The translations under genes were made by a program, and so were the position numbers. Source: Oscillospiraceae bacterium (GTDB lineage: Bacteria > Bacillota > Clostridia > Oscillospirales > Oscillospiraceae). Taken from it: a stretch of DNA of 64,000 nt. This document shows, in pieces, positions 1-64,000 of this stretch. The stretch spans positions 286-64,285 of the forward strand of contig JAFPWN010000015.1 of the NCBI GenBank assembly GCA_017412765.1, in the 5' to 3' direction. Each line of letters begins with the position of its first letter. Position 1 is the first letter of the stretch. Under the pieces are notes generated by a model, which was not told the origin of the DNA, did no database searches, and worked only from the letters and a program-made list of their open reading frames with translations.

Positions 1-290
1 TTTTCTTTTGCTGAAACGACCTTTATGCCGTTCTTTTTCAGAATGTGCTTATAGTGAGCACTGTCATAACGGTCACGCGAGAAACGATCCAGTTCCCATA
101 CGAGCACGGTGTCGAACAGTCCCTTTTCACTGTCACGAATCATTCGCTGAAACTCCGGTCTATCTGCGGTACGCGCTGAGAGTGCGCGATCAATGTAGCT
201 TGATAGTATCGTATACCCTTCGCGCTGACTATCCGATGAATAACGTGCATAAATAACTGCTTTCGCTGCCTCACCACCTTGAATTTGATT
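1..290 (-). pseudogene. Serine recombinase (resolvase-type catalytic domain); N-terminal part only, leaves the window, probably decayed
   Basis: Minus frame 290->1 is open for 96 codons: NQIQGGEAAKAVIYARYSSDSQREGYTILSSYIDRALSARTADRPEFQRMIRDSEKGLFDTVLVWELDRFSRDRYDSAHYKHILKKNGIKVVSAKE. It carries YARxSSxxQ and LDRFSR resolvase-type motifs. An in-frame TAG lies at 291-293 with no ATG/GTG/TTG after it. The SSDSQ-to-YIDRA spacing looks about 20 aa shorter than I remember for the family. Absent from the ORF track because it has no start and no stop in the window. Confidence 0.6.
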
Positions 291-454
291 CTAATTGTTA
301 TCATCGGAATTATCAAATGTGCGAGGAGAATCCTTTTCAAAGTCAGCTTGTATTTTTGGAAGCAGGAATTTTGCGAACCGAACAATCTCTTCTTCCGGTG
401 TTTTCGAATTATTAACTTGAACAGAAACAGTATTATCGTCCAATTACCTTTCAC

Positions 455-2623
455 TTATTTTTTCTTTCCCTTAAAAGTCCCGGATTCCTGCGGCTCCGAC
501 TGTTCTTTATACACGTTTTGAGACTCCCACGAGACGGTGACGCCGCCCTTGCCGTCAAAGACGATCGTGTAGACCGTGGAGATGTACTGAACGTCGTTCA
601 TATAACTCTTTTCCAGATAAGTGGCGGTTCTCGTTGCGGGATCGAAAGTGGCGTTCTCGACGGTGAGACGATCGTCATAGTACGATTTGAAAAAGCCCTC
701 TACGCCGTCCTCTTTGATTCGGTTCTTAACATCATCGGGATTCTTCGCCTGCACCAGATAATAGCAGCCGTTGTACTCAAACACGTAATAGCTGCGCTCA
801 CCCTGCTTCTGTTTGCCGCCGTCCCAGTACGCCGTGTAGTCATACGTACCGTAGTAGCCGCCGGTATAGCCGGTGTCGGCGGCAGGTTCCTCCGGCTTGG
901 AGTCGTCGGACTTATCGTCCGCTTTGCCGGTGTCTTTGGCAGGGTCGTAGCCCTCGACCCATTCGCCGTCCTTTTGTACCTGCACGCCGTCCTTCCAGAC
1001 GTTGCCGTTGCCGTCCGATTTCACGATCGTGCCGTCCGGACGGGTCAGATTCCAGCTGTCGTCTTCGGGGTTGCAAACGACCAATCCGCCGTTGGGATCG
1101 TAGTATTCCGACAATGCGCCGTCTTTGACAACGATCCGAAGCCCGTCTTTCGTTACGATGCTGCCCGACGGCTCTCCGTCTTCGTTCTCCTTGTAGCGCA
1201 GGACTGCGCCCGCCTGCTCGTTTGTGAAGACGCGCTCGCCTGTCTCGGCATCGATAAACATATCCAGTCCTGCGGTTTGGCTGTGAATCTTTTGAATCTC
1301 TCCGTCATACGTGGTGACCCAGGACTCAGAGCCGTCCTCTTTTTCAAAGGAAACGCCGTCGGCGGTGAAATCCATTTTGCCGCCGTCCTCATCGATCTGA
1401 TGGACGCCGTCCTTGTCGAACTCAATCGTGCTTCCGTCGGCGTTTTTGAACTTCTTGCCGTCCGTGGACTTCTCGTTGCCCTTTTTGTCGATGTATTTAT
1501 CGGTGCGTCCGGTCACGACGCCGTCGGTGCCGGTCACTTCGCTCTCGAGTTTCGAGCCGTCCTTATACGTGTGGACGCTCTTTACCGATTTCTTGCCGTC
1601 CTCGCCGTAGGTGACGGTATGTTCGCTCGTTGTGCCGTCCTTATTCTCGACGGTCACGTAGATATGATTGTCGTCATTTGTGGCGGTGGTGGTTTTGCCG
1701 TCCTCCGTCCACTTCGTATCAATGCCGTTTTTGACCACCGCGCCGTTTTTGTCAAAGACGATCGTCTGGCTGTTGTGGCCCTTCTCGTTGTCAATGATCG
1801 AGGCGGTGACGGTTTTATTGCCAAACGCGTCAGTCGTCTCGGTCTCTCGGTATTCGCCGTCCTTGCTCACAACGTGGAAATCAGAGCTGTCGTCGGTTTC
1901 AACGCGCGTCATGGACAGTCCGTCCGCGTCCTTTATATCAAGGGCCTCATTCCCGTCCCCGTCCCGCGTCCAGTTCACGCCGCCGAGGCGCTGACCGTTT
2001 TTGTCGGTGACGTTAAGGGAAAACTCCTTCATGTACTCGCCGTCGCCGTCTTTGTAGGGCTCATTTTCGAGGGTATAGGTGATCGTTCTGCCCGTCTTGT
2101 CGGTAACGGTCTGGGTGCCTGTCTTAGAATCGCCGTTTTCGTCATAAAACTCGATCTTGTTGTTTTCGTCTAAGGAAACGCCCGTCCATTTGCCGTCCTT
2201 GTCAAAGGTCATGGTCAGCCCCGTCTCGGCGTTGTATTCGGTGTGAGAGCCGTCGGCATGATAGATCTCGCTGGTGCCGTCCGGATAGTACCCCTCGCCG
2301 CTGCCGTCGGGTCGTTTGGTGCCGTAGCCGCCGTCGAGGGTTTGGAACTTGATCGTTCCGTCCTTGGACTCCTCAAAGTGGTTGCCGTCCTTATCCAGAC
2401 CCTCTTTTCTTCCGTCGGGGTAGGTGGTGCGCATACTGCCGTTTTCAAAAATCTCGGTTTTGGAGCCGTCCGCGCCCTCAAACACCTGCGCGTTGCCGGA
2501 GAAGAGATCTTCGTCACCGAACGACCAATCTCCGCCCTCGGCGGAAGCGACCGTAACCATCGGCACGGACGAAACGAACATTACAAGCGCAAGAAGCAGC
2601 GCAATCGTTTTCTTTTTCATCAT
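455..2623 (-). CDS. Secreted repeat protein (DG-rich beta-hairpin repeats, MORN/TCP10-G-box-like), function unknown
   Basis: 722-aa ORF. Signal peptide MMKKKTIALLLALVMFVSSVPMVTVASAEG. Dozens of short xDGxxxxY/T-type repeats (YPDGRKEGLDKDGNHFEESKDGTIKF...). ATGA overlap with the upstream gene. The 551-aa plus-strand ORF opposite is a shadow. Confidence 0.85.
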   Translation of the reverse strand: MMKKKTIALLLALVMFVSSVPMVTVASAEGGDWSFGDEDLFSGNAQVFEGADGSKTEIFENGSMRTTYPDGRKEGLDKDGNHFEESKDGTIKFQTLDGGYGTKRPDGSGEGYYPDGTSEIYHADGSHTEYNAETGLTMTFDKDGKWTGVSLDENNKIEFYDENGDSKTGTQTVTDKTGRTITYTLENEPYKDGDGEYMKEFSLNVTDKNGQRLGGVNWTRDGDGNEALDIKDADGLSMTRVETDDSSDFHVVSKDGEYRETETTDAFGNKTVTASIIDNEKGHNSQTIVFDKNGAVVKNGIDTKWTEDGKTTTATNDDNHIYVTVENKDGTTSEHTVTYGEDGKKSVKSVHTYKDGSKLESEVTGTDGVVTGRTDKYIDKKGNEKSTDGKKFKNADGSTIEFDKDGVHQIDEDGGKMDFTADGVSFEKEDGSESWVTTYDGEIQKIHSQTAGLDMFIDAETGERVFTNEQAGAVLRYKENEDGEPSGSIVTKDGLRIVVKDGALSEYYDPNGGLVVCNPEDDSWNLTRPDGTIVKSDGNGNVWKDGVQVQKDGEWVEGYDPAKDTGKADDKSDDSKPEEPAADTGYTGGYYGTYDYTAYWDGGKQKQGERSYYVFEYNGCYYLVQAKNPDDVKNRIKEDGVEGFFKSYYDDRLTVENATFDPATRTATYLEKSYMNDVQYISTVYTIVFDGKGGVTVSWESQNVYKEQSEPQESGTFKGKKK

Positions 2624-3018
2624 TGCGCATCACCCACGCTTTCGATTAGGTCTTCCCATTTGTTGAGATTCTGCATACCCGCAAAATATTTGCCGTAGGT
2701 GGTGTCGGCGATCCCCGCTTCGATATCCGCCACGGCGGCGCCCGCCACGGCTTTCTGAAGCTGCGCATAAACCTGCTGCGCCGCCTCGTAGTTGCCGGCT
2801 TCTTCCAGACGCTTGGCGTAATCGCTGAGCTCCTCGAACATAGTTTGCGCCGCCGCAGCTTCGTTGTCGCCGTTTTCCTCCAGCTTCTGGGCGTATTCGT
2901 ACAGGGATGTGTTGTCGGTTTGCATGTTGTTTTTCTTGTTGTCATCTTTCTTTGACCCGCAGGCACATAGCGCAAGCGACATAAGTACCGCAAGCATGAT
3001 TGAAATGATCTTTTTCAT
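2620..3018 (-). CDS. Small lipoprotein, function unknown
   Basis: Lipobox in MKKIISIMLAVLMSLALCACGSKKDD. Start moved to the ATG at 3016-3018, preceded by GGAGGAAAG. Helical A/E/Q-rich mature part. Stop overlaps the next start (ATGA). Confidence 0.75.
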   Translation of the reverse strand: MKKIISIMLAVLMSLALCACGSKKDDNKKNNMQTDNTSLYEYAQKLEENGDNEAAAAQTMFEELSDYAKRLEEAGNYEAAQQVYAQLQKAVAGAAVADIEAGIADTTYGKYFAGMQNLNKWEDLIESVGDAQ

Positions 3019-3061
3019 AAAGCTTTCCTCCCTTTTCAGTGATACGTCAGCAGACTGCATA

Positions 3062-3355
3062 CTACGGAAGAAGTACGCGGTCGACATTAAAAATCACGGT
3101 AATCGGCGTGTGGTTGTCAATGCTTATGCCGCGCAGCTCATAGTCCCGCAAGGCGCTTAAAAACTCATAATAGATGATGCAATCCTCATCGGTTTCCGTT
3201 ACGCTCTCGCCCCAGTGCTTGTGCTCGGTGTGGGTGGAGTCTACCCGGAACAGATCGCGGGAACCGTTTGCGGTGAAGGTGAGCGTAAGGTCATAGGTGC
3301 TGGGCTGAGAGCCGTATCTCGGGTGATCCGCATAAGAGGCGGTATAGGTCGTCAC
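3062..3355 (-). CDS. Hypothetical 97-aa protein, possibly the 3' remnant of a longer gene
   Basis: GTG start with no clear RBS. The frame stays open upstream to about 3406 (..RKTTRGEAFVIDLTAGAV-) without a start codon and then runs into AT-rich sequence. Ends in TAG, the only TAG-terminated ORF I kept. Confidence 0.4.
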   Translation of the reverse strand: MTTYTASYADHPRYGSQPSTYDLTLTFTANGSRDLFRVDSTHTEHKHWGESVTETDEDCIIYYEFLSALRDYELRGISIDNHTPITVIFNVDRVLLP

Positions 3356-3422
3356 AGCGCCCGCCGTCAGGTCGATGACAAATGCTTCGCCGCGTGTTGT
3401 TTTTCTTTATTAAAAAGTTTTT

Positions 3423-3710
3423 TTATTTATTCCGTGTTAACACAAAAGTGCCCTTTGAAGTAATCTCTAAACTATCTTTACTTATCAGGCGTAGTTTCAT
3501 ATCGTTATGCCACTTGCTGTTTGAAATAACCAATACATTCCCGTCAAAAGTGTATTCACAGGAAAATGTGACCGGATTGGATGTTGTTCCGTCTGCTTTT
3601 GAAGCAGTCATAACAACGGTGACGGTATCATTTGCCTGGCTGAACGTATAATTTTCCGTTATGCCTTCACTTGAATAAGACCATAATCCCATAATATCAT
3701 CAATCGTCAC
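3423..3710 (-). CDS. Hypothetical 95-aa protein (beta-rich, lipocalin-like feel)
   Basis: ORF MTIDDIMGLWSYSSEGITENYTFSQ... ATGA overlap with the upstream lipoprotein gene. Visibly AT-richer than its neighbours. Confidence 0.6.
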   Translation of the reverse strand: MTIDDIMGLWSYSSEGITENYTFSQANDTVTVVMTASKADGTTSNPVTFSCEYTFDGNVLVISNSKWHNDMKLRLISKDSLEITSKGTFVLTRNK

Positions 3711-5203
3711 GCCTGTCGCACCTGTACCGCCTTGCTGCTCGGTGTTACTGTTTGATGAATTATTTTTCCCGTATTGCTGTTTTCGGAAGCGCTTGTATCA
3801 GGCTCATTTTTACTGTTTCCTGAATTTTCCTCTTCGTATCCCATCTCGGCAATTTCATAAAGAACATTCTGCAGGAGCTTCAGATAAGCGTCAAGGTCAA
3901 AATCATCCTGCATGATCGGCTTTGTATTGTCGATAATCATTTGGCTGACCTCGGGGGTCATCGTATCCGTGCTCATTTTTACCGGCGCCGGGTCTGTTTC
4001 GCCGGATGCTGCCAGCGCCGAGTTGATCCTCTCTTCGGAAACGCCTGCGTTCTTTAAGACGTCCGTGACATTCTTCTGCTGATCGGGTTCGGTACCCGTG
4101 AGCGTGTTCATCAGCGTGAACTTGACGCCGTCGTCACCCTTTGTGAAGGTTCCGCTCATAATCGAGCCGCCGTTCACATAGTCATTGATTGCTCCTGCGC
4201 CGTACGAGATTACGCCGAAGGAATTCATAGCAAGTTCCTCTTTCGTTTTTGCGTCAAGCGAGTTATAACCGTTTTTCCATATATCTTTGCCCGCGCCTGC
4301 CAGATCCTTGATGTTTGCGCCCACGCCCGCGATGGCAAAGATCTGGCCGATCGGCGCGAGCTGTGCTTCCGTCTTGTCGCAAGCCATACTGAACTCGTTA
4401 TCCTCGCCGTTTGTATAGAGGATAGAAGCGGTTGAGCCGATTTCAAGGACTGTGTTGACACCGCTCATTGTAATACCGCCAGTGCTGACCGCCGTCGCCA
4501 ATGCGCCGCTTGCGGGTGCGGTTGCAACGGCGATCACCAAGCCCGCCGCTGTGCCCGCTGTTTTGAGAACGGTTGCGGTTTTAACAGCGGTATTTGCCTT
4601 ATCGGCAATCTGCGTGTATTCGGCGCCCATCAAAATATCCTGCGCCATCTCCATCTGTGCGTAGGCGTGCTTTGCATCCGTGCCGAGCTGTGAAGCGAGG
4701 TGCCTGATCGCATAGCCCGGCTTCGCCTTCGCATACTCGTCCATGATGGACTGCGCCCATTCCTTTGAACCCATTTCTGCGGCATACGCCGTTATACCGA
4801 GAGATGCTGCGGCACTAAGCTTCTGAACTTTCGGCCCTTCTCCGTTTTCCTCCTGTTCATAAACGTCAAGTGCTTCGTTCAGAACGGCATTCATTTTATC
4901 TGCATTCTCAAACGCCCTCACTGCGTTGTCAACAAGTGCGGCGTATTGGGCATAATTATCTTCTGTTAAACCTGAAACATCGTAGTTAATGAACGCATCA
5001 AGATAGGCTCTGCCGGCGAGATAGTAGTTTACAGCCAAGCCGGAAGCGGCGTCAACAACAGCCTCTGCGTCTGTCGGAACAGGGTAATTCACCTGTGCCT
5101 TCTCCGTTTTGCGGTTTTTATCCCCGCACCCGGCAAGGAGGGACAAGGTCATAACGGCAGCGATCAGAAGTGATGCAAACCGTTTTGCTTTTTTCATAAT
5201 CAT
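3707..5203 (-). CDS. Lipoprotein (about 496 aa), function unknown
   Basis: Lipobox MKKAKRFASLLIAAVMTLSLLAGCGDK. The likelier start is the ATG at 5195-5197, 8 nt after AAGGA. The central Ala/Gly/Thr-rich hydrophobic stretch (TAGTAAGLVIAVATAPASGALATAVSTGGI) may be membrane-inserting. G+C is lower than in the flanks. Confidence 0.8.
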   Translation of the reverse strand: MIMKKAKRFASLLIAAVMTLSLLAGCGDKNRKTEKAQVNYPVPTDAEAVVDAASGLAVNYYLAGRAYLDAFINYDVSGLTEDNYAQYAALVDNAVRAFENADKMNAVLNEALDVYEQEENGEGPKVQKLSAAASLGITAYAAEMGSKEWAQSIMDEYAKAKPGYAIRHLASQLGTDAKHAYAQMEMAQDILMGAEYTQIADKANTAVKTATVLKTAGTAAGLVIAVATAPASGALATAVSTGGITMSGVNTVLEIGSTASILYTNGEDNEFSMACDKTEAQLAPIGQIFAIAGVGANIKDLAGAGKDIWKNGYNSLDAKTKEELAMNSFGVISYGAGAINDYVNGGSIMSGTFTKGDDGVKFTLMNTLTGTEPDQQKNVTDVLKNAGVSEERINSALAASGETDPAPVKMSTDTMTPEVSQMIIDNTKPIMQDDFDLDAYLKLLQNVLYEIAEMGYEEENSGNSKNEPDTSASENSNTGKIIHQTVTPSSKAVQVRQA

Positions 5204-5216
5204 TTTCCTTTATCAA

Positions 5217-5352
5217 CTATTGTTTTATGTTGACACAACGGGAAGCAATGTAGTTCTTGACAAACTCAAAGTCCTCTTTTGCCGCATAAACCTGATTATG
5301 TTCGAGGCGTTCGTTCACCTTTATAAGATCCCGGCGGGGCTGCGCGTTTTTT
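5217..5352 (-). pseudogene. 3' fragment of a paralogue of the 7917-8534 membrane-protein gene
   Basis: The minus frame reads ..FRQTKNAQPRRDLIKVNERLEHNQVYAAKEDFEFVKNYIASRCVNIKQ*. It aligns with the C-terminus of the 7917-8534 product (..KVRKIKAYPRRHVIKVKETLEHNQIYASDEDFAFVQQYILSHCPNAKQ*) at about 27 of 42 positions. No start codon, and it begins inside the tail of the 843-aa gene. Confidence 0.7.
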
Positions 5353-5370
5353 GTTTGCCTAAACGGCCTT

Positions 5371-7902
5371 TCAGTTCCCCGCTTCGCGGTTGAAGCGCAG
5401 GTTCTGGGCTATTTCGTCCTTCGTGCCCGGATTGAGGATGAACCGGGCGGCGGGATACCCGGTCAGGGAATCCTTTTCCGGCACTCTCTCGATCCGCATG
5501 GGGTCGAGATCCGGTGTGTCCCCCGCTTTTCCGTACAGGTTGCCGTAGATGATCCCCGTTTCGGTTTTTTCGATCAGGATCGCGCCGGTCTTCGGATCGA
5601 CGGTGTATTTGCGTTCAAAGGCGTAATCCACCCCGGACCGCCAGTCGGGATGAGCGGGATCGGCGTAATAATAGGACTCGTAAAGGAGGGTCTCCCCGTC
5701 GATGATTGTGATCCTATTGGACTGGGTGCTGAATCCCGAAAACGCGCCGCCCTCTCCCTCGTACCTGGGATAGCTCCACGCGCCGTTCAGCCAGTCCGCG
5801 CCGGTAGAGGTATTGCCGAGCTCCACCGTCGTCTGGCGGTCGCCGTCCGTTTTGGCGGTAAAGTCCTTCACGGCGATCGGCGCCGCGCCGCTCTTGTAAT
5901 CCGATTCGTTCTTGTAAACCAGCACCTGGTTCGGCATCCCCATTTTCAGAAAGCCGAGCACGGTACATTCGTAGTCGACGTCCCAGCCGTCGTCGAAATC
6001 ACTGCCTTCCGGGACGTTCCAGTAAAGATCGGGAATCGGTTTGCCCTCGCTGCCGAAGCAGACCGTGCAGCCCTGGTATTTCGTGTTCTCGGTGCTCTGC
6101 TGATCGACGGACTCCTGTATCGTAAAACTGAGCGTCTTGTTGTAGGTCTCTGTCGCCTTTGTCAGCTCGGCAAGAGTCTTTTCCTGGAGGCGCTCGATCA
6201 GGAATCTCTGGATCTTCGTCATCGCTTCGGTCTCGATTAGGCGCCACACCTTCGCCTTCTGCTGTTCGGTGAGCGCCGCCTTCTGATCCGACGTTGCGTT
6301 GAAGAAAACGTTTTTGTATCCGGCGGAGGAAGCCGCGAACAGGATGTCCGCGTTCGTCTCGTCGTAGACCTCCTGCCAGAACTTCTCGCAGTACTCGTCC
6401 ACCGCTTTTTTGATCTCGCGCATGGCGGCATCCGCGTCTCCGTTGCTGTGCCAGTAGGCCTCCTCGAACACCCGGTACCAGTGATCACTGTCAAACGGCT
6501 CGACCTTGGTATAATAGGCGTTGAAGACCGCGCTGACGTTTTCGGCCTGCTCGATTTTCGCCGCGTCGACGAAATAGTCGATTTCCATGCCCATAAGCGC
6601 AACGCCGACGAAGGCGATCGTGAAGCCGACGTGGCTGTAGCCGGTCGTCAGAGAATAGATCGTGCCGCCGCTGCCGAGCATATTTTTGTAAAGATTATAG
6701 CCCGCCGTTTGCGTCCGGTCCTTGTCCGTGCTGTTCAGATCCATGCCAACCTGCACCGCCATGGCGAGGAAGGGGATCGCGTTCATGGCGTTGCCGAGCT
6801 CGCCGGAGTGGTCGATCATAAAACTGACCGCGCGGCTCTGCGAGGCGGGAGGCAGCGAGTCGATGCCGAGATTGATCATGGCGTCGCAGAACGTCCACAT
6901 GGTATTCGTTTCTGTGAACGCCTGATACGCGGCCTTCGCGTCCATATTGGGGTCGAGCGTCGGCATTTTGACCGCGTAGTTCTCCGGATCGTCGATAAAG
7001 GCGGTCACCTCGTCCGAAAACTCGGCCGGATTGGTGCGCTGCAGGATGTTCCAGTAGTTTGACACCACCGCAAGCGTGAGCAGATAGGGGTTATCCTCAT
7101 CCGCGACGACCTTGTAGAGCGAGGGGTTCGATCCGACCGGCCTGTACGTGACCCGCGCCGGAGAAAAACTACCGAAATACGCCGTCGCCGTGCCGGCTTC
7201 TTCGTTTACGAACGTGAGCAGCGGCATCCAATTCCCGTCTTTGTAGTGCTCGACGATAACGTCCGTGCCGGACTGGACGCGGCAGGGAAAGGTGACCGCT
7301 ACGGGAACGTAAAAATCTTCGTGCTTGCCCATCTCCAGCTCGTACGCCTCGTAGCGCGTTCCGTCCGCCTCCGTTCCGCTTTCGTAGACCGAGACGGACA
7401 CGTCGCGCTTGCCGGACTCCAGCATCAGTGTATCCACGTCGACCGTCACGCCGCAAAGTGTGATCGCCGGCGACTCCGCGCTGACGCTCCCCTTCTCCGA
7501 GGCCTGCACCTTTCCGAACTCGGGCTTCGGCTCCTTGCCGCCGCGGAACCAGCCGCCGTTCCGGAATCCGAAGATCCCGACAACGATCGCCGCCACGAGC
7601 AGAAGCGACACGGCGGCAAGCCCGCCCTTGCCCTTCTTTTTGGCGGCCGGTGCGGCGGACTGCTGATAGACGTACGCCTGCTGCTGCGCTCTCGCCGCGT
7701 TCCGCTGCGCGAACTGCTCCGGGATCCGCACCTGCGGCCGCGGAGTGTATGAGTGCGGCTGCGGATTCGCCTGCGGCTGCGGATTGGGAGAGCTCTTCGG
7801 CTGCTGCGGCTGCGCCGCCTGCGGGACGGGCGAACCGCAGGAGGAGCAGAATCTGACTCCCTCTCCGAGCGGGGATCCACAATTCTGACAAAACTTAGCC
7901 AA
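5371..7902 (-). CDS. Zinc-ribbon membrane-anchored protein with a large extracytoplasmic domain, function unknown
   Basis: 843 aa with a TTG start. N-terminus MAKFCQNCGSPLGEGVRFCSSCGSPV (CxxC..CxxC), then a P/Q-rich linker, one TM (LAAVSLLLVAAIVVGIFGF), then about 720 aa with no motif I recognise. Confidence 0.85.
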   Translation of the reverse strand: MAKFCQNCGSPLGEGVRFCSSCGSPVPQAAQPQQPKSSPNPQPQANPQPHSYTPRPQVRIPEQFAQRNAARAQQQAYVYQQSAAPAAKKKGKGGLAAVSLLLVAAIVVGIFGFRNGGWFRGGKEPKPEFGKVQASEKGSVSAESPAITLCGVTVDVDTLMLESGKRDVSVSVYESGTEADGTRYEAYELEMGKHEDFYVPVAVTFPCRVQSGTDVIVEHYKDGNWMPLLTFVNEEAGTATAYFGSFSPARVTYRPVGSNPSLYKVVADEDNPYLLTLAVVSNYWNILQRTNPAEFSDEVTAFIDDPENYAVKMPTLDPNMDAKAAYQAFTETNTMWTFCDAMINLGIDSLPPASQSRAVSFMIDHSGELGNAMNAIPFLAMAVQVGMDLNSTDKDRTQTAGYNLYKNMLGSGGTIYSLTTGYSHVGFTIAFVGVALMGMEIDYFVDAAKIEQAENVSAVFNAYYTKVEPFDSDHWYRVFEEAYWHSNGDADAAMREIKKAVDEYCEKFWQEVYDETNADILFAASSAGYKNVFFNATSDQKAALTEQQKAKVWRLIETEAMTKIQRFLIERLQEKTLAELTKATETYNKTLSFTIQESVDQQSTENTKYQGCTVCFGSEGKPIPDLYWNVPEGSDFDDGWDVDYECTVLGFLKMGMPNQVLVYKNESDYKSGAAPIAVKDFTAKTDGDRQTTVELGNTSTGADWLNGAWSYPRYEGEGGAFSGFSTQSNRITIIDGETLLYESYYYADPAHPDWRSGVDYAFERKYTVDPKTGAILIEKTETGIIYGNLYGKAGDTPDLDPMRIERVPEKDSLTGYPAARFILNPGTKDEIAQNLRFNREAGN

Positions 7903-7916
7903 ATCTCGTCGTTCCT

Positions 7917-8534
7917 TTACTGTTTGGCGTTGGGACAGTGCGAAAGGATATACTGCTGCACGAACGCAAAATCCTCGTCCGACGCGTAGATCTGGTTATG
8001 CTCCAGCGTTTCCTTTACCTTGATCACGTGGCGGCGGGGATACGCTTTAATTTTTCGGACTTTTGAAAAATCGGAATACATCTCCGTGCGTTGGGCGTTC
8101 ATTCCGGCGCCGACCGTTCCGATCCTGCCCGACGCCGCACCCGCAATCATCGTGGCACGAGCGAGCTTTTCCGCTTTTTTGGCCTGTGCCGCGATCTGTC
8201 TGTGGGTTATGCCTTTTTCGTCCATTTCAAACTCGACAATATATTTTCCGCCCATTATTGCGGCGTATAAAAGATACCCCAAACCTACAACGGCGGTCAT
8301 CCCCAAAAAGAAATATCCCAGAAACGGCAGGTTCTCCGCCGCCTTGTCCGCGCCCCAATTGGCCGCGTCGGAGATCAGCTCGACGGCGGACACGCCGAGA
8401 AACAGGAAGAAAAAGATCTTCCAGACCAGAACAAAGAATCTGAGGTCTTTGAACAGGTTGATCTCATAGACCCAGCGGTATTTTCCATCCTCGCAGAGAA
8501 TAACACGGGCGTTTAACGTTTCGCTTTCTTTCAT
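7917..8534 (-). CDS. Two-TM membrane protein, function unknown
   Basis: Start moved to the ATG at 8532-8534 (MKESETLN..), preceded by GAGG and lying after the upstream stop. Two hydrophobic helices and a cytoplasmic C-terminal domain. A C-terminal paralogue fragment lies at 5217-5352. Confidence 0.75.
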   Translation of the reverse strand: MKESETLNARVILCEDGKYRWVYEINLFKDLRFFVLVWKIFFFLFLGVSAVELISDAANWGADKAAENLPFLGYFFLGMTAVVGLGYLLYAAIMGGKYIVEFEMDEKGITHRQIAAQAKKAEKLARATMIAGAASGRIGTVGAGMNAQRTEMYSDFSKVRKIKAYPRRHVIKVKETLEHNQIYASDEDFAFVQQYILSHCPNAKQ

Positions 8535-8545
8535 ACGCCTCACCC

Positions 8546-9292
8546 TCACTTTAACAGCGGCAGACCGCATTTTTGGCATCGGTCGGATTCTATGGAATTT
8601 TTTGTACCGCAGCTTACGCAAGCGATATACGGAGCGCGGGATTTATCGTATAATTCATACGGGAAATGAAACTGCGGATGATATTTGAATCGGTCGCCCA
8701 CTTGCAGATAGTCCCACGCCCAGATCTGAGTTCCTTCCTGCTCGACGATTCTTTTTTTCTTGCCGTCGCTTGTGCGCACAACGGTTACGTACTCCGTCAC
8801 CATTTCCTGATCGTCGTTATTCTTGTGGCGGTAGGTAAGACCCGTTTTTTTGTCGATCACGGTCGCCTCATAAGTGTTCTTGGCGCGTTCTTTTACAAAA
8901 CCGTAAATTGCGAATAATAAAAATATCCCAGAGATGACGGCACCGTATTTCAGTGCGTCCGTAGTCTCCATTTTATCACTCACGATACTGTAAATGACAA
9001 AGCCGATCAGCGGCAACGGTACGAAAAACAGCGAAAAGATACCCGCCGCCTTGCGGTTTTTCTTGACCGCCGCAAGAATTTCGGGATGGTTTACCCTGTC
9101 GGAAAAGCCCGGCGCGGGAATGCCCTGCCTCACTGCGCCGTTTCCGGCCCAGGCAGGCGCCCCATATACAGGCGCGGTATATTGTGTTGCAATCTGCTGT
9201 GCCGGTGCGGGTGCGGCGTTTTGTGCCGCTCCACAGTTAGGACAGAATTTGGCGTTGTTTTCTATTTGCGCGCCGCAGTTTGAACAAAACAT
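8546..9292 (-). CDS. Double zinc-ribbon membrane protein (DUF2500-like beta domain)
   Basis: 248 aa. N-terminal MFCSNCGAQIENNAKFCPNCG, two TM helices, then a C-terminal CVSCGTKNSIESDRCQKCG. RBS AAGGAGG upstream. First gene of the minus-strand cluster. Confidence 0.85.
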   Translation of the reverse strand: MFCSNCGAQIENNAKFCPNCGAAQNAAPAPAQQIATQYTAPVYGAPAWAGNGAVRQGIPAPGFSDRVNHPEILAAVKKNRKAAGIFSLFFVPLPLIGFVIYSIVSDKMETTDALKYGAVISGIFLLFAIYGFVKERAKNTYEATVIDKKTGLTYRHKNNDDQEMVTEYVTVVRTSDGKKKRIVEQEGTQIWAWDYLQVGDRFKYHPQFHFPYELYDKSRAPYIACVSCGTKNSIESDRCQKCGLPLLK

Positions 9293-9332
9293 AAAGATAC
9301 CTCCTTGCGAATTTTACTTTATTACAGAGTAC

Positions 9333-9362
9333 ATTATACTACTATAATAAGGATCGCCTCAA
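9333..9362 (-). promoter_or_regulatory. Candidate sigma-A promoter for the 9292->455 cluster
   Basis: The minus strand reads TTGAGG-N18-TATAAT (plus-strand CCTCAA at 9357-9362, ATTATA at 9333-9338), about 40 nt upstream of the ATG at 9292. Confidence 0.45.
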
Positions 9363-9364
9363 GA

Positions 9365-9403
9365 GTTGACAGCAAGTTGTCATTGACAATTTTCTTGGTC
9401 AAC
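9365..9403. promoter_or_regulatory. Nested palindromes, candidate operator in a divergent intergenic region
   Basis: GTTGACAGCAAG-TTGTCATTGACAA-TTTTCTTGGTCAAC: a perfect 13-nt palindrome TTGTCAtTGACAA (9377-9389) flanked by inverted GTTGAC/GTCAAC arms. Confidence 0.4.
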
Positions 9404-9465
9404 TGATTGATTTCCGGCCTGCTTTATGCTAAAACGATTATGAAATCATAGCAGGAGACAAGCCT

Positions 9466-9726
9466 ATGTTCAGCGAAAGACTAAATAGAATACTCACTTT
9501 GCTCGATGTAACTTCGGGGGATTTTGCGCGCTTTACCGGATGCGATAAATCCTATATCAGCCGTATGACAAGCGGTGCGAGAGTCCCTAAAAAAGGCGGA
9601 GCGGGCGCTTAGCGTATCGTAGACGGCATATACGCCTCTGCCGATGAAAAGGGCAAAACCGCCGGGATCTGCGAGCTGATTTCCTGCTAAGATCAAAACT
9701 CCGCAGATGGGATAAAGTCACAGATC
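9466..9726 (+). pseudogene. Disabled first HTH module of the downstream regulator gene (in-frame TAG and TAA)
   Basis: ATG at 9466 with a good RBS (AGGAG, 8 nt), in frame with 9727. It reads MFSERLNRILTLLDVTSGDFARFTGCDKSYISRMTSGARVPKKGGAGA*RIVDGIYASADEKGKTAGICELISC*DQNSADGIKSQIMAWLYD. Stops at 9610-9612 (TAG) and 9688-9690 (TAA). Homologous to residues about 26-120 of the 515-aa product. Confidence 0.7.
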
Positions 9727-11274
9727 ATGGCTTGGCTCTACGACGGAGAAGAGGTTACGGATAAGAAATCCAAAGCACCGAAGGATAAAGTGCCATACCG
9801 TGTGTTTGGAGAAAAGCTGAACGCCGTTATGGAACTTGCGGAGATCTCCAACATTCGCCTTGGAAATCTGGTCAATATCGATACTTCTTACATAAGTCGA
9901 TTCCGAAACGGACTGCGATCCCCGAAATCCAACCCGCGCACTATGGACGCCATATGCACCGCTTTATTGCGCAGACTGGGAGAACAGAATAAAATAAAAC
10001 AACTTGCGGCTCTTTTGAAAGCTGACCACGACGCGCTGACGGACGAAGAAGAGGCGTTTTCGCTGTTTCACGACTGGCTGTACGATACCGAAAAGACCGA
10101 CAGCAGTTCGGTAATCGAAAAGCTGCTTGAAAGCATCGATACCTTTTCTATAAACACAAAAACGCCGCTGCCTTCTTTTGAGGAAGCAGCGGCAACATTC
10201 AAATGTGAAGACACTGTATATTTCGGCTCGACCGGCTTACAAAACGCGGTGATACGGTTTCTCGGGGGCGTGATTTCGGGCGGAGACAAAGAACTGTATT
10301 TATATTCCGACCAGAATATGAACTGGCTGACCGACCCTGAGTTTCGTCTGAAATGGGCGGTGCTGATGCTTTGCTGTGTGCAAAAAGGCGTCAAGATCCA
10401 CATCATTCATAACGTTGACCGCGACGTTTCCGAAATGATCGAGGCGATCATCAGCTGGCTGCCGCTCTATATGTCTGGAATGATCCGTTCTTATTACTGC
10501 AAAAAACAGAAGAACTCCCGGTTTTCCAATACGGTCTTTTTATGCCCGGGCGTCGCCTGCATCAAGGGCAGCAATGTGATCGGAACAGAAGATCAAAACG
10601 GCGAATATCGTTACGATACTGATACTAAACTATTGGAAATGCACCAAGCTGCTTTTCACAGTCTGCTCGCCGACGCAAAGCAGCTTGTGAGAATATACGG
10701 CAATCTTGAAAGCGAAGGGGTTATTCACACGGGCTATTCCGGAATGACTGTGCTCGGAACAGCGCTGTCATTTGCCACGATGCCAAAAGAGATGCTCGTT
10801 TCGATCCTTGAACGCTGCGGCGCTGACGAAACCGTGAAGAACAGGGCGTTTTCCGTTTGGGAAAGTCGAAAGAGATTACTCGACGATACGCTGAGCGGAT
10901 CATTCGTCCACGAGTGCATTCCCGTGGCGGATGAAGAAAGCCTGTTTGGAAATAAAGTCTTAACGGATATTCCCAGTCTAAATGTCGCATATACACCGAA
11001 GGAATATGCTGAACATATACGGAACATCATCGCGCTGTCGGATGAAAGCCCAAAATACCGTTTCTGCGCTTTGCCGGACGCGCCCTTTGCCAATACGCAG
11101 ATCGTACTTTTCGACGACCTCGTAACGGTAAGTAGGCTGAACACCCCGCAGGTCACGTTTTTGATTTCCCATCCGGCTATGTACGAAGCCTTTGTCGCTT
11201 ATGCCGACCGCATAACAGCCCGCTACAAACAGGATAAACTCACGACCAAAAGACTGCTGGAACGGTATTTGTAA
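9727..11274 (+). CDS. HTH-containing putative transcriptional regulator with a large C-terminal domain
   Basis: 515-aa ORF. HTH-like FGEKLNAVMELAEISNIRLGNLVNIDTSYISRFRNGLRSPK. No convincing RBS before 9727, so the true start is uncertain. Divergent from the zinc-ribbon cluster. Confidence 0.75.
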   Translation: MAWLYDGEEVTDKKSKAPKDKVPYRVFGEKLNAVMELAEISNIRLGNLVNIDTSYISRFRNGLRSPKSNPRTMDAICTALLRRLGEQNKIKQLAALLKADHDALTDEEEAFSLFHDWLYDTEKTDSSSVIEKLLESIDTFSINTKTPLPSFEEAAATFKCEDTVYFGSTGLQNAVIRFLGGVISGGDKELYLYSDQNMNWLTDPEFRLKWAVLMLCCVQKGVKIHIIHNVDRDVSEMIEAIISWLPLYMSGMIRSYYCKKQKNSRFSNTVFLCPGVACIKGSNVIGTEDQNGEYRYDTDTKLLEMHQAAFHSLLADAKQLVRIYGNLESEGVIHTGYSGMTVLGTALSFATMPKEMLVSILERCGADETVKNRAFSVWESRKRLLDDTLSGSFVHECIPVADEESLFGNKVLTDIPSLNVAYTPKEYAEHIRNIIALSDESPKYRFCALPDAPFANTQIVLFDDLVTVSRLNTPQVTFLISHPAMYEAFVAYADRITARYKQDKLTTKRLLERYL

Positions 11275-11367
11275 TAGTTTAAGAATGTGCAGAAACACCC
11301 ATAAGAAAAGCAAAAAAATATTTCTAATGGGGCATTTTAAAGAGTACTAAAGTGAGCGATTGACGCT

Positions 11368-11925
11368 ATGTTCGTAATGTATAAAGAACCGATTGAAAAG
11401 GGTCTTATCGGATACGCCGGTCAGCTCGGCAAGGATGTTAACGATTTGGCAGATGACGAAATAATGTACGTAGTGGAAAAGGTCGCGGAGATTGCCGGTG
11501 AAGTCGGCACAAACATCATTATGCAAGGTCAGCATGTGCCGGAACTTTTCGGTTTTTCGACACAAATTCCGCAGCACGAAGACTTTTCAGCCAAACTGTC
11601 AGCCGACAAAATCAACTTCCATAAAAAATGGACTCACTCCGATACTAAACTCGGAGCGCCGCTCTTTTTCAGTGAGTTATCCGAAAATGAAGCAACCGAC
11701 ATTGAAGGTGCCAGAAATTTCTTTGGAAGTAATCCCGGTATGGAAATAAAGTATAATTTCCTGCGTGATGAATACGCTAAGATACTTGACGGAATCGACA
11801 GGGAGATATATTATTTATCTGAGTAGGGATACAAGCAAAAAGAAATCGCTAAAAAACTCGGATACAGCAATCACTCCGCCGTTTCAAAGCGGATGAAAAA
11901 GATAAATAAAGATTTTCAGGAATTC
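11368..11925 (+). pseudogene. Mobile-element sigma-70-like / HTH protein gene interrupted by an in-frame TAG
   Basis: The ORF ends ..ILDGIDREIYYLSE at TAG 11824-11826. The same frame continues GYKQKEIAKKLGYSNHSAVSKRMKKINKDFQEF, a typical sigma region-4-type HTH, so the DNA-binding part is cut off. No clear RBS at 11368. Confidence 0.6.
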
Positions 11926-12219
11926 TTAGGTTTTAAGTACCCATTCCATTTGATTTTGTGCCTTGAGGTCTTCGGTAATTCCGTCGGCTGCGGCGTATTC
12001 CTTTATCAGCCTGTCGAACAGCTCGTTTGCCGCTCTGTCAGTTTCCTCTAGGTGAGCGTTTAGAGTGCCGCCGAGAAACATTCCGGTGTAAATTGGATTT
12101 CTGTTCTTCCGCAGGAACTCTTTTCTTCGTCTGCCCCAAACTCCGATGTTCGGCTCTTTCGGCGCTGTAAGGTCAGGAATGAGATAGTCTCCCCCGTGGT
12201 GGTATGTGATTTCTGCCAT
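11926..12219 (-). pseudogene. tnpV: Truncated TnpV-family transposon protein
   Basis: MAEITYHHGGDYLIPDLTAPKEPNIGVWGRRRKEFLRKNRNPIYTGMFLGGTLNAHLEETDRAANELF..QMEWVLKT*. The TnpV N-terminal signature (ITYxxxGDYLIPxL) is recognised from memory. It ends about 20-25 aa short of the usual C-terminus, exactly where it meets the converging sigma-like remnant. Confidence 0.6.
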
Positions 12220-12285
12220 TTTGATGCCCTCATTTTAGGTTGTAGGCTCATCATAGCAGAAAAAGATAGAAATGACGAATGTGCG

Positions 12286-12324
12286 AAAAAAGCCCGAAGA
12301 TTGCATCTCTGCAACCTTCGGGCT
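12286..12324 (-). terminator. Rho-independent terminator-like hairpin (minus direction)
   Basis: AAAAA-AGCCCGAAGaTTGCAtctctTGCAAcCTTCGGGCT. The A-run on the plus side becomes a U-run for minus-strand transcripts coming from the tRNA/repeat side. Confidence 0.5.
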
Positions 12325-12409
12325 GAAACTAAATATTCTCTAAATCTTCCAGATAAGCAAGAAATCCGAACGCTGCTCCGATCGGAACAAAGTTCGGATT
12401 TCTATGCTT

Positions 12410-12701
12410 TGGTGGAGACTGACAGGCTCGAACTGTCGAAGCCGACGCTTGTGCGTCTGCTTCTCTTTTCCGCTTTGCTCAATTTGAGGTCGACAACGTT
12501 CGAGCCTCGCACTTTTTCGCAACAAAAAAGCACCCCCGACGGGGTGCTTTTTTGTTGGTGGAGACTGACAGGCTCGAACTGTCGAAGCCGACGCTTGTGC
12601 GTCTGCTTCCCTTTTCCGCTTTGCTCAATTTGAGGTCGACAACGTTCGAGCCTCGCACTTTTTCGCAGCAAAAAAGCACCCCCGACGGGGTGCTTTTTTG
12701 T
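12410..12701 (-). repeat. Two tandem 146-bp direct repeats, each starting with the last 30 nt of tRNA-Val (att-site-like scars)
   Basis: Units 12410-12555 and 12556-12701 differ at 2 positions. Each begins (plus strand) TGGTGGAGACTGACAGGCTCGAACTGTCGA, identical to 12702-12731 inside the intact tRNA-Val. Each ends with the hairpin AAAAAAGCACCCCCGACGGGGTGCTTTTTT. The period of 146 continues into the tRNA. Confidence 0.9.
12670..12699 (-). terminator. Bidirectional rho-independent terminator just downstream of tRNA-Val (copy also at 12524-12553)
   Basis: A6-GCACCCC-cgac-GGGGTGC-T6, 3 nt after the tRNA-Val CCA end. Confidence 0.8.
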
Positions 12702-12778
12702 TGGTGGAGACTGACAGGCTCGAACTGTCGACCTCACGCGTGTGAGGCGTGCGCTCTAACCAGCTGAGCTAAGCCTCC
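12702..12778 (-). tRNA. tRNA-Val (anticodon CAC)
   Basis: Reverse complement GGAGGCTTAGCTCAGCTGGTTAGAGCGCACGCCTCACACGCGTGAGGTCGACAGTTCGAGCCTGTCAGTCTCCACCA. The cloverleaf folds by hand, with anticodon loop CTCACAC and an encoded CCA. Confidence 0.93.
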
Positions 12779-12784
12779 GTTTAT

Positions 12785-12859
12785 TGGTGACCCGGACGGG
12801 ATTTGAACCCGTGTTACCGCCGTGAAAGGGCGGTGTCTTAACCGCTTGACCACCGGGCC
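12785..12859 (-). tRNA. tRNA-Glu (anticodon TTC)
   Basis: Reverse complement GGCCCGGTGGTCAAGCGGTTAAGACACCGCCCTTTCACGGCGGTAACACGGGTTCAAATCCCGTCCGGGTCACCA, with anticodon loop CTTTCAC. Confidence 0.93.
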
Positions 12860-13012
12860 TCGTCGTTTGAAGCTCGCTTCACTCCGTTTCGGCGCTGAAG
12901 GACGCGCCAAAACTCCGTATCCGCTCCCTCCAAACTCCTCTTCAAGACGAACCCGCTTTGCTGGGCTTCGTCTTGATTTTGAGTAAAAGAGTGCCTCGCA
13001 CATACATATATC

Positions 13013-13040
13013 AAAAAGGGGTGCGAAAGCACCCCTTTTT
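13013..13040 (-). terminator. Hairpin terminator directly after tRNA-Met
   Basis: AAAAAGGGGTGC-gaaa-GCACCCCTTTTT, flanked by A/T runs on both sides. Confidence 0.75.
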
Positions 13041-13042
13041 GA

Positions 13043-13119
13043 TGGTAGCGGCGACTGGATTCGAACCGGTGACACCGCGGGTATGAACCGCGTGCTCTAG
13101 CCAACTGAGCTACGCCGCC
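13043..13119 (-). tRNA. tRNA-Met (anticodon CAT, elongator type)
   Basis: Reverse complement GGCGGCGTAGCTCAGTTGGCTAGAGCACGCGGTTCATACCCGCGGTGTCACCGGTTCGAATCCAGTCGCCGCTACCA. Resembles the Bacillus elongator Met rather than initiator (no CGCGGGG start) or Ile2. Lysidine-Ile cannot be fully excluded. Confidence 0.85.
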
Positions 13120-13136
13120 GTAATGAGGCAAGAGTT

Positions 13137-13165
13137 ATTATACCCATCTGCCACTTAATTGTCAA
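13137..13165 (-). promoter_or_regulatory. Consensus sigma-A promoter for the tRNA cluster
   Basis: The minus strand reads TTGACA-N17-TATAAT, ending about 17 nt upstream of the tRNA-Met 5' end. Confidence 0.8.
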
Positions 13166-13223
13166 GAACTTTTTTACTATTGTGGAAAAAGAATTTATAT
13201 GGTACAATTCAGCCGGTGATACT

Positions 13224-13877
13224 ATGGATTTTCACGCGAATGCGGAGCATTTTATGCGCGATATGCGCTACCGCACCAAAATCATGCTCTATGTCAGCTT
13301 CACGCTGAACCTGATCTACGCCCTTGTGAAGCTGACTCTCGGCATCTGGGGCAACACCGTATGGGATATAGTTCTCGCGCTCTATTACATGGCGCTGGCG
13401 CTTATGCGCTTCGTCGTTCTGCGCACGGCGCGCGGTACGGAATTCGGCTCATTTCCCGAGGGCGAATACCGCATTTACCGCTTCGTCGGCGCGGTACTGC
13501 TTTTTATGAACCTTCTCCTCTCCGTCATGGTCGCCGCGTATTTGAGGCGCGAGGTGAGCTACAACTACTCCCTCATTCGATTGATCATAATGGCGGCTTA
13601 CTCCTTCTGGAAGATAATCTCAGCCACAGTTGCCGTCGTGCGCTCACCGCGCCAGCACTCCCCGCTCTACTCCTCGGCAAAAAATATCTCCCTCGCCGCG
13701 GCGCTCGTTTCCATGCTCTCGCTTGAGGAGGCGATGCTCGAATCGTTCTCTACCGACCCCGCGTTCCGGGATACGATGGTCGGCGCGACGGGGCTCGTTT
13801 CCTCGCTTATCCTCATCTCGCTCAGCGTTTATATGATCACCCGCGCAACACTGTTTCTCAGGAGACGCAGAAAATAA
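13224..13877 (+). CDS. Multi-pass membrane protein, function unknown
   Basis: The track ORF starts at GTG 13182, but TTGTGG-N17-(TGg)TACAAT at 13180-13208 sits inside it, so I prefer the ATG at 13224 (MDFHANAEHF..). About 5-6 hydrophobic helices. Confidence 0.65.
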   Translation: MDFHANAEHFMRDMRYRTKIMLYVSFTLNLIYALVKLTLGIWGNTVWDIVLALYYMALALMRFVVLRTARGTEFGSFPEGEYRIYRFVGAVLLFMNLLLSVMVAAYLRREVSYNYSLIRLIIMAAYSFWKIISATVAVVRSPRQHSPLYSSAKNISLAAALVSMLSLEEAMLESFSTDPAFRDTMVGATGLVSSLILISLSVYMITRATLFLRRRRK

Positions 13878-14242
13878 AAAATGCGAAGACTCACGGAATG
13901 ACGCTTGTCGCGATTACCTGCCTCGCACTCACTCTGCTTATGATCCTGATTGAAGAGGTCGACCTCTCCGCGCCTGTTTCCGGCTCTGAGGGCTGAGTGA
14001 TCCGGCCGCCGGATAACGGCTGCCGTTACCTCGACGTGAGCCTTATGACAGACGAGGGCAAAATGTGCTTTATGCATAGCTTCACAAACGGCAAGGAATC
14101 GGTTTTCAACGGCAATCTGACTTCAGGGGCAAAAACATATCTGACGGTGAATTTCCAATCCGAATTTGCGGCTCAGCGGCACCGATCCGAATAGCCGGAT
14201 GATAGTAGATTTCGGCACAGCACAGCTTGCAAAAACGATTTA

Positions 14243-14403
14243 ATACTAACCCCTGATTAAAAGCTTTAACCGAGCGCGCAGAATTTTTTGCGTCATACAA
14301 GGCGTCCGGTGCAGACAATACTTTGTGTATTATCAAGCCGGATAACGAAGTATGACGCGAAAAGGGCAAGCGCGAATTGAAGATTTTGATTAGGGGTTAG
14401 TAT
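14243..14403. repeat. 161-nt imperfect palindrome (rod-like hairpin); MITE-like element or structured RNA
   Basis: The outer arms ATACTAACCCCTGATTAA and TTGATTAGGGGTTAGTAT pair over 18 positions including G-U. Inner helices are GCGTCATAC/GTATGACGC (14290-98 / 14350-58), TCCGG/CCGGA and AATAC/GTATT, around the apical loop TTTGT at about 14322-14326. Confidence 0.6.
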
Positions 14404-14514
14404 AATTTTCAAATGAATGAGCACACCGTTTCCGATGTGCTCATTCTTTCATGCCGTTTTGCCCTTGCCAATGTCTTTATCTTAATGACATTGCCGAATC
14501 GGGTGCGTTTTTTG

Positions 14515-17500
14515 TTATCCGGTGCCGTTAATCTCGCCGCGCCAGCCGGTATCGGTTTTCTTGACGTAACCGACGCGGTGCATCACGAGCGTGCCCTCAG
14601 GCGGCTCCTCCTCCAGCGCTTCTCCACCGTGAGCAATATGTTCCTCATACGTTATAGTGTTGCCTGCCCAGGTTTCGCTTGAGTTATACGCTCTATCGCC
14701 GTCCGGAGTAAAGAATACGGTTGCAAAGAAAGCCCAATTTCCTTCTCCGCTCTCAGAAACGCCGCTGATTTTGACTCTCACATTCTCCTTGAACTTGAAA
14801 ACGCTGTTTTCAGACAGATATGGGCGCGGCTCAAACACGTTTTCGACTATGACCTTCGCCGCATCTATGGGGTCTTTCAGAAAATCCGGAGCATAGTCCA
14901 CAATCGGAAGCACTGCTAGTTCGCAGTGGTCAAGCCATTGCCGGGCAATGTAATACGGTGTTCTCCACTCTTCGTCTGCCCTTAACAGCATATTGTCTAT
15001 CTTGACAAGCGTTTCATCGTTCTTAAAGAATAGCAGCACAGTGCCGTCCTTAGCCGTTATACGCACGTCCTGCGTATCTGTCTTCGGCGTACCCGAATAT
15101 GGCTCATAAGTGAAGGCAGAAAGGCCTCCCGCAAAGCCCATTGCATTCGTGACGCTGTCAGCAAAGTAGTTCGTTCTGTCGCCGTTAAACTGTATCATCG
15201 CGCCGGCGGGGTCTTGTACAAGTCCGAAAAGCGGTGCCATCACGCTGTTTTCCAAAAGGCCATGAGCATAGTCGCCCGCCGGCGTACTGCTGCCGTTCCA
15301 CGCCGCAAGCTCGACGGTCTGCACATTGTAGCCGTCCGTTAATCGTACAATGTTCGTACCCTGCCAGAAGTCAAGTCTCGCACCGCTCACTTTCACCGTG
15401 ACCGGTTCGGAATCCGGCGCCGCCGCGCTGCCGACGACGTAATAATAGCGCTTTATAATGTCGAGAGCGCTGTAAAAGTCCGGTATATCCCCCGCCTTGC
15501 CGATGCTCTTTCCTCCGTACTCAACCTCCGGCTCGCCAAAATGACCGTACGCCGCCCGCGCAAGGTAAATATCGACGAGGGTATTAGTCTGCTTCACCGG
15601 AGTTATACCGGGGTGTTCTTTAAGGAACTCTGAAATGCCCTCCCTCCAGAACCACTCCTGAATCTCTTCGAACTCGGCTAAGTCGCCCTTCTCGAAGGTC
15701 AAGTCCGTCGGCTGGCGGAGAGCGTACCAGGCGTTGCCGCTCCAGCCGAAAAGCGTAACGCCGGACATATCGCCCGCCACGCTCGCGCGGTACTCCTCCT
15801 CAGAATAGACGTCGAACGAGGCAAGCCACCCCGTAAGCCCAGAGTCAGCTCCGGAGGTAGTCACACCCCACTCCCAGGTGGGCTTGTAGTAGAAATCCGA
15901 GCCTATCGTCATTACCGAGTCGCGGTACTTTTCGGGAAGCTCCAACGTCGCGGGCGCGCGATAGGTCATAACGGCGTCGTAGTCCTTGACAAGCGCGAGG
16001 TCAGCATCCGGCACCTCGCAGATAACGAACCAGCTCTGCATCGCGGAATTGTAGCTCTCCAGCGAATTTGTCTGATAAACGCTCAGAGTAAAGCTGCCGC
16101 CCTCGATCGTTACAGACTCCACATCGTAGCGGAAGTCGGTGCTGCCCGCGTCGAAGCACACCGTTATAAGGCTGTTTTCGGCAAAAAACGCCTCGTTGTA
16201 CTTTGAGAGCGCCTCACTGACGCTGTCAGTAAAGCCGTACTTCTCCGCGTTGTTATCGAGCTGCGCCTTCGTGTCGAATCTCCTTATCGGCAGGTGCCTG
16301 ACGGAGCTGATTGCAAGCTTCTCGGAATTGAACGCTATCCACTTTCCCGCGCTGTCAACGTACCCTCCCCTGACGATACGGGTGGAATAGTTCTTCTCAA
16401 CAAGGCTGTACCACTTCGCGTCATCCTTCGCCCGCTGAATGCCCATGTAGTTTTCATAAACTCTTTGGCTCACCTCGCCGTTGTCCTCGAGGTAGTATTT
16501 GCCGCCCTCCTGCCACGCCTTGGATTTGAGCGCGCAGCCGGTTTCATTGAAGATCGCGCGGTTTGCCGAGCCGTCGGTGAGCGTTATCGTGCCGTCGGAC
16601 TTGATCGCGTTAACTCTGTCATATCCCCCAAACACCGCGCAGTAGTATTCGCCGCCGTATTCGTAAAGCACCGCATATGAGCGCGAAGTGGAGCCTCTGC
16701 GCTGGCTCGAAAGATACAGAACGCACTCATCGTCGCCGTCGCGGTCGAGGTCAACGAGGGCGTAGCTCGACGGAGCGTAATAATACAGCTCGTCGTCGGA
16801 AACGGCGCGGGTAATACCGTCTATCTTCATCTCCTCGCCGGTTCTGGCGGCAATAAAGCTCTTCGTGCCGTCGAGGATCGCCTTATACGCCCATTCGAGG
16901 AACCATTCCGGCTCTGCGTCAAGTCTGAAAACGCTCCCGTCGCGGAAGAAGCCGCCCCAGACGTATTCCGGGCTCTCGTCAGCGTTAAAGCGAAGCCCCT
17001 CGTCCGTTATGGTGAAGATATACCCGCCGACGTCGAGTCTGTCGCCGTCTACGGAGTAGTTACCGATAAAGATATAGCTTGAAATCGGTGAGAAAATTAA
17101 CTGCGCCGTGCCGTCAGAGTTTATCGTGAGCGCGGAGTCGTTATATTTATAGGTGCCATAGGCAAGCGCCGCCCCGCCCGAGGTCACGCTCCGCAGGTAA
17201 GCGGCAAAATCATTGTCCTCGACCTTATAGCGCTCGTTGTTGAATATGACCTCGACCATATCCCGCTCGGCGGAGTAGCCGTTGAAGTAAATATATTCGT
17301 AGCGCGAATATTTGTTGGTGCCGCTGAGCTTCACGCATATCTGATATGCCGGAGTGAAGCCCGCGTACTCATCGCTTTTAGTGAGGCGCTTAATGCCGTT
17401 GGCGCGCTCGATGAGCACGTTTATCTGCGTCTTGCTCAGCGCAAAATCGCCCTCGCGCTCGAACTGATTGAACGCCCTCGCGCTCTCGACAGTCCATTTT

Positions 17501-18894
17501 GTGAGCTTGAACACGCCGTTGCCGTCCTTAGGATTTCCGACGAAGTAATCATACGCCGCGTTGAAGTTTTCAAGCTTCATATCGCCTACGAAGCTGTCCT
17601 GATTCATCGCCTCGGCTTGTATCGACGCCGGGAACTTCGCCCTTATGTCCTCAGCGTAGTAGCTCCCGTCGCGCGGCTCCCAGTATTCAAGCACCGGATA
17701 AGTGCTGCTGTCGCTGTTGTCCGAGGTATCGAACGTGACCGCGACCGGCGCGCTCGAGCCGTAGAGCGTGATCACCTCGCCGTCCTCATAGCCGAAGCCC
17801 TCGCTCAGTACCCAGGCGTAGACCGTGGTTTTGCCTCTTTGTCTGTCGATTCTGAAAACCTTAGACGAATAGGTGAAGAACTCCCCGCGCTCTTTGTCAT
17901 CGTTATGCTCCGCCACCGCCATATCCATCGAAACGCCGAGCTTGCCCTCGAGCTTTTTAGAGGGGTTAGTCATGAAGCAAACGGCGATGACTATGCTTAC
18001 CACAATGGCGGCAATTATTATCCAGAATGCCGGCTTTTTGTAGCTCAGCGCCGCCTTAACGCGCTCCTTGACCCCCACCTCGCCGAAGGCGAGCGGACAC
18101 GCCGCGATCACTCTGCGGTTCAGCGAGCAATCTAAGAGCGCCTGAGAGTACGCCGCGACGGACTCTCTGTCCATATCGCGTATGACCTTTTCATCGCAGG
18201 CAAGCTCTATATCCCGGCAGAGGAGAATATACGCGACCCAGCAGAGAGGATTGAACCAGTAAAAAGAGAGTATCGCGTAGCCGAGGGGCTTCCACCAATG
18301 GTCATGACGAGCTAAATGCGCCCGCTCGTGCGCTAATACCTGCTCGACCGTGTTCATAGGCAGCTTCGACGGAAGATAGATGATCGGTTTGAATATGCCG
18401 AGAATGAACGGGCTTTTAATATCGTCGCAGACTCTTGCGCCCTCGCCCGCGGGTACGGACGCAGCAACGGTTTTTCGCACTCTCAAATAACTTACTATCG
18501 CATAGGCAAGCATCGCCGCAATTCCTGTAAGCCATACTGCCGACGCGACCGGAACCCAGAGCTGTAACGGGTTCATGCTCGCCTCCGGAGCCGGCGCAAG
18601 TGAAGATTCTGCGATCGCGGGATTTACCGCCTCGTTTACTATCGGTATGCCGGAGTCTATACGCGGAGCGGGCATCATCTCCACGTTCTGCGGCACCGTT
18701 TCCGCGCTCGGCACTAAGCTTGCCTTGCTCTCGATGGATATGGGCAGGCAGAGCCTTATCGCCACAAGCGCCCACAGCGCGCATACTATCCATTTCGGAG
18801 CGCGCTTCATAAGCGGTCTTGCGACGATCACCGCTAAAATGAGCCAGCTTGCGGTTATCGAGAGATTTACAACGCCTAAAAAGAATTCGCTCAT
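14515..18894 (-). CDS. BlaR1/MecR1-type M56 peptidase sensor with a 1150-aa non-PBP extracellular region
   Basis: 1459 aa. N-terminal TM bundle with VLAHERAHLARHDHWWK (HExxH, M56 signature) and ..ELACDEKV. The rest has no penicillin-binding motifs that I can see. ATGA overlap with the upstream blaI-like gene. Confidence 0.85.
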   Translation of the reverse strand: MSEFFLGVVNLSITASWLILAVIVARPLMKRAPKWIVCALWALVAIRLCLPISIESKASLVPSAETVPQNVEMMPAPRIDSGIPIVNEAVNPAIAESSLAPAPEASMNPLQLWVPVASAVWLTGIAAMLAYAIVSYLRVRKTVAASVPAGEGARVCDDIKSPFILGIFKPIIYLPSKLPMNTVEQVLAHERAHLARHDHWWKPLGYAILSFYWFNPLCWVAYILLCRDIELACDEKVIRDMDRESVAAYSQALLDCSLNRRVIAACPLAFGEVGVKERVKAALSYKKPAFWIIIAAIVVSIVIAVCFMTNPSKKLEGKLGVSMDMAVAEHNDDKERGEFFTYSSKVFRIDRQRGKTTVYAWVLSEGFGYEDGEVITLYGSSAPVAVTFDTSDNSDSSTYPVLEYWEPRDGSYYAEDIRAKFPASIQAEAMNQDSFVGDMKLENFNAAYDYFVGNPKDGNGVFKLTKWTVESARAFNQFEREGDFALSKTQINVLIERANGIKRLTKSDEYAGFTPAYQICVKLSGTNKYSRYEYIYFNGYSAERDMVEVIFNNERYKVEDNDFAAYLRSVTSGGAALAYGTYKYNDSALTINSDGTAQLIFSPISSYIFIGNYSVDGDRLDVGGYIFTITDEGLRFNADESPEYVWGGFFRDGSVFRLDAEPEWFLEWAYKAILDGTKSFIAARTGEEMKIDGITRAVSDDELYYYAPSSYALVDLDRDGDDECVLYLSSQRRGSTSRSYAVLYEYGGEYYCAVFGGYDRVNAIKSDGTITLTDGSANRAIFNETGCALKSKAWQEGGKYYLEDNGEVSQRVYENYMGIQRAKDDAKWYSLVEKNYSTRIVRGGYVDSAGKWIAFNSEKLAISSVRHLPIRRFDTKAQLDNNAEKYGFTDSVSEALSKYNEAFFAENSLITVCFDAGSTDFRYDVESVTIEGGSFTLSVYQTNSLESYNSAMQSWFVICEVPDADLALVKDYDAVMTYRAPATLELPEKYRDSVMTIGSDFYYKPTWEWGVTTSGADSGLTGWLASFDVYSEEEYRASVAGDMSGVTLFGWSGNAWYALRQPTDLTFEKGDLAEFEEIQEWFWREGISEFLKEHPGITPVKQTNTLVDIYLARAAYGHFGEPEVEYGGKSIGKAGDIPDFYSALDIIKRYYYVVGSAAAPDSEPVTVKVSGARLDFWQGTNIVRLTDGYNVQTVELAAWNGSSTPAGDYAHGLLENSVMAPLFGLVQDPAGAMIQFNGDRTNYFADSVTNAMGFAGGLSAFTYEPYSGTPKTDTQDVRITAKDGTVLLFFKNDETLVKIDNMLLRADEEWRTPYYIARQWLDHCELAVLPIVDYAPDFLKDPIDAAKVIVENVFEPRPYLSENSVFKFKENVRVKISGVSESGEGNWAFFATVFFTPDGDRAYNSSETWAGNTITYEEHIAHGGEALEEEPPEGTLVMHRVGYVKKTDTGWRGEINGTG

Positions 18895-19262
18895 TTTGTC
18901 TCACCGTCTCTGAATGCGTCTATCATGCTCTGAATCTCGTCGGCCTCAGCTCTTGTCAGCTCCCTGCGGCTGATAAACGCAGCGATAAAAGCCGGAAGCG
19001 AGCCGTCGTAGCTCTCGGAGACAATCTGCTCAGACTTGCGCGAATAGAACTCCTCCTTTGAAACGAGGCTCGTAACGACGCCGTTTTCGTTTTTGAAGAG
19101 CCCCTTTTCGCACATCTTGCGAAGCACCGTGTATGTAGTCGGCTTTTTCCAGTTAAGCTCTTTTTCACAGATCTTCACAAGCTCGCCGGACGGCACCGGC
19201 TCATTTGCCCACACGAGGTCTGCAAATCGCTCCTGCACCGCTCCGATCTCAAAATCCGCCAT
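18891..19262 (-). CDS. BlaI/MecI/CopY-family winged-helix repressor (module 1)
   Basis: 123 aa with family-typical size and layout: ..VWANEPVPSGELVKICEKELNWKKPTTYTVLRKMCEKGLF..VVTSLVSKEEFY. RBS AAGGAGGAG. Confidence 0.85.
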   Translation of the reverse strand: MADFEIGAVQERFADLVWANEPVPSGELVKICEKELNWKKPTTYTVLRKMCEKGLFKNENGVVTSLVSKEEFYSRKSEQIVSESYDGSLPAFIAAFISRRELTRAEADEIQSMIDAFRDGETK

Positions 19263-19501
19263 AGTAAGCTCCTCCTTAATAATAATTTTATACTAAAAGC
19301 TGTAATGTCCATCCGGCGGAGTCTGCACTTCCTCAAAGCTGTCCACAGTCGCCCTCCGACAGATAACGCTCATACTGCGCTCTGTTCAGCTGCCATATTG
19401 AAAACAGCTTTCATGCCGTTTAGCCCTCAGCCTTGGCTGCGTCGTAAAAGCTGCAATAAAAGCTCCCGCCGGTTTGATCTGCATCACGTTTTGCCTCCGT
19501 T

Positions 19502-19549
19502 GGTTTATCCTTGTAAACCGAGTTTATCACGATAAACCACGCTTGTCAA
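19502..19549 (-). promoter_or_regulatory. Promoter plus two 6-N6-6 operators for BlaI/BlaR1 module 1
   Basis: The minus strand reads TTGACA-N17-TAAACT (plus TGTCAA 19544-49, AGTTTA 19521-26). Dyads GGTTTA-tccttg-TAAACC (19502-19519) and AGTTTA-tcacga-TAAACC (19521-19538) cover the -10 and the start-site region. Confidence 0.6.
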
Positions 19550-19568
19550 CAGTTTTTTCAAAATTCTC

Positions 19569-19622
19569 TTGACAGATAAAGATTACTGTGATAATCTTCT
19601 AATTAGATTATTGCAATAATCT
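19569..19622 (+). promoter_or_regulatory. Promoter plus two 6-N6-6 operators for BlaI/BlaR1 module 2
   Basis: TTGACA (19569-74)-N17-TAATCT (19592-97). Dyads AAGATTA-ctgtga-TAATCTT (19579-19598) and AGATTA-ttgcaa-TAATCT (19605-19622, a perfect 18-nt palindrome), just upstream of RBS GGAGG and ATG 19643. Confidence 0.65.
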
Positions 19623-19642
19623 TTCTGAAAGGAGGTAAAATA

Positions 19643-20014
19643 ATGAGTAACGCCGAAAAGATCGTCGATTCCGAGCTTGAGGTGATGAAGCTGCTGTGGG
19701 CGGCGGGTGAGCCGATGGGGCTCAGCGAGATAATCGCAGTTCTGACCGAAAAGCTCGACTGGAAGGAGCCGACTGTCAAGACCGTAGTCCGAAATCTGCG
19801 CCTCAAGGGCGCTATCGAGCAGGTCGGGCGCGGTAAATACGCCGCCGTCGTGACCGAGCGCGAGTACAACGAGTTCTCCGCAAGGAGCTATGTGAACAGA
19901 ATATTCGACGGAAGCGCAAAAAAGCTCGTCGCAACCCTTGTTTCCGACGGTCAGCTGACCGAGGACGAGGTAGCCGAGCTTCTCGAAGCTCTGCGAGGTG
20001 GCAAAAATGGATAA
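19643..20014 (+). CDS. BlaI/MecI/CopY-family winged-helix repressor (module 2)
   Basis: 123 aa: SELEVMKLLWAAGEPMGLSEIIAVLTEKLDWKEPTVKTVVRNLRLKGAI... The recognition-helix region differs from module 1. Overlaps the downstream sensor gene by 17 nt. Confidence 0.85.
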   Translation: MSNAEKIVDSELEVMKLLWAAGEPMGLSEIIAVLTEKLDWKEPTVKTVVRNLRLKGAIEQVGRGKYAAVVTEREYNEFSARSYVNRIFDGSAKKLVATLVSDGQLTEDEVAELLEALRGGKNG

Positions 20015-22682
20015 GCTGCTTTACGTATCGCTCGAGGGCGCAGTTCTCGCCGGGATCGTCTTTCTCATAAAGGCACTCGGCGCCAAAAGGCTCTCAAAAT
20101 CTTTTCTTTACTACATCTGGCTTCCGGTTCTGCTGAGGCTTCTTCTGCCCGTAGGCTTCGAGGTGGGCGTGATACCGAAAAGCGCGCCTGAGCCGGCGCC
20201 GTATATGACAGTCGAGCGCGCGGAGCCTTACGAAGCGCCGATAATAATCTCAAGAGCGCCGGTCGAGGTCGAGGCAGCTCCGACAGTGCGAAGCTTTGAC
20301 TGGCACAGTCTGATTATTCCGGCATATGCCGCTCTCTCCGCGGGTATCTTCCTCTTCCACGCAATAGCGTATATCGTTTTTCTCCGGAGGCTGAAGAGCG
20401 GTCTTGAGTATGTACAGGCGAGCGGACGGCTCAAGGTGTATCTCTCAAAAACCGCTGAAACTCCGATGCAGGTGGGCGTTCTGCGCCCGATGATAGTTCT
20501 TCCGAAGCGGCACTACGAGCGCGAGGAGCTTGACCTCATACTGGCGCACGAAACGGTGCATTGGCAGCGCCGCGACCTCGTTATAAAGTGGCTCATGCTG
20601 GCTGTGAGAAGTCTGCACTGGTTCAATCCCGTAGTGTACTTCATCTCGCGCGACCTCGACAGAAGCTGCGAGATGAGCTGCGATGAGGCGGTCTGCCGCT
20701 CTCTCGACGAGGACGGCAGAATGCGCTACGGCGAAACGCTGATCTATATGGCGTCCGCCGCTCGTCTGCCGGTGCGCGTTCCGGCGGCTACGCTCGTTGA
20801 GAACAAAAAGGCGCTGAAAGCCCGTATAATCGCCATCCGCGACTATAAAAGAGTGACGATCGTGGCGGTTTGCGCTATGGTTGTACTTGCGGCTGTTCTA
20901 TGCGCCTGCTCCGCGATTATTCCGGGCGAAAAGCAGGAGGATGAGATCGAAGTTGTGGAAAAGCCGGTCGTTGTAGAGCTTGCCGAGACCACGGACGAGT
21001 CCGAGGCAGCCGCCGTCGCCGCGCTCAAAGATCACGTTATGCTGTTCGCTCACAAGGGCACGAACGCCGTAGTCGAATACGAGGTCCTCGGCTCCGAGAA
21101 GAGCGATGACGGCATGGAATACCTCATCGTCTATATGCTCTCGGAGTACTCTCCCTATTCCAAAGTATATATCTACGGCGACGCAAAGGCGGCGAAGGTC
21201 ACGGGCAGCGGCAGAACGGCGTATATCGAGTTTTTTGACACCCGCGACGAGCTTGCGGATATTCTCTCCGCTCCGATCGACCTTGACAGTAACCGCACAA
21301 TAGCAAAGGATTACCGCGACGAGCTTAAAGAGCGCGCGAATGCAGACCTCAGCACCGAGAACAACGAGTGGTACGCGCCGGAAAACTACGGTCTGACCAC
21401 GCCCTCCGAGGATTACAAGCGCATCAGCGAGCTAACCGACGAGCAGGTCATCGTGATGTTCCTCAACTGCTACGATTCTTACGACGTCAAGGCGCGCAAC
21501 GAGCTGTGGAAGCGTATGACCGTCGATTACGACGCGGTCAAGGCTGCCGCGGACGCTCTCAGCGGCAAGCCCTATCGCGGCGGCGATATCAACTCTTACC
21601 TCGAGCCGATATTCACCGAATTTGATCCCGACCTGTTCACGGTCACCGATAAAGGCGGAACACTCGCTCCGGAAACCACGTACTACGCACCCGGTGAAGC
21701 GCCCGAGGGAAGCAAGATATATATCTTCTTCACCCTCAACAAATACTGCTACGTCAGACAGAACGGCGACATCATCACCTACTGCTGCTTTGGCGGCGAC
21801 GATTGGTATGAGGTGAGGAATAACAGCGACGTGCTGATCGATGGGCAGTGGCAGGATCTTTACGAGGCGGCAAGAACGCGCGGAATCGACCTCGTTTCGT
21901 CTTCGCCGGCGGCGGACGTTGATGGCTTGCCTGATTTTACCGAAATGCAGACTGACGAGCTGTGCGAGTATTATCTCAAAGCCGACGGCGCGTATGCCGA
22001 AGGTTCGGCTTTTGAGCTGTACCGGAGAGCGCTTTCCGACCCTTCCGGTGTGCTTAAATCCATTCATTCTGTGAAGACCGGAAACAACCGCGCAGTGAAC
22101 ACTCTGCTTGCCCCGCTTATTTTCGAGGACCTGGAAAACCGTCCCGCCGGCGCGTTCGGCGGCGCTCTCTATAACGAGTTTATGCAGTTGGGCGACGAGG
22201 CGGCTGAAATGTACGTAACTGCCGCAATCAGCAAAAACACTATCCGGCTGACGGCTTCCGAGAAATATGAGGAGGATTTCCCGACCGACGGCGTGCGCGT
22301 GACATACGATCCCGGCGATAATCTGTTCACCGTGATCAGCAAGGACGGGAGCAGGTATGAAAGCAAAATAATACTCGGCAGTTCGGAGAAATCCACGTCC
22401 GGAAACGATACCTTCTTCATCGCTTATAACGGCATGCAGGCAGGCGTTTATAACCAGGCCGAGAACATTCGTGAGATAACAGTCCGCAAGAACGAAACGC
22501 TCATTCTCACCGCAGAATCAGAGCTTATTTCAGCTGACGGCAAATTTAATTGGTCAAGCTCCGACGACAGTATTCTCAAAGTCAATGAGGGCAAGATAAC
22601 GGGCATCGCAAAAGGCATAGCGTTTCTGGTATTAAGGTCGGGCGACCTTTCCGACTCTATTCTCGTGCGCGTCACGGAATAA
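19998..22682 (+). CDS. BlaR1-type M56 peptidase sensor with a 600-aa extracellular region ending in a Big_2-like Ig domain
   Basis: 894 aa with LILAHETVHWQRRDL (HExxH), ..SCEMSCDEAV. The C-terminal ..SSSDDSILKVNEGKITGIAKGIAFLVLRSGDLSDSILVRV resembles bacterial Ig-like group 2. Confidence 0.85.
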   Translation: MAKMDKLLYVSLEGAVLAGIVFLIKALGAKRLSKSFLYYIWLPVLLRLLLPVGFEVGVIPKSAPEPAPYMTVERAEPYEAPIIISRAPVEVEAAPTVRSFDWHSLIIPAYAALSAGIFLFHAIAYIVFLRRLKSGLEYVQASGRLKVYLSKTAETPMQVGVLRPMIVLPKRHYEREELDLILAHETVHWQRRDLVIKWLMLAVRSLHWFNPVVYFISRDLDRSCEMSCDEAVCRSLDEDGRMRYGETLIYMASAARLPVRVPAATLVENKKALKARIIAIRDYKRVTIVAVCAMVVLAAVLCACSAIIPGEKQEDEIEVVEKPVVVELAETTDESEAAAVAALKDHVMLFAHKGTNAVVEYEVLGSEKSDDGMEYLIVYMLSEYSPYSKVYIYGDAKAAKVTGSGRTAYIEFFDTRDELADILSAPIDLDSNRTIAKDYRDELKERANADLSTENNEWYAPENYGLTTPSEDYKRISELTDEQVIVMFLNCYDSYDVKARNELWKRMTVDYDAVKAAADALSGKPYRGGDINSYLEPIFTEFDPDLFTVTDKGGTLAPETTYYAPGEAPEGSKIYIFFTLNKYCYVRQNGDIITYCCFGGDDWYEVRNNSDVLIDGQWQDLYEAARTRGIDLVSSSPAADVDGLPDFTEMQTDELCEYYLKADGAYAEGSAFELYRRALSDPSGVLKSIHSVKTGNNRAVNTLLAPLIFEDLENRPAGAFGGALYNEFMQLGDEAAEMYVTAAISKNTIRLTASEKYEEDFPTDGVRVTYDPGDNLFTVISKDGSRYESKIILGSSEKSTSGNDTFFIAYNGMQAGVYNQAENIREITVRKNETLILTAESELISADGKFNWSSSDDSILKVNEGKITGIAKGIAFLVLRSGDLSDSILVRVTE

Positions 22683-22729
22683 TCCAACCGGCAGTTTATA
22701 AATCTACTACTGTTTTAGTATGGATTTTT

Positions 22730-22769
22730 CATCGCCTCCCATCTATAATGCAGTCAAAGGGAGGCGATG
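22730..22769 (+). promoter_or_regulatory. 11-bp hairpin that pairs the RBS of the XRE gene; TATAAT lies in its loop
   Basis: CATCGCCTCCC-atctataatgcagtcaaa-GGGAGGCGATG followed by taaATG (22773). TATAAT is at 22744-22749, with a weak -35 TGGATT 17 nt upstream. Confidence 0.5.
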
Positions 22770-22772
22770 TAA

Positions 22773-23546
22773 ATGAACATCGGAGAAAAGCTCAGAGCAC
22801 TCAGAAAATCGAAAAAGCTCACGCAGGAGGCGCTGGCGGAGTTTATGAACGTCTCGCCGCAGGCAGTGTCGAAGTGGGAGACCGGCGCGTCAAGTCCTGA
22901 TATTGATATGCTTCCGGCACTCGCGGCGTTCTATGAAACGACGGTGGACGATCTTCTCGACTTCGACCGCAGGCGCATCAACGCCGAGGTGGACGCGATA
23001 GTCACTCAGTCCGTGCCGCTGAGGAGCGAGCCCGAAAAAGCGGAGGCATTTTACCGCGAGGCGCTAAAAAAGTACCCGAATAACGAGGTGCTGTTAAACT
23101 GCCTGCTGATGGTGATACCGAACGAGCGGCTCAGCGAAAAATTAGAGCTTGGCGAGCGGCTTTTGGAGAGCAGCGCCGACGATGAGATACGGCTCGACGT
23201 GCTGCGGCTTCTGGCTCTCTCGTGCCGCGCTTCGGGCGAGCGGAGGATGGCGGAGCATTATCTCTCGCGCCTGCCGGAGCTGTACTTTCTTAAAACCGAA
23301 GTCGCGGCGGCGATTCTCGATGGCGAAGCGCAGAAGGACGAGATCAGAAAAACCGAGGACGTCTGCCTATGGACGCTGTGCGCGATGATCAAGCGCCGCG
23401 AGGCGATAAGCGAGGACGGCGCGAGGTTTTCCGACCTCTTCGACCGCGTAATAGACCTCTTTCGAGCATGTCCGGAGTACGCTCCGCTTGCCGACAGAGT
23501 CGATAAAAGTCTGCGCGGCGCCGACGTGAACAAGCTGTATATGTGA
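22773..23546 (+). CDS. XRE-family HTH regulator with a TPR-like C-terminal domain
   Basis: MNIGEKLRALRKSKKLTQEALAEFMNVSPQAVSKWETGASSPDIDMLPALAAFYETTVDDLL is a classic HTH_3. Helical repeats follow. Confidence 0.85.
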   Translation: MNIGEKLRALRKSKKLTQEALAEFMNVSPQAVSKWETGASSPDIDMLPALAAFYETTVDDLLDFDRRRINAEVDAIVTQSVPLRSEPEKAEAFYREALKKYPNNEVLLNCLLMVIPNERLSEKLELGERLLESSADDEIRLDVLRLLALSCRASGERRMAEHYLSRLPELYFLKTEVAAAILDGEAQKDEIRKTEDVCLWTLCAMIKRREAISEDGARFSDLFDRVIDLFRACPEYAPLADRVDKSLRGADVNKLYM

Positions 23547-23551
23547 AAAAA

Positions 23552-23696
23552 ACGCAGCAGAATGCAAAAAAGTGTCATTCCGAGCCGGTGCTCACACCGG
23601 CGTGGGAATCCGTAATACCCTTAATGCAGTGGGAAACGGATTGCCACGGCTCCTTGCGGAGCCTCGCAATGACACTCGACGAGCATTCTGCTGCGT
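23552..23696. terminator. Bidirectional terminator stem enclosing a 100-bp nested palindromic (REP-like) element
   Basis: Outer perfect 14-bp stem ACGCAGCAGAATGC (23552-65) / GCATTCTGCTGCGT (23683-96), flanked by an A-run and a T-run. Inside, 23574-23673 is an inverted pair of about 38-nt units (GTCATTCCGAG-CCGGTGctcaCACCGG-CGTGGGAATCCGT / ACGGATTGCCACG-GCTCCttgcGGAGC-CTCGCAATGAC). Lies between convergent genes. Confidence 0.7.
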
Positions 23697-23700
23697 CTTT

Positions 23701-24633
23701 TTATGCTCTTTCCCTGACAAAATTCGATGACTTCGGGAAGATGAAATTCACGCCCTTCGGTATGAGCTTCATCGTAACGTCCCTTGTGTACATCGCCTCT
23801 CCGTCGATATTGACGACAAACTCCTGCGGCGCGGTGACTCGCAGGCGCGTGCCGCCGATGTGCTTTATGAAGTCCGGGTGCTTGTAGTAAAGCCCGGTCG
23901 AGTAGTCGCCGAGAAGCGCCGCGAGCTGTATAAGATTCACCTTTTTGATGATAAGTATATCAAGCACGCCGTCGTCCACGACCGCCGTGCGCGTCGGATT
24001 GAAGCCGCCGCCGTAGTATTTGCCGTTGCAGCAGCAGGCGAGCGCGAATTTGCCGCTCATCTCGCCCTCCTCAGTCTCAAAGGTGAAATCGGAGTTTATG
24101 CCCTTAAAGATATTCGCTACGAGGCTCGGTATGTATCCGCCCTGTATTTTGCCCCACAAGGGATGCCCGGAATACTTGTGTACGTCCGTGCCGATGCGCG
24201 CGTCCACGCCGACCGAGGCGATGTCGAGGCACTTGCGCCCGTTTACGTCGATGAGGTCTATCGGGAACACAGCGCCGTCGATAAGCTCGTCGAGCGAGCG
24301 GAACAGCTCCGTATCGCCGTCGAAGCTCTTTATAAAGTCGTTGCCGGTGCCGCAGGGAAAATGCGTGACGGCGCAGTTGGAAAAGCCCGCCGCGCCGTGG
24401 GCGCACTCGGAAACAGTTCCGTCGCCGCCGCAGGCGTAGACCCTCAGTTCCTCGCCCTTCTGTGCCTCGCGTCTGACCTTTTCGGCGGCGTCCATCGGCG
24501 CGGTGGTGTAGTAGATCTCATATTCAGCGCCGCGAAGGATCATCTTCTCCTCAATGAGCGCCTTCACACCGGATTTCGACTCGTCTGAGCCCGCCTTGGG
24601 ATTGAGTATAAAGAGATGCTTCATCCTTTTCAC
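23701..24633 (-). CDS. Diacylglycerol/lipid kinase family protein (YegS/BmrU type)
   Basis: 310 aa with a GTG start: FILNPKAGS.., ..VYACGGDGTVSECAHG (GGDGT motif). Confidence 0.85.
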   Translation of the reverse strand: MKRMKHLFILNPKAGSDESKSGVKALIEEKMILRGAEYEIYYTTAPMDAAEKVRREAQKGEELRVYACGGDGTVSECAHGAAGFSNCAVTHFPCGTGNDFIKSFDGDTELFRSLDELIDGAVFPIDLIDVNGRKCLDIASVGVDARIGTDVHKYSGHPLWGKIQGGYIPSLVANIFKGINSDFTFETEEGEMSGKFALACCCNGKYYGGGFNPTRTAVVDDGVLDILIIKKVNLIQLAALLGDYSTGLYYKHPDFIKHIGGTRLRVTAPQEFVVNIDGEAMYTRDVTMKLIPKGVNFIFPKSSNFVRERA

Positions 24634-25742
24634 CCCTTAAAATAATACGCTCCGCATTTTATCATACCGTTATACAGCTTTCTGACCTTGTCGGCGCGTC
24701 TGCCGTAGTGATGCTCAAGCTCCTCGTCGCTCGTGATTATCGTGACCGACCAGCCCTCGAGCTTTTTCATCGCAAGTCCGAAGCCGTGCACAAGCTTGTG
24801 CGCCTCGCCTTTGTCGAGCATACGCTCGCCGTATGGCGGATTTGTGACGATTATGCCGCTCTCCGTTCTGCGCTGAAACCACGCCGCGTCGGCAACGGAA
24901 AAGTCGATGATATCCGCAACTCCCGCTCTTGCGGCGTTCTTGCGGCTTATCTCTATCGCCTCCGGGTCTATGTCAGAGGCGAAAATGCGGTACTCCCTGT
25001 TAAACTCCCGCGCCTTGGCCTCCTCGCGCGCCTCATTCCAGACGCGGTGATCAACAGCGTGCCAGTTCTCCGCTGAAAAAGCCCGGTTTATGCCCGGCGC
25101 GCGCCGCTTAGCGCTGAGCGCCGCCTCGATCGCTATCGTGCCGGAGCCGCAGAACGGATCGCAGAAGTCCTCTCTGCCGCGGTAGCCCGCCATATCCACG
25201 AGGGCTGCGGCGAGCGTTTCGCGCAGAGGCGCCTGCACCTGCGCCGGTCTGTATCCGCGTTTATGTAAACCGACTCCCGAGGTATCGAGGTAGAGGTAGA
25301 CCTCGTCCTTCATAATGGAAAACTGCACCTGGTACTCCTCTCCGCTCTCGGGGAGCCAGTTAAGAGAGTACTTCATGCCGAGGCGGGCGCTTATCGCCTT
25401 TTTAATGATGCGCTGGCAGTCCGGAACTGAGTGGAGCGCGGAATTCAGAGAGAATCCTTTTACCGGAAAACGCCCCGTTTTCGGGATAAAAGTCTCCCAT
25501 TTTGCCGCTTTTGTGCCCTCAAAAAGCTCGTCAAACGTAATAGCCTTGAAGTGTGCAAGCTCGATGAGTATCCTCTCGGAAAAGCGGGAGCATATATTTG
25601 CTTTCGCAAGACCAAGCTCGTCGCCCTCGAATCTCACCCTGCCGTTTTCGGCGGCGACGTTCTTAAAGCCGAGGTGCTTCAGCTCGTTCGCTGTCATTCC
25701 CTCGAGTCCGAAAAGCGTCGGCGCGCACATTTTTAAGAGCAT
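24630..25742 (-). CDS. THUMP-domain class I SAM-dependent RNA methyltransferase (RlmL/YpsC-like)
   Basis: 370 aa with DPFCGSGTIAIEAA and IVTNPPYGERM motifs. Confidence 0.85.
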   Translation of the reverse strand: MLLKMCAPTLFGLEGMTANELKHLGFKNVAAENGRVRFEGDELGLAKANICSRFSERILIELAHFKAITFDELFEGTKAAKWETFIPKTGRFPVKGFSLNSALHSVPDCQRIIKKAISARLGMKYSLNWLPESGEEYQVQFSIMKDEVYLYLDTSGVGLHKRGYRPAQVQAPLRETLAAALVDMAGYRGREDFCDPFCGSGTIAIEAALSAKRRAPGINRAFSAENWHAVDHRVWNEAREEAKAREFNREYRIFASDIDPEAIEISRKNAARAGVADIIDFSVADAAWFQRRTESGIIVTNPPYGERMLDKGEAHKLVHGFGLAMKKLEGWSVTIITSDEELEHHYGRRADKVRKLYNGMIKCGAYYFKG

Positions 25743-26380
25743 ATTATGTCACCCACTTCCTCCGGAGTCGCGGCGATCCGGTCGGCTCCGGCTCTCTCAA
25801 GCTCCGGTCTGTCGCCGTAGCCCCAGAGTATGCCGCAGGTGTCGATCTTCGCCATTTTGCCGCCCTCGATATCGTACTTTCTGTCGCCTATCATGAGGCA
25901 CTTCGACCTGTCGGTCACGCCTGCCTCATGGAGCGCGTGCTCGATTACGTCTATCTTATCGCTCAGCCCAAGCTCCGGTCTGCCGCCGGCGGCGTAGTCG
26001 AAATACTGCGCGATGTCGAAGTTATCGAGGATTATCCTCACGAACTTCTCAGGCTTTGACGAGGCGGTGAGAAGCTTAACTCCCGCAGCTTTCAGCCTTA
26101 TAAAAAGCTCGCGCAGACCGGGGTACAGCTCGCACTCGCGTATGCCGGTCGAGGAGTAGTACTCGCGGTAGCGCTTTACGGCTTCCGGTATTTTCTCCGG
26201 TTCAAGGCCGCAGAAACGCTCAAAGGAATATTCAATGCTCGGCCCCATGAACTGCCGCGTGTCAGTATCCGAAAACTCCATGCCAAAGTGTCTGAGCGCG
26301 TGGCGGAAGCCGTTTATAACGCCGGGGTCGGTTTTATTGATGGTGCCGTCCATATCAAAAAGGGCAACGGTGTATCTCAT
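25733..26380 (-). CDS. HAD-superfamily hydrolase (phosphoglycolate-phosphatase-like)
   Basis: 215 aa with ALFDMDGTINKTD (DxDGT) and ..MIGDRKYDIEGG. Confidence 0.8.
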   Translation of the reverse strand: MRYTVALFDMDGTINKTDPGVINGFRHALRHFGMEFSDTDTRQFMGPSIEYSFERFCGLEPEKIPEAVKRYREYYSSTGIRECELYPGLRELFIRLKAAGVKLLTASSKPEKFVRIILDNFDIAQYFDYAAGGRPELGLSDKIDVIEHALHEAGVTDRSKCLMIGDRKYDIEGGKMAKIDTCGILWGYGDRPELERAGADRIAATPEEVGDIICS

Positions 26381-26390
26381 ATCCTTATCC

Positions 26391-28871
26391 TCAAATCTTA
26401 GTCATAAAGGAGCCTGCCGTTTTCAGCATAAGCTTCCTTTCCTTGTCCCCGAACTGAACGCTGATCAGCGCATCGCCGGGCATCGGCGTTACCGCGAGAA
26501 CCGTGCCCTCGCCGAATGCCTTGTGCTTTACTCTGTCGCCGACGTCTATCGCCATAAGCGCCGGCGCCTTCGGCGCCTCGACTGTCTTTTTCGGCGCTTC
26601 AACCGGCTTTTTATACTGCCTGACCTCCGTTTTTCTTGCGCTCCAGCCGCCGTAGCCTGAGCTGTCGTCGGCGCGTCCGCCGCGCCTCTGCCAGGAATAC
26701 GCACCCTCGTCGGGGGTGTATCGCTCGCGGCGATGCCAGGAGTATGACGGCTCCTCCTCCGCCTCATCCCACGCGGAATAGCGGCGCGAACGCGTGTTCT
26801 CCGGCTTTTCGATGTGCTCCTCCGGTATCTCGTCCACGAAGCGCGATATCATATTCGCGCTCGTTTTGCCAAAGATCATTCGCTGCTTCGCGGCGATCAG
26901 AAACAGCTTTTCCTTTGCGCGGGTGAGCGCGACGTAGCAAAGCCGCCGCTCCTCCTCCATCTCCTCGCTGTCGCCGATCGAGCGCAGGGACGGGAAAATG
27001 CCGTCCTCCATGCCTACGATGAAAACGTAAGGAAATTCAAGTCCCTTCGCCGCGTGCATCGTCATCATGATCACGTTGTTATCCCCGCTCTCAACGCCGT
27101 CGAGGTCCGTGTAGAGCGCGATCTCATCGAGGAAGCCCGCGAGTGTCGGCGTTTCAGCTCCCTCCATATAGGCGATGATATTTGATTTCAGCTCCTTGAG
27201 GTTGTCGATCCGCGCGAGCGCCTCGTCGTTCGTGCCGAGCGATTCGAGATAGCCCGATTTATTGAGAAGCTCGTCGTAAAAATCGTCGAGCGGCATGCTT
27301 CCGGCGCTCTCGCGCAGCTCGTCGAGCAGCGCGGAGAATTTGAGGAGCTTTTTCGCCGGAGCCTTCAGCTCCGGATAGCGGTCGGCGTTTGCGATGACCG
27401 CAGAAATGCTCTTTGCCTCCACCGAGGCGATGGAGCGCACCGTCTCGATGGTCGCGGCGCCGATCCCGCGCGGCGGATTATTGATTATTCTCAGAAGTCT
27501 GAGGTCGTCTTCAGGGTTATGTATCGCGGCAAGGTAGCTTGTTATGTCCTTGATCTCGGCTCTGTCGAAGAATCGCATACCGCCCACGACCCTGTAGGGT
27601 ATGCCCTGCCTCTTGAACGCGTATTCAAGGCGGTTCGACTGCGCGTTCATGCGGTACAGAACGGCGCAGTCGCGGAAGTTCATGCCGCCGCTCACAGCCT
27701 CAAGTATGCGGTTTGCCACAAACTGCGCCTCGTCGTCCTCGTTTACGGCAACGTAGAGCTTCGGCTTATCGCCGTCGCCGGCGTTCGTCCACAGCTCCTT
27801 GCCCTTGCGCCCGAGGTTGTTGCGGATAACGGCGTTCGCCGCGCCGAGTATGTGCGCGGTCGAGCGGTAGTTCTGCTCGAGCTTTATCGTGCGTGCGCCG
27901 GGGTAGGATTTCTCAAACGAGAGTATGTTTTCGATCGTGGCGCCGCGGAATTTGTAGATTGACTGATCATCGTCGCCGACTACGCAGAGGTTATTGTACC
28001 CTCCTGCAAGGAGTGAAACGAGCTTATACTGCAAAATCGACGTATCCTGATACTCGTCTACGAGCACATAGCGGAAAAAGCGCTGATAGTACTCGCGCAC
28101 CTCGCGGTTCTCGCTGAGCAGGCGCACGGTGAGGAATATGAGATCGTCGAAATCGACGGCATTTGCCGCCTTGAGGCGCTTTTCATACTCAACATAGCAG
28201 CGGGCATAGTGGCGCTGCTTTGAGTCGAAGCTCTTTTCCGCGGCCGCGGCGAAGTCCTCGGCTGAGAGCATCTCGTCCTTGGCGCGGCTGATGACGGAGA
28301 GTATGAGCTTCGGCGGGAACATCTTCTCATCCAGCTCCAGCTCTTTTGTCACGCGCTTCATGACCGCCTGAGAATCCGATGAATCGTAAATTGTGAAGCT
28401 CTTGTCGTAGCCCAGGAGATCTATGTGCCGGCGCAGTATGCGCACGCAGCATGAATGGAAGGTCATCGCCCAGATATCCTGGCTCTCCTCGCCGAGGGCT
28501 GTGAGCAGTCGCGCCTTAAGCTCGTCAGCCGCCTTGTTTGTGAAGGTTATCGCAAGTATTCTCCACGGCTCGCAGGGCTCAACGCCGAGAAGGTCAGCCC
28601 CGGCTCTCCCGCTCTCAACAGCCTCAAGGTCAGCTTCCTCCGCCCAGTCGGGCACGTAGTCGCAGTCAGAACCTCTCCCGTAGCGTATGAGGTTCACTAT
28701 CCTGTTGATGAGCACCGTGGTCTTGCCGCTGCCGGCGCCGGCGAGCAGCAGAAGCGGCCCTTCCGTCGTAAGCACAGCCTCGCGCTGCATATCGTTAAGC
28801 CGCGAAAAGTCCGCCGCGATGGCGGCTCTGCGGGCTTTTATAAATCTTTCCTTGAATTCTTCTCTGTCCAT
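26391..28871 (-). CDS. pcrA: ATP-dependent DNA helicase PcrA/UvrD family
   Basis: 826 aa with LLLLAGAGSGKTTVL (Walker A), VDEYQDTS, and the Tudor-like C-terminal GDRVKHKAFGEGTVLAV. Confidence 0.9.
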   Translation of the reverse strand: MDREEFKERFIKARRAAIAADFSRLNDMQREAVLTTEGPLLLLAGAGSGKTTVLINRIVNLIRYGRGSDCDYVPDWAEEADLEAVESGRAGADLLGVEPCEPWRILAITFTNKAADELKARLLTALGEESQDIWAMTFHSCCVRILRRHIDLLGYDKSFTIYDSSDSQAVMKRVTKELELDEKMFPPKLILSVISRAKDEMLSAEDFAAAAEKSFDSKQRHYARCYVEYEKRLKAANAVDFDDLIFLTVRLLSENREVREYYQRFFRYVLVDEYQDTSILQYKLVSLLAGGYNNLCVVGDDDQSIYKFRGATIENILSFEKSYPGARTIKLEQNYRSTAHILGAANAVIRNNLGRKGKELWTNAGDGDKPKLYVAVNEDDEAQFVANRILEAVSGGMNFRDCAVLYRMNAQSNRLEYAFKRQGIPYRVVGGMRFFDRAEIKDITSYLAAIHNPEDDLRLLRIINNPPRGIGAATIETVRSIASVEAKSISAVIANADRYPELKAPAKKLLKFSALLDELRESAGSMPLDDFYDELLNKSGYLESLGTNDEALARIDNLKELKSNIIAYMEGAETPTLAGFLDEIALYTDLDGVESGDNNVIMMTMHAAKGLEFPYVFIVGMEDGIFPSLRSIGDSEEMEEERRLCYVALTRAKEKLFLIAAKQRMIFGKTSANMISRFVDEIPEEHIEKPENTRSRRYSAWDEAEEEPSYSWHRRERYTPDEGAYSWQRRGGRADDSSGYGGWSARKTEVRQYKKPVEAPKKTVEAPKAPALMAIDVGDRVKHKAFGEGTVLAVTPMPGDALISVQFGDKERKLMLKTAGSFMTKI

Positions 28872-28930
28872 GGCACCTATTCCCCTATTATGGTATTTTC
28901 AGTATATCACAAGTTTCCGCAAAAGGGAAT

Positions 28931-28964
28931 AAAAAATGAAGAAACCCCTTGTCGGGGTTTCTTC
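28931..28964 (-). terminator. Rho-independent terminator after the udg-MATE unit
   Basis: Plus strand AAAAAAtGAAGAAACCCCttgtcGGGGTTTCTTC: an 11-bp stem with a U-run on the minus transcript. Confidence 0.75.
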
Positions 28965-29094
28965 AATGAAAAAAAGAGGATAAAATGAAAAAGGTGAAAT
29001 TGTTGTTCACGGTTATTATATTATCCTCGAAGTTTTACGAAATAAACAGCAAAATATTACAGGAGTTTTAAAAAACAGATTTTTTTAAAAATAA

Positions 29095-29661
29095 TTACCG
29101 ATACGTCTCCGGCGCGACCTCCGTTATGAGCTTTTGGAGGTTTTTGAGATCTATGAACGTCTCGGGCCGCCTGCGCGGGTCGCGCAGAAGCGCCGCCGGG
29201 TGAAAGAGCGCCATATATTTTACTCCGTCCTTGTCAAACACAAGCCCGTGCTCCTGACTTATCCTGAAATCCGGCTTTATGAGCGCCATCGCGCTTATCC
29301 TGCCGAGGCATACTACGATCTTCGGCTTTATAATCTCCATCTGCTCGCGCAGCCAGCCCATGCACGCCTTCTGCTCCTCCGGCATCGGGTCGCGGTTTTT
29401 CGGCGGGCGGCACTTTACGATATTCGCAATATAAAAATTCTTCTCGCGCACGAGGTCAACGTAGGCGAGCATATCCGTAAGGAGCTGACCTCCGCGCCCT
29501 ACGAAGGGCTTTCCTGTCAGATCCTCGTTCTCGCCGGGTCCTTCACCGACGAACATAACGCTCGCATTTGGGTTGCCGTCGCCGAACACGAGATTCGTGC
29601 GCGTTTCCCACAGCGCGCATCTGCGGCACTGTGAGCATCTGTAATAAAGCTCGCTTATCAT
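29095..29661 (-). CDS. udg: Uracil-DNA glycosylase, family 4
   Basis: 188 aa with FVGEGPGENEDLTGKPFVGRGGQLL and ..HPAALLR, plus N-terminal Cys residues for the Fe-S cluster. Confidence 0.85.
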   Translation of the reverse strand: MISELYYRCSQCRRCALWETRTNLVFGDGNPNASVMFVGEGPGENEDLTGKPFVGRGGQLLTDMLAYVDLVREKNFYIANIVKCRPPKNRDPMPEEQKACMGWLREQMEIIKPKIVVCLGRISAMALIKPDFRISQEHGLVFDKDGVKYMALFHPAALLRDPRRRPETFIDLKNLQKLITEVAPETYR

Positions 29662-31151
29662 GCTTTGTTATCCACCTTTCTGAATCTCTCAGCCGCCATT
29701 CTCTTCCATCTGCCTGAGTGGTAGCGCAGGCTCATCAGCACCGTTCGCATAAGCTGATCGGACACGAGCGCGATCCACGCGCCCCAGATCCCCCACCTGA
29801 ACGCGCGCATAAAGAGAAGTCCGAGGCCGGAGCGTATCCCGAGCACCGTTATCGCGTACACGAGCGCGGTATAGCGAGTATCGCCGGCGCCGCGCAGACC
29901 TCCGGCAGTTATGAACTGCGCCGACTGGAAGGGTTGGGTCGCGGCGAGCATTATGAGCACCGGCGCGCCGGTGGCGATGACCGCGGGGGTCTTGTTGAAG
30001 ATCGAGATTATCTCATCATTCCAGAGTACCAGCGCGGCGCTCATGGCAAGGCTCGTGACTATTCCGAGGCGCTGCGTGCGGCTCATATATATCGCCGCCA
30101 TGTCGTAGCGCCGCTTGCCGAGCGATTGCCCCATCAGAGTTGTAGCGGCGTTCGCGAACGCCTGACCCATCATAAAGGTCATCGACTGTATGCTCATGAG
30201 TATGAGATGCGTTGAGTAGACGAGGTCGCCGAGTCCGGCGACGGTGCGGGTGTAGATAATGAGTCCCGCGCGCATGAAAAGCTGCTCTACCATGCTCGGA
30301 ACGCCTATCATCGCTACGTTGCCGATGAGCGTTTTATCAAATCTGAACCTCTCCCGGAAGTCAAAACGTATGTAGCTCGTCTTTCTCAGCACCACCGCCG
30401 CGGCGATGAGAGCGGCGACCGTCTGACCGATTATCGTAGCCCACGCCGCGCCCTCAACGCCCATTTCGGGGCAGCCGAGGCGGCCGTAGATCATGATATA
30501 GTTCATAATGAGGTTTACTACGTTTGCTATGGTGTTGTAGACAAGCGGTATCTTCGTGTCTCCGATGCCGCGCAGCGCCGCCGTAACCGTAAAGCCGAGG
30601 CATAGCGGCACGAAGCCGTACATCTGTATATTGAAATAGCGTATCCCGTCGCGCAGGGTCGCCTCGGTGATGTCGCCCGAGCCGCCCATAAAGGTTATGA
30701 GCCACTCGGCAAACGCAAGCCCCACTATCATAAAAAGCGCCGAGATCAGTATATTCAGCACGAGCGCCTGCCTGAAAACCTCGTTTGCCCGTTTTCTGTC
30801 CTGCTGACCGCGAAAGCGCGCGATGAGCGCCGTTGAGCCGACGCACATTGCCTGCACCATCGTCATAAGCAGGAACTTCGGCTGCGTCGCAAGTCCTACC
30901 GAGGCTATCGCCATAACGCCCGCGTCGCCGGGCAGAGCGCCGACCATCGCCTGATCCGCCATGCTCGTGAGCTGTGTGAGTATAAGCTCGATGAGGCTCG
31001 GCCACGCTATCATGACTATATCGCGGTAAAGGCGCCCCTCCGAAACGCTCTCCGGCGGCTTCCGACTGCGCACGGGGCCGTTTATCTCGTCGTCTGTCGG
31101 GTTTGCGTACGGGAGGTCGTCGATCGCTGTTGAAACCTGGGATCTATCCAT
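29658..31151 (-). CDS. MATE-family efflux transporter
   Basis: 497 aa with about 12 TM helices and a typical MATE N-terminus (IAWPSLIELILTQLTSMADQAMVG). Confidence 0.85.
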   Translation of the reverse strand: MDRSQVSTAIDDLPYANPTDDEINGPVRSRKPPESVSEGRLYRDIVMIAWPSLIELILTQLTSMADQAMVGALPGDAGVMAIASVGLATQPKFLLMTMVQAMCVGSTALIARFRGQQDRKRANEVFRQALVLNILISALFMIVGLAFAEWLITFMGGSGDITEATLRDGIRYFNIQMYGFVPLCLGFTVTAALRGIGDTKIPLVYNTIANVVNLIMNYIMIYGRLGCPEMGVEGAAWATIIGQTVAALIAAAVVLRKTSYIRFDFRERFRFDKTLIGNVAMIGVPSMVEQLFMRAGLIIYTRTVAGLGDLVYSTHLILMSIQSMTFMMGQAFANAATTLMGQSLGKRRYDMAAIYMSRTQRLGIVTSLAMSAALVLWNDEIISIFNKTPAVIATGAPVLIMLAATQPFQSAQFITAGGLRGAGDTRYTALVYAITVLGIRSGLGLLFMRAFRWGIWGAWIALVSDQLMRTVLMSLRYHSGRWKRMAAERFRKVDNKA

Positions 31152-31206
31152 TATTTCTTCCTTTTTTGTAATTTATTTTATTCTACTCTGCAAAAGGGAA
31201 AAATGC

Positions 31207-31237
31207 AATAAAAATCGGTCAGCCGAGGCTGACCGAT
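31207..31237 (-). terminator. Rho-independent terminator ending the ABC operon
   Basis: Minus strand ATCGGTCAGCC-tc-GGCTGACCGAT followed by TTTTATT, 7 nt after the stop at 31244. Confidence 0.75.
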
Positions 31238-31243
31238 AATTTA

Positions 31244-32350
31244 TTAACCGTAAAGCAGGCTTCTGCCCGTTTCCGGATCGAAAATGTGGATCCGCTTCTG
31301 CTCGGGAACGAGCGAGATCGGCGTTCCGGGCTTCGGAGGCTCGACGTCATCCTCGTCTATCTGAACGACCGCGACAACGTCCGCTCCGCCGATCTTCGCG
31401 TGTACGTTCAGCGTACTGCCCGTGAGCTCGCTGACGTCCGCCGCCGCGGATAACCCGCCGGGCTTCATTTCAAGATGCTCGGGGCGGATTCCGAAAGTTA
31501 CCTTTCCGCTCTTGGCGCCGTGAGCCTTGAGGCGCTCAAAGTGGTCGGCATTCAGCGCGATCTCCGCGCCGCCGACGGCAACAGAGGCGCTCTCCGCGCC
31601 CATTTTCAGCTCCGCGTCGAGGAAGTTCATCTGCGGCATTCCGATGAAGCCTGCGACGAAGGTATTTTCCGGTCTGTTGAATACCTCGCTCGGACTGCCG
31701 ACCTGCATGATGACTCCGTCGTGCATGATGACTATGCGGTCTCCGAGGGTCATAGCCTCGGTCTGATCGTGGGTAACGTAGATGAAGGTCGTGTTGATGC
31801 GCTCTCGGAGCTTAATAAGCTCGGTGCGCATCTGATTGCGCAGCTTGGCGTCGAGGTTGGAGAGCGGCTCGTCCATAAGGAAAACCTGCGGCTCCCGCAC
31901 GATGGCTCTGCCGATGGCGACGCGCTGGCGCTGACCGCCGGAGAGAGCCTTCGGCTTGCGCTTCAGAAGGTCGCGTATCTCGAGTATATCCGCCGCCTCC
32001 TCTACCCTGCGCTTTATCTCTGCGCGCGGGAAGTGGCGCATACGAAGCGGAAAGCCGATATTATCGAAAACAGACATGTGCGGATACAGCGCGTAGTTCT
32101 GGAACACCATCGAGATATCCCTGTCCTTCGGCTGCACGTTGTTTACCTTTTTACCGCCGATGAATATCTCGCCGCCGGAGATCTCCTCAAGCCCCGCGAC
32201 CATGCGGAGAGTTGTAGATTTCCCGCAGCCGGAGGGACCGACGAAAACGACGAATTCCTTATCCTTTATTTCAAGGTTGAAGTCCTTTACGGCCTCTACG
32301 CCGCTGTCCTTATAGATCTTCCAGACGTGCTTCAGTGTGACCTCAGCCAT
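31244..32350 (-). CDS. MalK/MsmX/UgpC-type ABC ATPase (sugar-importer class) with a C-terminal regulatory domain
   Basis: 368 aa with [44 protein letters not shown]. Overlaps the upstream gene by 8 nt. Confidence 0.9.
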
Positions 32351-33404
32351 TTTTTGCCTTCTTTCTCAATTTGCGTTCATATCGGCGCTCGCTTATCTTA
32401 TCGAGCGCGTCCGGTATCCCGGTCTTAAGCGCGTTTATTCCCGCCTTTATTCCGCGCACCGCCCAGTAAATTGCGAGCACTATCGGATAGATCGGAAGCA
32501 CAGCTGCCGGTATGAGCAGCAGCGCGAGCCGCGATTCGACGTTGCGAGCGGCATTCTCCCAATAGGGATAGACCACCGGCTCTGTCACCATGGTGCGCGT
32601 GAAGTAGCGCGAGAGAACGTCAAACTCCCTGAGCGGCGAAAACCTTGCGCTGTTCTCTACGACCGAGGCATCGGAAAAGCCCTCCGCGACGATGTTTTTC
32701 AGAAATCCGTCTATCGGGTCTGCGCCGACGAGCTCATAAGTCGTAATCTTCGACTCCTGCATCTCGTTGAGCGTATCGTAGTGCATATACATGACAGCTC
32801 CGTCGGAATACGCGCTCTTCGTCGCAAAATCGTCCTCGCGGCGCACGACGCCGACGATGCGGAACGGTCTGTCGTCGATTCTTACGTCCATTCCCTCGAG
32901 GTCGAAGCCGCCGAAAAGTCTCCACGCAAGCTCCTCATCGAGGATAACGCAGTCGTGAGCGAGATCGGACTCCGATATATAACTGCCGTCGCGCAGCCAG
33001 AGCGGATGGAAATAGAAGTAATCTCCGCCCACGCCGTAAACAGTGCAGCTCGCGGTCGCCTTATTGCCGGTCACCGAGATCGAGCCCTTCGCGGAGTAGC
33101 CGTCCTTATACAGACTGCCGACCTCCGGCTTCTCGATGCTCGCCTCGACGTATTTGCCGTCAAGCGTATTGCGGAAGGAATATACGCTCTCGAAGCTTAT
33201 CCCCCCGCCCATCGGAAAGAACGCGCTGACCTGAGCCGTAAGGCTCTCGCTCTCGCCCTTGAACGCCTCCGCCGCCTGCTGACTGCGGAGCATCGACGCA
33301 AGCGAGAGGTATCTCAGCACTGTCGCAGCGAAAAGGATAACGCAGAGCAGCGCTATCAGCACCGGGATCACGATTTTTCTGTTTTTTAACAGAAATGTTT
33401 TCAT
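32343..33404 (-). CDS. Membrane protein with a MacB-type periplasmic core domain but no FtsX TM bundle
   Basis: 353 aa. TM1 ([20 protein letters not shown]), then about 260 aa with a MacB_PCD-like pattern ([58 protein letters not shown]), one further TM ([24 protein letters not shown]) and a basic tail. Confidence 0.7.
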
Positions 33405-33416
33405 AGAAAAGTTCCT

Positions 33417-35351
33417 TTAATTGCCTGCCATTCTTACCTGCATACCGCTCGAAATGGGCGCGGTAGTTGTGGTTATAACGGCGTCGTTGTAGCTGAGGTC
33501 GCCGGAAACGGCTACGTTCACGTCATCCTCAGCGAGCTTCGTTACGTCGATCCTCTGCGCGGTGTAGCGGTTGCCCATCGGGCTCTGGCGCGCGACTACC
33601 ATGAGTACGAAGTCGCCGTTCGAGTCGCTTCTCATCGCGCTCTTGGGAACGATCGTGTCAAAGCTTCTGCTGCGCTCGCCGATCGTGAGATTCAGCGTAT
33701 CGCCGGAGTTTACGTCGGAGCCGGTGATGTCGAAAACGAGGATCCTGTTCGTTCTCGCGGTCTGCGGGTCGGTGCGGACAGCAACGAGGCGGGCGTTGAT
33801 ATCTCTTCCGCCCCACCACCAGCCGCTCTGAACCTCCGCCTGGTCGCCTATCATAACGCGCTGCGCCTGGTCGATCGTCACGCTCATTTCGGCGGTATAG
33901 CCGCGGTCGGGAACCTCGATGGCGACGAGCGTGCTCTCAGGCACGGTCTTGCCGCCGGCGGAGACGTTTATCTGCTTTATTACGCCGTTTATCTCGCTGT
34001 GGATCTCCGTTCCGGTCTGCACGCCGGAGTATTTTTCGACCTCCGCCTCGAGCTTTTCAACGAGCGCCTTTTTATCGTTCAGCTCGCTTGAATAGTCGTA
34101 GGAGGCTCTGTTATAGCTCGTCTGAGCATCGGTAACGGCGCGCTCGAGCCGCTTTATCTCCTCGTCGAGATTCTCGTAGCTCGTGTTTTTGAGCTTGTCA
34201 TAGGCGGCCTGCGCCTCGCTGAGAGCCTCATACTTTGTCCCGCTGTCCTCGTTTGCAAGCTCCAGCGTCTTTAGCGCCGCCTCGCACTTGGCTATAAAGT
34301 CGGGAATTTCCGCTCCCTGCGCAAGTCCGTAGGTTCTGACGGCGGCGGTGTAGGCGTCGAGCGCCTTTTTATAGCCGTCGTAGCCCTCCTTCAGGGTTTC
34401 CTGCCTCTCGTAGTCCACCGGAACGAACCATTCTCCGGTCTCGCTGTTATACTCCGAAACGCCCCACGTCAGAACGAGCTCGGAGGTGCCGTTTTCGATC
34501 TTCGTCCTCTCCTCCGCGGTATAGACGTCGATGCGGTCGGCAATGTATTTCTGCTGCTCCGCGGTGGTTTCAAGCTCCGTATAGCCCGCGGTGCGCTTGA
34601 TGACCCTTTCAGCCTCCGCGACTACCGCGTCATACGCTGTCTTGTACTTGCCCGTTGCGATCTCAAGCTCGACAGAGGCGCGCCTTACGTCGTCGGAGGA
34701 GCCGGACATGAGGTCTCTGAGCGACTCGAGCGACTCCTCGCTCACATCGCCGGAGGAAATATACTGCTTCTGCTGCTTTCCGAGCGCCTTCAGCTCGGCC
34801 TCAGCCGCCTTCACGTTTTGCTGCGCGGCGTCGTAAGCCGCCTTAGCCTCGTCGAGCGCAGCCTTTGCGGCAGCGAGGTTTTCATCGTAGGCGTCCTTGC
34901 TTGCGAGCATATCCTTCGCCTTCTGAAGCTCCTCTTTCGCGTCGTTCAGCGCTCTTGTCGCGGATCTGACGGAGGTGTCGAAGTTCACAAGCTCGTAATA
35001 CGCGCGCCGAGCCTCCTTAAGCTGAGCCTCCGCGTTCACAAGCTCCTCGCTCGACTCGTCGCTCAGCACCATGATGAGGTCGCCCACGGAGACCTCGTCT
35101 CCGAGCTTTACGTTGACGCTTCTGACCTTTCGGCTCTCATCCACGGTCACGTTGTACGTCTCGGTCGCCTTGACGGTGCCGGTGCCGCGGATCTGGACGT
35201 TTATAGACCCGCTCGTGACGGTGCGGATAGCGACCTCGGGAAGCGTCGCGTTCATGATCGTATTTGAGAAGAAGGTCAGCACAAGCAGAACGGACAGAAA
35301 AACGATCGCCGCCGTCTTGACCCAACCTCTTTTATTCTTCTTTTCTTCCAT
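33417..35351 (-). CDS. HlyD/membrane-fusion-protein-family periplasmic adaptor with a very long coiled coil
   Basis: 644 aa. N-terminal TM, a lipoyl-like motif (VNVKLGDEVSVGDLIMVL), about 300 aa of A/E/K-rich coiled coil, and a C-terminal beta domain. Only 4 nt after the MalG-like stop. Confidence 0.8.
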   Translation of the reverse strand: MEEKKNKRGWVKTAAIVFLSVLLVLTFFSNTIMNATLPEVAIRTVTSGSINVQIRGTGTVKATETYNVTVDESRKVRSVNVKLGDEVSVGDLIMVLSDESSEELVNAEAQLKEARRAYYELVNFDTSVRSATRALNDAKEELQKAKDMLASKDAYDENLAAAKAALDEAKAAYDAAQQNVKAAEAELKALGKQQKQYISSGDVSEESLESLRDLMSGSSDDVRRASVELEIATGKYKTAYDAVVAEAERVIKRTAGYTELETTAEQQKYIADRIDVYTAEERTKIENGTSELVLTWGVSEYNSETGEWFVPVDYERQETLKEGYDGYKKALDAYTAAVRTYGLAQGAEIPDFIAKCEAALKTLELANEDSGTKYEALSEAQAAYDKLKNTSYENLDEEIKRLERAVTDAQTSYNRASYDYSSELNDKKALVEKLEAEVEKYSGVQTGTEIHSEINGVIKQINVSAGGKTVPESTLVAIEVPDRGYTAEMSVTIDQAQRVMIGDQAEVQSGWWWGGRDINARLVAVRTDPQTARTNRILVFDITGSDVNSGDTLNLTIGERSRSFDTIVPKSAMRSDSNGDFVLMVVARQSPMGNRYTAQRIDVTKLAEDDVNVAVSGDLSYNDAVITTTTAPISSGMQVRMAGN

Positions 35352-35355
35352 GGTA

Positions 35356-36237
35356 TTACCCCTTTACTGAGCCCTGATGCGCGATCCCCTCGACGAGATA
35401 CTCCTCGCCGCCGAGGAACAGCAGCAGCGTCGGCACCATATATATCGTAGCAACGGCGAAGGCAAGTCCCACCTCGCCGGCGTTTATCTTGCTTAAGAAT
35501 ACGCTCAGAGGCTGCTGAGTTTCGTCAGCCAGCAGTATAAGCGGCTGCTCGACCATGTTCCAATAGTCGATGAAAACGAGAATTGCGATCGAAAAGAGCG
35601 CCGCCCTGCACTGAGGCAGGCAGATCTTCGTAAAAACGTGCCACTCGCTCGCGCCGTCGATCTTCGCGGCCTCTATGAGCGAATAAGGCACTCGGCGCAT
35701 GAACTTCGTCAGCAGAAAGACGGAGAACGGCGCCACCGCGCCGGGCAGTATGATAGCCGCGCGCGTGTTGATAATGCCGAGCCAGTCGGAAACGAGGTAG
35801 TTCGGCACAAGCGTTACCTGATACGGCATGAGCATAAGAATGACGTAAAAGAAGAATATCGCCGCTCTTACCTTGCCGCGCCAGCGCGTAAAGCCGTAGG
35901 CGGCGAGCGAAGCGATGCCGAGCTGCAGAAAGACTATCGGCACGACGAGGATAACGCTGTTCCAGAATTTCAGAAGATAGTCCGGGCTCTTGAAGAGCAC
36001 GGTAATATACTGTGAAAAGCTCACCTTGTCCGGAATGAACTTTAGGTTCACCTTCTCGGAAACGTAGGTCTTGCCGGTGTTTGCCGTTCCGAAAACGGCG
36101 CCGTAGTTTGCGTCGATCTCGGTCTCGGTCATAAAGCTGTTCGTGATCGTCAGAACGGTCGGCATAAGAAACGCGAAGGCAAAGACGAGGCAGGCAATAA
36201 ATGTTATCGCCCTGCCGAAATAGCGCTTTTTCTTCAT
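35356..36237 (-). CDS. Carbohydrate ABC transporter permease (MalG-like)
   Basis: Start moved to ATG 36235-36237 (MKKKRYFG..), which makes an ATGA overlap with the upstream stop. EAA-loop-like LIEAAKIDGASEWHVFTKICLP. Confidence 0.88.
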   Translation of the reverse strand: MKKKRYFGRAITFIACLVFAFAFLMPTVLTITNSFMTETEIDANYGAVFGTANTGKTYVSEKVNLKFIPDKVSFSQYITVLFKSPDYLLKFWNSVILVVPIVFLQLGIASLAAYGFTRWRGKVRAAIFFFYVILMLMPYQVTLVPNYLVSDWLGIINTRAAIILPGAVAPFSVFLLTKFMRRVPYSLIEAAKIDGASEWHVFTKICLPQCRAALFSIAILVFIDYWNMVEQPLILLADETQQPLSVFLSKINAGEVGLAFAVATIYMVPTLLLFLGGEEYLVEGIAHQGSVKG

Positions 36238-37196
36238 CCCTCCACGTCCTTTCCGAACCAATCCTCTACGATGAAGAGAACGGCAATGATCACGATCATT
36301 ACGAGCGCCATCATGACAGCCGCAGCGGAGAGCTTCTGGTAGTCAAGGGATTTGAACATATTGTTCATAAAGTGCTGGAGGGTGTAGAGCGAATCGAACG
36401 GGTAATTGCCCGTCAGAAGATACACCTCGCGGAATACCTTGAAGGAGTTTATCAGCGAGAGTATCGCAACGAACAGCACCGTCGGGCTGAGATAGCGCAG
36501 CTTTATCGCAAAGAACTTATACAGCGGGCTCGCGCCCTCAACGTCCGCGACCTCCAATAGCTCCGTCGGAATATTCGCAAGAGCTGACATGAAGAGTATC
36601 ATGTTGTAGCCGAGGTTTTTCCACAGAAACAGCAGTATTACGACGAGCGGCGCGTGGTCGGATTTGAACCAGTCTATCGCCTCGGCGCCGAAAAGCGCGG
36701 TCACGTCGTTGACTACGCCGTTCTGATTGAAAAGCACCTGCCAGATAAGGATGATGCTCGCCACCGGCACCATCATCGGGCTGAGAAAGAAGGTCCTGAA
36801 CTGGCTCTTCAGCGGAATTCGCGTATCGAGCAGGAGCGCCAGCACGAGGCTCAGCACGACCGCGAGCGGAACAGCCGTTGCGGAGAATATCGCCGTATTC
36901 CTCGCCGCCGTCTGGAAGGTCGAGTTTTTTATGAGATTGAGATAGTTGTCAAGCCCGACAAATTCCGGATTCAGGCTCGAGCGTATTAGCGAGTAGTAGA
37001 CTACAACGCCGAACGGCACTATAAAGAAAACGAGTACGCCGATAAAGCTCAGTCCGGAAAACGAGAGCGAGGAGAGAACGTCCTTCAGTCTGAGAAGCAC
37101 TCCCTCAGCCCGCTCCTTATTTGTCACGGGGCCGCGTATTTCCTTCAGGCGGGCCTTCCTCGCCTTTTTTTCTTTCAGGGAAACGATAACGCTCAC
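36234..37196 (-). CDS. Carbohydrate ABC transporter permease (MalF-like)
   Basis: 320 aa with a GTG start, six TM helices and LLEVADVEGASPLYKFFAIKLRYLSP (EAA loop). Confidence 0.85.
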   Translation of the reverse strand: MSVIVSLKEKKARKARLKEIRGPVTNKERAEGVLLRLKDVLSSLSFSGLSFIGVLVFFIVPFGVVVYYSLIRSSLNPEFVGLDNYLNLIKNSTFQTAARNTAIFSATAVPLAVVLSLVLALLLDTRIPLKSQFRTFFLSPMMVPVASIILIWQVLFNQNGVVNDVTALFGAEAIDWFKSDHAPLVVILLFLWKNLGYNMILFMSALANIPTELLEVADVEGASPLYKFFAIKLRYLSPTVLFVAILSLINSFKVFREVYLLTGNYPFDSLYTLQHFMNNMFKSLDYQKLSAAAVMMALVMIVIIAVLFIVEDWFGKDVEG

Positions 37197-37225
37197 CTGC
37201 TTTCTTTTAGTATTACACAGTAAGC

Positions 37226-37291
37226 GGGCGGGTACGGAGACCCGCCCCTGTCAGCCCCTGCCATCCACACAAAAGCGATGCTTTTGTGTGG
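37226..37291 (-). promoter_or_regulatory. Two strong intercistronic hairpins between the SBP and permease genes
   Basis: GGGCGGGT-acggag-ACCCGCCC (37226-47) and CCACACAAAAGC-gat-GCTTTTGTGTGG (37265-91). The position is typical of mRNA-stabilising or attenuating structures after binding-protein genes. Confidence 0.55.
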
Positions 37292-37370
37292 AAAAGGAGG
37301 CGCAGCGTAATGAATAAGCTCTGCCGCGCCCCTCAGCGGTAGAGCGCATGAGATGAAGCTTACGCCGACG

Positions 37371-39947
37371 TTATCTCTGCTCGTTGACGTAGAGATTGAT
37401 TCTTCTCTGAATGGTGTCGGCGGTCTGCTGAGAGCTCTGCTTGCCGTCGAAGTACGGAGCCGCCTCCTCGAGAATGATGGTGACGATGCTCATATCTGCG
37501 GAGTTGAGGCGGGTGGTGGAATTTATGACGCTCTCGATCTTCGCTCTCTCCTCCTCGGTCATGGCAAAGAAGCACTGCTCCGCGGGATACTGCTCGCTCG
37601 GGCCGGTGATGGTGCCTGCCTGCTTTGTCGCGGCAACCGCGACGTCATCCTCATAGACGATTCCGCCGCCGCCCTCGCCGTACCAGTACCAGTCCTTCGG
37701 TATCTCGACCTTGCCGATGACGTTGCCGTTCTCGTCGTAGTTATCCTCGTACTGGGGCGTGCAGGCGTCATTGAGCATCTTGTCGAACACGGCCTTGTTG
37801 GTCGGAATTCCGTAGTTATTAGACTGGAACTCCTCGGTGAAGAAGTAGCGCATGAAGCTCCACGCGCCCTCCTTATCGGAGCAGCGGCTGCTCATTGCGA
37901 TCGTGCCGTTATTCGAGATATTCCACGCGCTGCCGCTGCCGCTCGAAACGGGGTAGCCGACGAAGGTCGCGCCGCCAAAGAGTCTGTCATACTGGCGCCA
38001 ATCGGTAAAGCCGTTAACCTGAGTCGACCAGAGCATCTGTCTGCCCTCGCGGAAGCGGGTGAGCTCGGAGTCGTCAACGTTCGGGTCGTACTCCTTCTCC
38101 CAGTCATACGGGGTCTTGCGGAAGAGGTTGCAGAACTCAAGCGCGGCGACGAAGTCGGGAGAGTCGAATTTGCACTCGCCGGTGGACCAGTTGATGAGAT
38201 CGTCCATCATATAGCCCGTTAGCTCACTGAGCATATCGGAGGCATTTGTGTATTTTGAGAAGATGTCCGCGCCCTGCGGCATACGCTTGTAAGCCTCCAT
38301 AAGATCGGAGATCGTCCAGTAAACGCTGCCGTCGGGATTCGTGCGAACGAGGTCGCCCACGAGGCTCGTCGGCGCCATGACGGTCGAGAGATACGCGGTC
38401 GGGACGGTGTACCAGAGCTTTCCGTCAGCGTCCTTGACGGCGTTCATTATCGGCGCGACAAGTCCCGCCATGCCGCCGATGCCGGTATCCTGCTCGATCC
38501 AGGGGGTAAGCTCCTCGAGGTAGCCCTTTGCCGCAAGGCGGGTTACGGGGAGCTGATTAATATCGAACATATCGGGGATATTTCCGGCAAGAAGCTCTGT
38601 CGTGAGCTTCGTAAGACCGGCTTCCCAGTCGTTCTCGGTGTTGTACTGGCTGTAATCAATGACCTTGATGCGGTATTTGTCATTGCTGCGGTTGAAATTA
38701 AGGATCTGCCTGCGGACGTTGTAGTTCAGGTACATGCAGGCGAAGGTGAGCACGGTTCTGACCGGGATCTCGCTGTTTTTGACCGGGTGGATATTGACAA
38801 CGCTCATTTCCATGCCCTGATCGTTCCAGGTGGAGGAAATGGCAAAGAAGGTGCCGTCGTCAAGCGGGGTGATGTTGCCGATATCGCTCATATCGATATC
38901 GCTGTTTATGAAGTTCACGATCTCCTCGCAGGTGCCGTCGGAGAGCTTGACGCCGTAAATGCCGGTGGAGCTCATGCCGTAGAGATCGTAGTCCCCGGTG
39001 CCGGTGACGTAGTTATAGATGTCGCCCTTGGACGGGATGTCGTAATCGTCGCCAAGCTTGAAATTATCGACGTCGAGAGCCTTCCAGACCTCCTTGCCGG
39101 TGCCATCAAGCTCGTTATACTCATAGTTTCGGGTGACGATGGTGCCGTCGCGCAGAGCCACGACGGTGCCGAAGTAGGAATCAGAGGAGATTTTGCCGAG
39201 CACCTCGCCCTCGGCGCTCAGAACGTAAGCCGTCATATCGCTGAAGGCGATAAGCTTGCCGTCCTTTGTGGGGAGGAGACCGTTTACATAGAAGTAATCC
39301 GCGTCGGGCGCGATGACGCTCGAATCAATGGTGGCAAGCGCGGAGCCGTCGGGACCGAGCTTTGCGATAACCGCGCCGTTTTTGTACTCCTGATAGTTGT
39401 ACCACTGCTCGGAGTAAGGCTCAACGCCCTCTGGAGCGGTATTGCGGCTCGCATAGTAGCTCTCTACCGCCCAGATATTACCGTCGCCGGCGTCGCTGAT
39501 GGACTGAATATAGCTCGAAGCGTTGTCCCAGCCCTCTTCATCAGGTTTGTATGCCTCGAAGCCCTCGAGCTTCGTAATGTTGCTGCCGTCGGTGTCCATA
39601 TTCCAGAGGTATGTGACCTGGTATCCGTTATCACCGATCATATTTCCGTTTTCATCGTAAACGGGGTCGTTGACATACTCGCTCGTTGTGTACCAGAGCT
39701 TGCCAGCGGCGTAGCGCACGTCGTAATACATGCCGTCTTCATTTGAATCGAGCTTGGAGTACGACGCTACGTAGGTGTAGCCCTCGGGGTCGGATATAGC
39801 GGGGTTATCCTCCGCCTTCGGGCCGGAAGGGTTAGTGTTGTCCGGCTTTGCCGGGTCGCCGTCAGTCTTCGGAGTGCAGCCGGAGAGGGCGCCGATGACC
39901 ATTACAAGCGCCAACATGAGCGCCAGTGTGCGGGTAAAATTCTTCAT
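37371..39947 (-). CDS. Giant lipoprotein: about 380-aa beta-rich N-terminal domain fused to an ABC solute-binding domain
   Basis: 858 aa with lipobox LALVMVIGALSGCTPK. The C-terminal half has an SBP family-1-like pattern (..YRIKVIDYSQY..LLAGNIPDMFD..). The N-terminal half is rich in D/G/Y/W beta-strand repeats. Confidence 0.85.
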   Translation of the reverse strand: MKNFTRTLALMLALVMVIGALSGCTPKTDGDPAKPDNTNPSGPKAEDNPAISDPEGYTYVASYSKLDSNEDGMYYDVRYAAGKLWYTTSEYVNDPVYDENGNMIGDNGYQVTYLWNMDTDGSNITKLEGFEAYKPDEEGWDNASSYIQSISDAGDGNIWAVESYYASRNTAPEGVEPYSEQWYNYQEYKNGAVIAKLGPDGSALATIDSSVIAPDADYFYVNGLLPTKDGKLIAFSDMTAYVLSAEGEVLGKISSDSYFGTVVALRDGTIVTRNYEYNELDGTGKEVWKALDVDNFKLGDDYDIPSKGDIYNYVTGTGDYDLYGMSSTGIYGVKLSDGTCEEIVNFINSDIDMSDIGNITPLDDGTFFAISSTWNDQGMEMSVVNIHPVKNSEIPVRTVLTFACMYLNYNVRRQILNFNRSNDKYRIKVIDYSQYNTENDWEAGLTKLTTELLAGNIPDMFDINQLPVTRLAAKGYLEELTPWIEQDTGIGGMAGLVAPIMNAVKDADGKLWYTVPTAYLSTVMAPTSLVGDLVRTNPDGSVYWTISDLMEAYKRMPQGADIFSKYTNASDMLSELTGYMMDDLINWSTGECKFDSPDFVAALEFCNLFRKTPYDWEKEYDPNVDDSELTRFREGRQMLWSTQVNGFTDWRQYDRLFGGATFVGYPVSSGSGSAWNISNNGTIAMSSRCSDKEGAWSFMRYFFTEEFQSNNYGIPTNKAVFDKMLNDACTPQYEDNYDENGNVIGKVEIPKDWYWYGEGGGGIVYEDDVAVAATKQAGTITGPSEQYPAEQCFFAMTEEERAKIESVINSTTRLNSADMSIVTIILEEAAPYFDGKQSSQQTADTIQRRINLYVNEQR

Positions 39948-40051
39948 TATGTACCTCCTGAAAAAAGAAAGAGCCTATGTTTACACATTTCAGACGAGCT
40001 GACGGAAGGATTTGTTCCCGTCTCGACGGAATAAATTACATAGATGTGGTA

Positions 40052-40080
40052 AGTTTACCATAATTCGATAGAGTAGTCAA
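40052..40080 (-). promoter_or_regulatory. Sigma-A promoter of the ABC operon
   Basis: The minus strand reads TTGACT-N17-(TGg)TAAACT, about 100 nt upstream of ATG 39947. Confidence 0.6.
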
Positions 40081-40102
40081 TAGAATTTATCGTTTTTCGA
40101 TA

Positions 40103-40131
40103 TTGACTTTTTCTGCTCGCCGTCCTATAAT
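40103..40131 (+). promoter_or_regulatory. Sigma-A promoter of metY
   Basis: TTGACT-N17-TATAAT, about 45 nt upstream of ATG 40176. The leader is too short for a riboswitch. Confidence 0.75.
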
Positions 40132-40175
40132 CCTACTAACCTACTTTTTTAGTATGTTTATAGGAGGAACACACT

Positions 40176-41453
40176 ATGGCAAATTACAGATTCGAGACCT
40201 TACAGCTCCACGCAGGTCAGGAAAAGCCCGATCCGGCTACCGGCGCGAGGAGCGTGCCGATATACCAGACCGCGAGCTACGTCTTCAACAACTCGCAGCA
40301 CGCCGCCGACAGATTCGGTCTGCGCGACGCCGGAAACATCTACGGCAGGCTCACAAATCCCACTCAGGGCGTTCTCGAGGAGCGCATGGCTGCGCTCGAG
40401 GGCGGCGTCGCGGCGCTCGCCGTCGCCTCCGGCGCGGCGGCTGTCAGCTACGTTATCGAGGCTCTCGCGCAGGGCGGCGGTCACGTCGTCGCGCAGAAAA
40501 CGATCTACGGCGGAACCTACAATCTTCTCGCCCACACCCTGCCCGCTCTCGGCATCAGCACCACGTTCGTTGACGCGCACGATATTTCCGCGCTCGAGGC
40601 AGCGATAAAGCCCGAAACGAGGCTCGTCTACCTTGAAACGCTCGGAAACCCAAGCTCCGATATTCCGGATATCGACGCCATCTCCGCGGTCGCCCACGCG
40701 CACGGCGTACCGGTCGCGGTTGACAACACCTTTGCAACCCCTTATCTCTTCCGCCCGATCGAGCACGGCGCGGACGTTGTAGTTCACTCCGCAACGAAAT
40801 TCCTCGGCGGTCACGGCACGACGCTCGGCGGCATAATCGTTGACGGCGGCACGTTTGAGTGGACAGCGGATAAGTATCCCGCGCTCGCCGCGCCGAACCC
40901 GAGCTACCACGGCGTTTCTTTCACAGCCGCGGCGGGCAAGGCGGCGCTTGCGACCTATATCCGCGCTATCCTGCTGCGCGACACCGGCGCGGCGATCAGC
41001 CCGTTCAACGCGTTTCTGCTCCTTCAGGGCATCGAAACCCTCTCTCTTCGCGTAGAGCGCCACGCTGAGAACACGAAAAAGGTGCTGTATTTCCTTGAGC
41101 ACCACCCGAAGGTCGCAAAAATCAGCCATCCGGCGCTGCCCGGTCATCCCGATCACGCGCTCTATGAGCGATATTTCCCGAATGGCGGCGGCTCGATATT
41201 CACCTTTGATATAAAGGGCGGTGAAGAGGAGGCATTCCGCTTCATCGACTCGCTTGAGATATTCTCTCTGCTCGCCAACGTCGCCGACGTCAAGAGCCTT
41301 GTGATCCACCCTGCCACGACGACCCACTCGCAGCTCTCGCCCGAGGAGCTCGCAGAGCAGAACATCACCCCCGCGACAGTGCGCCTCTCCATCGGCACCG
41401 AGCACGCCGACGATCTGATCGCAGACCTCGCCCAGGCTCTCGGAAAGGTGTAA
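40176..41453 (+). CDS. metY: O-acetylhomoserine sulfhydrylase / aminocarboxypropyltransferase (PLP-dependent)
   Basis: 425 aa: ETLQLHAGQEKPDPATGARSVPIYQTASYVF.., HSATKFLGGHG (PLP lysine). Confidence 0.9.
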   Translation: MANYRFETLQLHAGQEKPDPATGARSVPIYQTASYVFNNSQHAADRFGLRDAGNIYGRLTNPTQGVLEERMAALEGGVAALAVASGAAAVSYVIEALAQGGGHVVAQKTIYGGTYNLLAHTLPALGISTTFVDAHDISALEAAIKPETRLVYLETLGNPSSDIPDIDAISAVAHAHGVPVAVDNTFATPYLFRPIEHGADVVVHSATKFLGGHGTTLGGIIVDGGTFEWTADKYPALAAPNPSYHGVSFTAAAGKAALATYIRAILLRDTGAAISPFNAFLLLQGIETLSLRVERHAENTKKVLYFLEHHPKVAKISHPALPGHPDHALYERYFPNGGGSIFTFDIKGGEEEAFRFIDSLEIFSLLANVADVKSLVIHPATTTHSQLSPEELAEQNITPATVRLSIGTEHADDLIADLAQALGKV

Positions 41454-41514
41454 TGCACTTTACAAAAGTCCGAAATAATGATAAACTACCCAAAAACGCT
41501 GAAGAAGTGATCTA

Positions 41515-42603
41515 ATGCAAGAAAAAAGCTGTCTTGTCGCCATGAGCGGCGGGGTGGATTCCTCGGTCGCGGCATATCTCATCCGCTCCGCAGGCTATGA
41601 GACTGCGGGCGTGACAATGAAGCTCTTCGACCCTGAGTTCTCCGATCCCAAGGGGCGCACCTGCTGCTCTGAGAAGGATATTCACGACGCCGACGACGTT
41701 TCGATACTCATTGACATACCCTATGAGGTGGTCGATCTGCGGCGGGAGTTTGACGAGAGGGTCATAAAGCCCTTTATATCGGTCTATGAAGCCGGCGGAA
41801 CGCCCAACCCCTGCATCGAGTGCAACAAGTTCATGAAATTTTCAGCCCTGCGCGATTATGCCGACAGCCGCGGGTTATACTATATCGCAACGGGTCACTA
41901 CGCAAGGGTGGAGTTCGACGGGGCGCGCGGCCGGTGGATACTCAGAAAGGCTCTCGACAGCAAAAAAGACCAGAGCTACGTGCTGTACAATCTGACGCAG
42001 TCCGACCTTCAGCGCGTTCTCTTTCCCCTCGGCAATATGACGAAGGACGAGGTTCGCTCTATCGCTGAGCGCGAGGGCTACATCAACGCCCGCAAGCGCG
42101 ACAGTCAGGACATCTGCTTCGTGCCGGACGGCGATTACGCCGCGTTCATGGAGCGCAGACGGGGCGAAAAATACCCGCAGGGCGACTATGTTTCGCCGGA
42201 CGGCAGGGTTTTGGGCTCGCATCTCGGCTCCGTCCACTACACCGTCGGTCAGCGCAGGGGGCTTGATCTAGCCATGGGCGAGCGCTGTTACGTCATAGAA
42301 AAGGACGCCGCGCGCAACACAGTGACCGTTTCAACAGACGAAAGCCTCCTCTTTCACCGCGTGTGCAAATTGACGGACTGCAATCTCATCTCCGTATCCG
42401 AGATACCGCCCGAGGGGATGAGCGTAAGCGCAAAGACGCGCTATTCCCAGCGCGAGGCTCCCGCGACCGTCTACCCGGACGGCGACGGGCTGCGCCTCGA
42501 ATTCTCTGAGCCGCAGAGAGCCATGACAGTCGGTCAGAGCGCCGTTTTTTACGACGGCGATATCGTCGTCGGCGGCGGCATAATTAAGGAGGTGGGCGCA
42601 TGA
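41515..42603 (+). CDS. mnmA: tRNA 2-thiouridine(34) synthase
   Basis: 362 aa: VAMSGGVDSSVAAYL (PP-loop), ..NPCIECNKFMKF.., SQDICF. Confidence 0.9.
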   Translation: MQEKSCLVAMSGGVDSSVAAYLIRSAGYETAGVTMKLFDPEFSDPKGRTCCSEKDIHDADDVSILIDIPYEVVDLRREFDERVIKPFISVYEAGGTPNPCIECNKFMKFSALRDYADSRGLYYIATGHYARVEFDGARGRWILRKALDSKKDQSYVLYNLTQSDLQRVLFPLGNMTKDEVRSIAEREGYINARKRDSQDICFVPDGDYAAFMERRRGEKYPQGDYVSPDGRVLGSHLGSVHYTVGQRRGLDLAMGERCYVIEKDAARNTVTVSTDESLLFHRVCKLTDCNLISVSEIPPEGMSVSAKTRYSQREAPATVYPDGDGLRLEFSEPQRAMTVGQSAVFYDGDIVVGGGIIKEVGA

Positions 42604-42914
42604 GCTGCCCGAAGCGGGAAATATCGCTTACAGAGCGCGAGATGATACTTCTGGACGCGTTTCGCACAGAGCCGTTTCTGCCGCTCGTTCGGCGCATAAA
42701 CCTCGATACGCCATATCTTATTCTCGCGGGCGAGGATTATTCCGATGAGATCATGTGGCTTCAGCTCAAGGGGCTTGTCAATATCGAGCTGTCCGCACCC
42801 GTCAATGGCGGCGACTACTCCGCTTATCCCGAATCTGCCGTGCGCGGCTCGGCGTCCTTGACTCTCCGCGGTCAGGAGGCGCTCGATTCGCTCGACATTA
42901 TGGGGGCGCAGTGA
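42600..42914 (+). CDS. Hypothetical 104-aa protein, translationally coupled to both mnmA and tcdA
   Basis: ATGA overlap with the mnmA stop, and its TGA shares a base with the tcdA ATG (TGATG). No motif recognised. Confidence 0.6.
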   Translation: MSCPKREISLTEREMILLDAFRTEPFLPLVRRINLDTPYLILAGEDYSDEIMWLQLKGLVNIELSAPVNGGDYSAYPESAVRGSASLTLRGQEALDSLDIMGAQ

Positions 42915-43645
42915 TGGACGAGTTCTTTTCGCGTACCGCGCTGATGCTCGGCGAGGAGGCTGTAAAAAAGCTCCGCGCAAGCCGCGTTGCCGTTTTCGGC
43001 GTCGGCGGAGTCGGAGGCTACGCGGTCGAGGCGCTGTGCCGCGCCGGAATCGGCGCATTGGACATAGTTGATAACGATACGGTCGCGCCGTCGAATCTCA
43101 ACCGCCAGATAATAGCGACCCGCGACACTATCGGTCAGTACAAGGTAGACGCCGCCGAGGAGCGGATAAAATCCATAAACCCCGAATGCGCCGTTACGAA
43201 GCACCGCTGCTTCTTCCTCCCCGAGACTGTCGGTGAGTTCGATTTTTCCGCCTACGACTACGTCGTGGACGCGATCGATACCGTGACCGGCAAGCTCGAG
43301 CTGATACGCTGCGCGAAGGAGGCAGGCGTGCCGGTCATAAGCTCTATGGGCGCCGGAAACAAGCTCGATCCGACCACCTTCCGCGTTGCGGACATCGAAA
43401 AAACGCGCGTCTGCCCGCTTGCTCGGATCATGCGCAAGGAGCTGAAAAAGCGCGGCATTTCCGGCGTGAAATGCGTTTTTTCCGAGGAGATACCGATGGA
43501 TATTCCTCAGCCGGAGCGCGAGAGCGGCGAAGCCAAGCGCGTTACGCCGGGGTCGGTTTCCTTCGTTCCGAGCGTTGTCGGGCTGATTATCGCCGCCGAG
43601 GTAGTTAAAGACCTCACGGGCGTAAGAAACGAAAATTACGGATAA
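42914..43645 (+). CDS. tcdA: tRNA threonylcarbamoyladenosine dehydratase (ThiF/E1-like)
   Basis: Start moved to ATG 42914 (MDEFFSRTALMLGEEAVKKLRASRVAVFGVGGVGGYAVEALCRAGIG..DNDTVAPSNLNRQ). The longer track ORF from 42755 overlaps the previous gene. Confidence 0.85.
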   Translation: MDEFFSRTALMLGEEAVKKLRASRVAVFGVGGVGGYAVEALCRAGIGALDIVDNDTVAPSNLNRQIIATRDTIGQYKVDAAEERIKSINPECAVTKHRCFFLPETVGEFDFSAYDYVVDAIDTVTGKLELIRCAKEAGVPVISSMGAGNKLDPTTFRVADIEKTRVCPLARIMRKELKKRGISGVKCVFSEEIPMDIPQPERESGEAKRVTPGSVSFVPSVVGLIIAAEVVKDLTGVRNENYG

Positions 43646-43682
43646 AAATATCCCCTTGAGAGCTTATCTCAAGGGGATTGTT

Positions 43683-44411
43683 TCATTCAATATTGCTGTC
43701 CTCTACCTCGATGACCGGCTCTGTGCCGCTTATCTCGGTGTAGAAGAGCGCGTGAGCGATCGCCTTATACGGCGTTACCCACACAGCCGCCGGCGAGAAG
43801 ATCACGCAGATGAGATCCCACAGGATAAACGCGATATCGTGCAGGAAAAGCTGAACTCTTCTGCCCTTCATCATCAGCCTCGAGCGGCGCATACACTCGA
43901 TTGCGCTGAGCTCGGGGTTGTCAAACATTATGTAAACCGCCTGGCGGTATCCGTAGAAGAGGTACACGCCGGGAACGATGAAAAGCGATAATCCGACGCC
44001 GACGATCACAGCCTTCAGCAGCCAGATAGCGTAGATCCTGAGGAAAAATCGGGCTTTCGGAAGGATATCCCACGCTTTCGGAGTCTCCCCTCTCGCGCGT
44101 CTGAGCGCGTAACCCTCGTAGCCGAGCTCGACTACGATAGTGAGCAGATATACAACGGCGCCGATTATGCGCGAGGCGACCGGCATATCCGGGATCGTCA
44201 CCTTCTGAAATGCCTCGAAATCGTTGTTCAGCACCGCCGTTTCCATATCGCGGGCCATCTGATGCAGACCGGTGAGGCGCATATAAAGCTCCTCAAGCAG
44301 GAGCAGAACGCCGAAAAGTATGACCGAGCTTAAAAGCACGTTCATAAGATCTCTGAATATCAAAGCGCGGGAATGCGCCTTTATGTGCCGGACGTGTTCC
44401 ATTTTTCTCAC
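43683..44411 (-). CDS. DUF975-like integral membrane protein
   Basis: 242 aa with multiple TM helices and ..SRLMMKGRRVQLFLHDIAFILWDLI.., typical of the family as I remember it. Confidence 0.7.
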   Translation of the reverse strand: MRKMEHVRHIKAHSRALIFRDLMNVLLSSVILFGVLLLLEELYMRLTGLHQMARDMETAVLNNDFEAFQKVTIPDMPVASRIIGAVVYLLTIVVELGYEGYALRRARGETPKAWDILPKARFFLRIYAIWLLKAVIVGVGLSLFIVPGVYLFYGYRQAVYIMFDNPELSAIECMRRSRLMMKGRRVQLFLHDIAFILWDLICVIFSPAAVWVTPYKAIAHALFYTEISGTEPVIEVEDSNIE

Positions 44412-44667
44412 ACTCCCCTATTATATCAATGCGTCGACAAAGTCTCCGCATCGAACATATTTTGCACTCTCGGAGCGCAAAATATGACGCCTGCGGGCGG
44501 GTGATGCGACGTGAAGGGGCCTCTTGGCCGGCCCCTTCACAGAACCCCGCCTCCTATATCCAACGCTTTTTCTTTTTGTCTACAGTCTGATTATATCCGT
44601 TATTATACCAAATATCGTGCATAATTGGTAGAGATTTTTTAAAATTCTTATTCTTTCCGGCGATAAT

Positions 44668-44700
44668 TTGACATAATTTTCTAATGCAGCAGATTATGAT
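44668..44700 (+). promoter_or_regulatory. spoIIE promoter candidate with a 21-nt spacer
   Basis: TTGACA (44668-73)-N21-TATGAT (44695-700), about 32 nt upstream of the TTG start. TTTGACA is one mismatch from a reverse 0A box (TTCGACA). Confidence 0.5.
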
Positions 44701-44732
44701 TACCACATCACTCAACTGAAAGGGCGATCATA

Positions 44733-47018
44733 TTGCTGCAAAAGGTACTTACCGGCGCCATAGGGCGCATCAGACCCATCGAAAAGGCGCGAGCCGCCGA
44801 GCTAGCTCTGCGCTTTGCGCTCTCCGCGGCCACGGCGTCGCTGAGGCTTTTCGGCTCATTTTCACCATTCGGCGCGGCTTTTGCCGCCTCGGCAGACGTC
44901 GGAGCGAGCGGCGCCGTGAGTCTTTTCGGCGCGGCTGTCGGCTACGCTCTCGGCGGCGACGTGCCGATGATGGTGAAGTATCTTGCGATCCTCGCGCTTG
45001 TGCGGGTCGCGTTTATCGCGCTCAGATCCACCGAGGCGGCGGAGTCGAAATGGTTTCCTCTCGCCGTCACCTTCGTGTCCTTTGCGCTCGTCGGCTTTGT
45101 TTACGTCTTTGACGGAGGCTTCGGCGTTAAGGCGATGGCGCTCTATCTCACAGAGTGCTTTGTCGGCGCGGGCAGCGTTCTCTTTTACCGCACGGCGCTC
45201 TCAAGCTACTCCGAAGCCGGAGAGAGCCGCGTAAGTCACCTCGCCTGCCTCGGCTATCTCGCGGCGACGGCGCTTGCCGGAATAGCGGAGCCGATGCTGT
45301 TCGGGGTTCTCTCCGTCGGCCGCACGCTCGCGCTCGTCGCCGTTCTGCTCGCGGTGTTCAAGTCCGGCGTCGGGATGGGCTGCATCGCGGCGACTGTTCT
45401 CGGCGCGGCGATGGATCTTCAGGCCGGCACAACGGGAGTTTTTACGATGACCTACGCGCTTGCCGCCTCGCTCGGCGGCATCTTCCGAAAATCCGGGCGG
45501 CTCATCTTTCTTCTGAGCTTCGTCTGCGCCGACGCTATCGGAGTAGTCTGGAGCTTCGGCGCGACCCACTCAGCTCAGCCGCTCTTTGACGCTTTTGCGG
45601 CGAGCGTGATCTTCATGCTCGTTCCCGATCACGTACTCTCAAAAATCGGAGCGGTCTTCCCGCTCAGAGCCTCGAATTACGGCTTTTCGCGCGCCAGGGA
45701 CTACACCTCGCGCCGCATAGGACTATCCGCCGAGGCATTTTCGATCCTCGCGGACACGGCAGGCGCGGTCAGCGGAGGCGACTGCGCCGACGATCCCGCC
45801 GGAGTCTACGACCGCGCGACAGAGACGGTCTGCCGCGGGTGCAAGAGCGAGCTGCGGTGCTGGCAGCTCGACTACGCCGACACCTACGACATACTGAATC
45901 ACCTCACGCCGAAGCTCACCGGCGAGGGTCGGATCGTGCCCGGAGATTTTCCGGACAGGCTCACCGAGCGCTGCGGCAGGATCGCCTGGCTCGCAAGCGA
46001 GATAAACTCCGAGGAGCGCGCCCTGCGCCTGCGGCGCCGCTTCCGCGCAGGACTTGAGGAAAACCGCGTATCTGCGGCGGGGCGCTACGGCGACGTTGCA
46101 GAGGTCATGCGCACTCTCGGTCGGGAGCTGTCCGGCGGCATCAGGGTCGAACCGGCGCTCGAGCGCAGGGTCGTCCGTGCTCTGTCAGCTATGAGCGTAG
46201 ACGGGGCGGCGGCTGTTTTCCGGCTCGATCGCGGCAGGCTGCGCATCGAGATCAAGAGCGAGAGCATAGCTAAGCTCCGCAGGCAGGAGGACTGGCTCGA
46301 GGCGATAAGCAGAAGCGTGGATTGCCGCCTGCGCGAGGCGGAAAGTTACGACCCGACGCGGCTCGTCCTCATCTCCGCCGAACCGCTGAGGGTCAGCATG
46401 GGCGCGGCTGTGCAGGCAAAGCGAGGCTCGCGCGTATCCGGCGACAGCTTTTCGGGCTTTGAAACGGACTCCGGCGCGTTCTGCCTCATTATTTCCGACG
46501 GAATGGGCACCGGCGAGGCTGCGGCGAAGCTCAGCAGCGCGGTCGTCGGCAGCATGAAGCGCTTTACCTGCGCCGGAATAGCGCCGGAGCTGAGTCTGAG
46601 GCTTCTTGAGCACGCGATGTTTCTGCGCTCGGAGGCCGGGGTCGAGACCTCGACCGTAGATTATCTTTCGCTCGACACCTTTTCCGGCTCCGCGACTCTC
46701 ACAAAACGCGGCGCTCCGGCTTCCTATCTGAAGCGCGGCGAGATAGTAAAAAAGCTCGGCTCCAGCCTCTTCCCCACCGGCATAAGCGCGGGAGAAAAGT
46801 CAAACAGCGCGAGCTTTTCAATTACCTCCGGCGATGAGATCGTCATGATAACGGACGGCGTTACGCAGGGTTCCGGCGAGGATTGGCTTATCGAGAGCGT
46901 CCGCGCCCACTCCGGCACTCCGCAGCAGCTTGCCGACAGGATCCTCGCCTCGGCTAAGCGGAAAACGGAGTTTGACGACGATATGACCGTCATCGTGATA
47001 AAGCTCGAGGCGCAGTGA
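44733..47018 (+). CDS. spoIIE: Stage II sporulation protein E (PP2C phosphatase with polytopic membrane domain)
   Basis: 761 aa with a TTG start, about 10 N-terminal TM helices, and a C-terminal PP2C domain (..FCLIISDGMGTGEAAAKLSS.., ..MITDGVTQGSGEDW.., DDDMTVIVIKL). Confidence 0.9.
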   Translation: MLQKVLTGAIGRIRPIEKARAAELALRFALSAATASLRLFGSFSPFGAAFAASADVGASGAVSLFGAAVGYALGGDVPMMVKYLAILALVRVAFIALRSTEAAESKWFPLAVTFVSFALVGFVYVFDGGFGVKAMALYLTECFVGAGSVLFYRTALSSYSEAGESRVSHLACLGYLAATALAGIAEPMLFGVLSVGRTLALVAVLLAVFKSGVGMGCIAATVLGAAMDLQAGTTGVFTMTYALAASLGGIFRKSGRLIFLLSFVCADAIGVVWSFGATHSAQPLFDAFAASVIFMLVPDHVLSKIGAVFPLRASNYGFSRARDYTSRRIGLSAEAFSILADTAGAVSGGDCADDPAGVYDRATETVCRGCKSELRCWQLDYADTYDILNHLTPKLTGEGRIVPGDFPDRLTERCGRIAWLASEINSEERALRLRRRFRAGLEENRVSAAGRYGDVAEVMRTLGRELSGGIRVEPALERRVVRALSAMSVDGAAAVFRLDRGRLRIEIKSESIAKLRRQEDWLEAISRSVDCRLREAESYDPTRLVLISAEPLRVSMGAAVQAKRGSRVSGDSFSGFETDSGAFCLIISDGMGTGEAAAKLSSAVVGSMKRFTCAGIAPELSLRLLEHAMFLRSEAGVETSTVDYLSLDTFSGSATLTKRGAPASYLKRGEIVKKLGSSLFPTGISAGEKSNSASFSITSGDEIVMITDGVTQGSGEDWLIESVRAHSGTPQQLADRILASAKRKTEFDDDMTVIVIKLEAQ

Positions 47019-47783
47019 TCATCTCTTTTTGTACAGAACAAGCTCCGGATTCTCGCCGTTTTTTTCATAGGTGCAGACAAGGATAAAATCCATATTTGCA
47101 AGCACTCCGAAGCATCTTTCCCCGCCAAGCTCCGATTCAAGCTGATTTCCGAGGTAGGTCGCGCGGTCATTGAGGAATTTCACTCTCTGACCGCCCGGAA
47201 GCCGGTATTCGAGGTTAACGTAGCTTCCGGCAAGAGCGTTGAGCCTTTCAACTCGCGGCAGGCCGGGTATTCCCAGCTCGTTTATCTCGTCGATAAGCTT
47301 GCGCTTGAACTTCTCAAACTCACCATTGTCCGAAAGCTCCTCGTATCGCTTCCAGTAGTCGAGCTTCGGGAGGTTTTCTCTGAGGATCGCCCGCGCCTCG
47401 CCGTCTGAAAAGCCGTTTGCGGTCATGTTGGCAGCGCAGACGTCGATAAGCTCGTCCATATCGCTGTAAACGTACGTTCCGTCAGCGTAGCACCACTGGC
47501 AGTAGTCCTCGTTCAGCGCTCCGTCGCTGTCCTTGCCGAGTATCGAATCTTCAAGCGGCATACCGCAGCATTGGCAGATAAGCTGCCGAGGCGAGCCGAG
47601 AAGCGTGTTGATGGAAACGTCGAACAGCCTTGAGAGCAGCTTCAGCGTTTCCGTGTTCGGAACCGTCTCTCCGGTCTCCCAGCGCGACACCGCCTGCCGC
47701 GATACAAAGACCTTTTCCGCAAGCTCAGCCTGCGACAGTCCCGATTTAGTTCTCAGCCCGTAGATCACGTCCTTCGTATTCAT
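47019..47783 (-). CDS. XRE-family HTH protein with an internal zinc-ribbon-like Cys cluster
   Basis: Start moved to ATG 47783 (MNTKDVIYGLRTKSGLSQAELAEKVFVSRQAVSRWETGETVP..), preceded by AAGGGGG. Has CQCCGMPL...YCQWCY. Its stop abuts the spoIIE stop with no spacer. Confidence 0.8.
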   Translation of the reverse strand: MNTKDVIYGLRTKSGLSQAELAEKVFVSRQAVSRWETGETVPNTETLKLLSRLFDVSINTLLGSPRQLICQCCGMPLEDSILGKDSDGALNEDYCQWCYADGTYVYSDMDELIDVCAANMTANGFSDGEARAILRENLPKLDYWKRYEELSDNGEFEKFKRKLIDEINELGIPGLPRVERLNALAGSYVNLEYRLPGGQRVKFLNDRATYLGNQLESELGGERCFGVLANMDFILVCTYEKNGENPELVLYKKR

Positions 47784-47933
47784 ACGCAAGCCCCCTTTTT
47801 TCACATTATAAATTGTGCTCAGAGCAAAAGCAAGCAACGCGAAGTTGCGCGAAATTATCAGTTGTATTTTTTACCGAAAAATGCTATACTGTATTTGTGA
47901 GAATTTGGGACTTTCGTCAGAAAGGATACATAT

Positions 47934-49040
47934 ATGAAAAAGATAATGCTTGTCTTCGGCACGCGTCCCGAGGCGATAAAGATGTGCCCGCTTGTCAAGG
48001 AGCTTAAGAGCCGCAGTCAGGTTGAAACCGTCGTCTGCGTGACCGGTCAGCACCGCGAGATGCTTCAGCAGGTGCTTGACGCCTTTGAAGTCATACCCGA
48101 TTACGACCTCGCCGTTATGCACCAAGGGCAGACGCTCTTTGAGGTCACCGAGCGCGTTATGGACGGTCTGCGTCCCGTACTTGAGAAGGAGAAGCCCGAC
48201 GTCGTTCTCGTCCACGGCGACACGACGACGACCTTTGCCGCCGCTCTCACCTGCTTTTACATGAACGTACCCGTCGGTCACGTTGAGGCGGGTCTGCGTA
48301 CTTACGATATTTCCGCGCCCTACCCCGAGGAGTTCAACCGCGAGGCAGTCGGCATACTCGCAAAGTACAACTTTGCCCCAACCGTCAACGCCCGCGCGAA
48401 TCTTATAAAAGAGGGCAAGGATCCCGACACGATCTGGGTCACCGGCAACACCGCGATCGACGCGCTCGGCACCACCGTAGTCGGTGATTTCAGCCATCCC
48501 GATCTCGACTGGGCGGAGGGCTCGAGGCTCGTTATCCTTACTGCTCACCGCCGCGAGAACTGGGGCGAGCCGCTCTATTCGATTTTCCGCGGCATCAGGC
48601 GCGTAGTCGAGGAATTTCCCGACGTCAAGGTGCTCTATCCCGTACACCTCAACCCGCTCGTCCGCAAGGCCGCAGAGGATACTCTCTCCGGGTGCGACCG
48701 CATCCGCATAACCGAGCCTATCGACGTTATGGCGTTTCACAACTTCCTCGCGCGAAGCTATATGATACTCACCGACTCTGGCGGTATCCAGGAGGAGGCG
48801 CCGTCGCTCGGCAAGCCGGTGCTCGTTCTGCGCGAGGTCACGGAGCGCCCGGAGGGCGTGGCCGCCGGCACGCTGAGAATAGTCGGCACCGACGAGGAGA
48901 ACATCTACCGCTCCTTCAAAGCCCTTCTCACCGACGAGGCACTTTACGACGCTATGAGCAACGCCGAAAATCCCTATGGCGACGGCTTCGCCTCGAAGCG
49001 CATCGCGGATATTCTGATAAAAGGCAAAACGAATATTTAA
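47934..49040 (+). CDS. wecB: UDP-N-acetylglucosamine 2-epimerase (non-hydrolysing)
   Basis: 368 aa: MKKIMLVFGTRPEAIKMCPL.., ..VLVHGDTTTTFA.., HVEAGLRT.., DSGGIQEEAPSLGKPVLVLR. Confidence 0.9.
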   Translation: MKKIMLVFGTRPEAIKMCPLVKELKSRSQVETVVCVTGQHREMLQQVLDAFEVIPDYDLAVMHQGQTLFEVTERVMDGLRPVLEKEKPDVVLVHGDTTTTFAAALTCFYMNVPVGHVEAGLRTYDISAPYPEEFNREAVGILAKYNFAPTVNARANLIKEGKDPDTIWVTGNTAIDALGTTVVGDFSHPDLDWAEGSRLVILTAHRRENWGEPLYSIFRGIRRVVEEFPDVKVLYPVHLNPLVRKAAEDTLSGCDRIRITEPIDVMAFHNFLARSYMILTDSGGIQEEAPSLGKPVLVLREVTERPEGVAAGTLRIVGTDEENIYRSFKALLTDEALYDAMSNAENPYGDGFASKRIADILIKGKTNI

Positions 49041-49055
49041 AATATATAATCTTAT

Positions 49056-49085
49056 GGGCGCGGATAATCCGCGCCCCTGTTTTAT
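49056..49085 (+). terminator. Rho-independent terminator after the epimerase gene
   Basis: GGGCGCGGA-taa-TCCGCGCCC followed by CTGTTTTAT. Confidence 0.7.
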
Positions 49086-49244
49086 ACTAATCCTTGATAT
49101 AAAACTGACTTGTAATTCTGAGCAGAAATTGTGCCAGACAAGGCAGAAAAGCAGAGCATAATGGATATATATGCTCAAGGGGGCTAACGCAGTATGGCGC
49201 AATTTCTGCCAGAAGGACTGTCAGGTTTCTATTAAGGTTTAGTA

Positions 49245-49631
49245 TTATTTCATTACCTCACCGTAAGCAAGCACGGCGTTGCGCACGCACTCGTCGCAGG
49301 GGCAGATGATTTTTCCGCTGCCGGCGCCCTTCAGCTCCCTGCAGAGCAGCGCTCCGCACCTGGCGCGAAAGCTCTCCGTCAGCGCGCGGGTGTAACGCAC
49401 GGTTCCCTGCCCTCCGACCTTCAGACCCGCGGCCATGCCCGCACCGATGAGCGCGCCGCAGGTGTTTTCCATAGTTCCCATGCCGACGCAGAAGCCGGAG
49501 GCGGCAGCCTTCGCCTGCTCCTCAGTAAGACCCGTCTCTTCAATAAGCGCCATGACCACCGCCTGACAGCAGTTATATCTGCCGGCGCGCTTCCACTCAG
49601 CCGCCAGCGAAGCGCGTTCTTCAATATTCAT
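49245..49631 (-). CDS. C_GCAxxG_C_C-family redox-like protein
   Basis: Start moved to ATG 49631 (MNIEERASLAAEWKRAGRYNCCQAV..), preceded by GGAGGG. The motifs NCCQAV, TCGALIGAG and ..CPCDEC match the family pattern. Confidence 0.8.
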   Translation of the reverse strand: MNIEERASLAAEWKRAGRYNCCQAVVMALIEETGLTEEQAKAAASGFCVGMGTMENTCGALIGAGMAAGLKVGGQGTVRYTRALTESFRARCGALLCRELKGAGSGKIICPCDECVRNAVLAYGEVMK

Positions 49632-49748
49632 CTGTATATATACCCTCCGAAGTTTTTTCTCCAGTATACTAAAAAAGTCTTGACAACTCAAGTATCTTTT
49701 ATTATAATAATTAAGCTTTCTGAATAGAAATCAGTTCAACCAACGAAT

Positions 49749-49840
49749 GGAGAAGTCGCGTAGTTGGTCGAGCGCGCACGATTGGAAATCGTGTAACGGT
49801 CAAAAGCCGTTCGAGAGTTCGAATCTCTCCTTCTCCGCCA
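49749..49840 (+). tRNA. tRNA-Ser (anticodon GGA)
   Basis: GGAGAAGTCGCGTAGTTGGTCGAGCGCGCACGATTGGAAATCGTGTAACGGTCAAAAGCCGTTCGAGAGTTCGAATCTCTCCTTCTCCGCCA, with a long variable arm, anticodon loop TTGGAAA and an encoded CCA. Confidence 0.92.
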
Positions 49841-49845
49841 GAAAA

Positions 49846-49885
49846 GAACACCAAAATGTCTACCTGATATTTTGGTGTTCTTTTT
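49846..49885 (+). terminator. Rho-independent terminator after tRNA-Ser
   Basis: GAACACCAAAAT-gtctacctgat-ATTTTGGTGTTC followed by TTTTT. Confidence 0.8.
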
Positions 49886-49916
49886 GCTTTTTTACGTGTT
49901 TCAGGGGGTGAGATAG

Positions 49917-50003
49917 GTGGTCGAGCAGATCATAGTACGGAAAGACAGCATGGAGATCGAGTTCAAATGCGGAGCCAGCATAACAAAAGAATACGTAAGA
50001 TAA
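49917..50003 (+). pseudogene. 28-codon 3' remnant resembling the C-terminal end of a large serine recombinase
   Basis: VVEQIIVRKDSMEIEFKCGASITKEYVR*, preceded by an in-frame TAG. The '..I.V..d..ieI.Fk.g..i' ending is recalled from Clostridial recombinases. Weak because it is short. Confidence 0.35.
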
Positions 50004-50139
50004 GGCAAAGCCTCGTAAATCGTTGGTACACAGCGGTTTGCGGGGCTTTTTTGCGTGCTAAAGGATTGAAAAATTCACATTTTTATGCTATACTAATCAG
50101 AGAAAAGGGAATCGACAAACTGGGATTTGAGGAGTTAAA

Positions 50140-50889
50140 ATGGCTAAGTTTAATCTTTATGTGCCATCAAAGGGTGATTACTATGATGGATTTAGAGGGG
50201 AACTCAATTCATTTAACGCTTTTTTAGAAAATTATATATGCTCGATTTATTCTTTCAGAGGAGAAGAAATTAACCTTTCTGGCAAGATACATTATTCGAA
50301 TATATGGTGCGATAAAAAAGCAAAAGGTATTTTCGCACGAAAACCTAAACAGCATGAGCAGATAGTACAAAGGCTTGAACAAATCCCCATCTTCGAAGCG
50401 CAACTTCCAGATGGCGTTTCGCTTAACACTGAGCTGGAGACAATAACGCCTATAGAAACACCACATCAAAGAATGATGAATGTTCACATTCATGTTTCAA
50501 AGGATTATTCTTCAAAAATCTATAACATAAGAAAAAAGTACGAGTCCAACAAAGAAATAATGTATAGAATAATGGACGGTCTACTTAATCTAGGAAATAA
50601 CAATTCATTTACCAAGGGCTTATTTACAATAGATGTGAACACGAGCTACATTAGTATGACATCCCCTGGATATATAAAAACACGGGACGTGTTAAGGTTT
50701 ATAGATATTGGTATGCAGGACTTACAACCTGATTTACTCGATATATTAGCCTTTGCTGATGTCTTTTTGGAATGCACCAGAGAAAGATATAATAATTCGG
50801 TAGATTTCAAAAGTGAGATTATAACTATAAGTTGGGGGGGACCCCCAACAATCGCAGTTGACAATCGTCCAGAGCCGAAGCCGTGGTAA
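50140..50889 (+). CDS. Orphan AT-rich hypothetical protein (249 aa)
   Basis: MAKFNLYVPSKGDYYDGFRGELNSF... No signal peptide, TM or recognisable motif. Composition is clearly AT-richer than the rest of the window. It has its own terminator. Confidence 0.65.
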   Translation: MAKFNLYVPSKGDYYDGFRGELNSFNAFLENYICSIYSFRGEEINLSGKIHYSNIWCDKKAKGIFARKPKQHEQIVQRLEQIPIFEAQLPDGVSLNTELETITPIETPHQRMMNVHIHVSKDYSSKIYNIRKKYESNKEIMYRIMDGLLNLGNNNSFTKGLFTIDVNTSYISMTSPGYIKTRDVLRFIDIGMQDLQPDLLDILAFADVFLECTRERYNNSVDFKSEIITISWGGPPTIAVDNRPEPKPW

Positions 50890-51004
50890 TAAAATGACCA
50901 TTAGTCAACACGGCTATACAAATCCCGGTTTATCGGGCTGAAAACCGTGTATCATTTTGGCGCTTTTAGTTGGGTTTACGTATCATTATGGTGGTCTTTT
51001 TCAG

Positions 51005-51039
51005 AAAATACAGATACCCATTCGGGTATCTGTATTTTT
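51005..51039 (+). terminator. Rho-independent terminator of the orphan gene
   Basis: AAATACAGATACCC-attc-GGGTATCTGTATTT followed by TTTT. Confidence 0.8.
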
Positions 51040-51194
51040 TATTCTGAGAGATTCTAATTCATTATCGATATATGCCGGCGGCATATTGCTTTGACAAGTG
51101 CGCACACCGGTCAATTCCTCTATCCGGCAGCGCCGGTTACCCCAACACTAAGTCAACTTTTTTAACTTCTCGTCCTGTATCGCCGTTTTCCCGC

Positions 51195-51223
51195 TTGAAT
51201 GCGCGGTGATTCTTTTGTATAAT
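51195..51223 (+). promoter_or_regulatory. Sigma-A promoter
   Basis: TTGAAT-N17-TATAAT, 24 nt upstream of ATG 51247. Confidence 0.7.
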
Positions 51224-51246
51224 CTTCTAAAACGGAGGTGACAATC

Positions 51247-51729
51247 ATGGATTATGCCGACCTAAGGCGGTATATCGACGCTAATTATATCGACCCAGAC
51301 CCTTTTGTCGGTGCTAATGCCCGCTTCAGCGCACCGGCTGTATGCTATTCCAAGGCTCGCCGCGAGGCGTTTCCTATAAATCTCGAGCTCGACGAGAGCT
51401 TTACCGAAATGCTCCTGCGAAAAATCGACGAAAAGGGCATGACCGACGCAGAGTGCTACAAAAAGGCGAACGTTGACCGCAAGCTCTTCTCAAAAATCCG
51501 CTCCGACAGCCAATACCGTCCGAGAAAAACAACAGCCATCGCCTTTGCCGTCGCGCTCGAGCTCGATCTGCGTGAAACGGAGGAGCTGCTGCGCAAGGCC
51601 GGCTTTGCCCTCAGCCATTCGAGCAAGTTTGACCTTATCATCGAATACTTCATTAAAAACGAAAACTACAACATTTTCGAGATCAACGAGGCGCTCTATG
51701 CCTTCGATCAGAGTCTGCTGGGAGCGTAA
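51247..51729 (+). CDS. Small HTH-like regulatory protein (family common in Clostridia, function unknown)
   Basis: Start moved to ATG 51247, 7 nt after GGAGGTG. ..[72 protein letters not shown].. Confidence 0.7.
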
Positions 51730-51818
51730 CGTCTTTTTTCTTGTGCATTTGTAAATCTACTTTACAAATGCACAATCCGCTGTTATAATTTAATAAAGCT
51801 TCCGAGAGGGGTGAACGG

Positions 51819-52364
51819 ATGAAAAAGCGACTTATCGCGGCTGCTTTAGCTGTAATTTTTCTGCTTGCGGGCTGTTCCGCGCCGGTAAAGCACCCGGAGT
51901 GGCCGGAGGATTGGGTGCGAGTCGGCGACGATATCGGCGTCCAGCCGATCGACGGTTTTGAGCTTGTCGAGCAGCACGATCTTATGAGCCGCTCCGGTAT
52001 TCTGTATTACGCCTGGGCAGAGGGCGACGGCAGAAAGGTCACGAACGAGGACGGCAGGGAGCTATCCGTCTATCCTGTTCAGATAATTCTTCTGTATATG
52101 CGAACCGACAAGCCCGACGAGGCGATCTCCGACTGGATCGCCATCGAAAAGGAGCATTATGACGCCGTTGACGGCGCTGAGATCACGGGCTTTGAAACGC
52201 TTTCCCTCACCGCGAAGTCGGCTGACAGCACCTACACCGGCGGATCTGCGGCATTCGGAAACGCGCCCGGCGGCGCGATAAGCATCGAGGTGCTGACGGA
52301 CGGCGGCGCCGTGACAGACACGATACTTGAGAATTTTATCTCCGGACTGCATTTTTCGGAGTGA
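51819..52364 (+). CDS. Lipoprotein, function unknown
   Basis: MKKRLIAAALAVIFLLAGCSAP lipobox; 181 aa. Confidence 0.8.
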   Translation: MKKRLIAAALAVIFLLAGCSAPVKHPEWPEDWVRVGDDIGVQPIDGFELVEQHDLMSRSGILYYAWAEGDGRKVTNEDGRELSVYPVQIILLYMRTDKPDEAISDWIAIEKEHYDAVDGAEITGFETLSLTAKSADSTYTGGSAAFGNAPGGAISIEVLTDGGAVTDTILENFISGLHFSE

Positions 52365-52385
52365 TTATTAAAGGAGCGGAAAACG

Positions 52386-53318
52386 ATGACTGACATAACT
52401 GCAATAGGCGAAATTCTCATTGACCTCACTCAGAACGGCGTTACGGAAGCCGGAATTCCGAAGTTCAACGCAAACCCCGGCGGCGCGCCCGCAAACCTCG
52501 CCGTCGCCGCTTCGCGCCTCGGAGCAAAGACCGCGTTTATCGGCAGAGTCGGCAAGGACAGCTTCGGTGATTATCTCAGAAAAGTTCTCATCGACAACGG
52601 TGTTTCTGTCGAGGGCATGAGCGCAGACGAGCGCGAGCACACGACGCTTGCCGTCGTCAGCATCGACGAAAAGGGCGAGCGCTCCTTCACCTTCTACCGC
52701 GACCCGAGCGCGGACGTAAACCTCTGCATCGAGGACGTTGACGAGGCGCTTCTGAAGGACACGAAAATACTCCACTTCGGCTCAGTATCGCTCACCGCCG
52801 AGCCATCGCGCTCGACAACGCTCAAGGCGGCGGAGCTTGCTAAAAAAAGCGGCGCGATAATCAGCTATGACCCGAACTACCGCGCAAACCTCTGGCCGGA
52901 CGAAAAAACCGCCATCAGATGGATGAAGGAGCCGCTTGCGATCGCGGATATTCTGAAAGTATCTGACAACGAGCTTCCGCTTCTCACCGGCACGGACGAT
53001 CCCGTTGAGGGCACAAAGATCCTCAGTGAAATGGGAATTTCGCTCATATTCGTAACTCTCGGTCCGGACGGCGCATTCTACCGCTTCGGGGACGTCACCG
53101 GCACCTCTCCGACACCGCCCGTCAAGGTCGCGGACACGAACGGCGCGGGCGACACGTTCTTCGGCGCGGCGCTCTCGCAGATCGCAAAGTGCGGACTGAA
53201 AAATCTCGACGAGGCGGAGCTAAAGCGCATAGCGGACTTCGCCAACAAGGCCGCAGCGATCACAACGAGCCGCCACGGCGCGATCCCCGCGATGCCGAAG
53301 CTCGAGGAAATACAGTAA
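52386..53318 (+). CDS. PfkB-family carbohydrate kinase (fructokinase-like)
   Basis: 310 aa: ..GGAPANLAVAASRLG.., DTNGAGDTFFGA (PfkB signature 2). Confidence 0.85.
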   Translation: MTDITAIGEILIDLTQNGVTEAGIPKFNANPGGAPANLAVAASRLGAKTAFIGRVGKDSFGDYLRKVLIDNGVSVEGMSADEREHTTLAVVSIDEKGERSFTFYRDPSADVNLCIEDVDEALLKDTKILHFGSVSLTAEPSRSTTLKAAELAKKSGAIISYDPNYRANLWPDEKTAIRWMKEPLAIADILKVSDNELPLLTGTDDPVEGTKILSEMGISLIFVTLGPDGAFYRFGDVTGTSPTPPVKVADTNGAGDTFFGAALSQIAKCGLKNLDEAELKRIADFANKAAAITTSRHGAIPAMPKLEEIQ

Positions 53319-53356
53319 AAACAAGACCGCTTCCTGCGTGGAGGCGGTCTTTTTTC

Positions 53357-53385
53357 TTGTAATAACGGCGCGATTATGCTATATT
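53357..53385 (+). promoter_or_regulatory. Sigma-A promoter
   Basis: TTGTAA-N17-TATATT, directly after a terminator-like hairpin (AGACCGCtTCC..GGAgGCGGTCT + T-run, about 53324-53356). Confidence 0.6.
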
Positions 53386-53418
53386 TGAATCAAACAATAC
53401 CCCAAGGAGGTCATATTT

Positions 53419-53811
53419 ATGAAAGAAGTTTGCGAGTTTTTACAAAAAGCGGGCATTTTCTACCTCGCCACCGTTGACGGCGACCAGCCGCGCGTGCGTC
53501 CCTTCGGCGCATTCAACGAGTATAACGGCAGGCTTTATCTCATAACGAGCAACAAAAAGGACATTTACGCTCAGCTCATGCGCAACCCCAAGAGCGAGAT
53601 CTGCGCCTGCCTCGGCGGACAGTGGCTTCGCATTGAAGCCGAGCTTATCGAGGATGACGACAGAGCCGCGAGAGTCGCCATGCTCGAAGCTAACCCCTCT
53701 CTCTCCTCAATGTACTCCCCCGACGACGGGAAAATGGTAGTGCTCTACCTCAAAAACGCCGTCGCAACGCTCTCCTCGTTCACTTCCGAACCGGTAGTCT
53801 ATAAATTCTAA
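53419..53811 (+). CDS. Pyridoxamine 5'-phosphate oxidase-family (split-barrel flavin-binding) protein
   Basis: 130 aa: MKEVCEFLQKAGIFYLATVDGDQPRVRPFG.. Confidence 0.75.
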   Translation: MKEVCEFLQKAGIFYLATVDGDQPRVRPFGAFNEYNGRLYLITSNKKDIYAQLMRNPKSEICACLGGQWLRIEAELIEDDDRAARVAMLEANPSLSSMYSPDDGKMVVLYLKNAVATLSSFTSEPVVYKF

Positions 53812-53824
53812 GGAGGTCAGTAAA

Positions 53825-54322
53825 ATGACGCGAACAGTTGTTTTCTCAGCTCTTCCGCGCTCTCTTGCCGAGATGAAGGCTCTTCCCGAGGCTTCCCTCA
53901 AAACGCCCGAGGGCACTGCCGCCCTCACGATAGCGGCGCTCTGCCTCTATCCCGAAAACCGCGACGAGTGCTTTGCAATGCTCGACTATCTCCGCGGCCC
54001 GCGCCCGCTCTCAAACTTCGACAAGCAGTTTATCCGCGACAGATTTATGGACAAGGTCGACTACGTTCCGCGCTCCTTCTTCCTCGGCGCGGCACCCGGG
54101 AACAACTACACGCCCTCGAAGCCTCTCACCCTCGAATTTACCGACTCCGCGGCGCAGTTTTCCGATGAGAGCTACTGCCGCCTCGACATAAAAAGCGGCG
54201 GAGCGGACACCCCGCGCCAGGTTACTCTGCGCTTGAAGCCCTCCACCGGCGAGTGGTTTTTGTGGGAGCAGATGCTCCTTGGTCAGATCAGAAAACCGGC
54301 GGAGCAGGATCCATGGGCATAA
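53825..54322 (+). CDS. Hypothetical protein
   Basis: 165-aa ORF with good coding character, no recognisable motif. Confidence 0.65.
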   Translation: MTRTVVFSALPRSLAEMKALPEASLKTPEGTAALTIAALCLYPENRDECFAMLDYLRGPRPLSNFDKQFIRDRFMDKVDYVPRSFFLGAAPGNNYTPSKPLTLEFTDSAAQFSDESYCRLDIKSGGADTPRQVTLRLKPSTGEWFLWEQMLLGQIRKPAEQDPWA

Positions 54323-54795
54323 AGCCGGAAAAAACGAACGTCATGCGTCTTCTCGACGCCGCCGGCATAGAGTACGAGTCCCGCACTTACGTCGAATCCG
54401 GCGCGGTTTCCGGCGTTGACGTCGCAAAAGCGCTCGGCGAGGACCCCGACAGCGTTTTCAAAACGCTCGTCACCGAGTCGAAGAGCGGCGCGCACTACGT
54501 TTTCGTCATCCCCGCAAGCGCTGAGCTCGATCTCAAAAAAGCGGCGCGCGCCTCCGGCGAAAAGGCGATCTCGATGATCCGCCAGAAGGAGCTTCTGCCC
54601 CTCACCGGCTACGTTCACGGCGGATGCAGTCCCATCGGCATGAAAAAGCCGTTTCCGACGTTTTTTGACGAAACTGCCCAGCTATTTGACCGCATCTATT
54701 TCAGCGCCGGAAAAATCGGCTGGCAGGTAGGCGTAAACCCGGAGGACGCGAGGCGCTGCATCGGCTTCGAGTACGCCGACCTGACGGAGGAATAA
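54313..54795 (+). CDS. ybaK: Cys-tRNA(Pro)/Cys-tRNA(Cys) deacylase
   Basis: Start moved to ATG 54313 (MGIKPEKTNVMRLLDAAGIEYESRTY..), with ..TGYVHGGCSPIGMKK.. Confidence 0.8.
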   Translation: MGIKPEKTNVMRLLDAAGIEYESRTYVESGAVSGVDVAKALGEDPDSVFKTLVTESKSGAHYVFVIPASAELDLKKAARASGEKAISMIRQKELLPLTGYVHGGCSPIGMKKPFPTFFDETAQLFDRIYFSAGKIGWQVGVNPEDARRCIGFEYADLTEE

Positions 54796-55079
54796 TGGAA
54801 TACTTCGGACTCATTATCGAGGGCGAGGAGCTTCTGCCCTACATAAAGCCCGGCGAAACGGCGTACTTTGAAAAAACCGCTCTTCTGCGCGACGGCGAGG
54901 TGGGTGTTTTCAGCGCCGGCGGCGATATGTTGATACGCCAATACTGCGAGGACAGCTTCGGAACGGTCTATCTCTTCGCCGTCAACCGTCAGATGCGCTC
55001 GCTCGACCGCTCGTTTTCCAGGGGCTCCGAGATAACCTGCTACGGCAGGCTTATTATGCAGGAAATTCCGCTTCCATAA
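54795..55079 (+). CDS. Stand-alone S24/LexA-like C-terminal domain protein lacking the Ser/Lys dyad
   Basis: 94 aa. ..IIEGEELLPYIKPGETAYFEK..DGEVGVFSAGGDMLIRQY.. follows the S24 strand pattern, but GDSM is replaced by GEEL and the Lys position by R. The start overlaps the ybaK stop (TAATG). Confidence 0.55.
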   Translation: MEYFGLIIEGEELLPYIKPGETAYFEKTALLRDGEVGVFSAGGDMLIRQYCEDSFGTVYLFAVNRQMRSLDRSFSRGSEITCYGRLIMQEIPLP

Positions 55080-55117
55080 AAAAAGTGCTGTGAGGAAAGC
55101 TCACAGCACTTTTTTTA
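55078..55117. terminator. Bidirectional rho-independent terminator
   Basis: AAAAAA-AGTGCTGTGAG-gaaag-CTCACAGCACT-TTTTTT between convergent genes. It overlaps the dnaJ stop codon. Confidence 0.85.
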
Positions 55118-56242
55118 CAGCTTCCAGAAGCCTTTTTTCTTCGGGGTCTTTCCCTCCATGCTCTCCGCGAGCTTTTCGACCAGCTCCCGCTGATCCTTTG
55201 TGAGATTCTTCGGGATCGACACGTTCACGGTCACGAACTGGTCGCCGCGTGAGCCGCTCCGCAGGTACGGAATGCCCTTGCCCTTGAGCCTGAACACCGT
55301 GCCGGACTGCGTGCCCTCGGGGATCGTGTACTTCACCCTGCCGTCGAGCGTCGGGACCTCGACCTCGTCGCCGAGGATCGCCTGAGTTACGCTTATCGGG
55401 AAGTCGAGATAGACGTTAGTTCCCTCGCGCTTGAAGAACTCGTGCGGCTTGATGGAGATCGTTATGAGCAGGTCGCCGCTCGAACCTCCGTTCACGCCGG
55501 CGCTGCCCTCTCCGCGCAGGGAGATGGTCTGTCCGTCGTCGATTCCGGCGGGTATGTTCACGGAAACGGTCTTGTTCTTGCGGACAGCGCCGACGCCGCG
55601 GCACTTTTTGCAGGGCTGATGTATGATTTTTCCCTTGCCGCCGCAGCGCGGGCAGGACGTTGTGGTGCTCATTACGCCGAAGGGCGTGCGCTGCTGCTGC
55701 CTTACGGCGCCGGTGCCGCGGCAGTCCGGGCAGATCTCGGGAGTCGTGCCCTTTTCGCAGCCGCTGCCTCCGCAGTCGGGGCAGGTTTCGGTGCGCACGA
55801 CGGTTATCTTCTTCTCAACGCCGAACGCCGCCTCCTCAAAGGTGATGGTTACGCTCGCTCTTACGGAGTCGCCGCGGCGGGGCGCGTTCTGATTCTGCGC
55901 CCTCGTGCTGCCGCCGAAGCCGCCGCCGAAAAAGCTCGAGAATATATCGCCGAGATCGACGTCTCCGAAGTCGGAATACCCGCCGTAGCCGCCCTGACCC
56001 GCGCCGTAGCTCGGGTCAACGCCGGCAAAGCCGTACTGATCGTAGCGGCTCTTCTTCTCGGGGTCGGAGAGTATCTCATACGCCTCGTTGATCTCCTTGA
56101 AGCGCTTTTCCGCCTCCTTGTCGCCGGGGTGCAGGTCGGGGTGATTCTCCTTCGCCTTTTTGCGGAATGCTTTTTTTATATCATCGTCCGAGGCGCCCTT
56201 TGCAACGCCGAGGACTTCATAGTAATCGCGTTTATCAGCCAT
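55115..56242 (-). CDS. dnaJ: Molecular chaperone DnaJ
   Basis: 375 aa with a J domain (DYYEVLGV..HPD), a G/F region and four CxxCxGxG zinc motifs. Confidence 0.95.
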   Translation of the reverse strand: MADKRDYYEVLGVAKGASDDDIKKAFRKKAKENHPDLHPGDKEAEKRFKEINEAYEILSDPEKKSRYDQYGFAGVDPSYGAGQGGYGGYSDFGDVDLGDIFSSFFGGGFGGSTRAQNQNAPRRGDSVRASVTITFEEAAFGVEKKITVVRTETCPDCGGSGCEKGTTPEICPDCRGTGAVRQQQRTPFGVMSTTTSCPRCGGKGKIIHQPCKKCRGVGAVRKNKTVSVNIPAGIDDGQTISLRGEGSAGVNGGSSGDLLITISIKPHEFFKREGTNVYLDFPISVTQAILGDEVEVPTLDGRVKYTIPEGTQSGTVFRLKGKGIPYLRSGSRGDQFVTVNVSIPKNLTKDQRELVEKLAESMEGKTPKKKGFWKL

Positions 56243-56298
56243 AAATTACTCCAAGCGGGAGGGGATGTTTTCCCCTCCCTGTTGTTTTTTTGAGATGA

Positions 56299-58158
56299 TT
56301 ATTTATTCTTGTCGTCGTCAACGACCTCGTAATCGGCGTCATAGTAGCCGCCGTTATTGTCGCTGCCGCCCTGCTGATTGCCGCCCTGCTGAGCGTTCGG
56401 ATTGAAGCCCTGGGCGCCCTGCGGATTCGCGTTCTTGTACAGCTTTTCGGATGCCTTGTAGAAAGCCTGAGTGAGAGTCTCGGTCGCGGTCTTTATCGCG
56501 GCGGTATCGGTGCCGGAGAGCGCGTTCTTGAGGCTCTGGAGGGCGCCCTCGACCTCAGCCTTGTCGGCGGGGTCGAACTTATCGCCGCTCTCAGAGAGGA
56601 GCTTCTCAGTCTCGTAGACCATCTGGTCGCCGTGGTTGCGGGTATCGACCTCCTCGCGGCGCTTCTGATCCTCAGCCGCGAACTGCTCAGCCTCGCGGAC
56701 TGCCTTCTCGATATCGTCCTTGGACATATTGGTGCTGGAGGTGATGGTGATGTGCTGCTCCTTGCCGGTGCCGAGATCCTTTGCGGAGACGTTTACGATG
56801 CCGTTTGCATCGATATCGAAGCTAACCTCGATCTGAGGAACGCCGCGGCGCGCCGGAGCGATACCGTCAAGGTGGAAGCGGCCGAGGGACTTATTGTACT
56901 GAGCCATCTCGCGCTCGCCCTGAAGGACGTTTACCTCAACGCTCGTCTGATTGTCGGCTGCGGTGGAGAAGATCTGCTTCTTGTTCGTAGGAATGGTGGT
57001 GTTGCGGTCGATGATCTTGGTGAATACGCCGCCGAGAGTCTCGATTCCGAGGGAGAGCGGAGTAACGTCGAGAAGCAGAATGCCCTCAACGTCGCCGCCG
57101 AGAACGCCGCCCTGGATCGCGGCGCCGATAGCCACGCACTCATCGGGGTTGATGCCCTTGAAGCCCTCTTTGCCGGTGAGCTTCTTGACCATATCCTGAA
57201 CCGCGGGGATGCGGCTGGAGCCGCCGACCATAAGGACCTTTGTGATATCGCTGCCGGAAAGTCCGGCGTCGCTCATAGCCTGACGGACAGGGCCTGCGGT
57301 AGCCTCGACGAGATGTGCGGTCAGCTCATTGAACTTCGCTCTCGTGAGGGTGATGTCCATGTGCTTCGGGCCGGTGGCGTCGGCGGTGATATAAGGAAGG
57401 TTGATGTTCGCGCTCGTTACGCCGCTAAGATCGCACTTTGCCTTCTCAGCAGCCTCGCGCAGACGCTGCATCGCAACGCGGTCGGTGGAGAGGTCAACGC
57501 CGTTACTCTTCTTAAACTCCTCAACGAGGTACTTCATGATCGCCTCGTCGAAGTCGTCGCCGCCGAGGCGGTTGTTGCCGGCGGTTGCGAGAACCTCGAT
57601 AACGCCGTCGCCGATCTCGAGGATGGATACGTCGAACGTGCCGCCGCCGAGGTCGTAGACCATGATCTTCTGATCCTGCTCCTTGTCAAGTCCGTATGCA
57701 AGGGCAGCCGCGGTCGGCTCGTTGATGATGCGCTTTACGTCGAGTCCCGCGATCCTGCCTGCGTCCTTTGTCGCCTGGCGCTGAGCGTCGGTGAAGTACG
57801 CGGGAACTGTGATGACTGCCTCGGTGACCTTCTGGCCGAGATAAGCCTCGGCGTCAGCCTTCAGCTTCTGAAGCACCATGGCGCTGATCTCCTGCGGAGT
57901 GTAGCTCTTGCCGTCGATGTTTACCTTGTAGTTTGTGCCCATCTCGCGCTTGATGGATGAGATGGTGCGGTCGGGGTTGGTGATCGCCTGGCGCTTTGCT
58001 ACCTGACCGACCATTCTCTCGCCGTCCTTGGAAAAGGCGACGACGGACGGGGTGGTGCGCGCGCCCTCTACGTTTGCTATGACCTGAGGCTCGCCGCCTT
58101 CCATAACGGCGACGCAGCTATTGGTAGTACCGAGATCGATTCCGATGATCTTTGACAT
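56299..58158 (-). CDS. dnaK: Molecular chaperone DnaK (Hsp70)
   Basis: 619 aa: [14 protein letters not shown].., [12 protein letters not shown].. A hairpin GGGAGGGGA-n5-TCCCCTCCC at 56257-56279 lies between dnaK and dnaJ. Confidence 0.97.
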
Positions 58159-58209
58159 GATTTTTTCCTCCTGTATATGAATGTGATTAGTTTACTATAC
58201 TAAAGCGCC

Positions 58210-58740
58210 TTAGTTGGCGACTTTGACAACTGAAAATCTGATGACCTTATCTCCGAGGGTAAAGCCCTTCTGGAACTCCTCCGCTATAACGCTCTCCCCG
58301 AGAGATTCATCCTCAACGTGCATCACTGCGTTGTGAAGATTCGCGTCGAACTTCTCGCCGACGGCGGGGATCGCCTTGACGCCGAGAGACTCGAAAATGC
58401 TCTCAAGCTGTGTCATCGTCAGCTCTACGCCCTTTTTGTATGCGGCGTCCTCTGTTTCCGTCTTGAGCGCGCGCTCAAGGTTATCGTAGACCGGCAGAAG
58501 CTTCACTATCGTGTCCGCCTTGACGTCGCGGTAGATCGCCTCGCGCTCGCGCTGGCTGCGCTTGCGGTAGTTATCGTACTCGGCAGCGAGGCGGAGATAT
58601 TTATCATGCTCCGCGGCATATTTTTCATCAGCCGACGGCGCCTTTTCCTCGACAATCTCGACCTCCGGCGCCTTCTCCTCAGCGGTGTTCTCCGCCGGAG
58701 TTTCATTGACCGGTTCCTGCTTTTTCTTATCCTTTGACAT
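58210..58740 (-). CDS. grpE: Nucleotide exchange factor GrpE
   Basis: Start moved to ATG 58740 (MSKDKKKQE..), after GGAGA; the track start at 58755 contains that RBS. ..YLRLAAEYDNYRKR.. is the GrpE signature. Confidence 0.9.
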   Translation of the reverse strand: MSKDKKKQEPVNETPAENTAEEKAPEVEIVEEKAPSADEKYAAEHDKYLRLAAEYDNYRKRSQREREAIYRDVKADTIVKLLPVYDNLERALKTETEDAAYKKGVELTMTQLESIFESLGVKAIPAVGEKFDANLHNAVMHVEDESLGESVIAEEFQKGFTLGDKVIRFSVVKVAN

Positions 58741-59779
58741 CTTTATCTCCTTCACGAAGCATTAGTTTTCCGAAGCCTGCCGGCGGAAGAGAGCCGCCGG
58801 AAAGCACCTTGCTGAGACCATCCGCAATAAAACGGAGCTTTGCGGCGATGAGGCTGTAATCCATCCTCGTCGGCCCGACGACGCCGATAACGCCGCGCAT
58901 TCCGTCGCCCGCGTCGTAGGAGGCGAGGATAACGCTCGTGTCGCGGAGCTCCTCGGCCGCGTTCTCGGCGCCGATCACGACTCTCACGTCGCTCGTATCG
59001 TCAATGGAGCCGAGCATATTTACACCGTCGCCGGACAGGTAGCTCATTACTCTGTGCGCCTTGTCGGAATCCTGAAATTCCGGTATTTTCAGCAGGCTCT
59101 CGCCGCCTGAAACGACGCCCTGAGAATTGAACGCGCCTCTCAGCGTTTCGGAGAGGAAGCCCGCGATCACGCTCGTAAGCCCCAGCGCATCGCCCGCGCC
59201 GCGCTCCGATGATTCGATGAGCAGCGGAGTTATCGCGCTCTCCGCGATACCGGTGAAGCTTGCGTTGAACACCGCTCCGAGCCGCTTTATCAGGCTCTCG
59301 TCAAAGCTGAACGGCAGCTTTATAAGCTTGTTTTTAACTGTATTATCCGAGAGAAGTATCACGATTATGAAGCTCGACTGGTCAAGGTAAATGAGGTCGA
59401 AGCGCTTTGCCGTGACGAACCTCGCGCCCGTAAATGAAACCGCCGGCAGATGCGTAAGCTCCGCGGCTATCCTTCCGGCATTCTCCGGCGTGAGGTCGGA
59501 CGCTATGTCCACCTCGTCGGAGCTGAGGTTCTTCGCCTCCATCAGCTCGTTGACGTACTTGCGGTATCCGAGCGATGTCGGAACTCTGCCCGCCGAGGTG
59601 TGCGGCTGGGCAAGATACCCGAGGCGCTCAAGCTCCACAAGCTCGCTGCGCACCGTCGCCGAGGAGCATTTAAGCCCGCTCTTCTCAAGCACCAGCTTCG
59701 AGCCGACCGGCTCGGCGGACTCGATATATTCCTCGATCACCGTGACGAGTATCGTTTTCTGCCGCGCCGTGAGTTCCAT
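58727..59779 (-). CDS. hrcA: Heat-inducible transcription repressor HrcA
   Basis: 350 aa: MELTARQKTILVTVIEEYIESAEPVGSK.. First gene of hrcA-grpE-dnaK-dnaJ. Confidence 0.92.
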   Translation of the reverse strand: MELTARQKTILVTVIEEYIESAEPVGSKLVLEKSGLKCSSATVRSELVELERLGYLAQPHTSAGRVPTSLGYRKYVNELMEAKNLSSDEVDIASDLTPENAGRIAAELTHLPAVSFTGARFVTAKRFDLIYLDQSSFIIVILLSDNTVKNKLIKLPFSFDESLIKRLGAVFNASFTGIAESAITPLLIESSERGAGDALGLTSVIAGFLSETLRGAFNSQGVVSGGESLLKIPEFQDSDKAHRVMSYLSGDGVNMLGSIDDTSDVRVVIGAENAAEELRDTSVILASYDAGDGMRGVIGVVGPTRMDYSLIAAKLRFIADGLSKVLSGGSLPPAGFGKLMLREGDKDVKG

Positions 59780-59801
59780 AGTATCTCTCTTCTCAGTTTG
59801 T

Positions 59802-59828
59802 TTAGCACTCTTTCTCCCTGAGTGCTAA
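59802..59828 (-). promoter_or_regulatory. CIRCE operator (HrcA binding site)
   Basis: A perfect TTAGCACTC-N9-GAGTGCTAA between the promoter and the hrcA start. Confidence 0.95.
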
Positions 59829-59831
59829 CAT

Positions 59832-59860
59832 AATGTACCACGAAAGTCAGAGAATGTCAA
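59832..59860 (-). promoter_or_regulatory. Sigma-A promoter of the hrcA operon
   Basis: The minus strand reads TTGACA-N17-TACATT, immediately upstream of CIRCE. Confidence 0.75.
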
Positions 59861-59902
59861 GGGCAGATTTTTCAAATTTAATATTTGTTCATAAATTAGG
59901 GC

Positions 59903-59934
59903 AAAAAACAAGCCGAGGAAAAATCCTCGGCTTG
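59903..59934 (-). terminator. Rho-independent terminator after the cold-shock gene
   Basis: Minus strand CAAGCCGAGGA-ttttt-TCCTCGGCTTG followed by TTTTTTG. Confidence 0.8.
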
Positions 59935-59959
59935 GGTCGGACTAATTGTGGAGCAAAGA

Positions 59960-60181
59960 TTACTCGGCCTTGACCGGAGTAACGTTGACAGCACGCTGCT
60001 TGGCGCTGTCACGGGGATCGGGCTCGGTCTCATAGGTGACCTTCTGACCCTCTGCAAGGGTCTTGTACCCGTCCATGTTGATGGCGGAGAAGTGAACAAA
60101 AACGTCACCGGAGCCATCGTCGTTGGAGATGAAGCCGTAGCCCTTCTCCTGGTTGAACCATTTTACAGTACCGTTATTCAT
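59960..60181 (-). CDS. Cold-shock protein (CspA family) with a short C-terminal extension
   Basis: 73 aa: [34 protein letters not shown].. (RNP1/RNP2 motifs). Confidence 0.92.
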
Positions 60182-60275
60182 TTTTTACCTCCACAGGGTT
60201 TTTTACCAAATGTAATAGAATCGCGCGGACTGAAAAACCCGTAGAGCGAATGTTATCTACCTTTGGTACTTTGTT

Positions 60276-60304
60276 AGTATAAAGACAAAAAGTAAAGTTG
60301 TCAA
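60276..60304 (-). promoter_or_regulatory. Sigma-A promoter of the csp gene with a ~90-nt leader
   Basis: The minus strand reads TTGACA-N17-TATACT. A long 5' UTR is typical of csp genes. Confidence 0.7.
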
Positions 60305-60559
60305 TCATAATTTTCATAAAAATCGGAAAAATATTCTAAAAAAACGTACTTTTTTGTACATTTTCGCCGGTATGGCGTTTCATCGCGGCATATTAGTTGC
60401 TTCAAACCGGCTTTTTTTTAAAAATCCCGGCAAAATTCAATTTGAAATTATTAGTGCGCTTTAATTATATACATATTAAATAGCGATTATTGTAGTTAGA
60501 GTTGCCTAATCAATATAGTTTGTGTTAAAATTAACATGAATAAAAATGTCGGAGGAGCT

Positions 60560-61228
60560 ATGAAAATAGAGGTTTTTGAAACGAAGGAGCGCGTCCTTGC
60601 GGATAACGAGAGCGCCGCGCGCGAAACGCGGGCGCTGATGCGTGAGCGCGGAACGCTGCTTATAAATCTTATGGGCTCGCCCGGAGCCGGCAAGACGAGC
60701 GTTCTCTCCCGCGTGATCCCGGCGCTCGGCGAATTCAGGATCGGCGTTATGGAGGCTGACGTGGACTCGGACGTGGACGCAAAAACAGTCGCCGCGCTCG
60801 GCGCGAGGGTAATTCAGCTCCACACCGGCGGGCTGTGCCACATGGACGCGGATATGACGCGCCGCGGGCTTGACAGAATGGGCATAGACGGGCTCGACGC
60901 GGTTTTTCTCGAGAACATCGGAAACCTCGTCTGCCCCGCCGAATTTGAGATCGGCGCAGACCTCAGAATGACGGTGCTCTCCGTTCCGGAGGGCGACGAC
61001 AAGCCCTTGAAATACCCGCTTATGTTCACGATCGCCGACCTCGTCGCAGTAAACAAGCTCGACACGGCGCCGATCTTCGATTTTGACCTCGCGGCCTTCA
61101 AAGCGCGCGTGCTCGCTCTAAACCCGAAGGCTGAGATAATACCGATAAGCGCAAAGACCGGCGAGGGCTGCGCGGAGCTTGCATCTTTCCTCCGCTCGCT
61201 CATCGAGAAAAGGAGGCGCGGAGAGTGA
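60560..61228 (+). CDS. hypB: HypB-type G3E GTPase (nickel-insertion family), paralogue 1
   Basis: Start moved to ATG 60560 (MKIEVFE..), after GGAGGAG. Has LMGSPGAGKTSVL, HTGGLCHMDA, ENIGNLVCPAEF, VNKLD. Candidate promoter TTGCCT-N18-(TGt)TAAAAT at 60502-60531. Confidence 0.85.
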   Translation: MKIEVFETKERVLADNESAARETRALMRERGTLLINLMGSPGAGKTSVLSRVIPALGEFRIGVMEADVDSDVDAKTVAALGARVIQLHTGGLCHMDADMTRRGLDRMGIDGLDAVFLENIGNLVCPAEFEIGADLRMTVLSVPEGDDKPLKYPLMFTIADLVAVNKLDTAPIFDFDLAAFKARVLALNPKAEIIPISAKTGEGCAELASFLRSLIEKRRRGE

Positions 61229-61884
61229 AGGTAATAACCCTCAACGCGACAGTGACTGAGTCGAACGACCGCGACGCCGCGAGAGTGAGAGCGCGCATGA
61301 AGCGCTCGGGGACGCTGCTTATAAATCTCATGTCGAGCCCCGGAGCCGGGAAAACCACGCTCCTCAGCAGGCTGATCACCGATATGCGCGATGAGCGGAT
61401 CGGAGTTATGGAGGCGGATATCGACTCGGACGTGGACGCGGAGCGCATTGCCGCGCTCGGCGCGAAAAGCATTCAGGCGCACACCGGCGGAATGTGCCAC
61501 ATGGACGCCGGAATGACAGAGGCGGCGCTCGACGCCCTCGAGGGCGACGAGGGCGACCTCATTTTCCTTGAGAACGTGGGAAATCTTATATGTCCCGCCG
61601 AGTACGATACGGGCGCGGGGCTGAATATGATGATACTCTCCGTTCCGGAGGGCGACGACAAGCCGCTCAAATATCCCCTTATGTTCAAAGAGAGCGCCGC
61701 TCTCGTTATCAGCAAGCTCGACGCACTGCCCTATTTCGACTTCTCAGTGGAAAAATGCTCCGAGAGAGCTGAAAAGCTGAACCCCGCGATAAAGATTTTC
61801 CCCGTAAGCGCAAAGACCGGCGAAGGAATGGAAGAACTTGAAAACTGGCTTAGAGAAAGACTTGCCGATTGGAGGAGGAATTAA
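61225..61884 (+). CDS. hypB: HypB-type G3E GTPase, paralogue 2
   Basis: GTG start in a GTGA overlap with paralogue 1. Has LMSSPGAGKTTLL, HTGGMCHMDA, ENVGNLICPAEY, ISKLD. Roughly half the residues are identical to paralogue 1 by eye. Confidence 0.85.
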   Translation: MKVITLNATVTESNDRDAARVRARMKRSGTLLINLMSSPGAGKTTLLSRLITDMRDERIGVMEADIDSDVDAERIAALGAKSIQAHTGGMCHMDAGMTEAALDALEGDEGDLIFLENVGNLICPAEYDTGAGLNMMILSVPEGDDKPLKYPLMFKESAALVISKLDALPYFDFSVEKCSERAEKLNPAIKIFPVSAKTGEGMEELENWLRERLADWRRN

Positions 61885-64000
61885 ATGAAACAGCAGAAAA
61901 ACCGCATGGTGAACGAGCGAGATTTCGTTCAGGATCCGAATTACGTCGCACCCGACAAGGAGAAAGAGGAGCTTATCCTCAAGCTCGGCACGATGATCAC
62001 CGACCGCTATCTCGTTAAGTACACTAACTCCATGAAAACCGACGATCCCGAGTACTGGGCGCTCGACGAGGTGCTGACGAAGGAGGAGGCAAAGCTCCTT
62101 CTGAGCTTCAAAAAGACCCGCGTGCCCTACGATATCGAGGAGATCGCCAAAATGAACGATATGCCCCTCGACGAGTGCAAAAAGATGGTCGATCACCTCG
62201 TCTGGGTCGGCGTGATTGAAACGACGCGCGAAAACGCGGACAAGCATCTCCAGTACAACGTGCCGATCTTCGTTCCCGGCTCCGCCGAGTTTATGATGAT
62301 GAACGACGAGCTGACGGCTCAGCACCCGAAGCTCGCCACCTTCTTCAACCTTATGACTCAGATGCCGCTCGAGAACGTGACCCCGATGATACCGCTCGGC
62401 GGCGCCGGAGTCGGAATGCACGTCATTCCCGTTGAGAAGGCAATCCAGGCGGAGAGCCAGTCCGCCTCGGTCGAGCATATCTCCCACTGGCTCAATAAAT
62501 ACGATAAATACTCCGTCGGTCAGTGCACCTGCCGCAAGCAGCAGCAGATGCGCGGCGAGGGCTCCGGCGAGATAAACGGCGAGTTCTGCATCGGCGTCGG
62601 CGATATGGCAGAGTACTGCGTTAACCGCGGCATGGGCCGCTACCTCACTTACGACGAGGTGCTCGAGGTCCTCGAGCGCGCCGAGCGCCACGGCTTTGTG
62701 CATCAGGTCACGAACATCGACGGCGAGAATAAGATCGTCGCTATCTGCAACTGCGCTCCCGGCGTGTGCAACGCCCTCAGAACGAGCCAGCTCTACAATA
62801 CGCCGAATATGTCCCGCTCCGCTTACCGCGCTCACGTTGAGAAAGCGAAGTGCGTAGCCTGCGGAAAGTGCGTAGAGGTCTGCCCCGTCGGCGCGGCGAA
62901 GCTCGGCCAGAAGCTCTGCACGAAGCAGGGCGAGATCAAGTATCCCAGGACTCTCCTCCCCGACAACGAAAAGTGGACTGCCGACAACTGGAACGTAAAT
63001 TACCGCGAGGATGCGAAGATAAACTGCTACGATACCGGCACGGCGCCCTGCAAGACCGCGTGCCCGGCTCACCTCGCCGTTCAGGGTTACGTCAAGATGG
63101 CGGCAGAGGGCAGATATATGGAGGCTCTCAAGCTCATTAAGCAGGATAACCCCTTCCCCGCCGTCTGCGGCGCTATCTGCAACCGCCGCTGCGAGGATGC
63201 CTGCACGCGCGGAACGATCGACCAGCCGATCGCTATCGACGAGATAAAGAAGTTCATCGCCGCGCAGGAGCTCCACGCCGACAAGCGCTACGTTCCCATC
63301 TGCGAGAAGGACGACGGCGGAATGTGGGGACCCGATTACAAGATGGCAGTCATCGGCGCCGGCCCCGCCGGTCTCAGCTGCGCCTACTATCTCCGCACAA
63401 GAGGCTACGACGTTACCGTTTTCGAGAAGGCGCACCGCCCCGGCGGTATGCTGACGCTCGGAGTTCCCGGCTTCCGCCTCGAAAAGGACGTTATCGACGC
63501 GGAGATCGACGTTCTCCGTGAGATGGGCGTTGAAATCAAGTGCGGCGTCGAGGTTGGCAAGGACGTAACTATCCAGTCCCTCCGCGCCGAGGGCTACAAG
63601 GCCTTCTACATAGCAATCGGTCTCCAGGGCGGCCGCAAGGCGGGCGTTCCCGGCGAGGACGCCGAGGGCGTAATGAGCGGCGTTGAGTTCCTCAACAAAG
63701 TTAACAGGGACGAGTCCATGAAGCTCAGCGGCGACGTGGTCGTAGTCGGCGGCGGCAACGTCGCGGTAGACGTTGCGAGAAGCGCGCGCAGAGCCGCCTC
63801 CGGCAAGGTCACGATGCTCTGCCTCGAGAGCCGCAGCGAGATGCCCGCCGCGCAGGACGAGGTCGCTGAGGCAGAGGAGGAGGACATCGCCGTTATGAAC
63901 GGCTGGGGCCCGAAGGAGATAATCACCGAGGGCGGCAACGTCAGGAGCATCGTATTCAAAAAGTGCGTTTCCGTATTCGACGAGAGCCGCCGCTTCGCTC
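61885..64000 (+). CDS. Large Fe-S / FAD-NAD(P) oxidoreductase (GltD-like pyridine nucleotide-disulfide oxidoreductase with an N-terminal Cys-rich extension); 3' end outside the window
   Basis: ATG 61885, right after the hypB2 TAA, with GGAGGAGG upstream. I translated about 330 codons by hand without a stop and scanned the rest to 64000 by eye, seeing none: MKQQKNRMVNERDF..QCTCRKQQ..ICNCAPGVCNAL..CVACGKCVEVCP..CPAHLAVQGY..CGAICNRRCEDACTR..MAVIGAGPAGLSCAYYL..VVVVGGGNVAVDVAR... It is not in the track because it has no stop. The 563-aa minus ORF 61744-63435 is its shadow. Confidence 0.85.
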   Translation, partial: MKQQKNRMVNERDFVQDPNYVAPDKEKEELILKLGTMITDRYLVKYTNSMKTDDPEYWALDEVLTKEEAKLLLSFKKTRVPYDIEEIAKMNDMPLDECKKMVDHLVWVGVIETTRENADKHLQYNVPIFVPGSAEFMMMNDELTAQHPKLATFFNLMTQMPLENVTPMIPLGGAGVGMHVIPVEKAIQAESQSASVEHISHWLNKYDKYSVGQCTCRKQQQMRGEGSGEINGEFCIGVGDMAEYCVNRGMGRYLTYDEVLEVLERAERHGFVHQVTNIDGENKIVAICNCAPGVCNALRTSQLYNTPNMSRSAYRAHVEKAKCVACGKCVEVCPVGAAKLGQKLCTKQGEIKYPRTLLPDNEKWTADNWNVNYREDAKINCYDTGTAPCKTACPAHLAVQGYVKMAAEGRYMEALKLIKQDNPFPAVCGAICNRRCEDACTRGTIDQPIAIDEIKKFIAAQELHADKRYVPICEKDDGGMWGPDYKMAVIGAGPAGLSCAYYLRTRGYDVTVFEKAHRPGGMLTLGVPGFRLEKDVIDAEIDVLREMGVEIKCGVEVGKDVTIQSLRAEGYKAFYIAIGLQGGRKAGVPGEDAEGVMSGVEFLNKVNRDESMKLSGDVVVVGGGNVAVDVARSARRAASGKVTMLCLESRSEMPAAQDEVAEAEEEDIAVMNGWGPKEIITEGGNVRSIVFKKCVSVFDESRRFA

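Follow-up and report, generated by a model that had tools for sequence, protein, structure and literature searches.

An ORF listing of the 64-kb window (the whole stretch of Oscillospiraceae DNA that was analysed) contained six co-oriented genes on the minus strand at 31244-39947, in the order substrate-binding lipoprotein (SBP), MalF-like permease, MalG-like permease, adaptor, PCD-only protein and MalK-type ATPase. All six open reading frames that an initial annotation of this DNA had placed on one strand were present. The features of the locus are as follows.

40052-40080, minus strand: candidate sigma-70-like promoter 5' of the SBP gene (TTGACT, 17 nt, TG-TAAACT)
37371-39947, minus strand: SBP lipoprotein, 858 aa (ORF; lipobox Cys24, linker, propeller, SBP domain)
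37197-37370, minus strand: structured 174-nt spacer with two strong hairpins, between the SBP and permease genes
36234-37196, minus strand: MalF/UgpA-like permease, 320 aa, six TM (BPD_transp_1 1e-16; EAA coupling motif EVADVEGASPLYKFFAIKLRYLSP)
35356-36237, minus strand: MalG/UgpE-like permease, 293 aa, six TM (BPD_transp_1 8e-17; canonical EAA motif IEAAKIDGASEWHVFTKICLP)
33417-35351, minus strand: MacA/YknX-type adaptor, 644 aa (Pfam and NCBIfam matches, AF2, Foldseek)
32343-33404, minus strand: TM1-PCD-TM2 protein, 353 aa (MacB_PCD 2.4e-11; two TM by hydropathy)
31244-32350, minus strand: MalK/UgpC/MsmX-type ATPase, 368 aa (regulatory OB/TOBE domain at the C terminus)
31207-31237, minus strand: intrinsic-terminator-like hairpin (10-bp stem with 6 GC pairs, then TTTTTATT; scan and sequence)

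The promoter candidate (40080-40052) had nine of 12 consensus matches and a TG extension by consensus scan and sequence reading, and the terminator stem and T-run spanned 31237-31214; both elements were those proposed initially, and both were matched by the scan on the minus strand. Internal promoter and terminator matches found by scanning the operon were all weak and all lay within coding sequence. The gene junctions were read directly from the sequence and gave the same values as before: the MalF stop and MalG start formed an ATGA overlap (-4 nt), gaps of 4 nt and 12 nt separated MalG from the adaptor and the adaptor from the PCD-only protein, and the PCD stop and ATPase start overlapped by 8 nt (ATGGCTGA), which implies co-translation. 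The MalG start was placed at the ATG at 36237, versus the TTG at 36261 given by the ORF lister. The RNA of the 174-nt spacer, described earlier as containing strong hairpins, folded at -76 kcal/mol (z = -4.5; none of 200 shuffles was as stable), and no T-run was seen 3' of the hairpins when the spacer sequence was read. As in other SBP operons, such a spacer may act as an mRNA stabiliser or a partial attenuator, leading to SBP excess.

Both permeases matched BPD_transp_1 at about 1e-16, as had been expected; the TM helices were counted from hydropathy, and the EAA motif of the MalF-like permease was read from its translation. Further matches were to UgpA, GlcT and MalF models for the MalF-like permease and to GlcU, UgpE and MalG models for the MalG-like permease, whose homologues were 291-295 aa long. 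The ATPase carried the two expected domains, ABC_tran (7.6e-33) and TOBE_2 (8.6e-8), as well as OB_MalK (1.1e-12), and scored 466 bits against a UgpC subfamily cut-off of 432.

The SBP consisted of a signal peptide with lipobox Cys24, which was invariant in 32 homologues, a disordered linker (residues 25-55), an all-beta NHL/Reg_prop-like propeller (about 57-390) and a CUT1-type oligosaccharide SBP domain (about 398-858). The propeller was absent from the initial annotation and is added here; its profile matched NHL repeats at 3.7e-9, and five of 12 members matched Reg_prop. The SBP_bac_1/8 match that had been anticipated was absent, with no Pfam SBP model matching the window's own protein in the Pfam domain search, but the identification as an SBP stood, because homologues carry SBP_bac_1/8, the sequence was similar to CbpC in a PDB sequence search, and the AF2 model (pLDDT 82.9, pTM 0.80) had CbpC (7x0o, E 3.8e-16) as its best Foldseek match, followed by other oligosaccharide SBPs. 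The SBPs of related loci were 730-870 aa long and present in one to three tandem copies, and in one database ORF the reading frame of the PCD protein continued into that of a lipoprotein SBP. The lipoprotein SBP with an oligosaccharide-binding fold, the two BPD permeases with EAA motifs and the MalK/UgpC ATPase with its OB/TOBE domain point to an importer.

The adaptor is a complete four-domain membrane-fusion protein (MFP). At its N terminus, residues 8-39 comprise a stub and a TM helix (one TM by hydropathy), both nearly invariant; the lipoyl domain is split between residues 39-96 and 448-480, and the beta-barrel (485-557) is followed by the membrane-proximal domain (562-641). The long coiled coil of the initial annotation corresponded to residues 102-442, which form a helical insert ~340 residues long whose tip is a small beta element (~296-312); the insert is presumably about three times longer than that of MacA by our estimate. 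HlyD_3, Biotin_lipoyl_2 and RND_mfp were the matching domains, and PDB sequence matches were to MacA, EmrA and HlyD. The AF2 model (pLDDT 80.7) matched AcrA, MacA, MexA, EmrA and Spr0693 in Foldseek (E about 1e-12), and its pTM of 0.31 makes the length and shape of the hairpin uncertain. The TM helix was the most conserved region of the adaptor (78% mean pairwise identity), followed by the other domains (51-60%) and the helical insert (26%), and the motif KxRxWVKxxAIxFLxVxLVLTFFSNT was retained even in a Lachnospiraceae copy. In MacAB pumps the adaptor TM helix and cytoplasmic stub are required for transporter stimulation (PMC5985334). The conservation of the helix matches that of MalF and MalG (68-77%), and its place as the most conserved part of the adaptor suggests that it may pack specifically against the conserved permeases.

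MacB_PCD, above its curated cut-off, was the only Pfam match of the 353-aa protein, consistent with its earlier description as a PCD-only, TM-PCD-TM protein. It had a MacB-type periplasmic core domain (PCD) between two poorly conserved TM anchors, with neither an FtsX four-helix bundle nor an NBD, and the alignment revealed a conserved YPYWENAAR motif preceding TM2 and a basic cytoplasmic tail. The family profile matched the MacB PCD 3ftj (1.6e-9) and YknZ 5f9q. The PCD core and pre-TM2 motif were 64-68% conserved and the TM helices 22-28%, so the protein is probably not tightly packed against the permeases, as judged from sequence. At least 684 homologues of 305-435 aa carried PF12704 only among the matches listed, the family formed 660 clusters at 50% identity (E <= 1e-30), and the protein was encoded in at least 545 species genomes.

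The order SBP-permease-permease-adaptor-PCD was held in all 52 loci with enough upstream DNA and the MalK ATPase gene lay directly after the PCD gene in 32 of 67 loci, which places the adaptor/PCD pair inside an importer operon. The syntenic loci were from different species with 25-86% protein identity. An Acetatifactor (Lachnospiraceae) record also had the same arrangement, so that two Clostridia families were represented in all; identity across loci was 68-77% for the permeases, about 42% for the adaptor and PCD protein and about 32% for the SBP. Recurrence of the gene order, which had been put forward as a check, was thus found from SBP through PCD, with MalK next in about half of the loci, and together with the domain matches it bears out the description of sugar-importer parts with an embedded adaptor and PCD-only protein. 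The initial annotation had noted no FtsX bundle or second ATPase in the operon; among the ORFs scanned in the window there was no FtsE or FtsX gene and, outside the operon, no FtsX/MacB permease or second ABC ATPase. In related loci FtsX/FtsE were absent from the conserved gene run and not recurrent in the flanks. The possibility that the pair normally occurs with its own FtsE/FtsX was rejected, because it accompanied the SBP and both permeases in every informative locus. There was also no conserved glycoside hydrolase or sugar regulator nearby, and flanking genes differed between loci. Searches of the full-text literature returned no account of an architecture like this one, in keeping with the initial annotation, and an adaptor and PCD protein within an importer of gut/rumen Clostridia, kept in hundreds of species, has apparently never been described.

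The locus resembles the CUT1 (type-I) systems MalEFGK2, MsmEFGK and UgpBAEC in its lipoprotein SBP with an oligosaccharide-binding fold, its two six-TM EAA permeases and its MalK/MsmX-type ATPase with an OB/TOBE tail, but differs from them in having two more conserved membrane-anchored envelope proteins, whose genes separate the permease genes from the ATPase gene, an SBP of twice the usual size with an N-terminal beta-propeller, and no consistently attached catabolic or regulatory genes. As in MacAB-TolC, YknWXYZ of Bacillus and Spr0693-0695 of S. pneumoniae, the adaptor has a TM helix and lipoyl, barrel, membrane-proximal and hairpin domains; its partner has a PCD between TM1 and TM2 as in MacAB-type (type-VII) pumps, and the host, like those of YknXYZ and Spr0693-0695, presumably has a single membrane. 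Unlike MacAB-type pumps, the locus has neither the FtsX four-helix bundle, with TM3 and TM4 both absent, nor a MacB/FtsE-type NBD, its sole ATPase is an importer ATPase of MalK type and the operon partners are importer parts; unlike MacAB-TolC, it has no outer-membrane duct. A conceptual likeness exists to MlaFEDB/Mce-type systems, in which an ABC core is combined with a substrate-binding protein and an oligomeric accessory that spans the envelope, but these have unrelated folds (MCE domains and a type-VIII-like permease), lipid substrates and a Gram-negative or mycobacterial envelope. Loci that lack their own ATPase gene, about half, are like the MsmX-sharing systems of Firmicutes; MsmX is shared by Firmicutes CUT1 importers (PMC5730181), a habit that these loci fit.

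The reading that we prefer, at about even odds, is that the operon encodes one MalFGK2-like (CUT1, type-I) oligosaccharide importer with two dedicated extra envelope subunits, recruited from the MacAB/YknXYZ (type-VII) lineage, that probably form a wall-reaching vestibule or conduit. Gene content, folds, topology, close gene coupling, synteny and the pattern of conservation are observations, and what we infer is that the subunits associate physically, in what stoichiometry, which way transport runs, that the substrate is a sugar and that a conduit is formed. The adaptor membrane helix and cytoplasmic stub would pack on the MalF/MalG core, which is just as conserved, and its membrane-proximal and barrel domains would rest on the PCD-only protein, a platform on two generic membrane anchors, as the MacB PCD is for MacA. 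The adaptor would oligomerise, by analogy as a hexamer, and its very long helical hairpins would enter or cross the thick wall of this spore-forming, presumably single-membraned (monoderm) bacterium. Large oligosaccharides could thereby reach the giant propeller-SBP lipoprotein(s) through a vestibule or conduit above the translocator and be passed to MalFG, with MalK2 powering import. The envelope-spanning scaffold suggested initially is consistent with these data and gains some support from adaptor TM conservation, although it stays at the level of a proposal. Channel formation across the wall-proximal zone has already been proposed for Gram-positive adaptors, and peptidoglycan is bound by YknX (PMC5985334). 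Against the preferred reading, a closed adaptor hexamer over MalFG might block docking of the ~90-kDa SBP, small oligosaccharides already cross peptidoglycan, so that the need for a conduit is not obvious, and the adaptors of different loci range from 505 to 821 aa. With no glycoside hydrolase or sugar regulator conserved nearby, the substrate class is assigned from SBP fold similarity only.

Alternatively, ATP-driven motion of MalFGK2 might be transmitted via the adaptor helix and PCD to perform work outside the membrane, as in MacB, LolCDE and FtsEX, such as inward pulling of a polymer, stripping of oligosaccharides from an insoluble substrate or switching of a wall-bound enzyme. Type-VII mechanotransducers do their work through PCD modules (PMC5985334; classification, PMC8386196), and the near-invariance of the adaptor TM helix, like that of the permeases, and the conserved PCD core and pre-TM2 motif would fit such work. 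However, the PCD protein lacks the TM3, TM4 and coupling helix that link the MacB PCD to its NBD, its own TM helices are poorly conserved and no hydrolase partner is conserved nearby, and we regard this explanation as unlikely. A similarly low probability is given to a static scaffold of adaptor and PCD protein, co-expressed with the importer and not bound to it, that would bind peptidoglycan to hold a cavity open or tether giant SBP lipoproteins. Peptidoglycan binding by YknX-type adaptors (PMC5985334), the unusual size and tandem copies of the SBPs and the in-frame PCD-SBP fusion ORF are in its favor, but it leaves the extreme conservation of the adaptor TM helix and cytoplasmic stub unexplained, and the pair is flanked by the permease and ATPase genes, with junctions that overlap or nearly abut.

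It is equally doubtful that the system serves envelope housekeeping, recycling or moving a cell-wall glycopolymer or glycolipid by import of turnover products or by atypical export. Such a role would account for conservation across many species without catabolic neighbours, and is suggested by the spread of the system in Clostridia, by permeases that are very conserved though the SBPs diverge fast, and by the variable flanks lacking a conserved glycoside hydrolase or sugar-specific regulator; on the other hand, the direction-defining parts (SBP, EAA permeases and MalK with its regulatory domain) are all of the importer type, and the rapid evolution and duplication of the SBPs agree better with varying external ligands than with a fixed self-polymer. 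Pipelines annotate the adaptor and the PCD protein as 'HlyD family efflux transporter periplasmic adaptor subunit' and 'ABC transporter permease', as would suit a decayed MacAB-like efflux remnant lying by accident inside a sugar operon with no joint function. This explanation is extremely improbable and effectively refuted by the synteny across divergent species, the adaptor and PCD reading frames being intact with conserved motifs, and the PCD-only form being a large family of uniform length.

Both the ORF listing and a base-by-base reading of the junctions bore out a six-gene operon on the minus strand at 31244–39947, in which a substrate-binding lipoprotein (SBP), a MalF-like and a MalG-like permease, an adaptor (MFP), a protein with a MacB-type periplasmic core domain (PCD) and a MalK-type ATPase are encoded head to tail. 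The tight coupling claimed in the initial annotation was read at all four junctions: the MalF stop and the MalG start overlap as ATGA, the MalG and adaptor genes are separated by 4 nt and the adaptor and PCD genes by 12 nt, and the ATPase start overlaps the PCD stop by 8 nt. Because the MalF stop shares the ATGA with the MalG start, the latter was placed at ATG 36237, which gives a protein of 293 aa, as in homologues; TTG 36261, the start chosen by the ORF lister, was rejected. Scans identified the following signals in the flanks of the operon.

40080–40052, minus strand: promoter-like site, 5' flank of the six genes
31237–31214, minus strand: strong terminator, 3' flank of the six genes

Internal promoters or terminators, which the initial annotation would have taken as a sign of separate transcription units, were represented by weak scan matches, all within coding sequence. 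The 174-nt spacer 3' of the SBP gene forms a much more stable fold (-76 kcal/mol, z = -4.5) than shuffled sequence does, and its hairpins, located between the SBP and MalF genes, are not followed by a T-run. Division of the operon into two transcription units by these hairpins is unlikely, since the T-run is lacking and the SBP and MalF genes overlap in other loci. Across the window, Rfam models matched tRNAs only, with no riboswitch or leader RNA. The best promoter-like match of the region (11/12; 40103–40131, plus strand) is oriented away from the operon and faces a 425-aa ORF (40176–41453) encoding, as read from the translation, a putative O-acetylhomoserine sulfhydrylase; the intergenic region 40035–40131 therefore has back-to-back divergent promoter candidates.

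Domain searches indicated that both permeases contain BPD_transp_1 (PF00528, ~1e-16), and family models showed that they resemble UgpA/MalF and UgpE/MalG/GlcU, respectively. Each has six hydrophobic (TM) segments by hydropathy and an EAA coupling motif that is readable in the translation. The ATPase contains ABC_tran together with OB_MalK and TOBE_2, the latter two making up the OB/TOBE regulatory domain at its C-terminus, and its score with the UgpC subfamily model (466 bits) exceeds the cut-off of 432. The domain matches predicted earlier were obtained for the permeases, the adaptor (HlyD_3, Biotin_lipoyl_2), the PCD protein (MacB_PCD) and the ATPase, with the exception of the 858-aa SBP, which scored below the Pfam thresholds and had no usable match in Pfam or NCBIfam. 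It was therefore identified through its homologues, which carry SBP_bac_1/8 (PF01547, PF13416), and through its structure. The AF2 model (pLDDT 82.9, pTM 0.80) consists of a lipoprotein signal, a disordered linker, an all-beta domain (57–390) and an SBP domain (398–858), and the lipobox Cys24 is invariant among homologues. The N-terminal domain family matches NHL-repeat propellers by profile at 3.7e-9, and five of its 12 members match Reg_prop. In Foldseek searches the SBP domain was most similar to the cellodextrin-binding CbpC, followed by many other oligosaccharide SBPs (E 3.8e-16 to 1e-10), a similarity of fold that suggests an oligosaccharide as the ligand.

Two or three tandem giant-SBP paralogues are present upstream of the permease genes in many related loci (L004, L018, L020, L036, L040, L045 and L086–L088), and L089, from a Lachnospiraceae record, has one giant SBP before the permeases and another after the PCD gene (16624–19299). 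Such tandem paralogues suggest that several ligands feed one translocator. The MalK-type ATPases of several related loci also carry a Pro/Glu-rich C-terminal extension of 60–90 residues, ending in a conserved GDPFAE(D/E), which is missing from the 368-aa ATPase of the window. A possible function of this extension is docking, either to the PCD protein via its basic cytoplasmic tail or to the stub of the adaptor.

ATPases with the extension in related loci
L004, 10123–11409
L040, 10985–12301
L051, 11080–12363
L056, 5158–6522
L067, 10988–12301

The 644-aa adaptor has weak matches to HlyD_3, Biotin_lipoyl_2, RND_mfp (1e-21, under the curated cut-off) and MacA, and its profile matches MacA, EmrA and HlyD in the PDB. 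Its AF2 model, computed from an alignment of 29 homologues (pLDDT 80.7, pTM 0.31), comprises in order a TM helix (9–35), a split lipoyl domain, a helical insert (102–442) that holds a small beta element near 296–312, a beta-barrel and a membrane-proximal domain. Foldseek matches were AcrA, MacA, MexA, EmrA and Spr0693 (E ~1e-12). The adaptor has the membrane anchor and the lipoyl, beta-barrel, membrane-proximal and alpha-hairpin domains by which the MFP family is defined. By analogy with that family, it is assumed to be oligomeric, usually hexameric, on the energised transporter. If the insert of ~340 residues forms one hairpin with its tip near 290–313, it could reach roughly 20 nm, as estimated from the secondary structure of the model (pTM 0.31).

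The 353-aa PCD protein has two hydrophobic segments by hydropathy and consists of TM1-PCD-TM2 only. Its sole Pfam match is MacB_PCD (PF12704; 2.4e-11, above the cut-off), and the family profile matches the MacB PCD (3ftj, 1.6e-9) and YknZ (5f9q, 4.7e-3) in the PDB. No FtsX domain (PF02687) was found in this protein, which is thus distinct from a four-TM permease. A 90%-identity database contained 684 homologues of the PCD-only protein, those among the matches listed being 305–435 aa long with PF12704 only, and the representative library contained 660 clusters at 50% identity (E ≤ 1e-30), nearly all of 300–500 aa. Two fusion candidates were encountered among the library proteins. P0483, a PCD + HAD fusion, was rejected as Rosetta stone evidence because it resembles a merged gene call. 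In P0440 (1089 aa), a PCD-only protein, complete through TM2, continues in frame into a propeller-SBP whose lipoprotein signal peptide (...LLLMAVGLTGC...) is retained; this reading frame represents either a genuine fusion cleavable by signal peptidase II or, since the SBP part keeps a signal peptide of its own, simply two abutting genes without an intervening stop.

All sequence and fold features of a type-I carbohydrate importer (CUT1) were found in the operon, namely the SBP fold, two EAA permeases and a MalK/MsmX/UgpC ATPase. Of the features of a MacB/FtsX type-VII transporter, the PCD was found and the four-TM FtsX bundle and the MacB/FtsE-type NBD were not; the sole ATPase of the operon is of the MalK/UgpC type, and the other scanned ORFs of the window include no ABC ATPase, FtsX, MacB permease or FtsE. 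Related loci likewise have a MalK-type ATPase gene or no ATPase gene. The adaptor–PCD pair is syntenic with the importer and not accompanied by an FtsE/FtsX of its own; the opposite finding, a pair that normally occurs with its own FtsE/FtsX genes, is what the initial annotation had named as damaging to its proposal. Because the CUT1 features are complete and two type-VII features are missing, the operon is an importer variant, in which both the adaptor and the PCD are genuine, and not a member of the MacB family.

The ABC classification (PMC8386196) and the MacB review (PMC5985334) assign these module sets to different transporter types: adaptors and PCDs belong to MacB/FtsX type-VII exporters and mechanotransducers, whereas an SBP and MalK belong to type-I importers, and the operon mixes both. 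Full-text literature searches, in which subscription journals were thinly covered, returned no description of such an architecture, an absence that is not proof, and adaptors, MacB and accessory subunits are unmentioned in a 2026 review of bacterial glycoside transporters. Two apparent precedents were discarded: in an A. bescii paper "MacB" matched merely strain names, such as MACB1018, and the MacB listed in a Bifidobacterium paper is an ordinary exporter.

A scan of single genomes per species detected at least 545 relatives of the PCD-only protein, the best 80 of which are nearly all from Oscillospiraceae or other Clostridia of gut, rumen, termite gut, digesters and groundwater. The closest relatives are rumen Oscillospiraceae MAGs (69–98% protein identity over the six genes). 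When the six window proteins were compared with related loci by tblastn, the order SBP-MalF-MalG-adaptor-PCD was found on one strand in all 52 loci for which 6.8 kb or more of upstream DNA was available, the extent required for the count, and independent locus look-ups agreed. A MalK-type ATPase gene directly follows the PCD gene in 32 of the 67 loci with enough downstream DNA. The order in the Acetatifactor (Lachnospiraceae) record is SBP-permease-permease-adaptor-PCD-SBP, with permeases 61–69% identical to those of the window. Accidental juxtaposition of the pair and the importer, to which we would give a negligible chance, is ruled out by synteny in the 52 of 52 informative loci; on this gene order, the arrangement is not accidental. 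The architecture is real and widespread, and apparently undescribed.

Flanking genes vary from locus to locus, and clustering of 497 flanking ORFs of related loci, in a search for conserved hydrolases and regulators, revealed no glycoside hydrolase or sugar regulator that is shared generally. Just upstream, a response regulator of the OmpR type recurs in about 10 of about 80 loci, as does a membrane-bound histidine kinase; the window has neither. In L089, the Acetatifactor record, the strand of the importer operon also encodes, ~1 kb upstream of it, an ABC ATPase and an FtsX-PCD-FtsX permease of 1129 aa that includes a long coiled-coil region (3806–7892); this may be a coincidence.

Regulator/kinase examples in related loci
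L052, 2317–3366, minus strand
L069, 1667–3049, minus strand

Conservation is uneven over the six proteins, with median identities to the window proteins of 77% for MalG, 68% for MalF, 61% for the ATPase, 42% for the PCD protein, 42% for the adaptor and 32% for the SBP. Within the adaptor, mean pairwise identity after removal of redundant sequences is 78% in the TM helix, 68% in the 11-residue cytoplasmic stub, 51–60% in the lipoyl, barrel and membrane-proximal domains and 26% in the helical insert. Throughout the alignment of 29 sequences, and likewise in the copy from Lachnospiraceae, there is hardly any variation in the N-terminal motif K-x-R-x-WVK-xx-AI-x-FL-x-V-x-LVLTFFSNT. Because a mere anchor needs no fixed motif, the simplest reading of these sequences is that the TM helix packs specifically against an equally conserved membrane partner, for which MalF and MalG are the obvious candidates. 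Transporter stimulation in MacAB pumps depends on the TM helix and cytoplasmic stub of the adaptor (PMC5985334). The PCD protein displays the opposite pattern, with variable TM helices (22–28%), a PCD core at 64% and a YPYWENAAR motif before TM2 at 68%, which is in keeping with a platform for the extracytoplasmic domains of the adaptor rather than a membrane-embedded permease partner.

Domain matches, folds and synteny all support the earlier proposal of an importer with an embedded adaptor and PCD protein, and we conclude that the operon encodes an importer of the CUT1 type, equipped with a dedicated pair of accessory subunits that were recruited from machinery resembling MacAB/YknXYZ. The host envelope is presumed to be single-membraned, since SpoIIE, a marker of endospore-forming Firmicutes, is encoded nearby. 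Gram-positive adaptors are thought to form channels across the wall-proximal zone, and YknX binds peptidoglycan (both PMC5985334); building on these reports, the most likely role of the adaptor and PCD protein would be to form, above the translocator, a vestibule or conduit that reaches the wall and serves the giant propeller-SBP lipoproteins. Three other roles are each improbable, and to a similar degree: a mechanotransmission device driven by MalK via the adaptor, a static scaffold formed by the pair separately from the importer, and an envelope-housekeeping system in place of a nutrient importer.

A more far-reaching version of the conduit role, which we put forward tentatively and consider rather doubtful as a whole, is that the operon encodes an ABC import machine that crosses the wall, the first of its kind in a single-membraned bacterium. 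In it, a type-I importer would be functionally fused with a tube like that of MacA and with the PCD as a platform, and large glycans would be threaded or fed across the peptidoglycan towards SBPs that bear a propeller. If true, either a "tripartite-pump" architecture would run inward, or the motor of a type-I importer would drive a mechanotransmission module of type VII. Should the assembly exist, it would provide a direct handle on the function of adaptor proteins where no outer membrane is present, and could show how Gram-positive gut bacteria without Sus-like systems take up large glycans. Hundreds of species among the dominant Clostridia of gut and rumen carry the operon, which breaks the rule of thumb that each ABC transporter fold has partners of its own. 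The PCD-only two-TM proteins make up a large unrecognised family; "ABC transporter permease" is their current annotation and "efflux" subunit that of their adaptors, so both are probably counted wrongly in resistome and efflux surveys of gut metagenomes.

The neighbours are ordinary chromosomal genes: UvrD, RlmL, ThiF, SpoIIE and hrcA-dnaK-dnaJ were assigned by Pfam scans, whereas a 497-aa multi-pass membrane protein (putative MATE-type exporter), a putative uracil-DNA glycosylase, the putative O-acetylhomoserine sulfhydrylase and a putative MnmA were read from translations. Five long ORFs (443–722 aa) had no Pfam match at E ≤ 1e-5.

455–2623, minus strand: ORF without Pfam match
3707–5203, minus strand: ORF without Pfam match
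9727–11274, plus strand: ORF without Pfam match
47871–49202, minus strand: ORF without Pfam match
61744–63435, minus strand: ORF without Pfam match

Two very large, divergently encoded proteins have a BlaR1-type M56 peptidase domain (14515–18894, minus strand, 1459 aa; 19998–22682, plus strand, 894 aa), with no other Pfam domain past the N-terminal M56 domain of ~280 residues in either. A tRNA-Ser gene (49749–49840) is followed by the lowest GC content of the window (0.43 at 50001–52000, compared with ~0.55–0.60 elsewhere), and this stretch (49749–52000) may be an integrated element.
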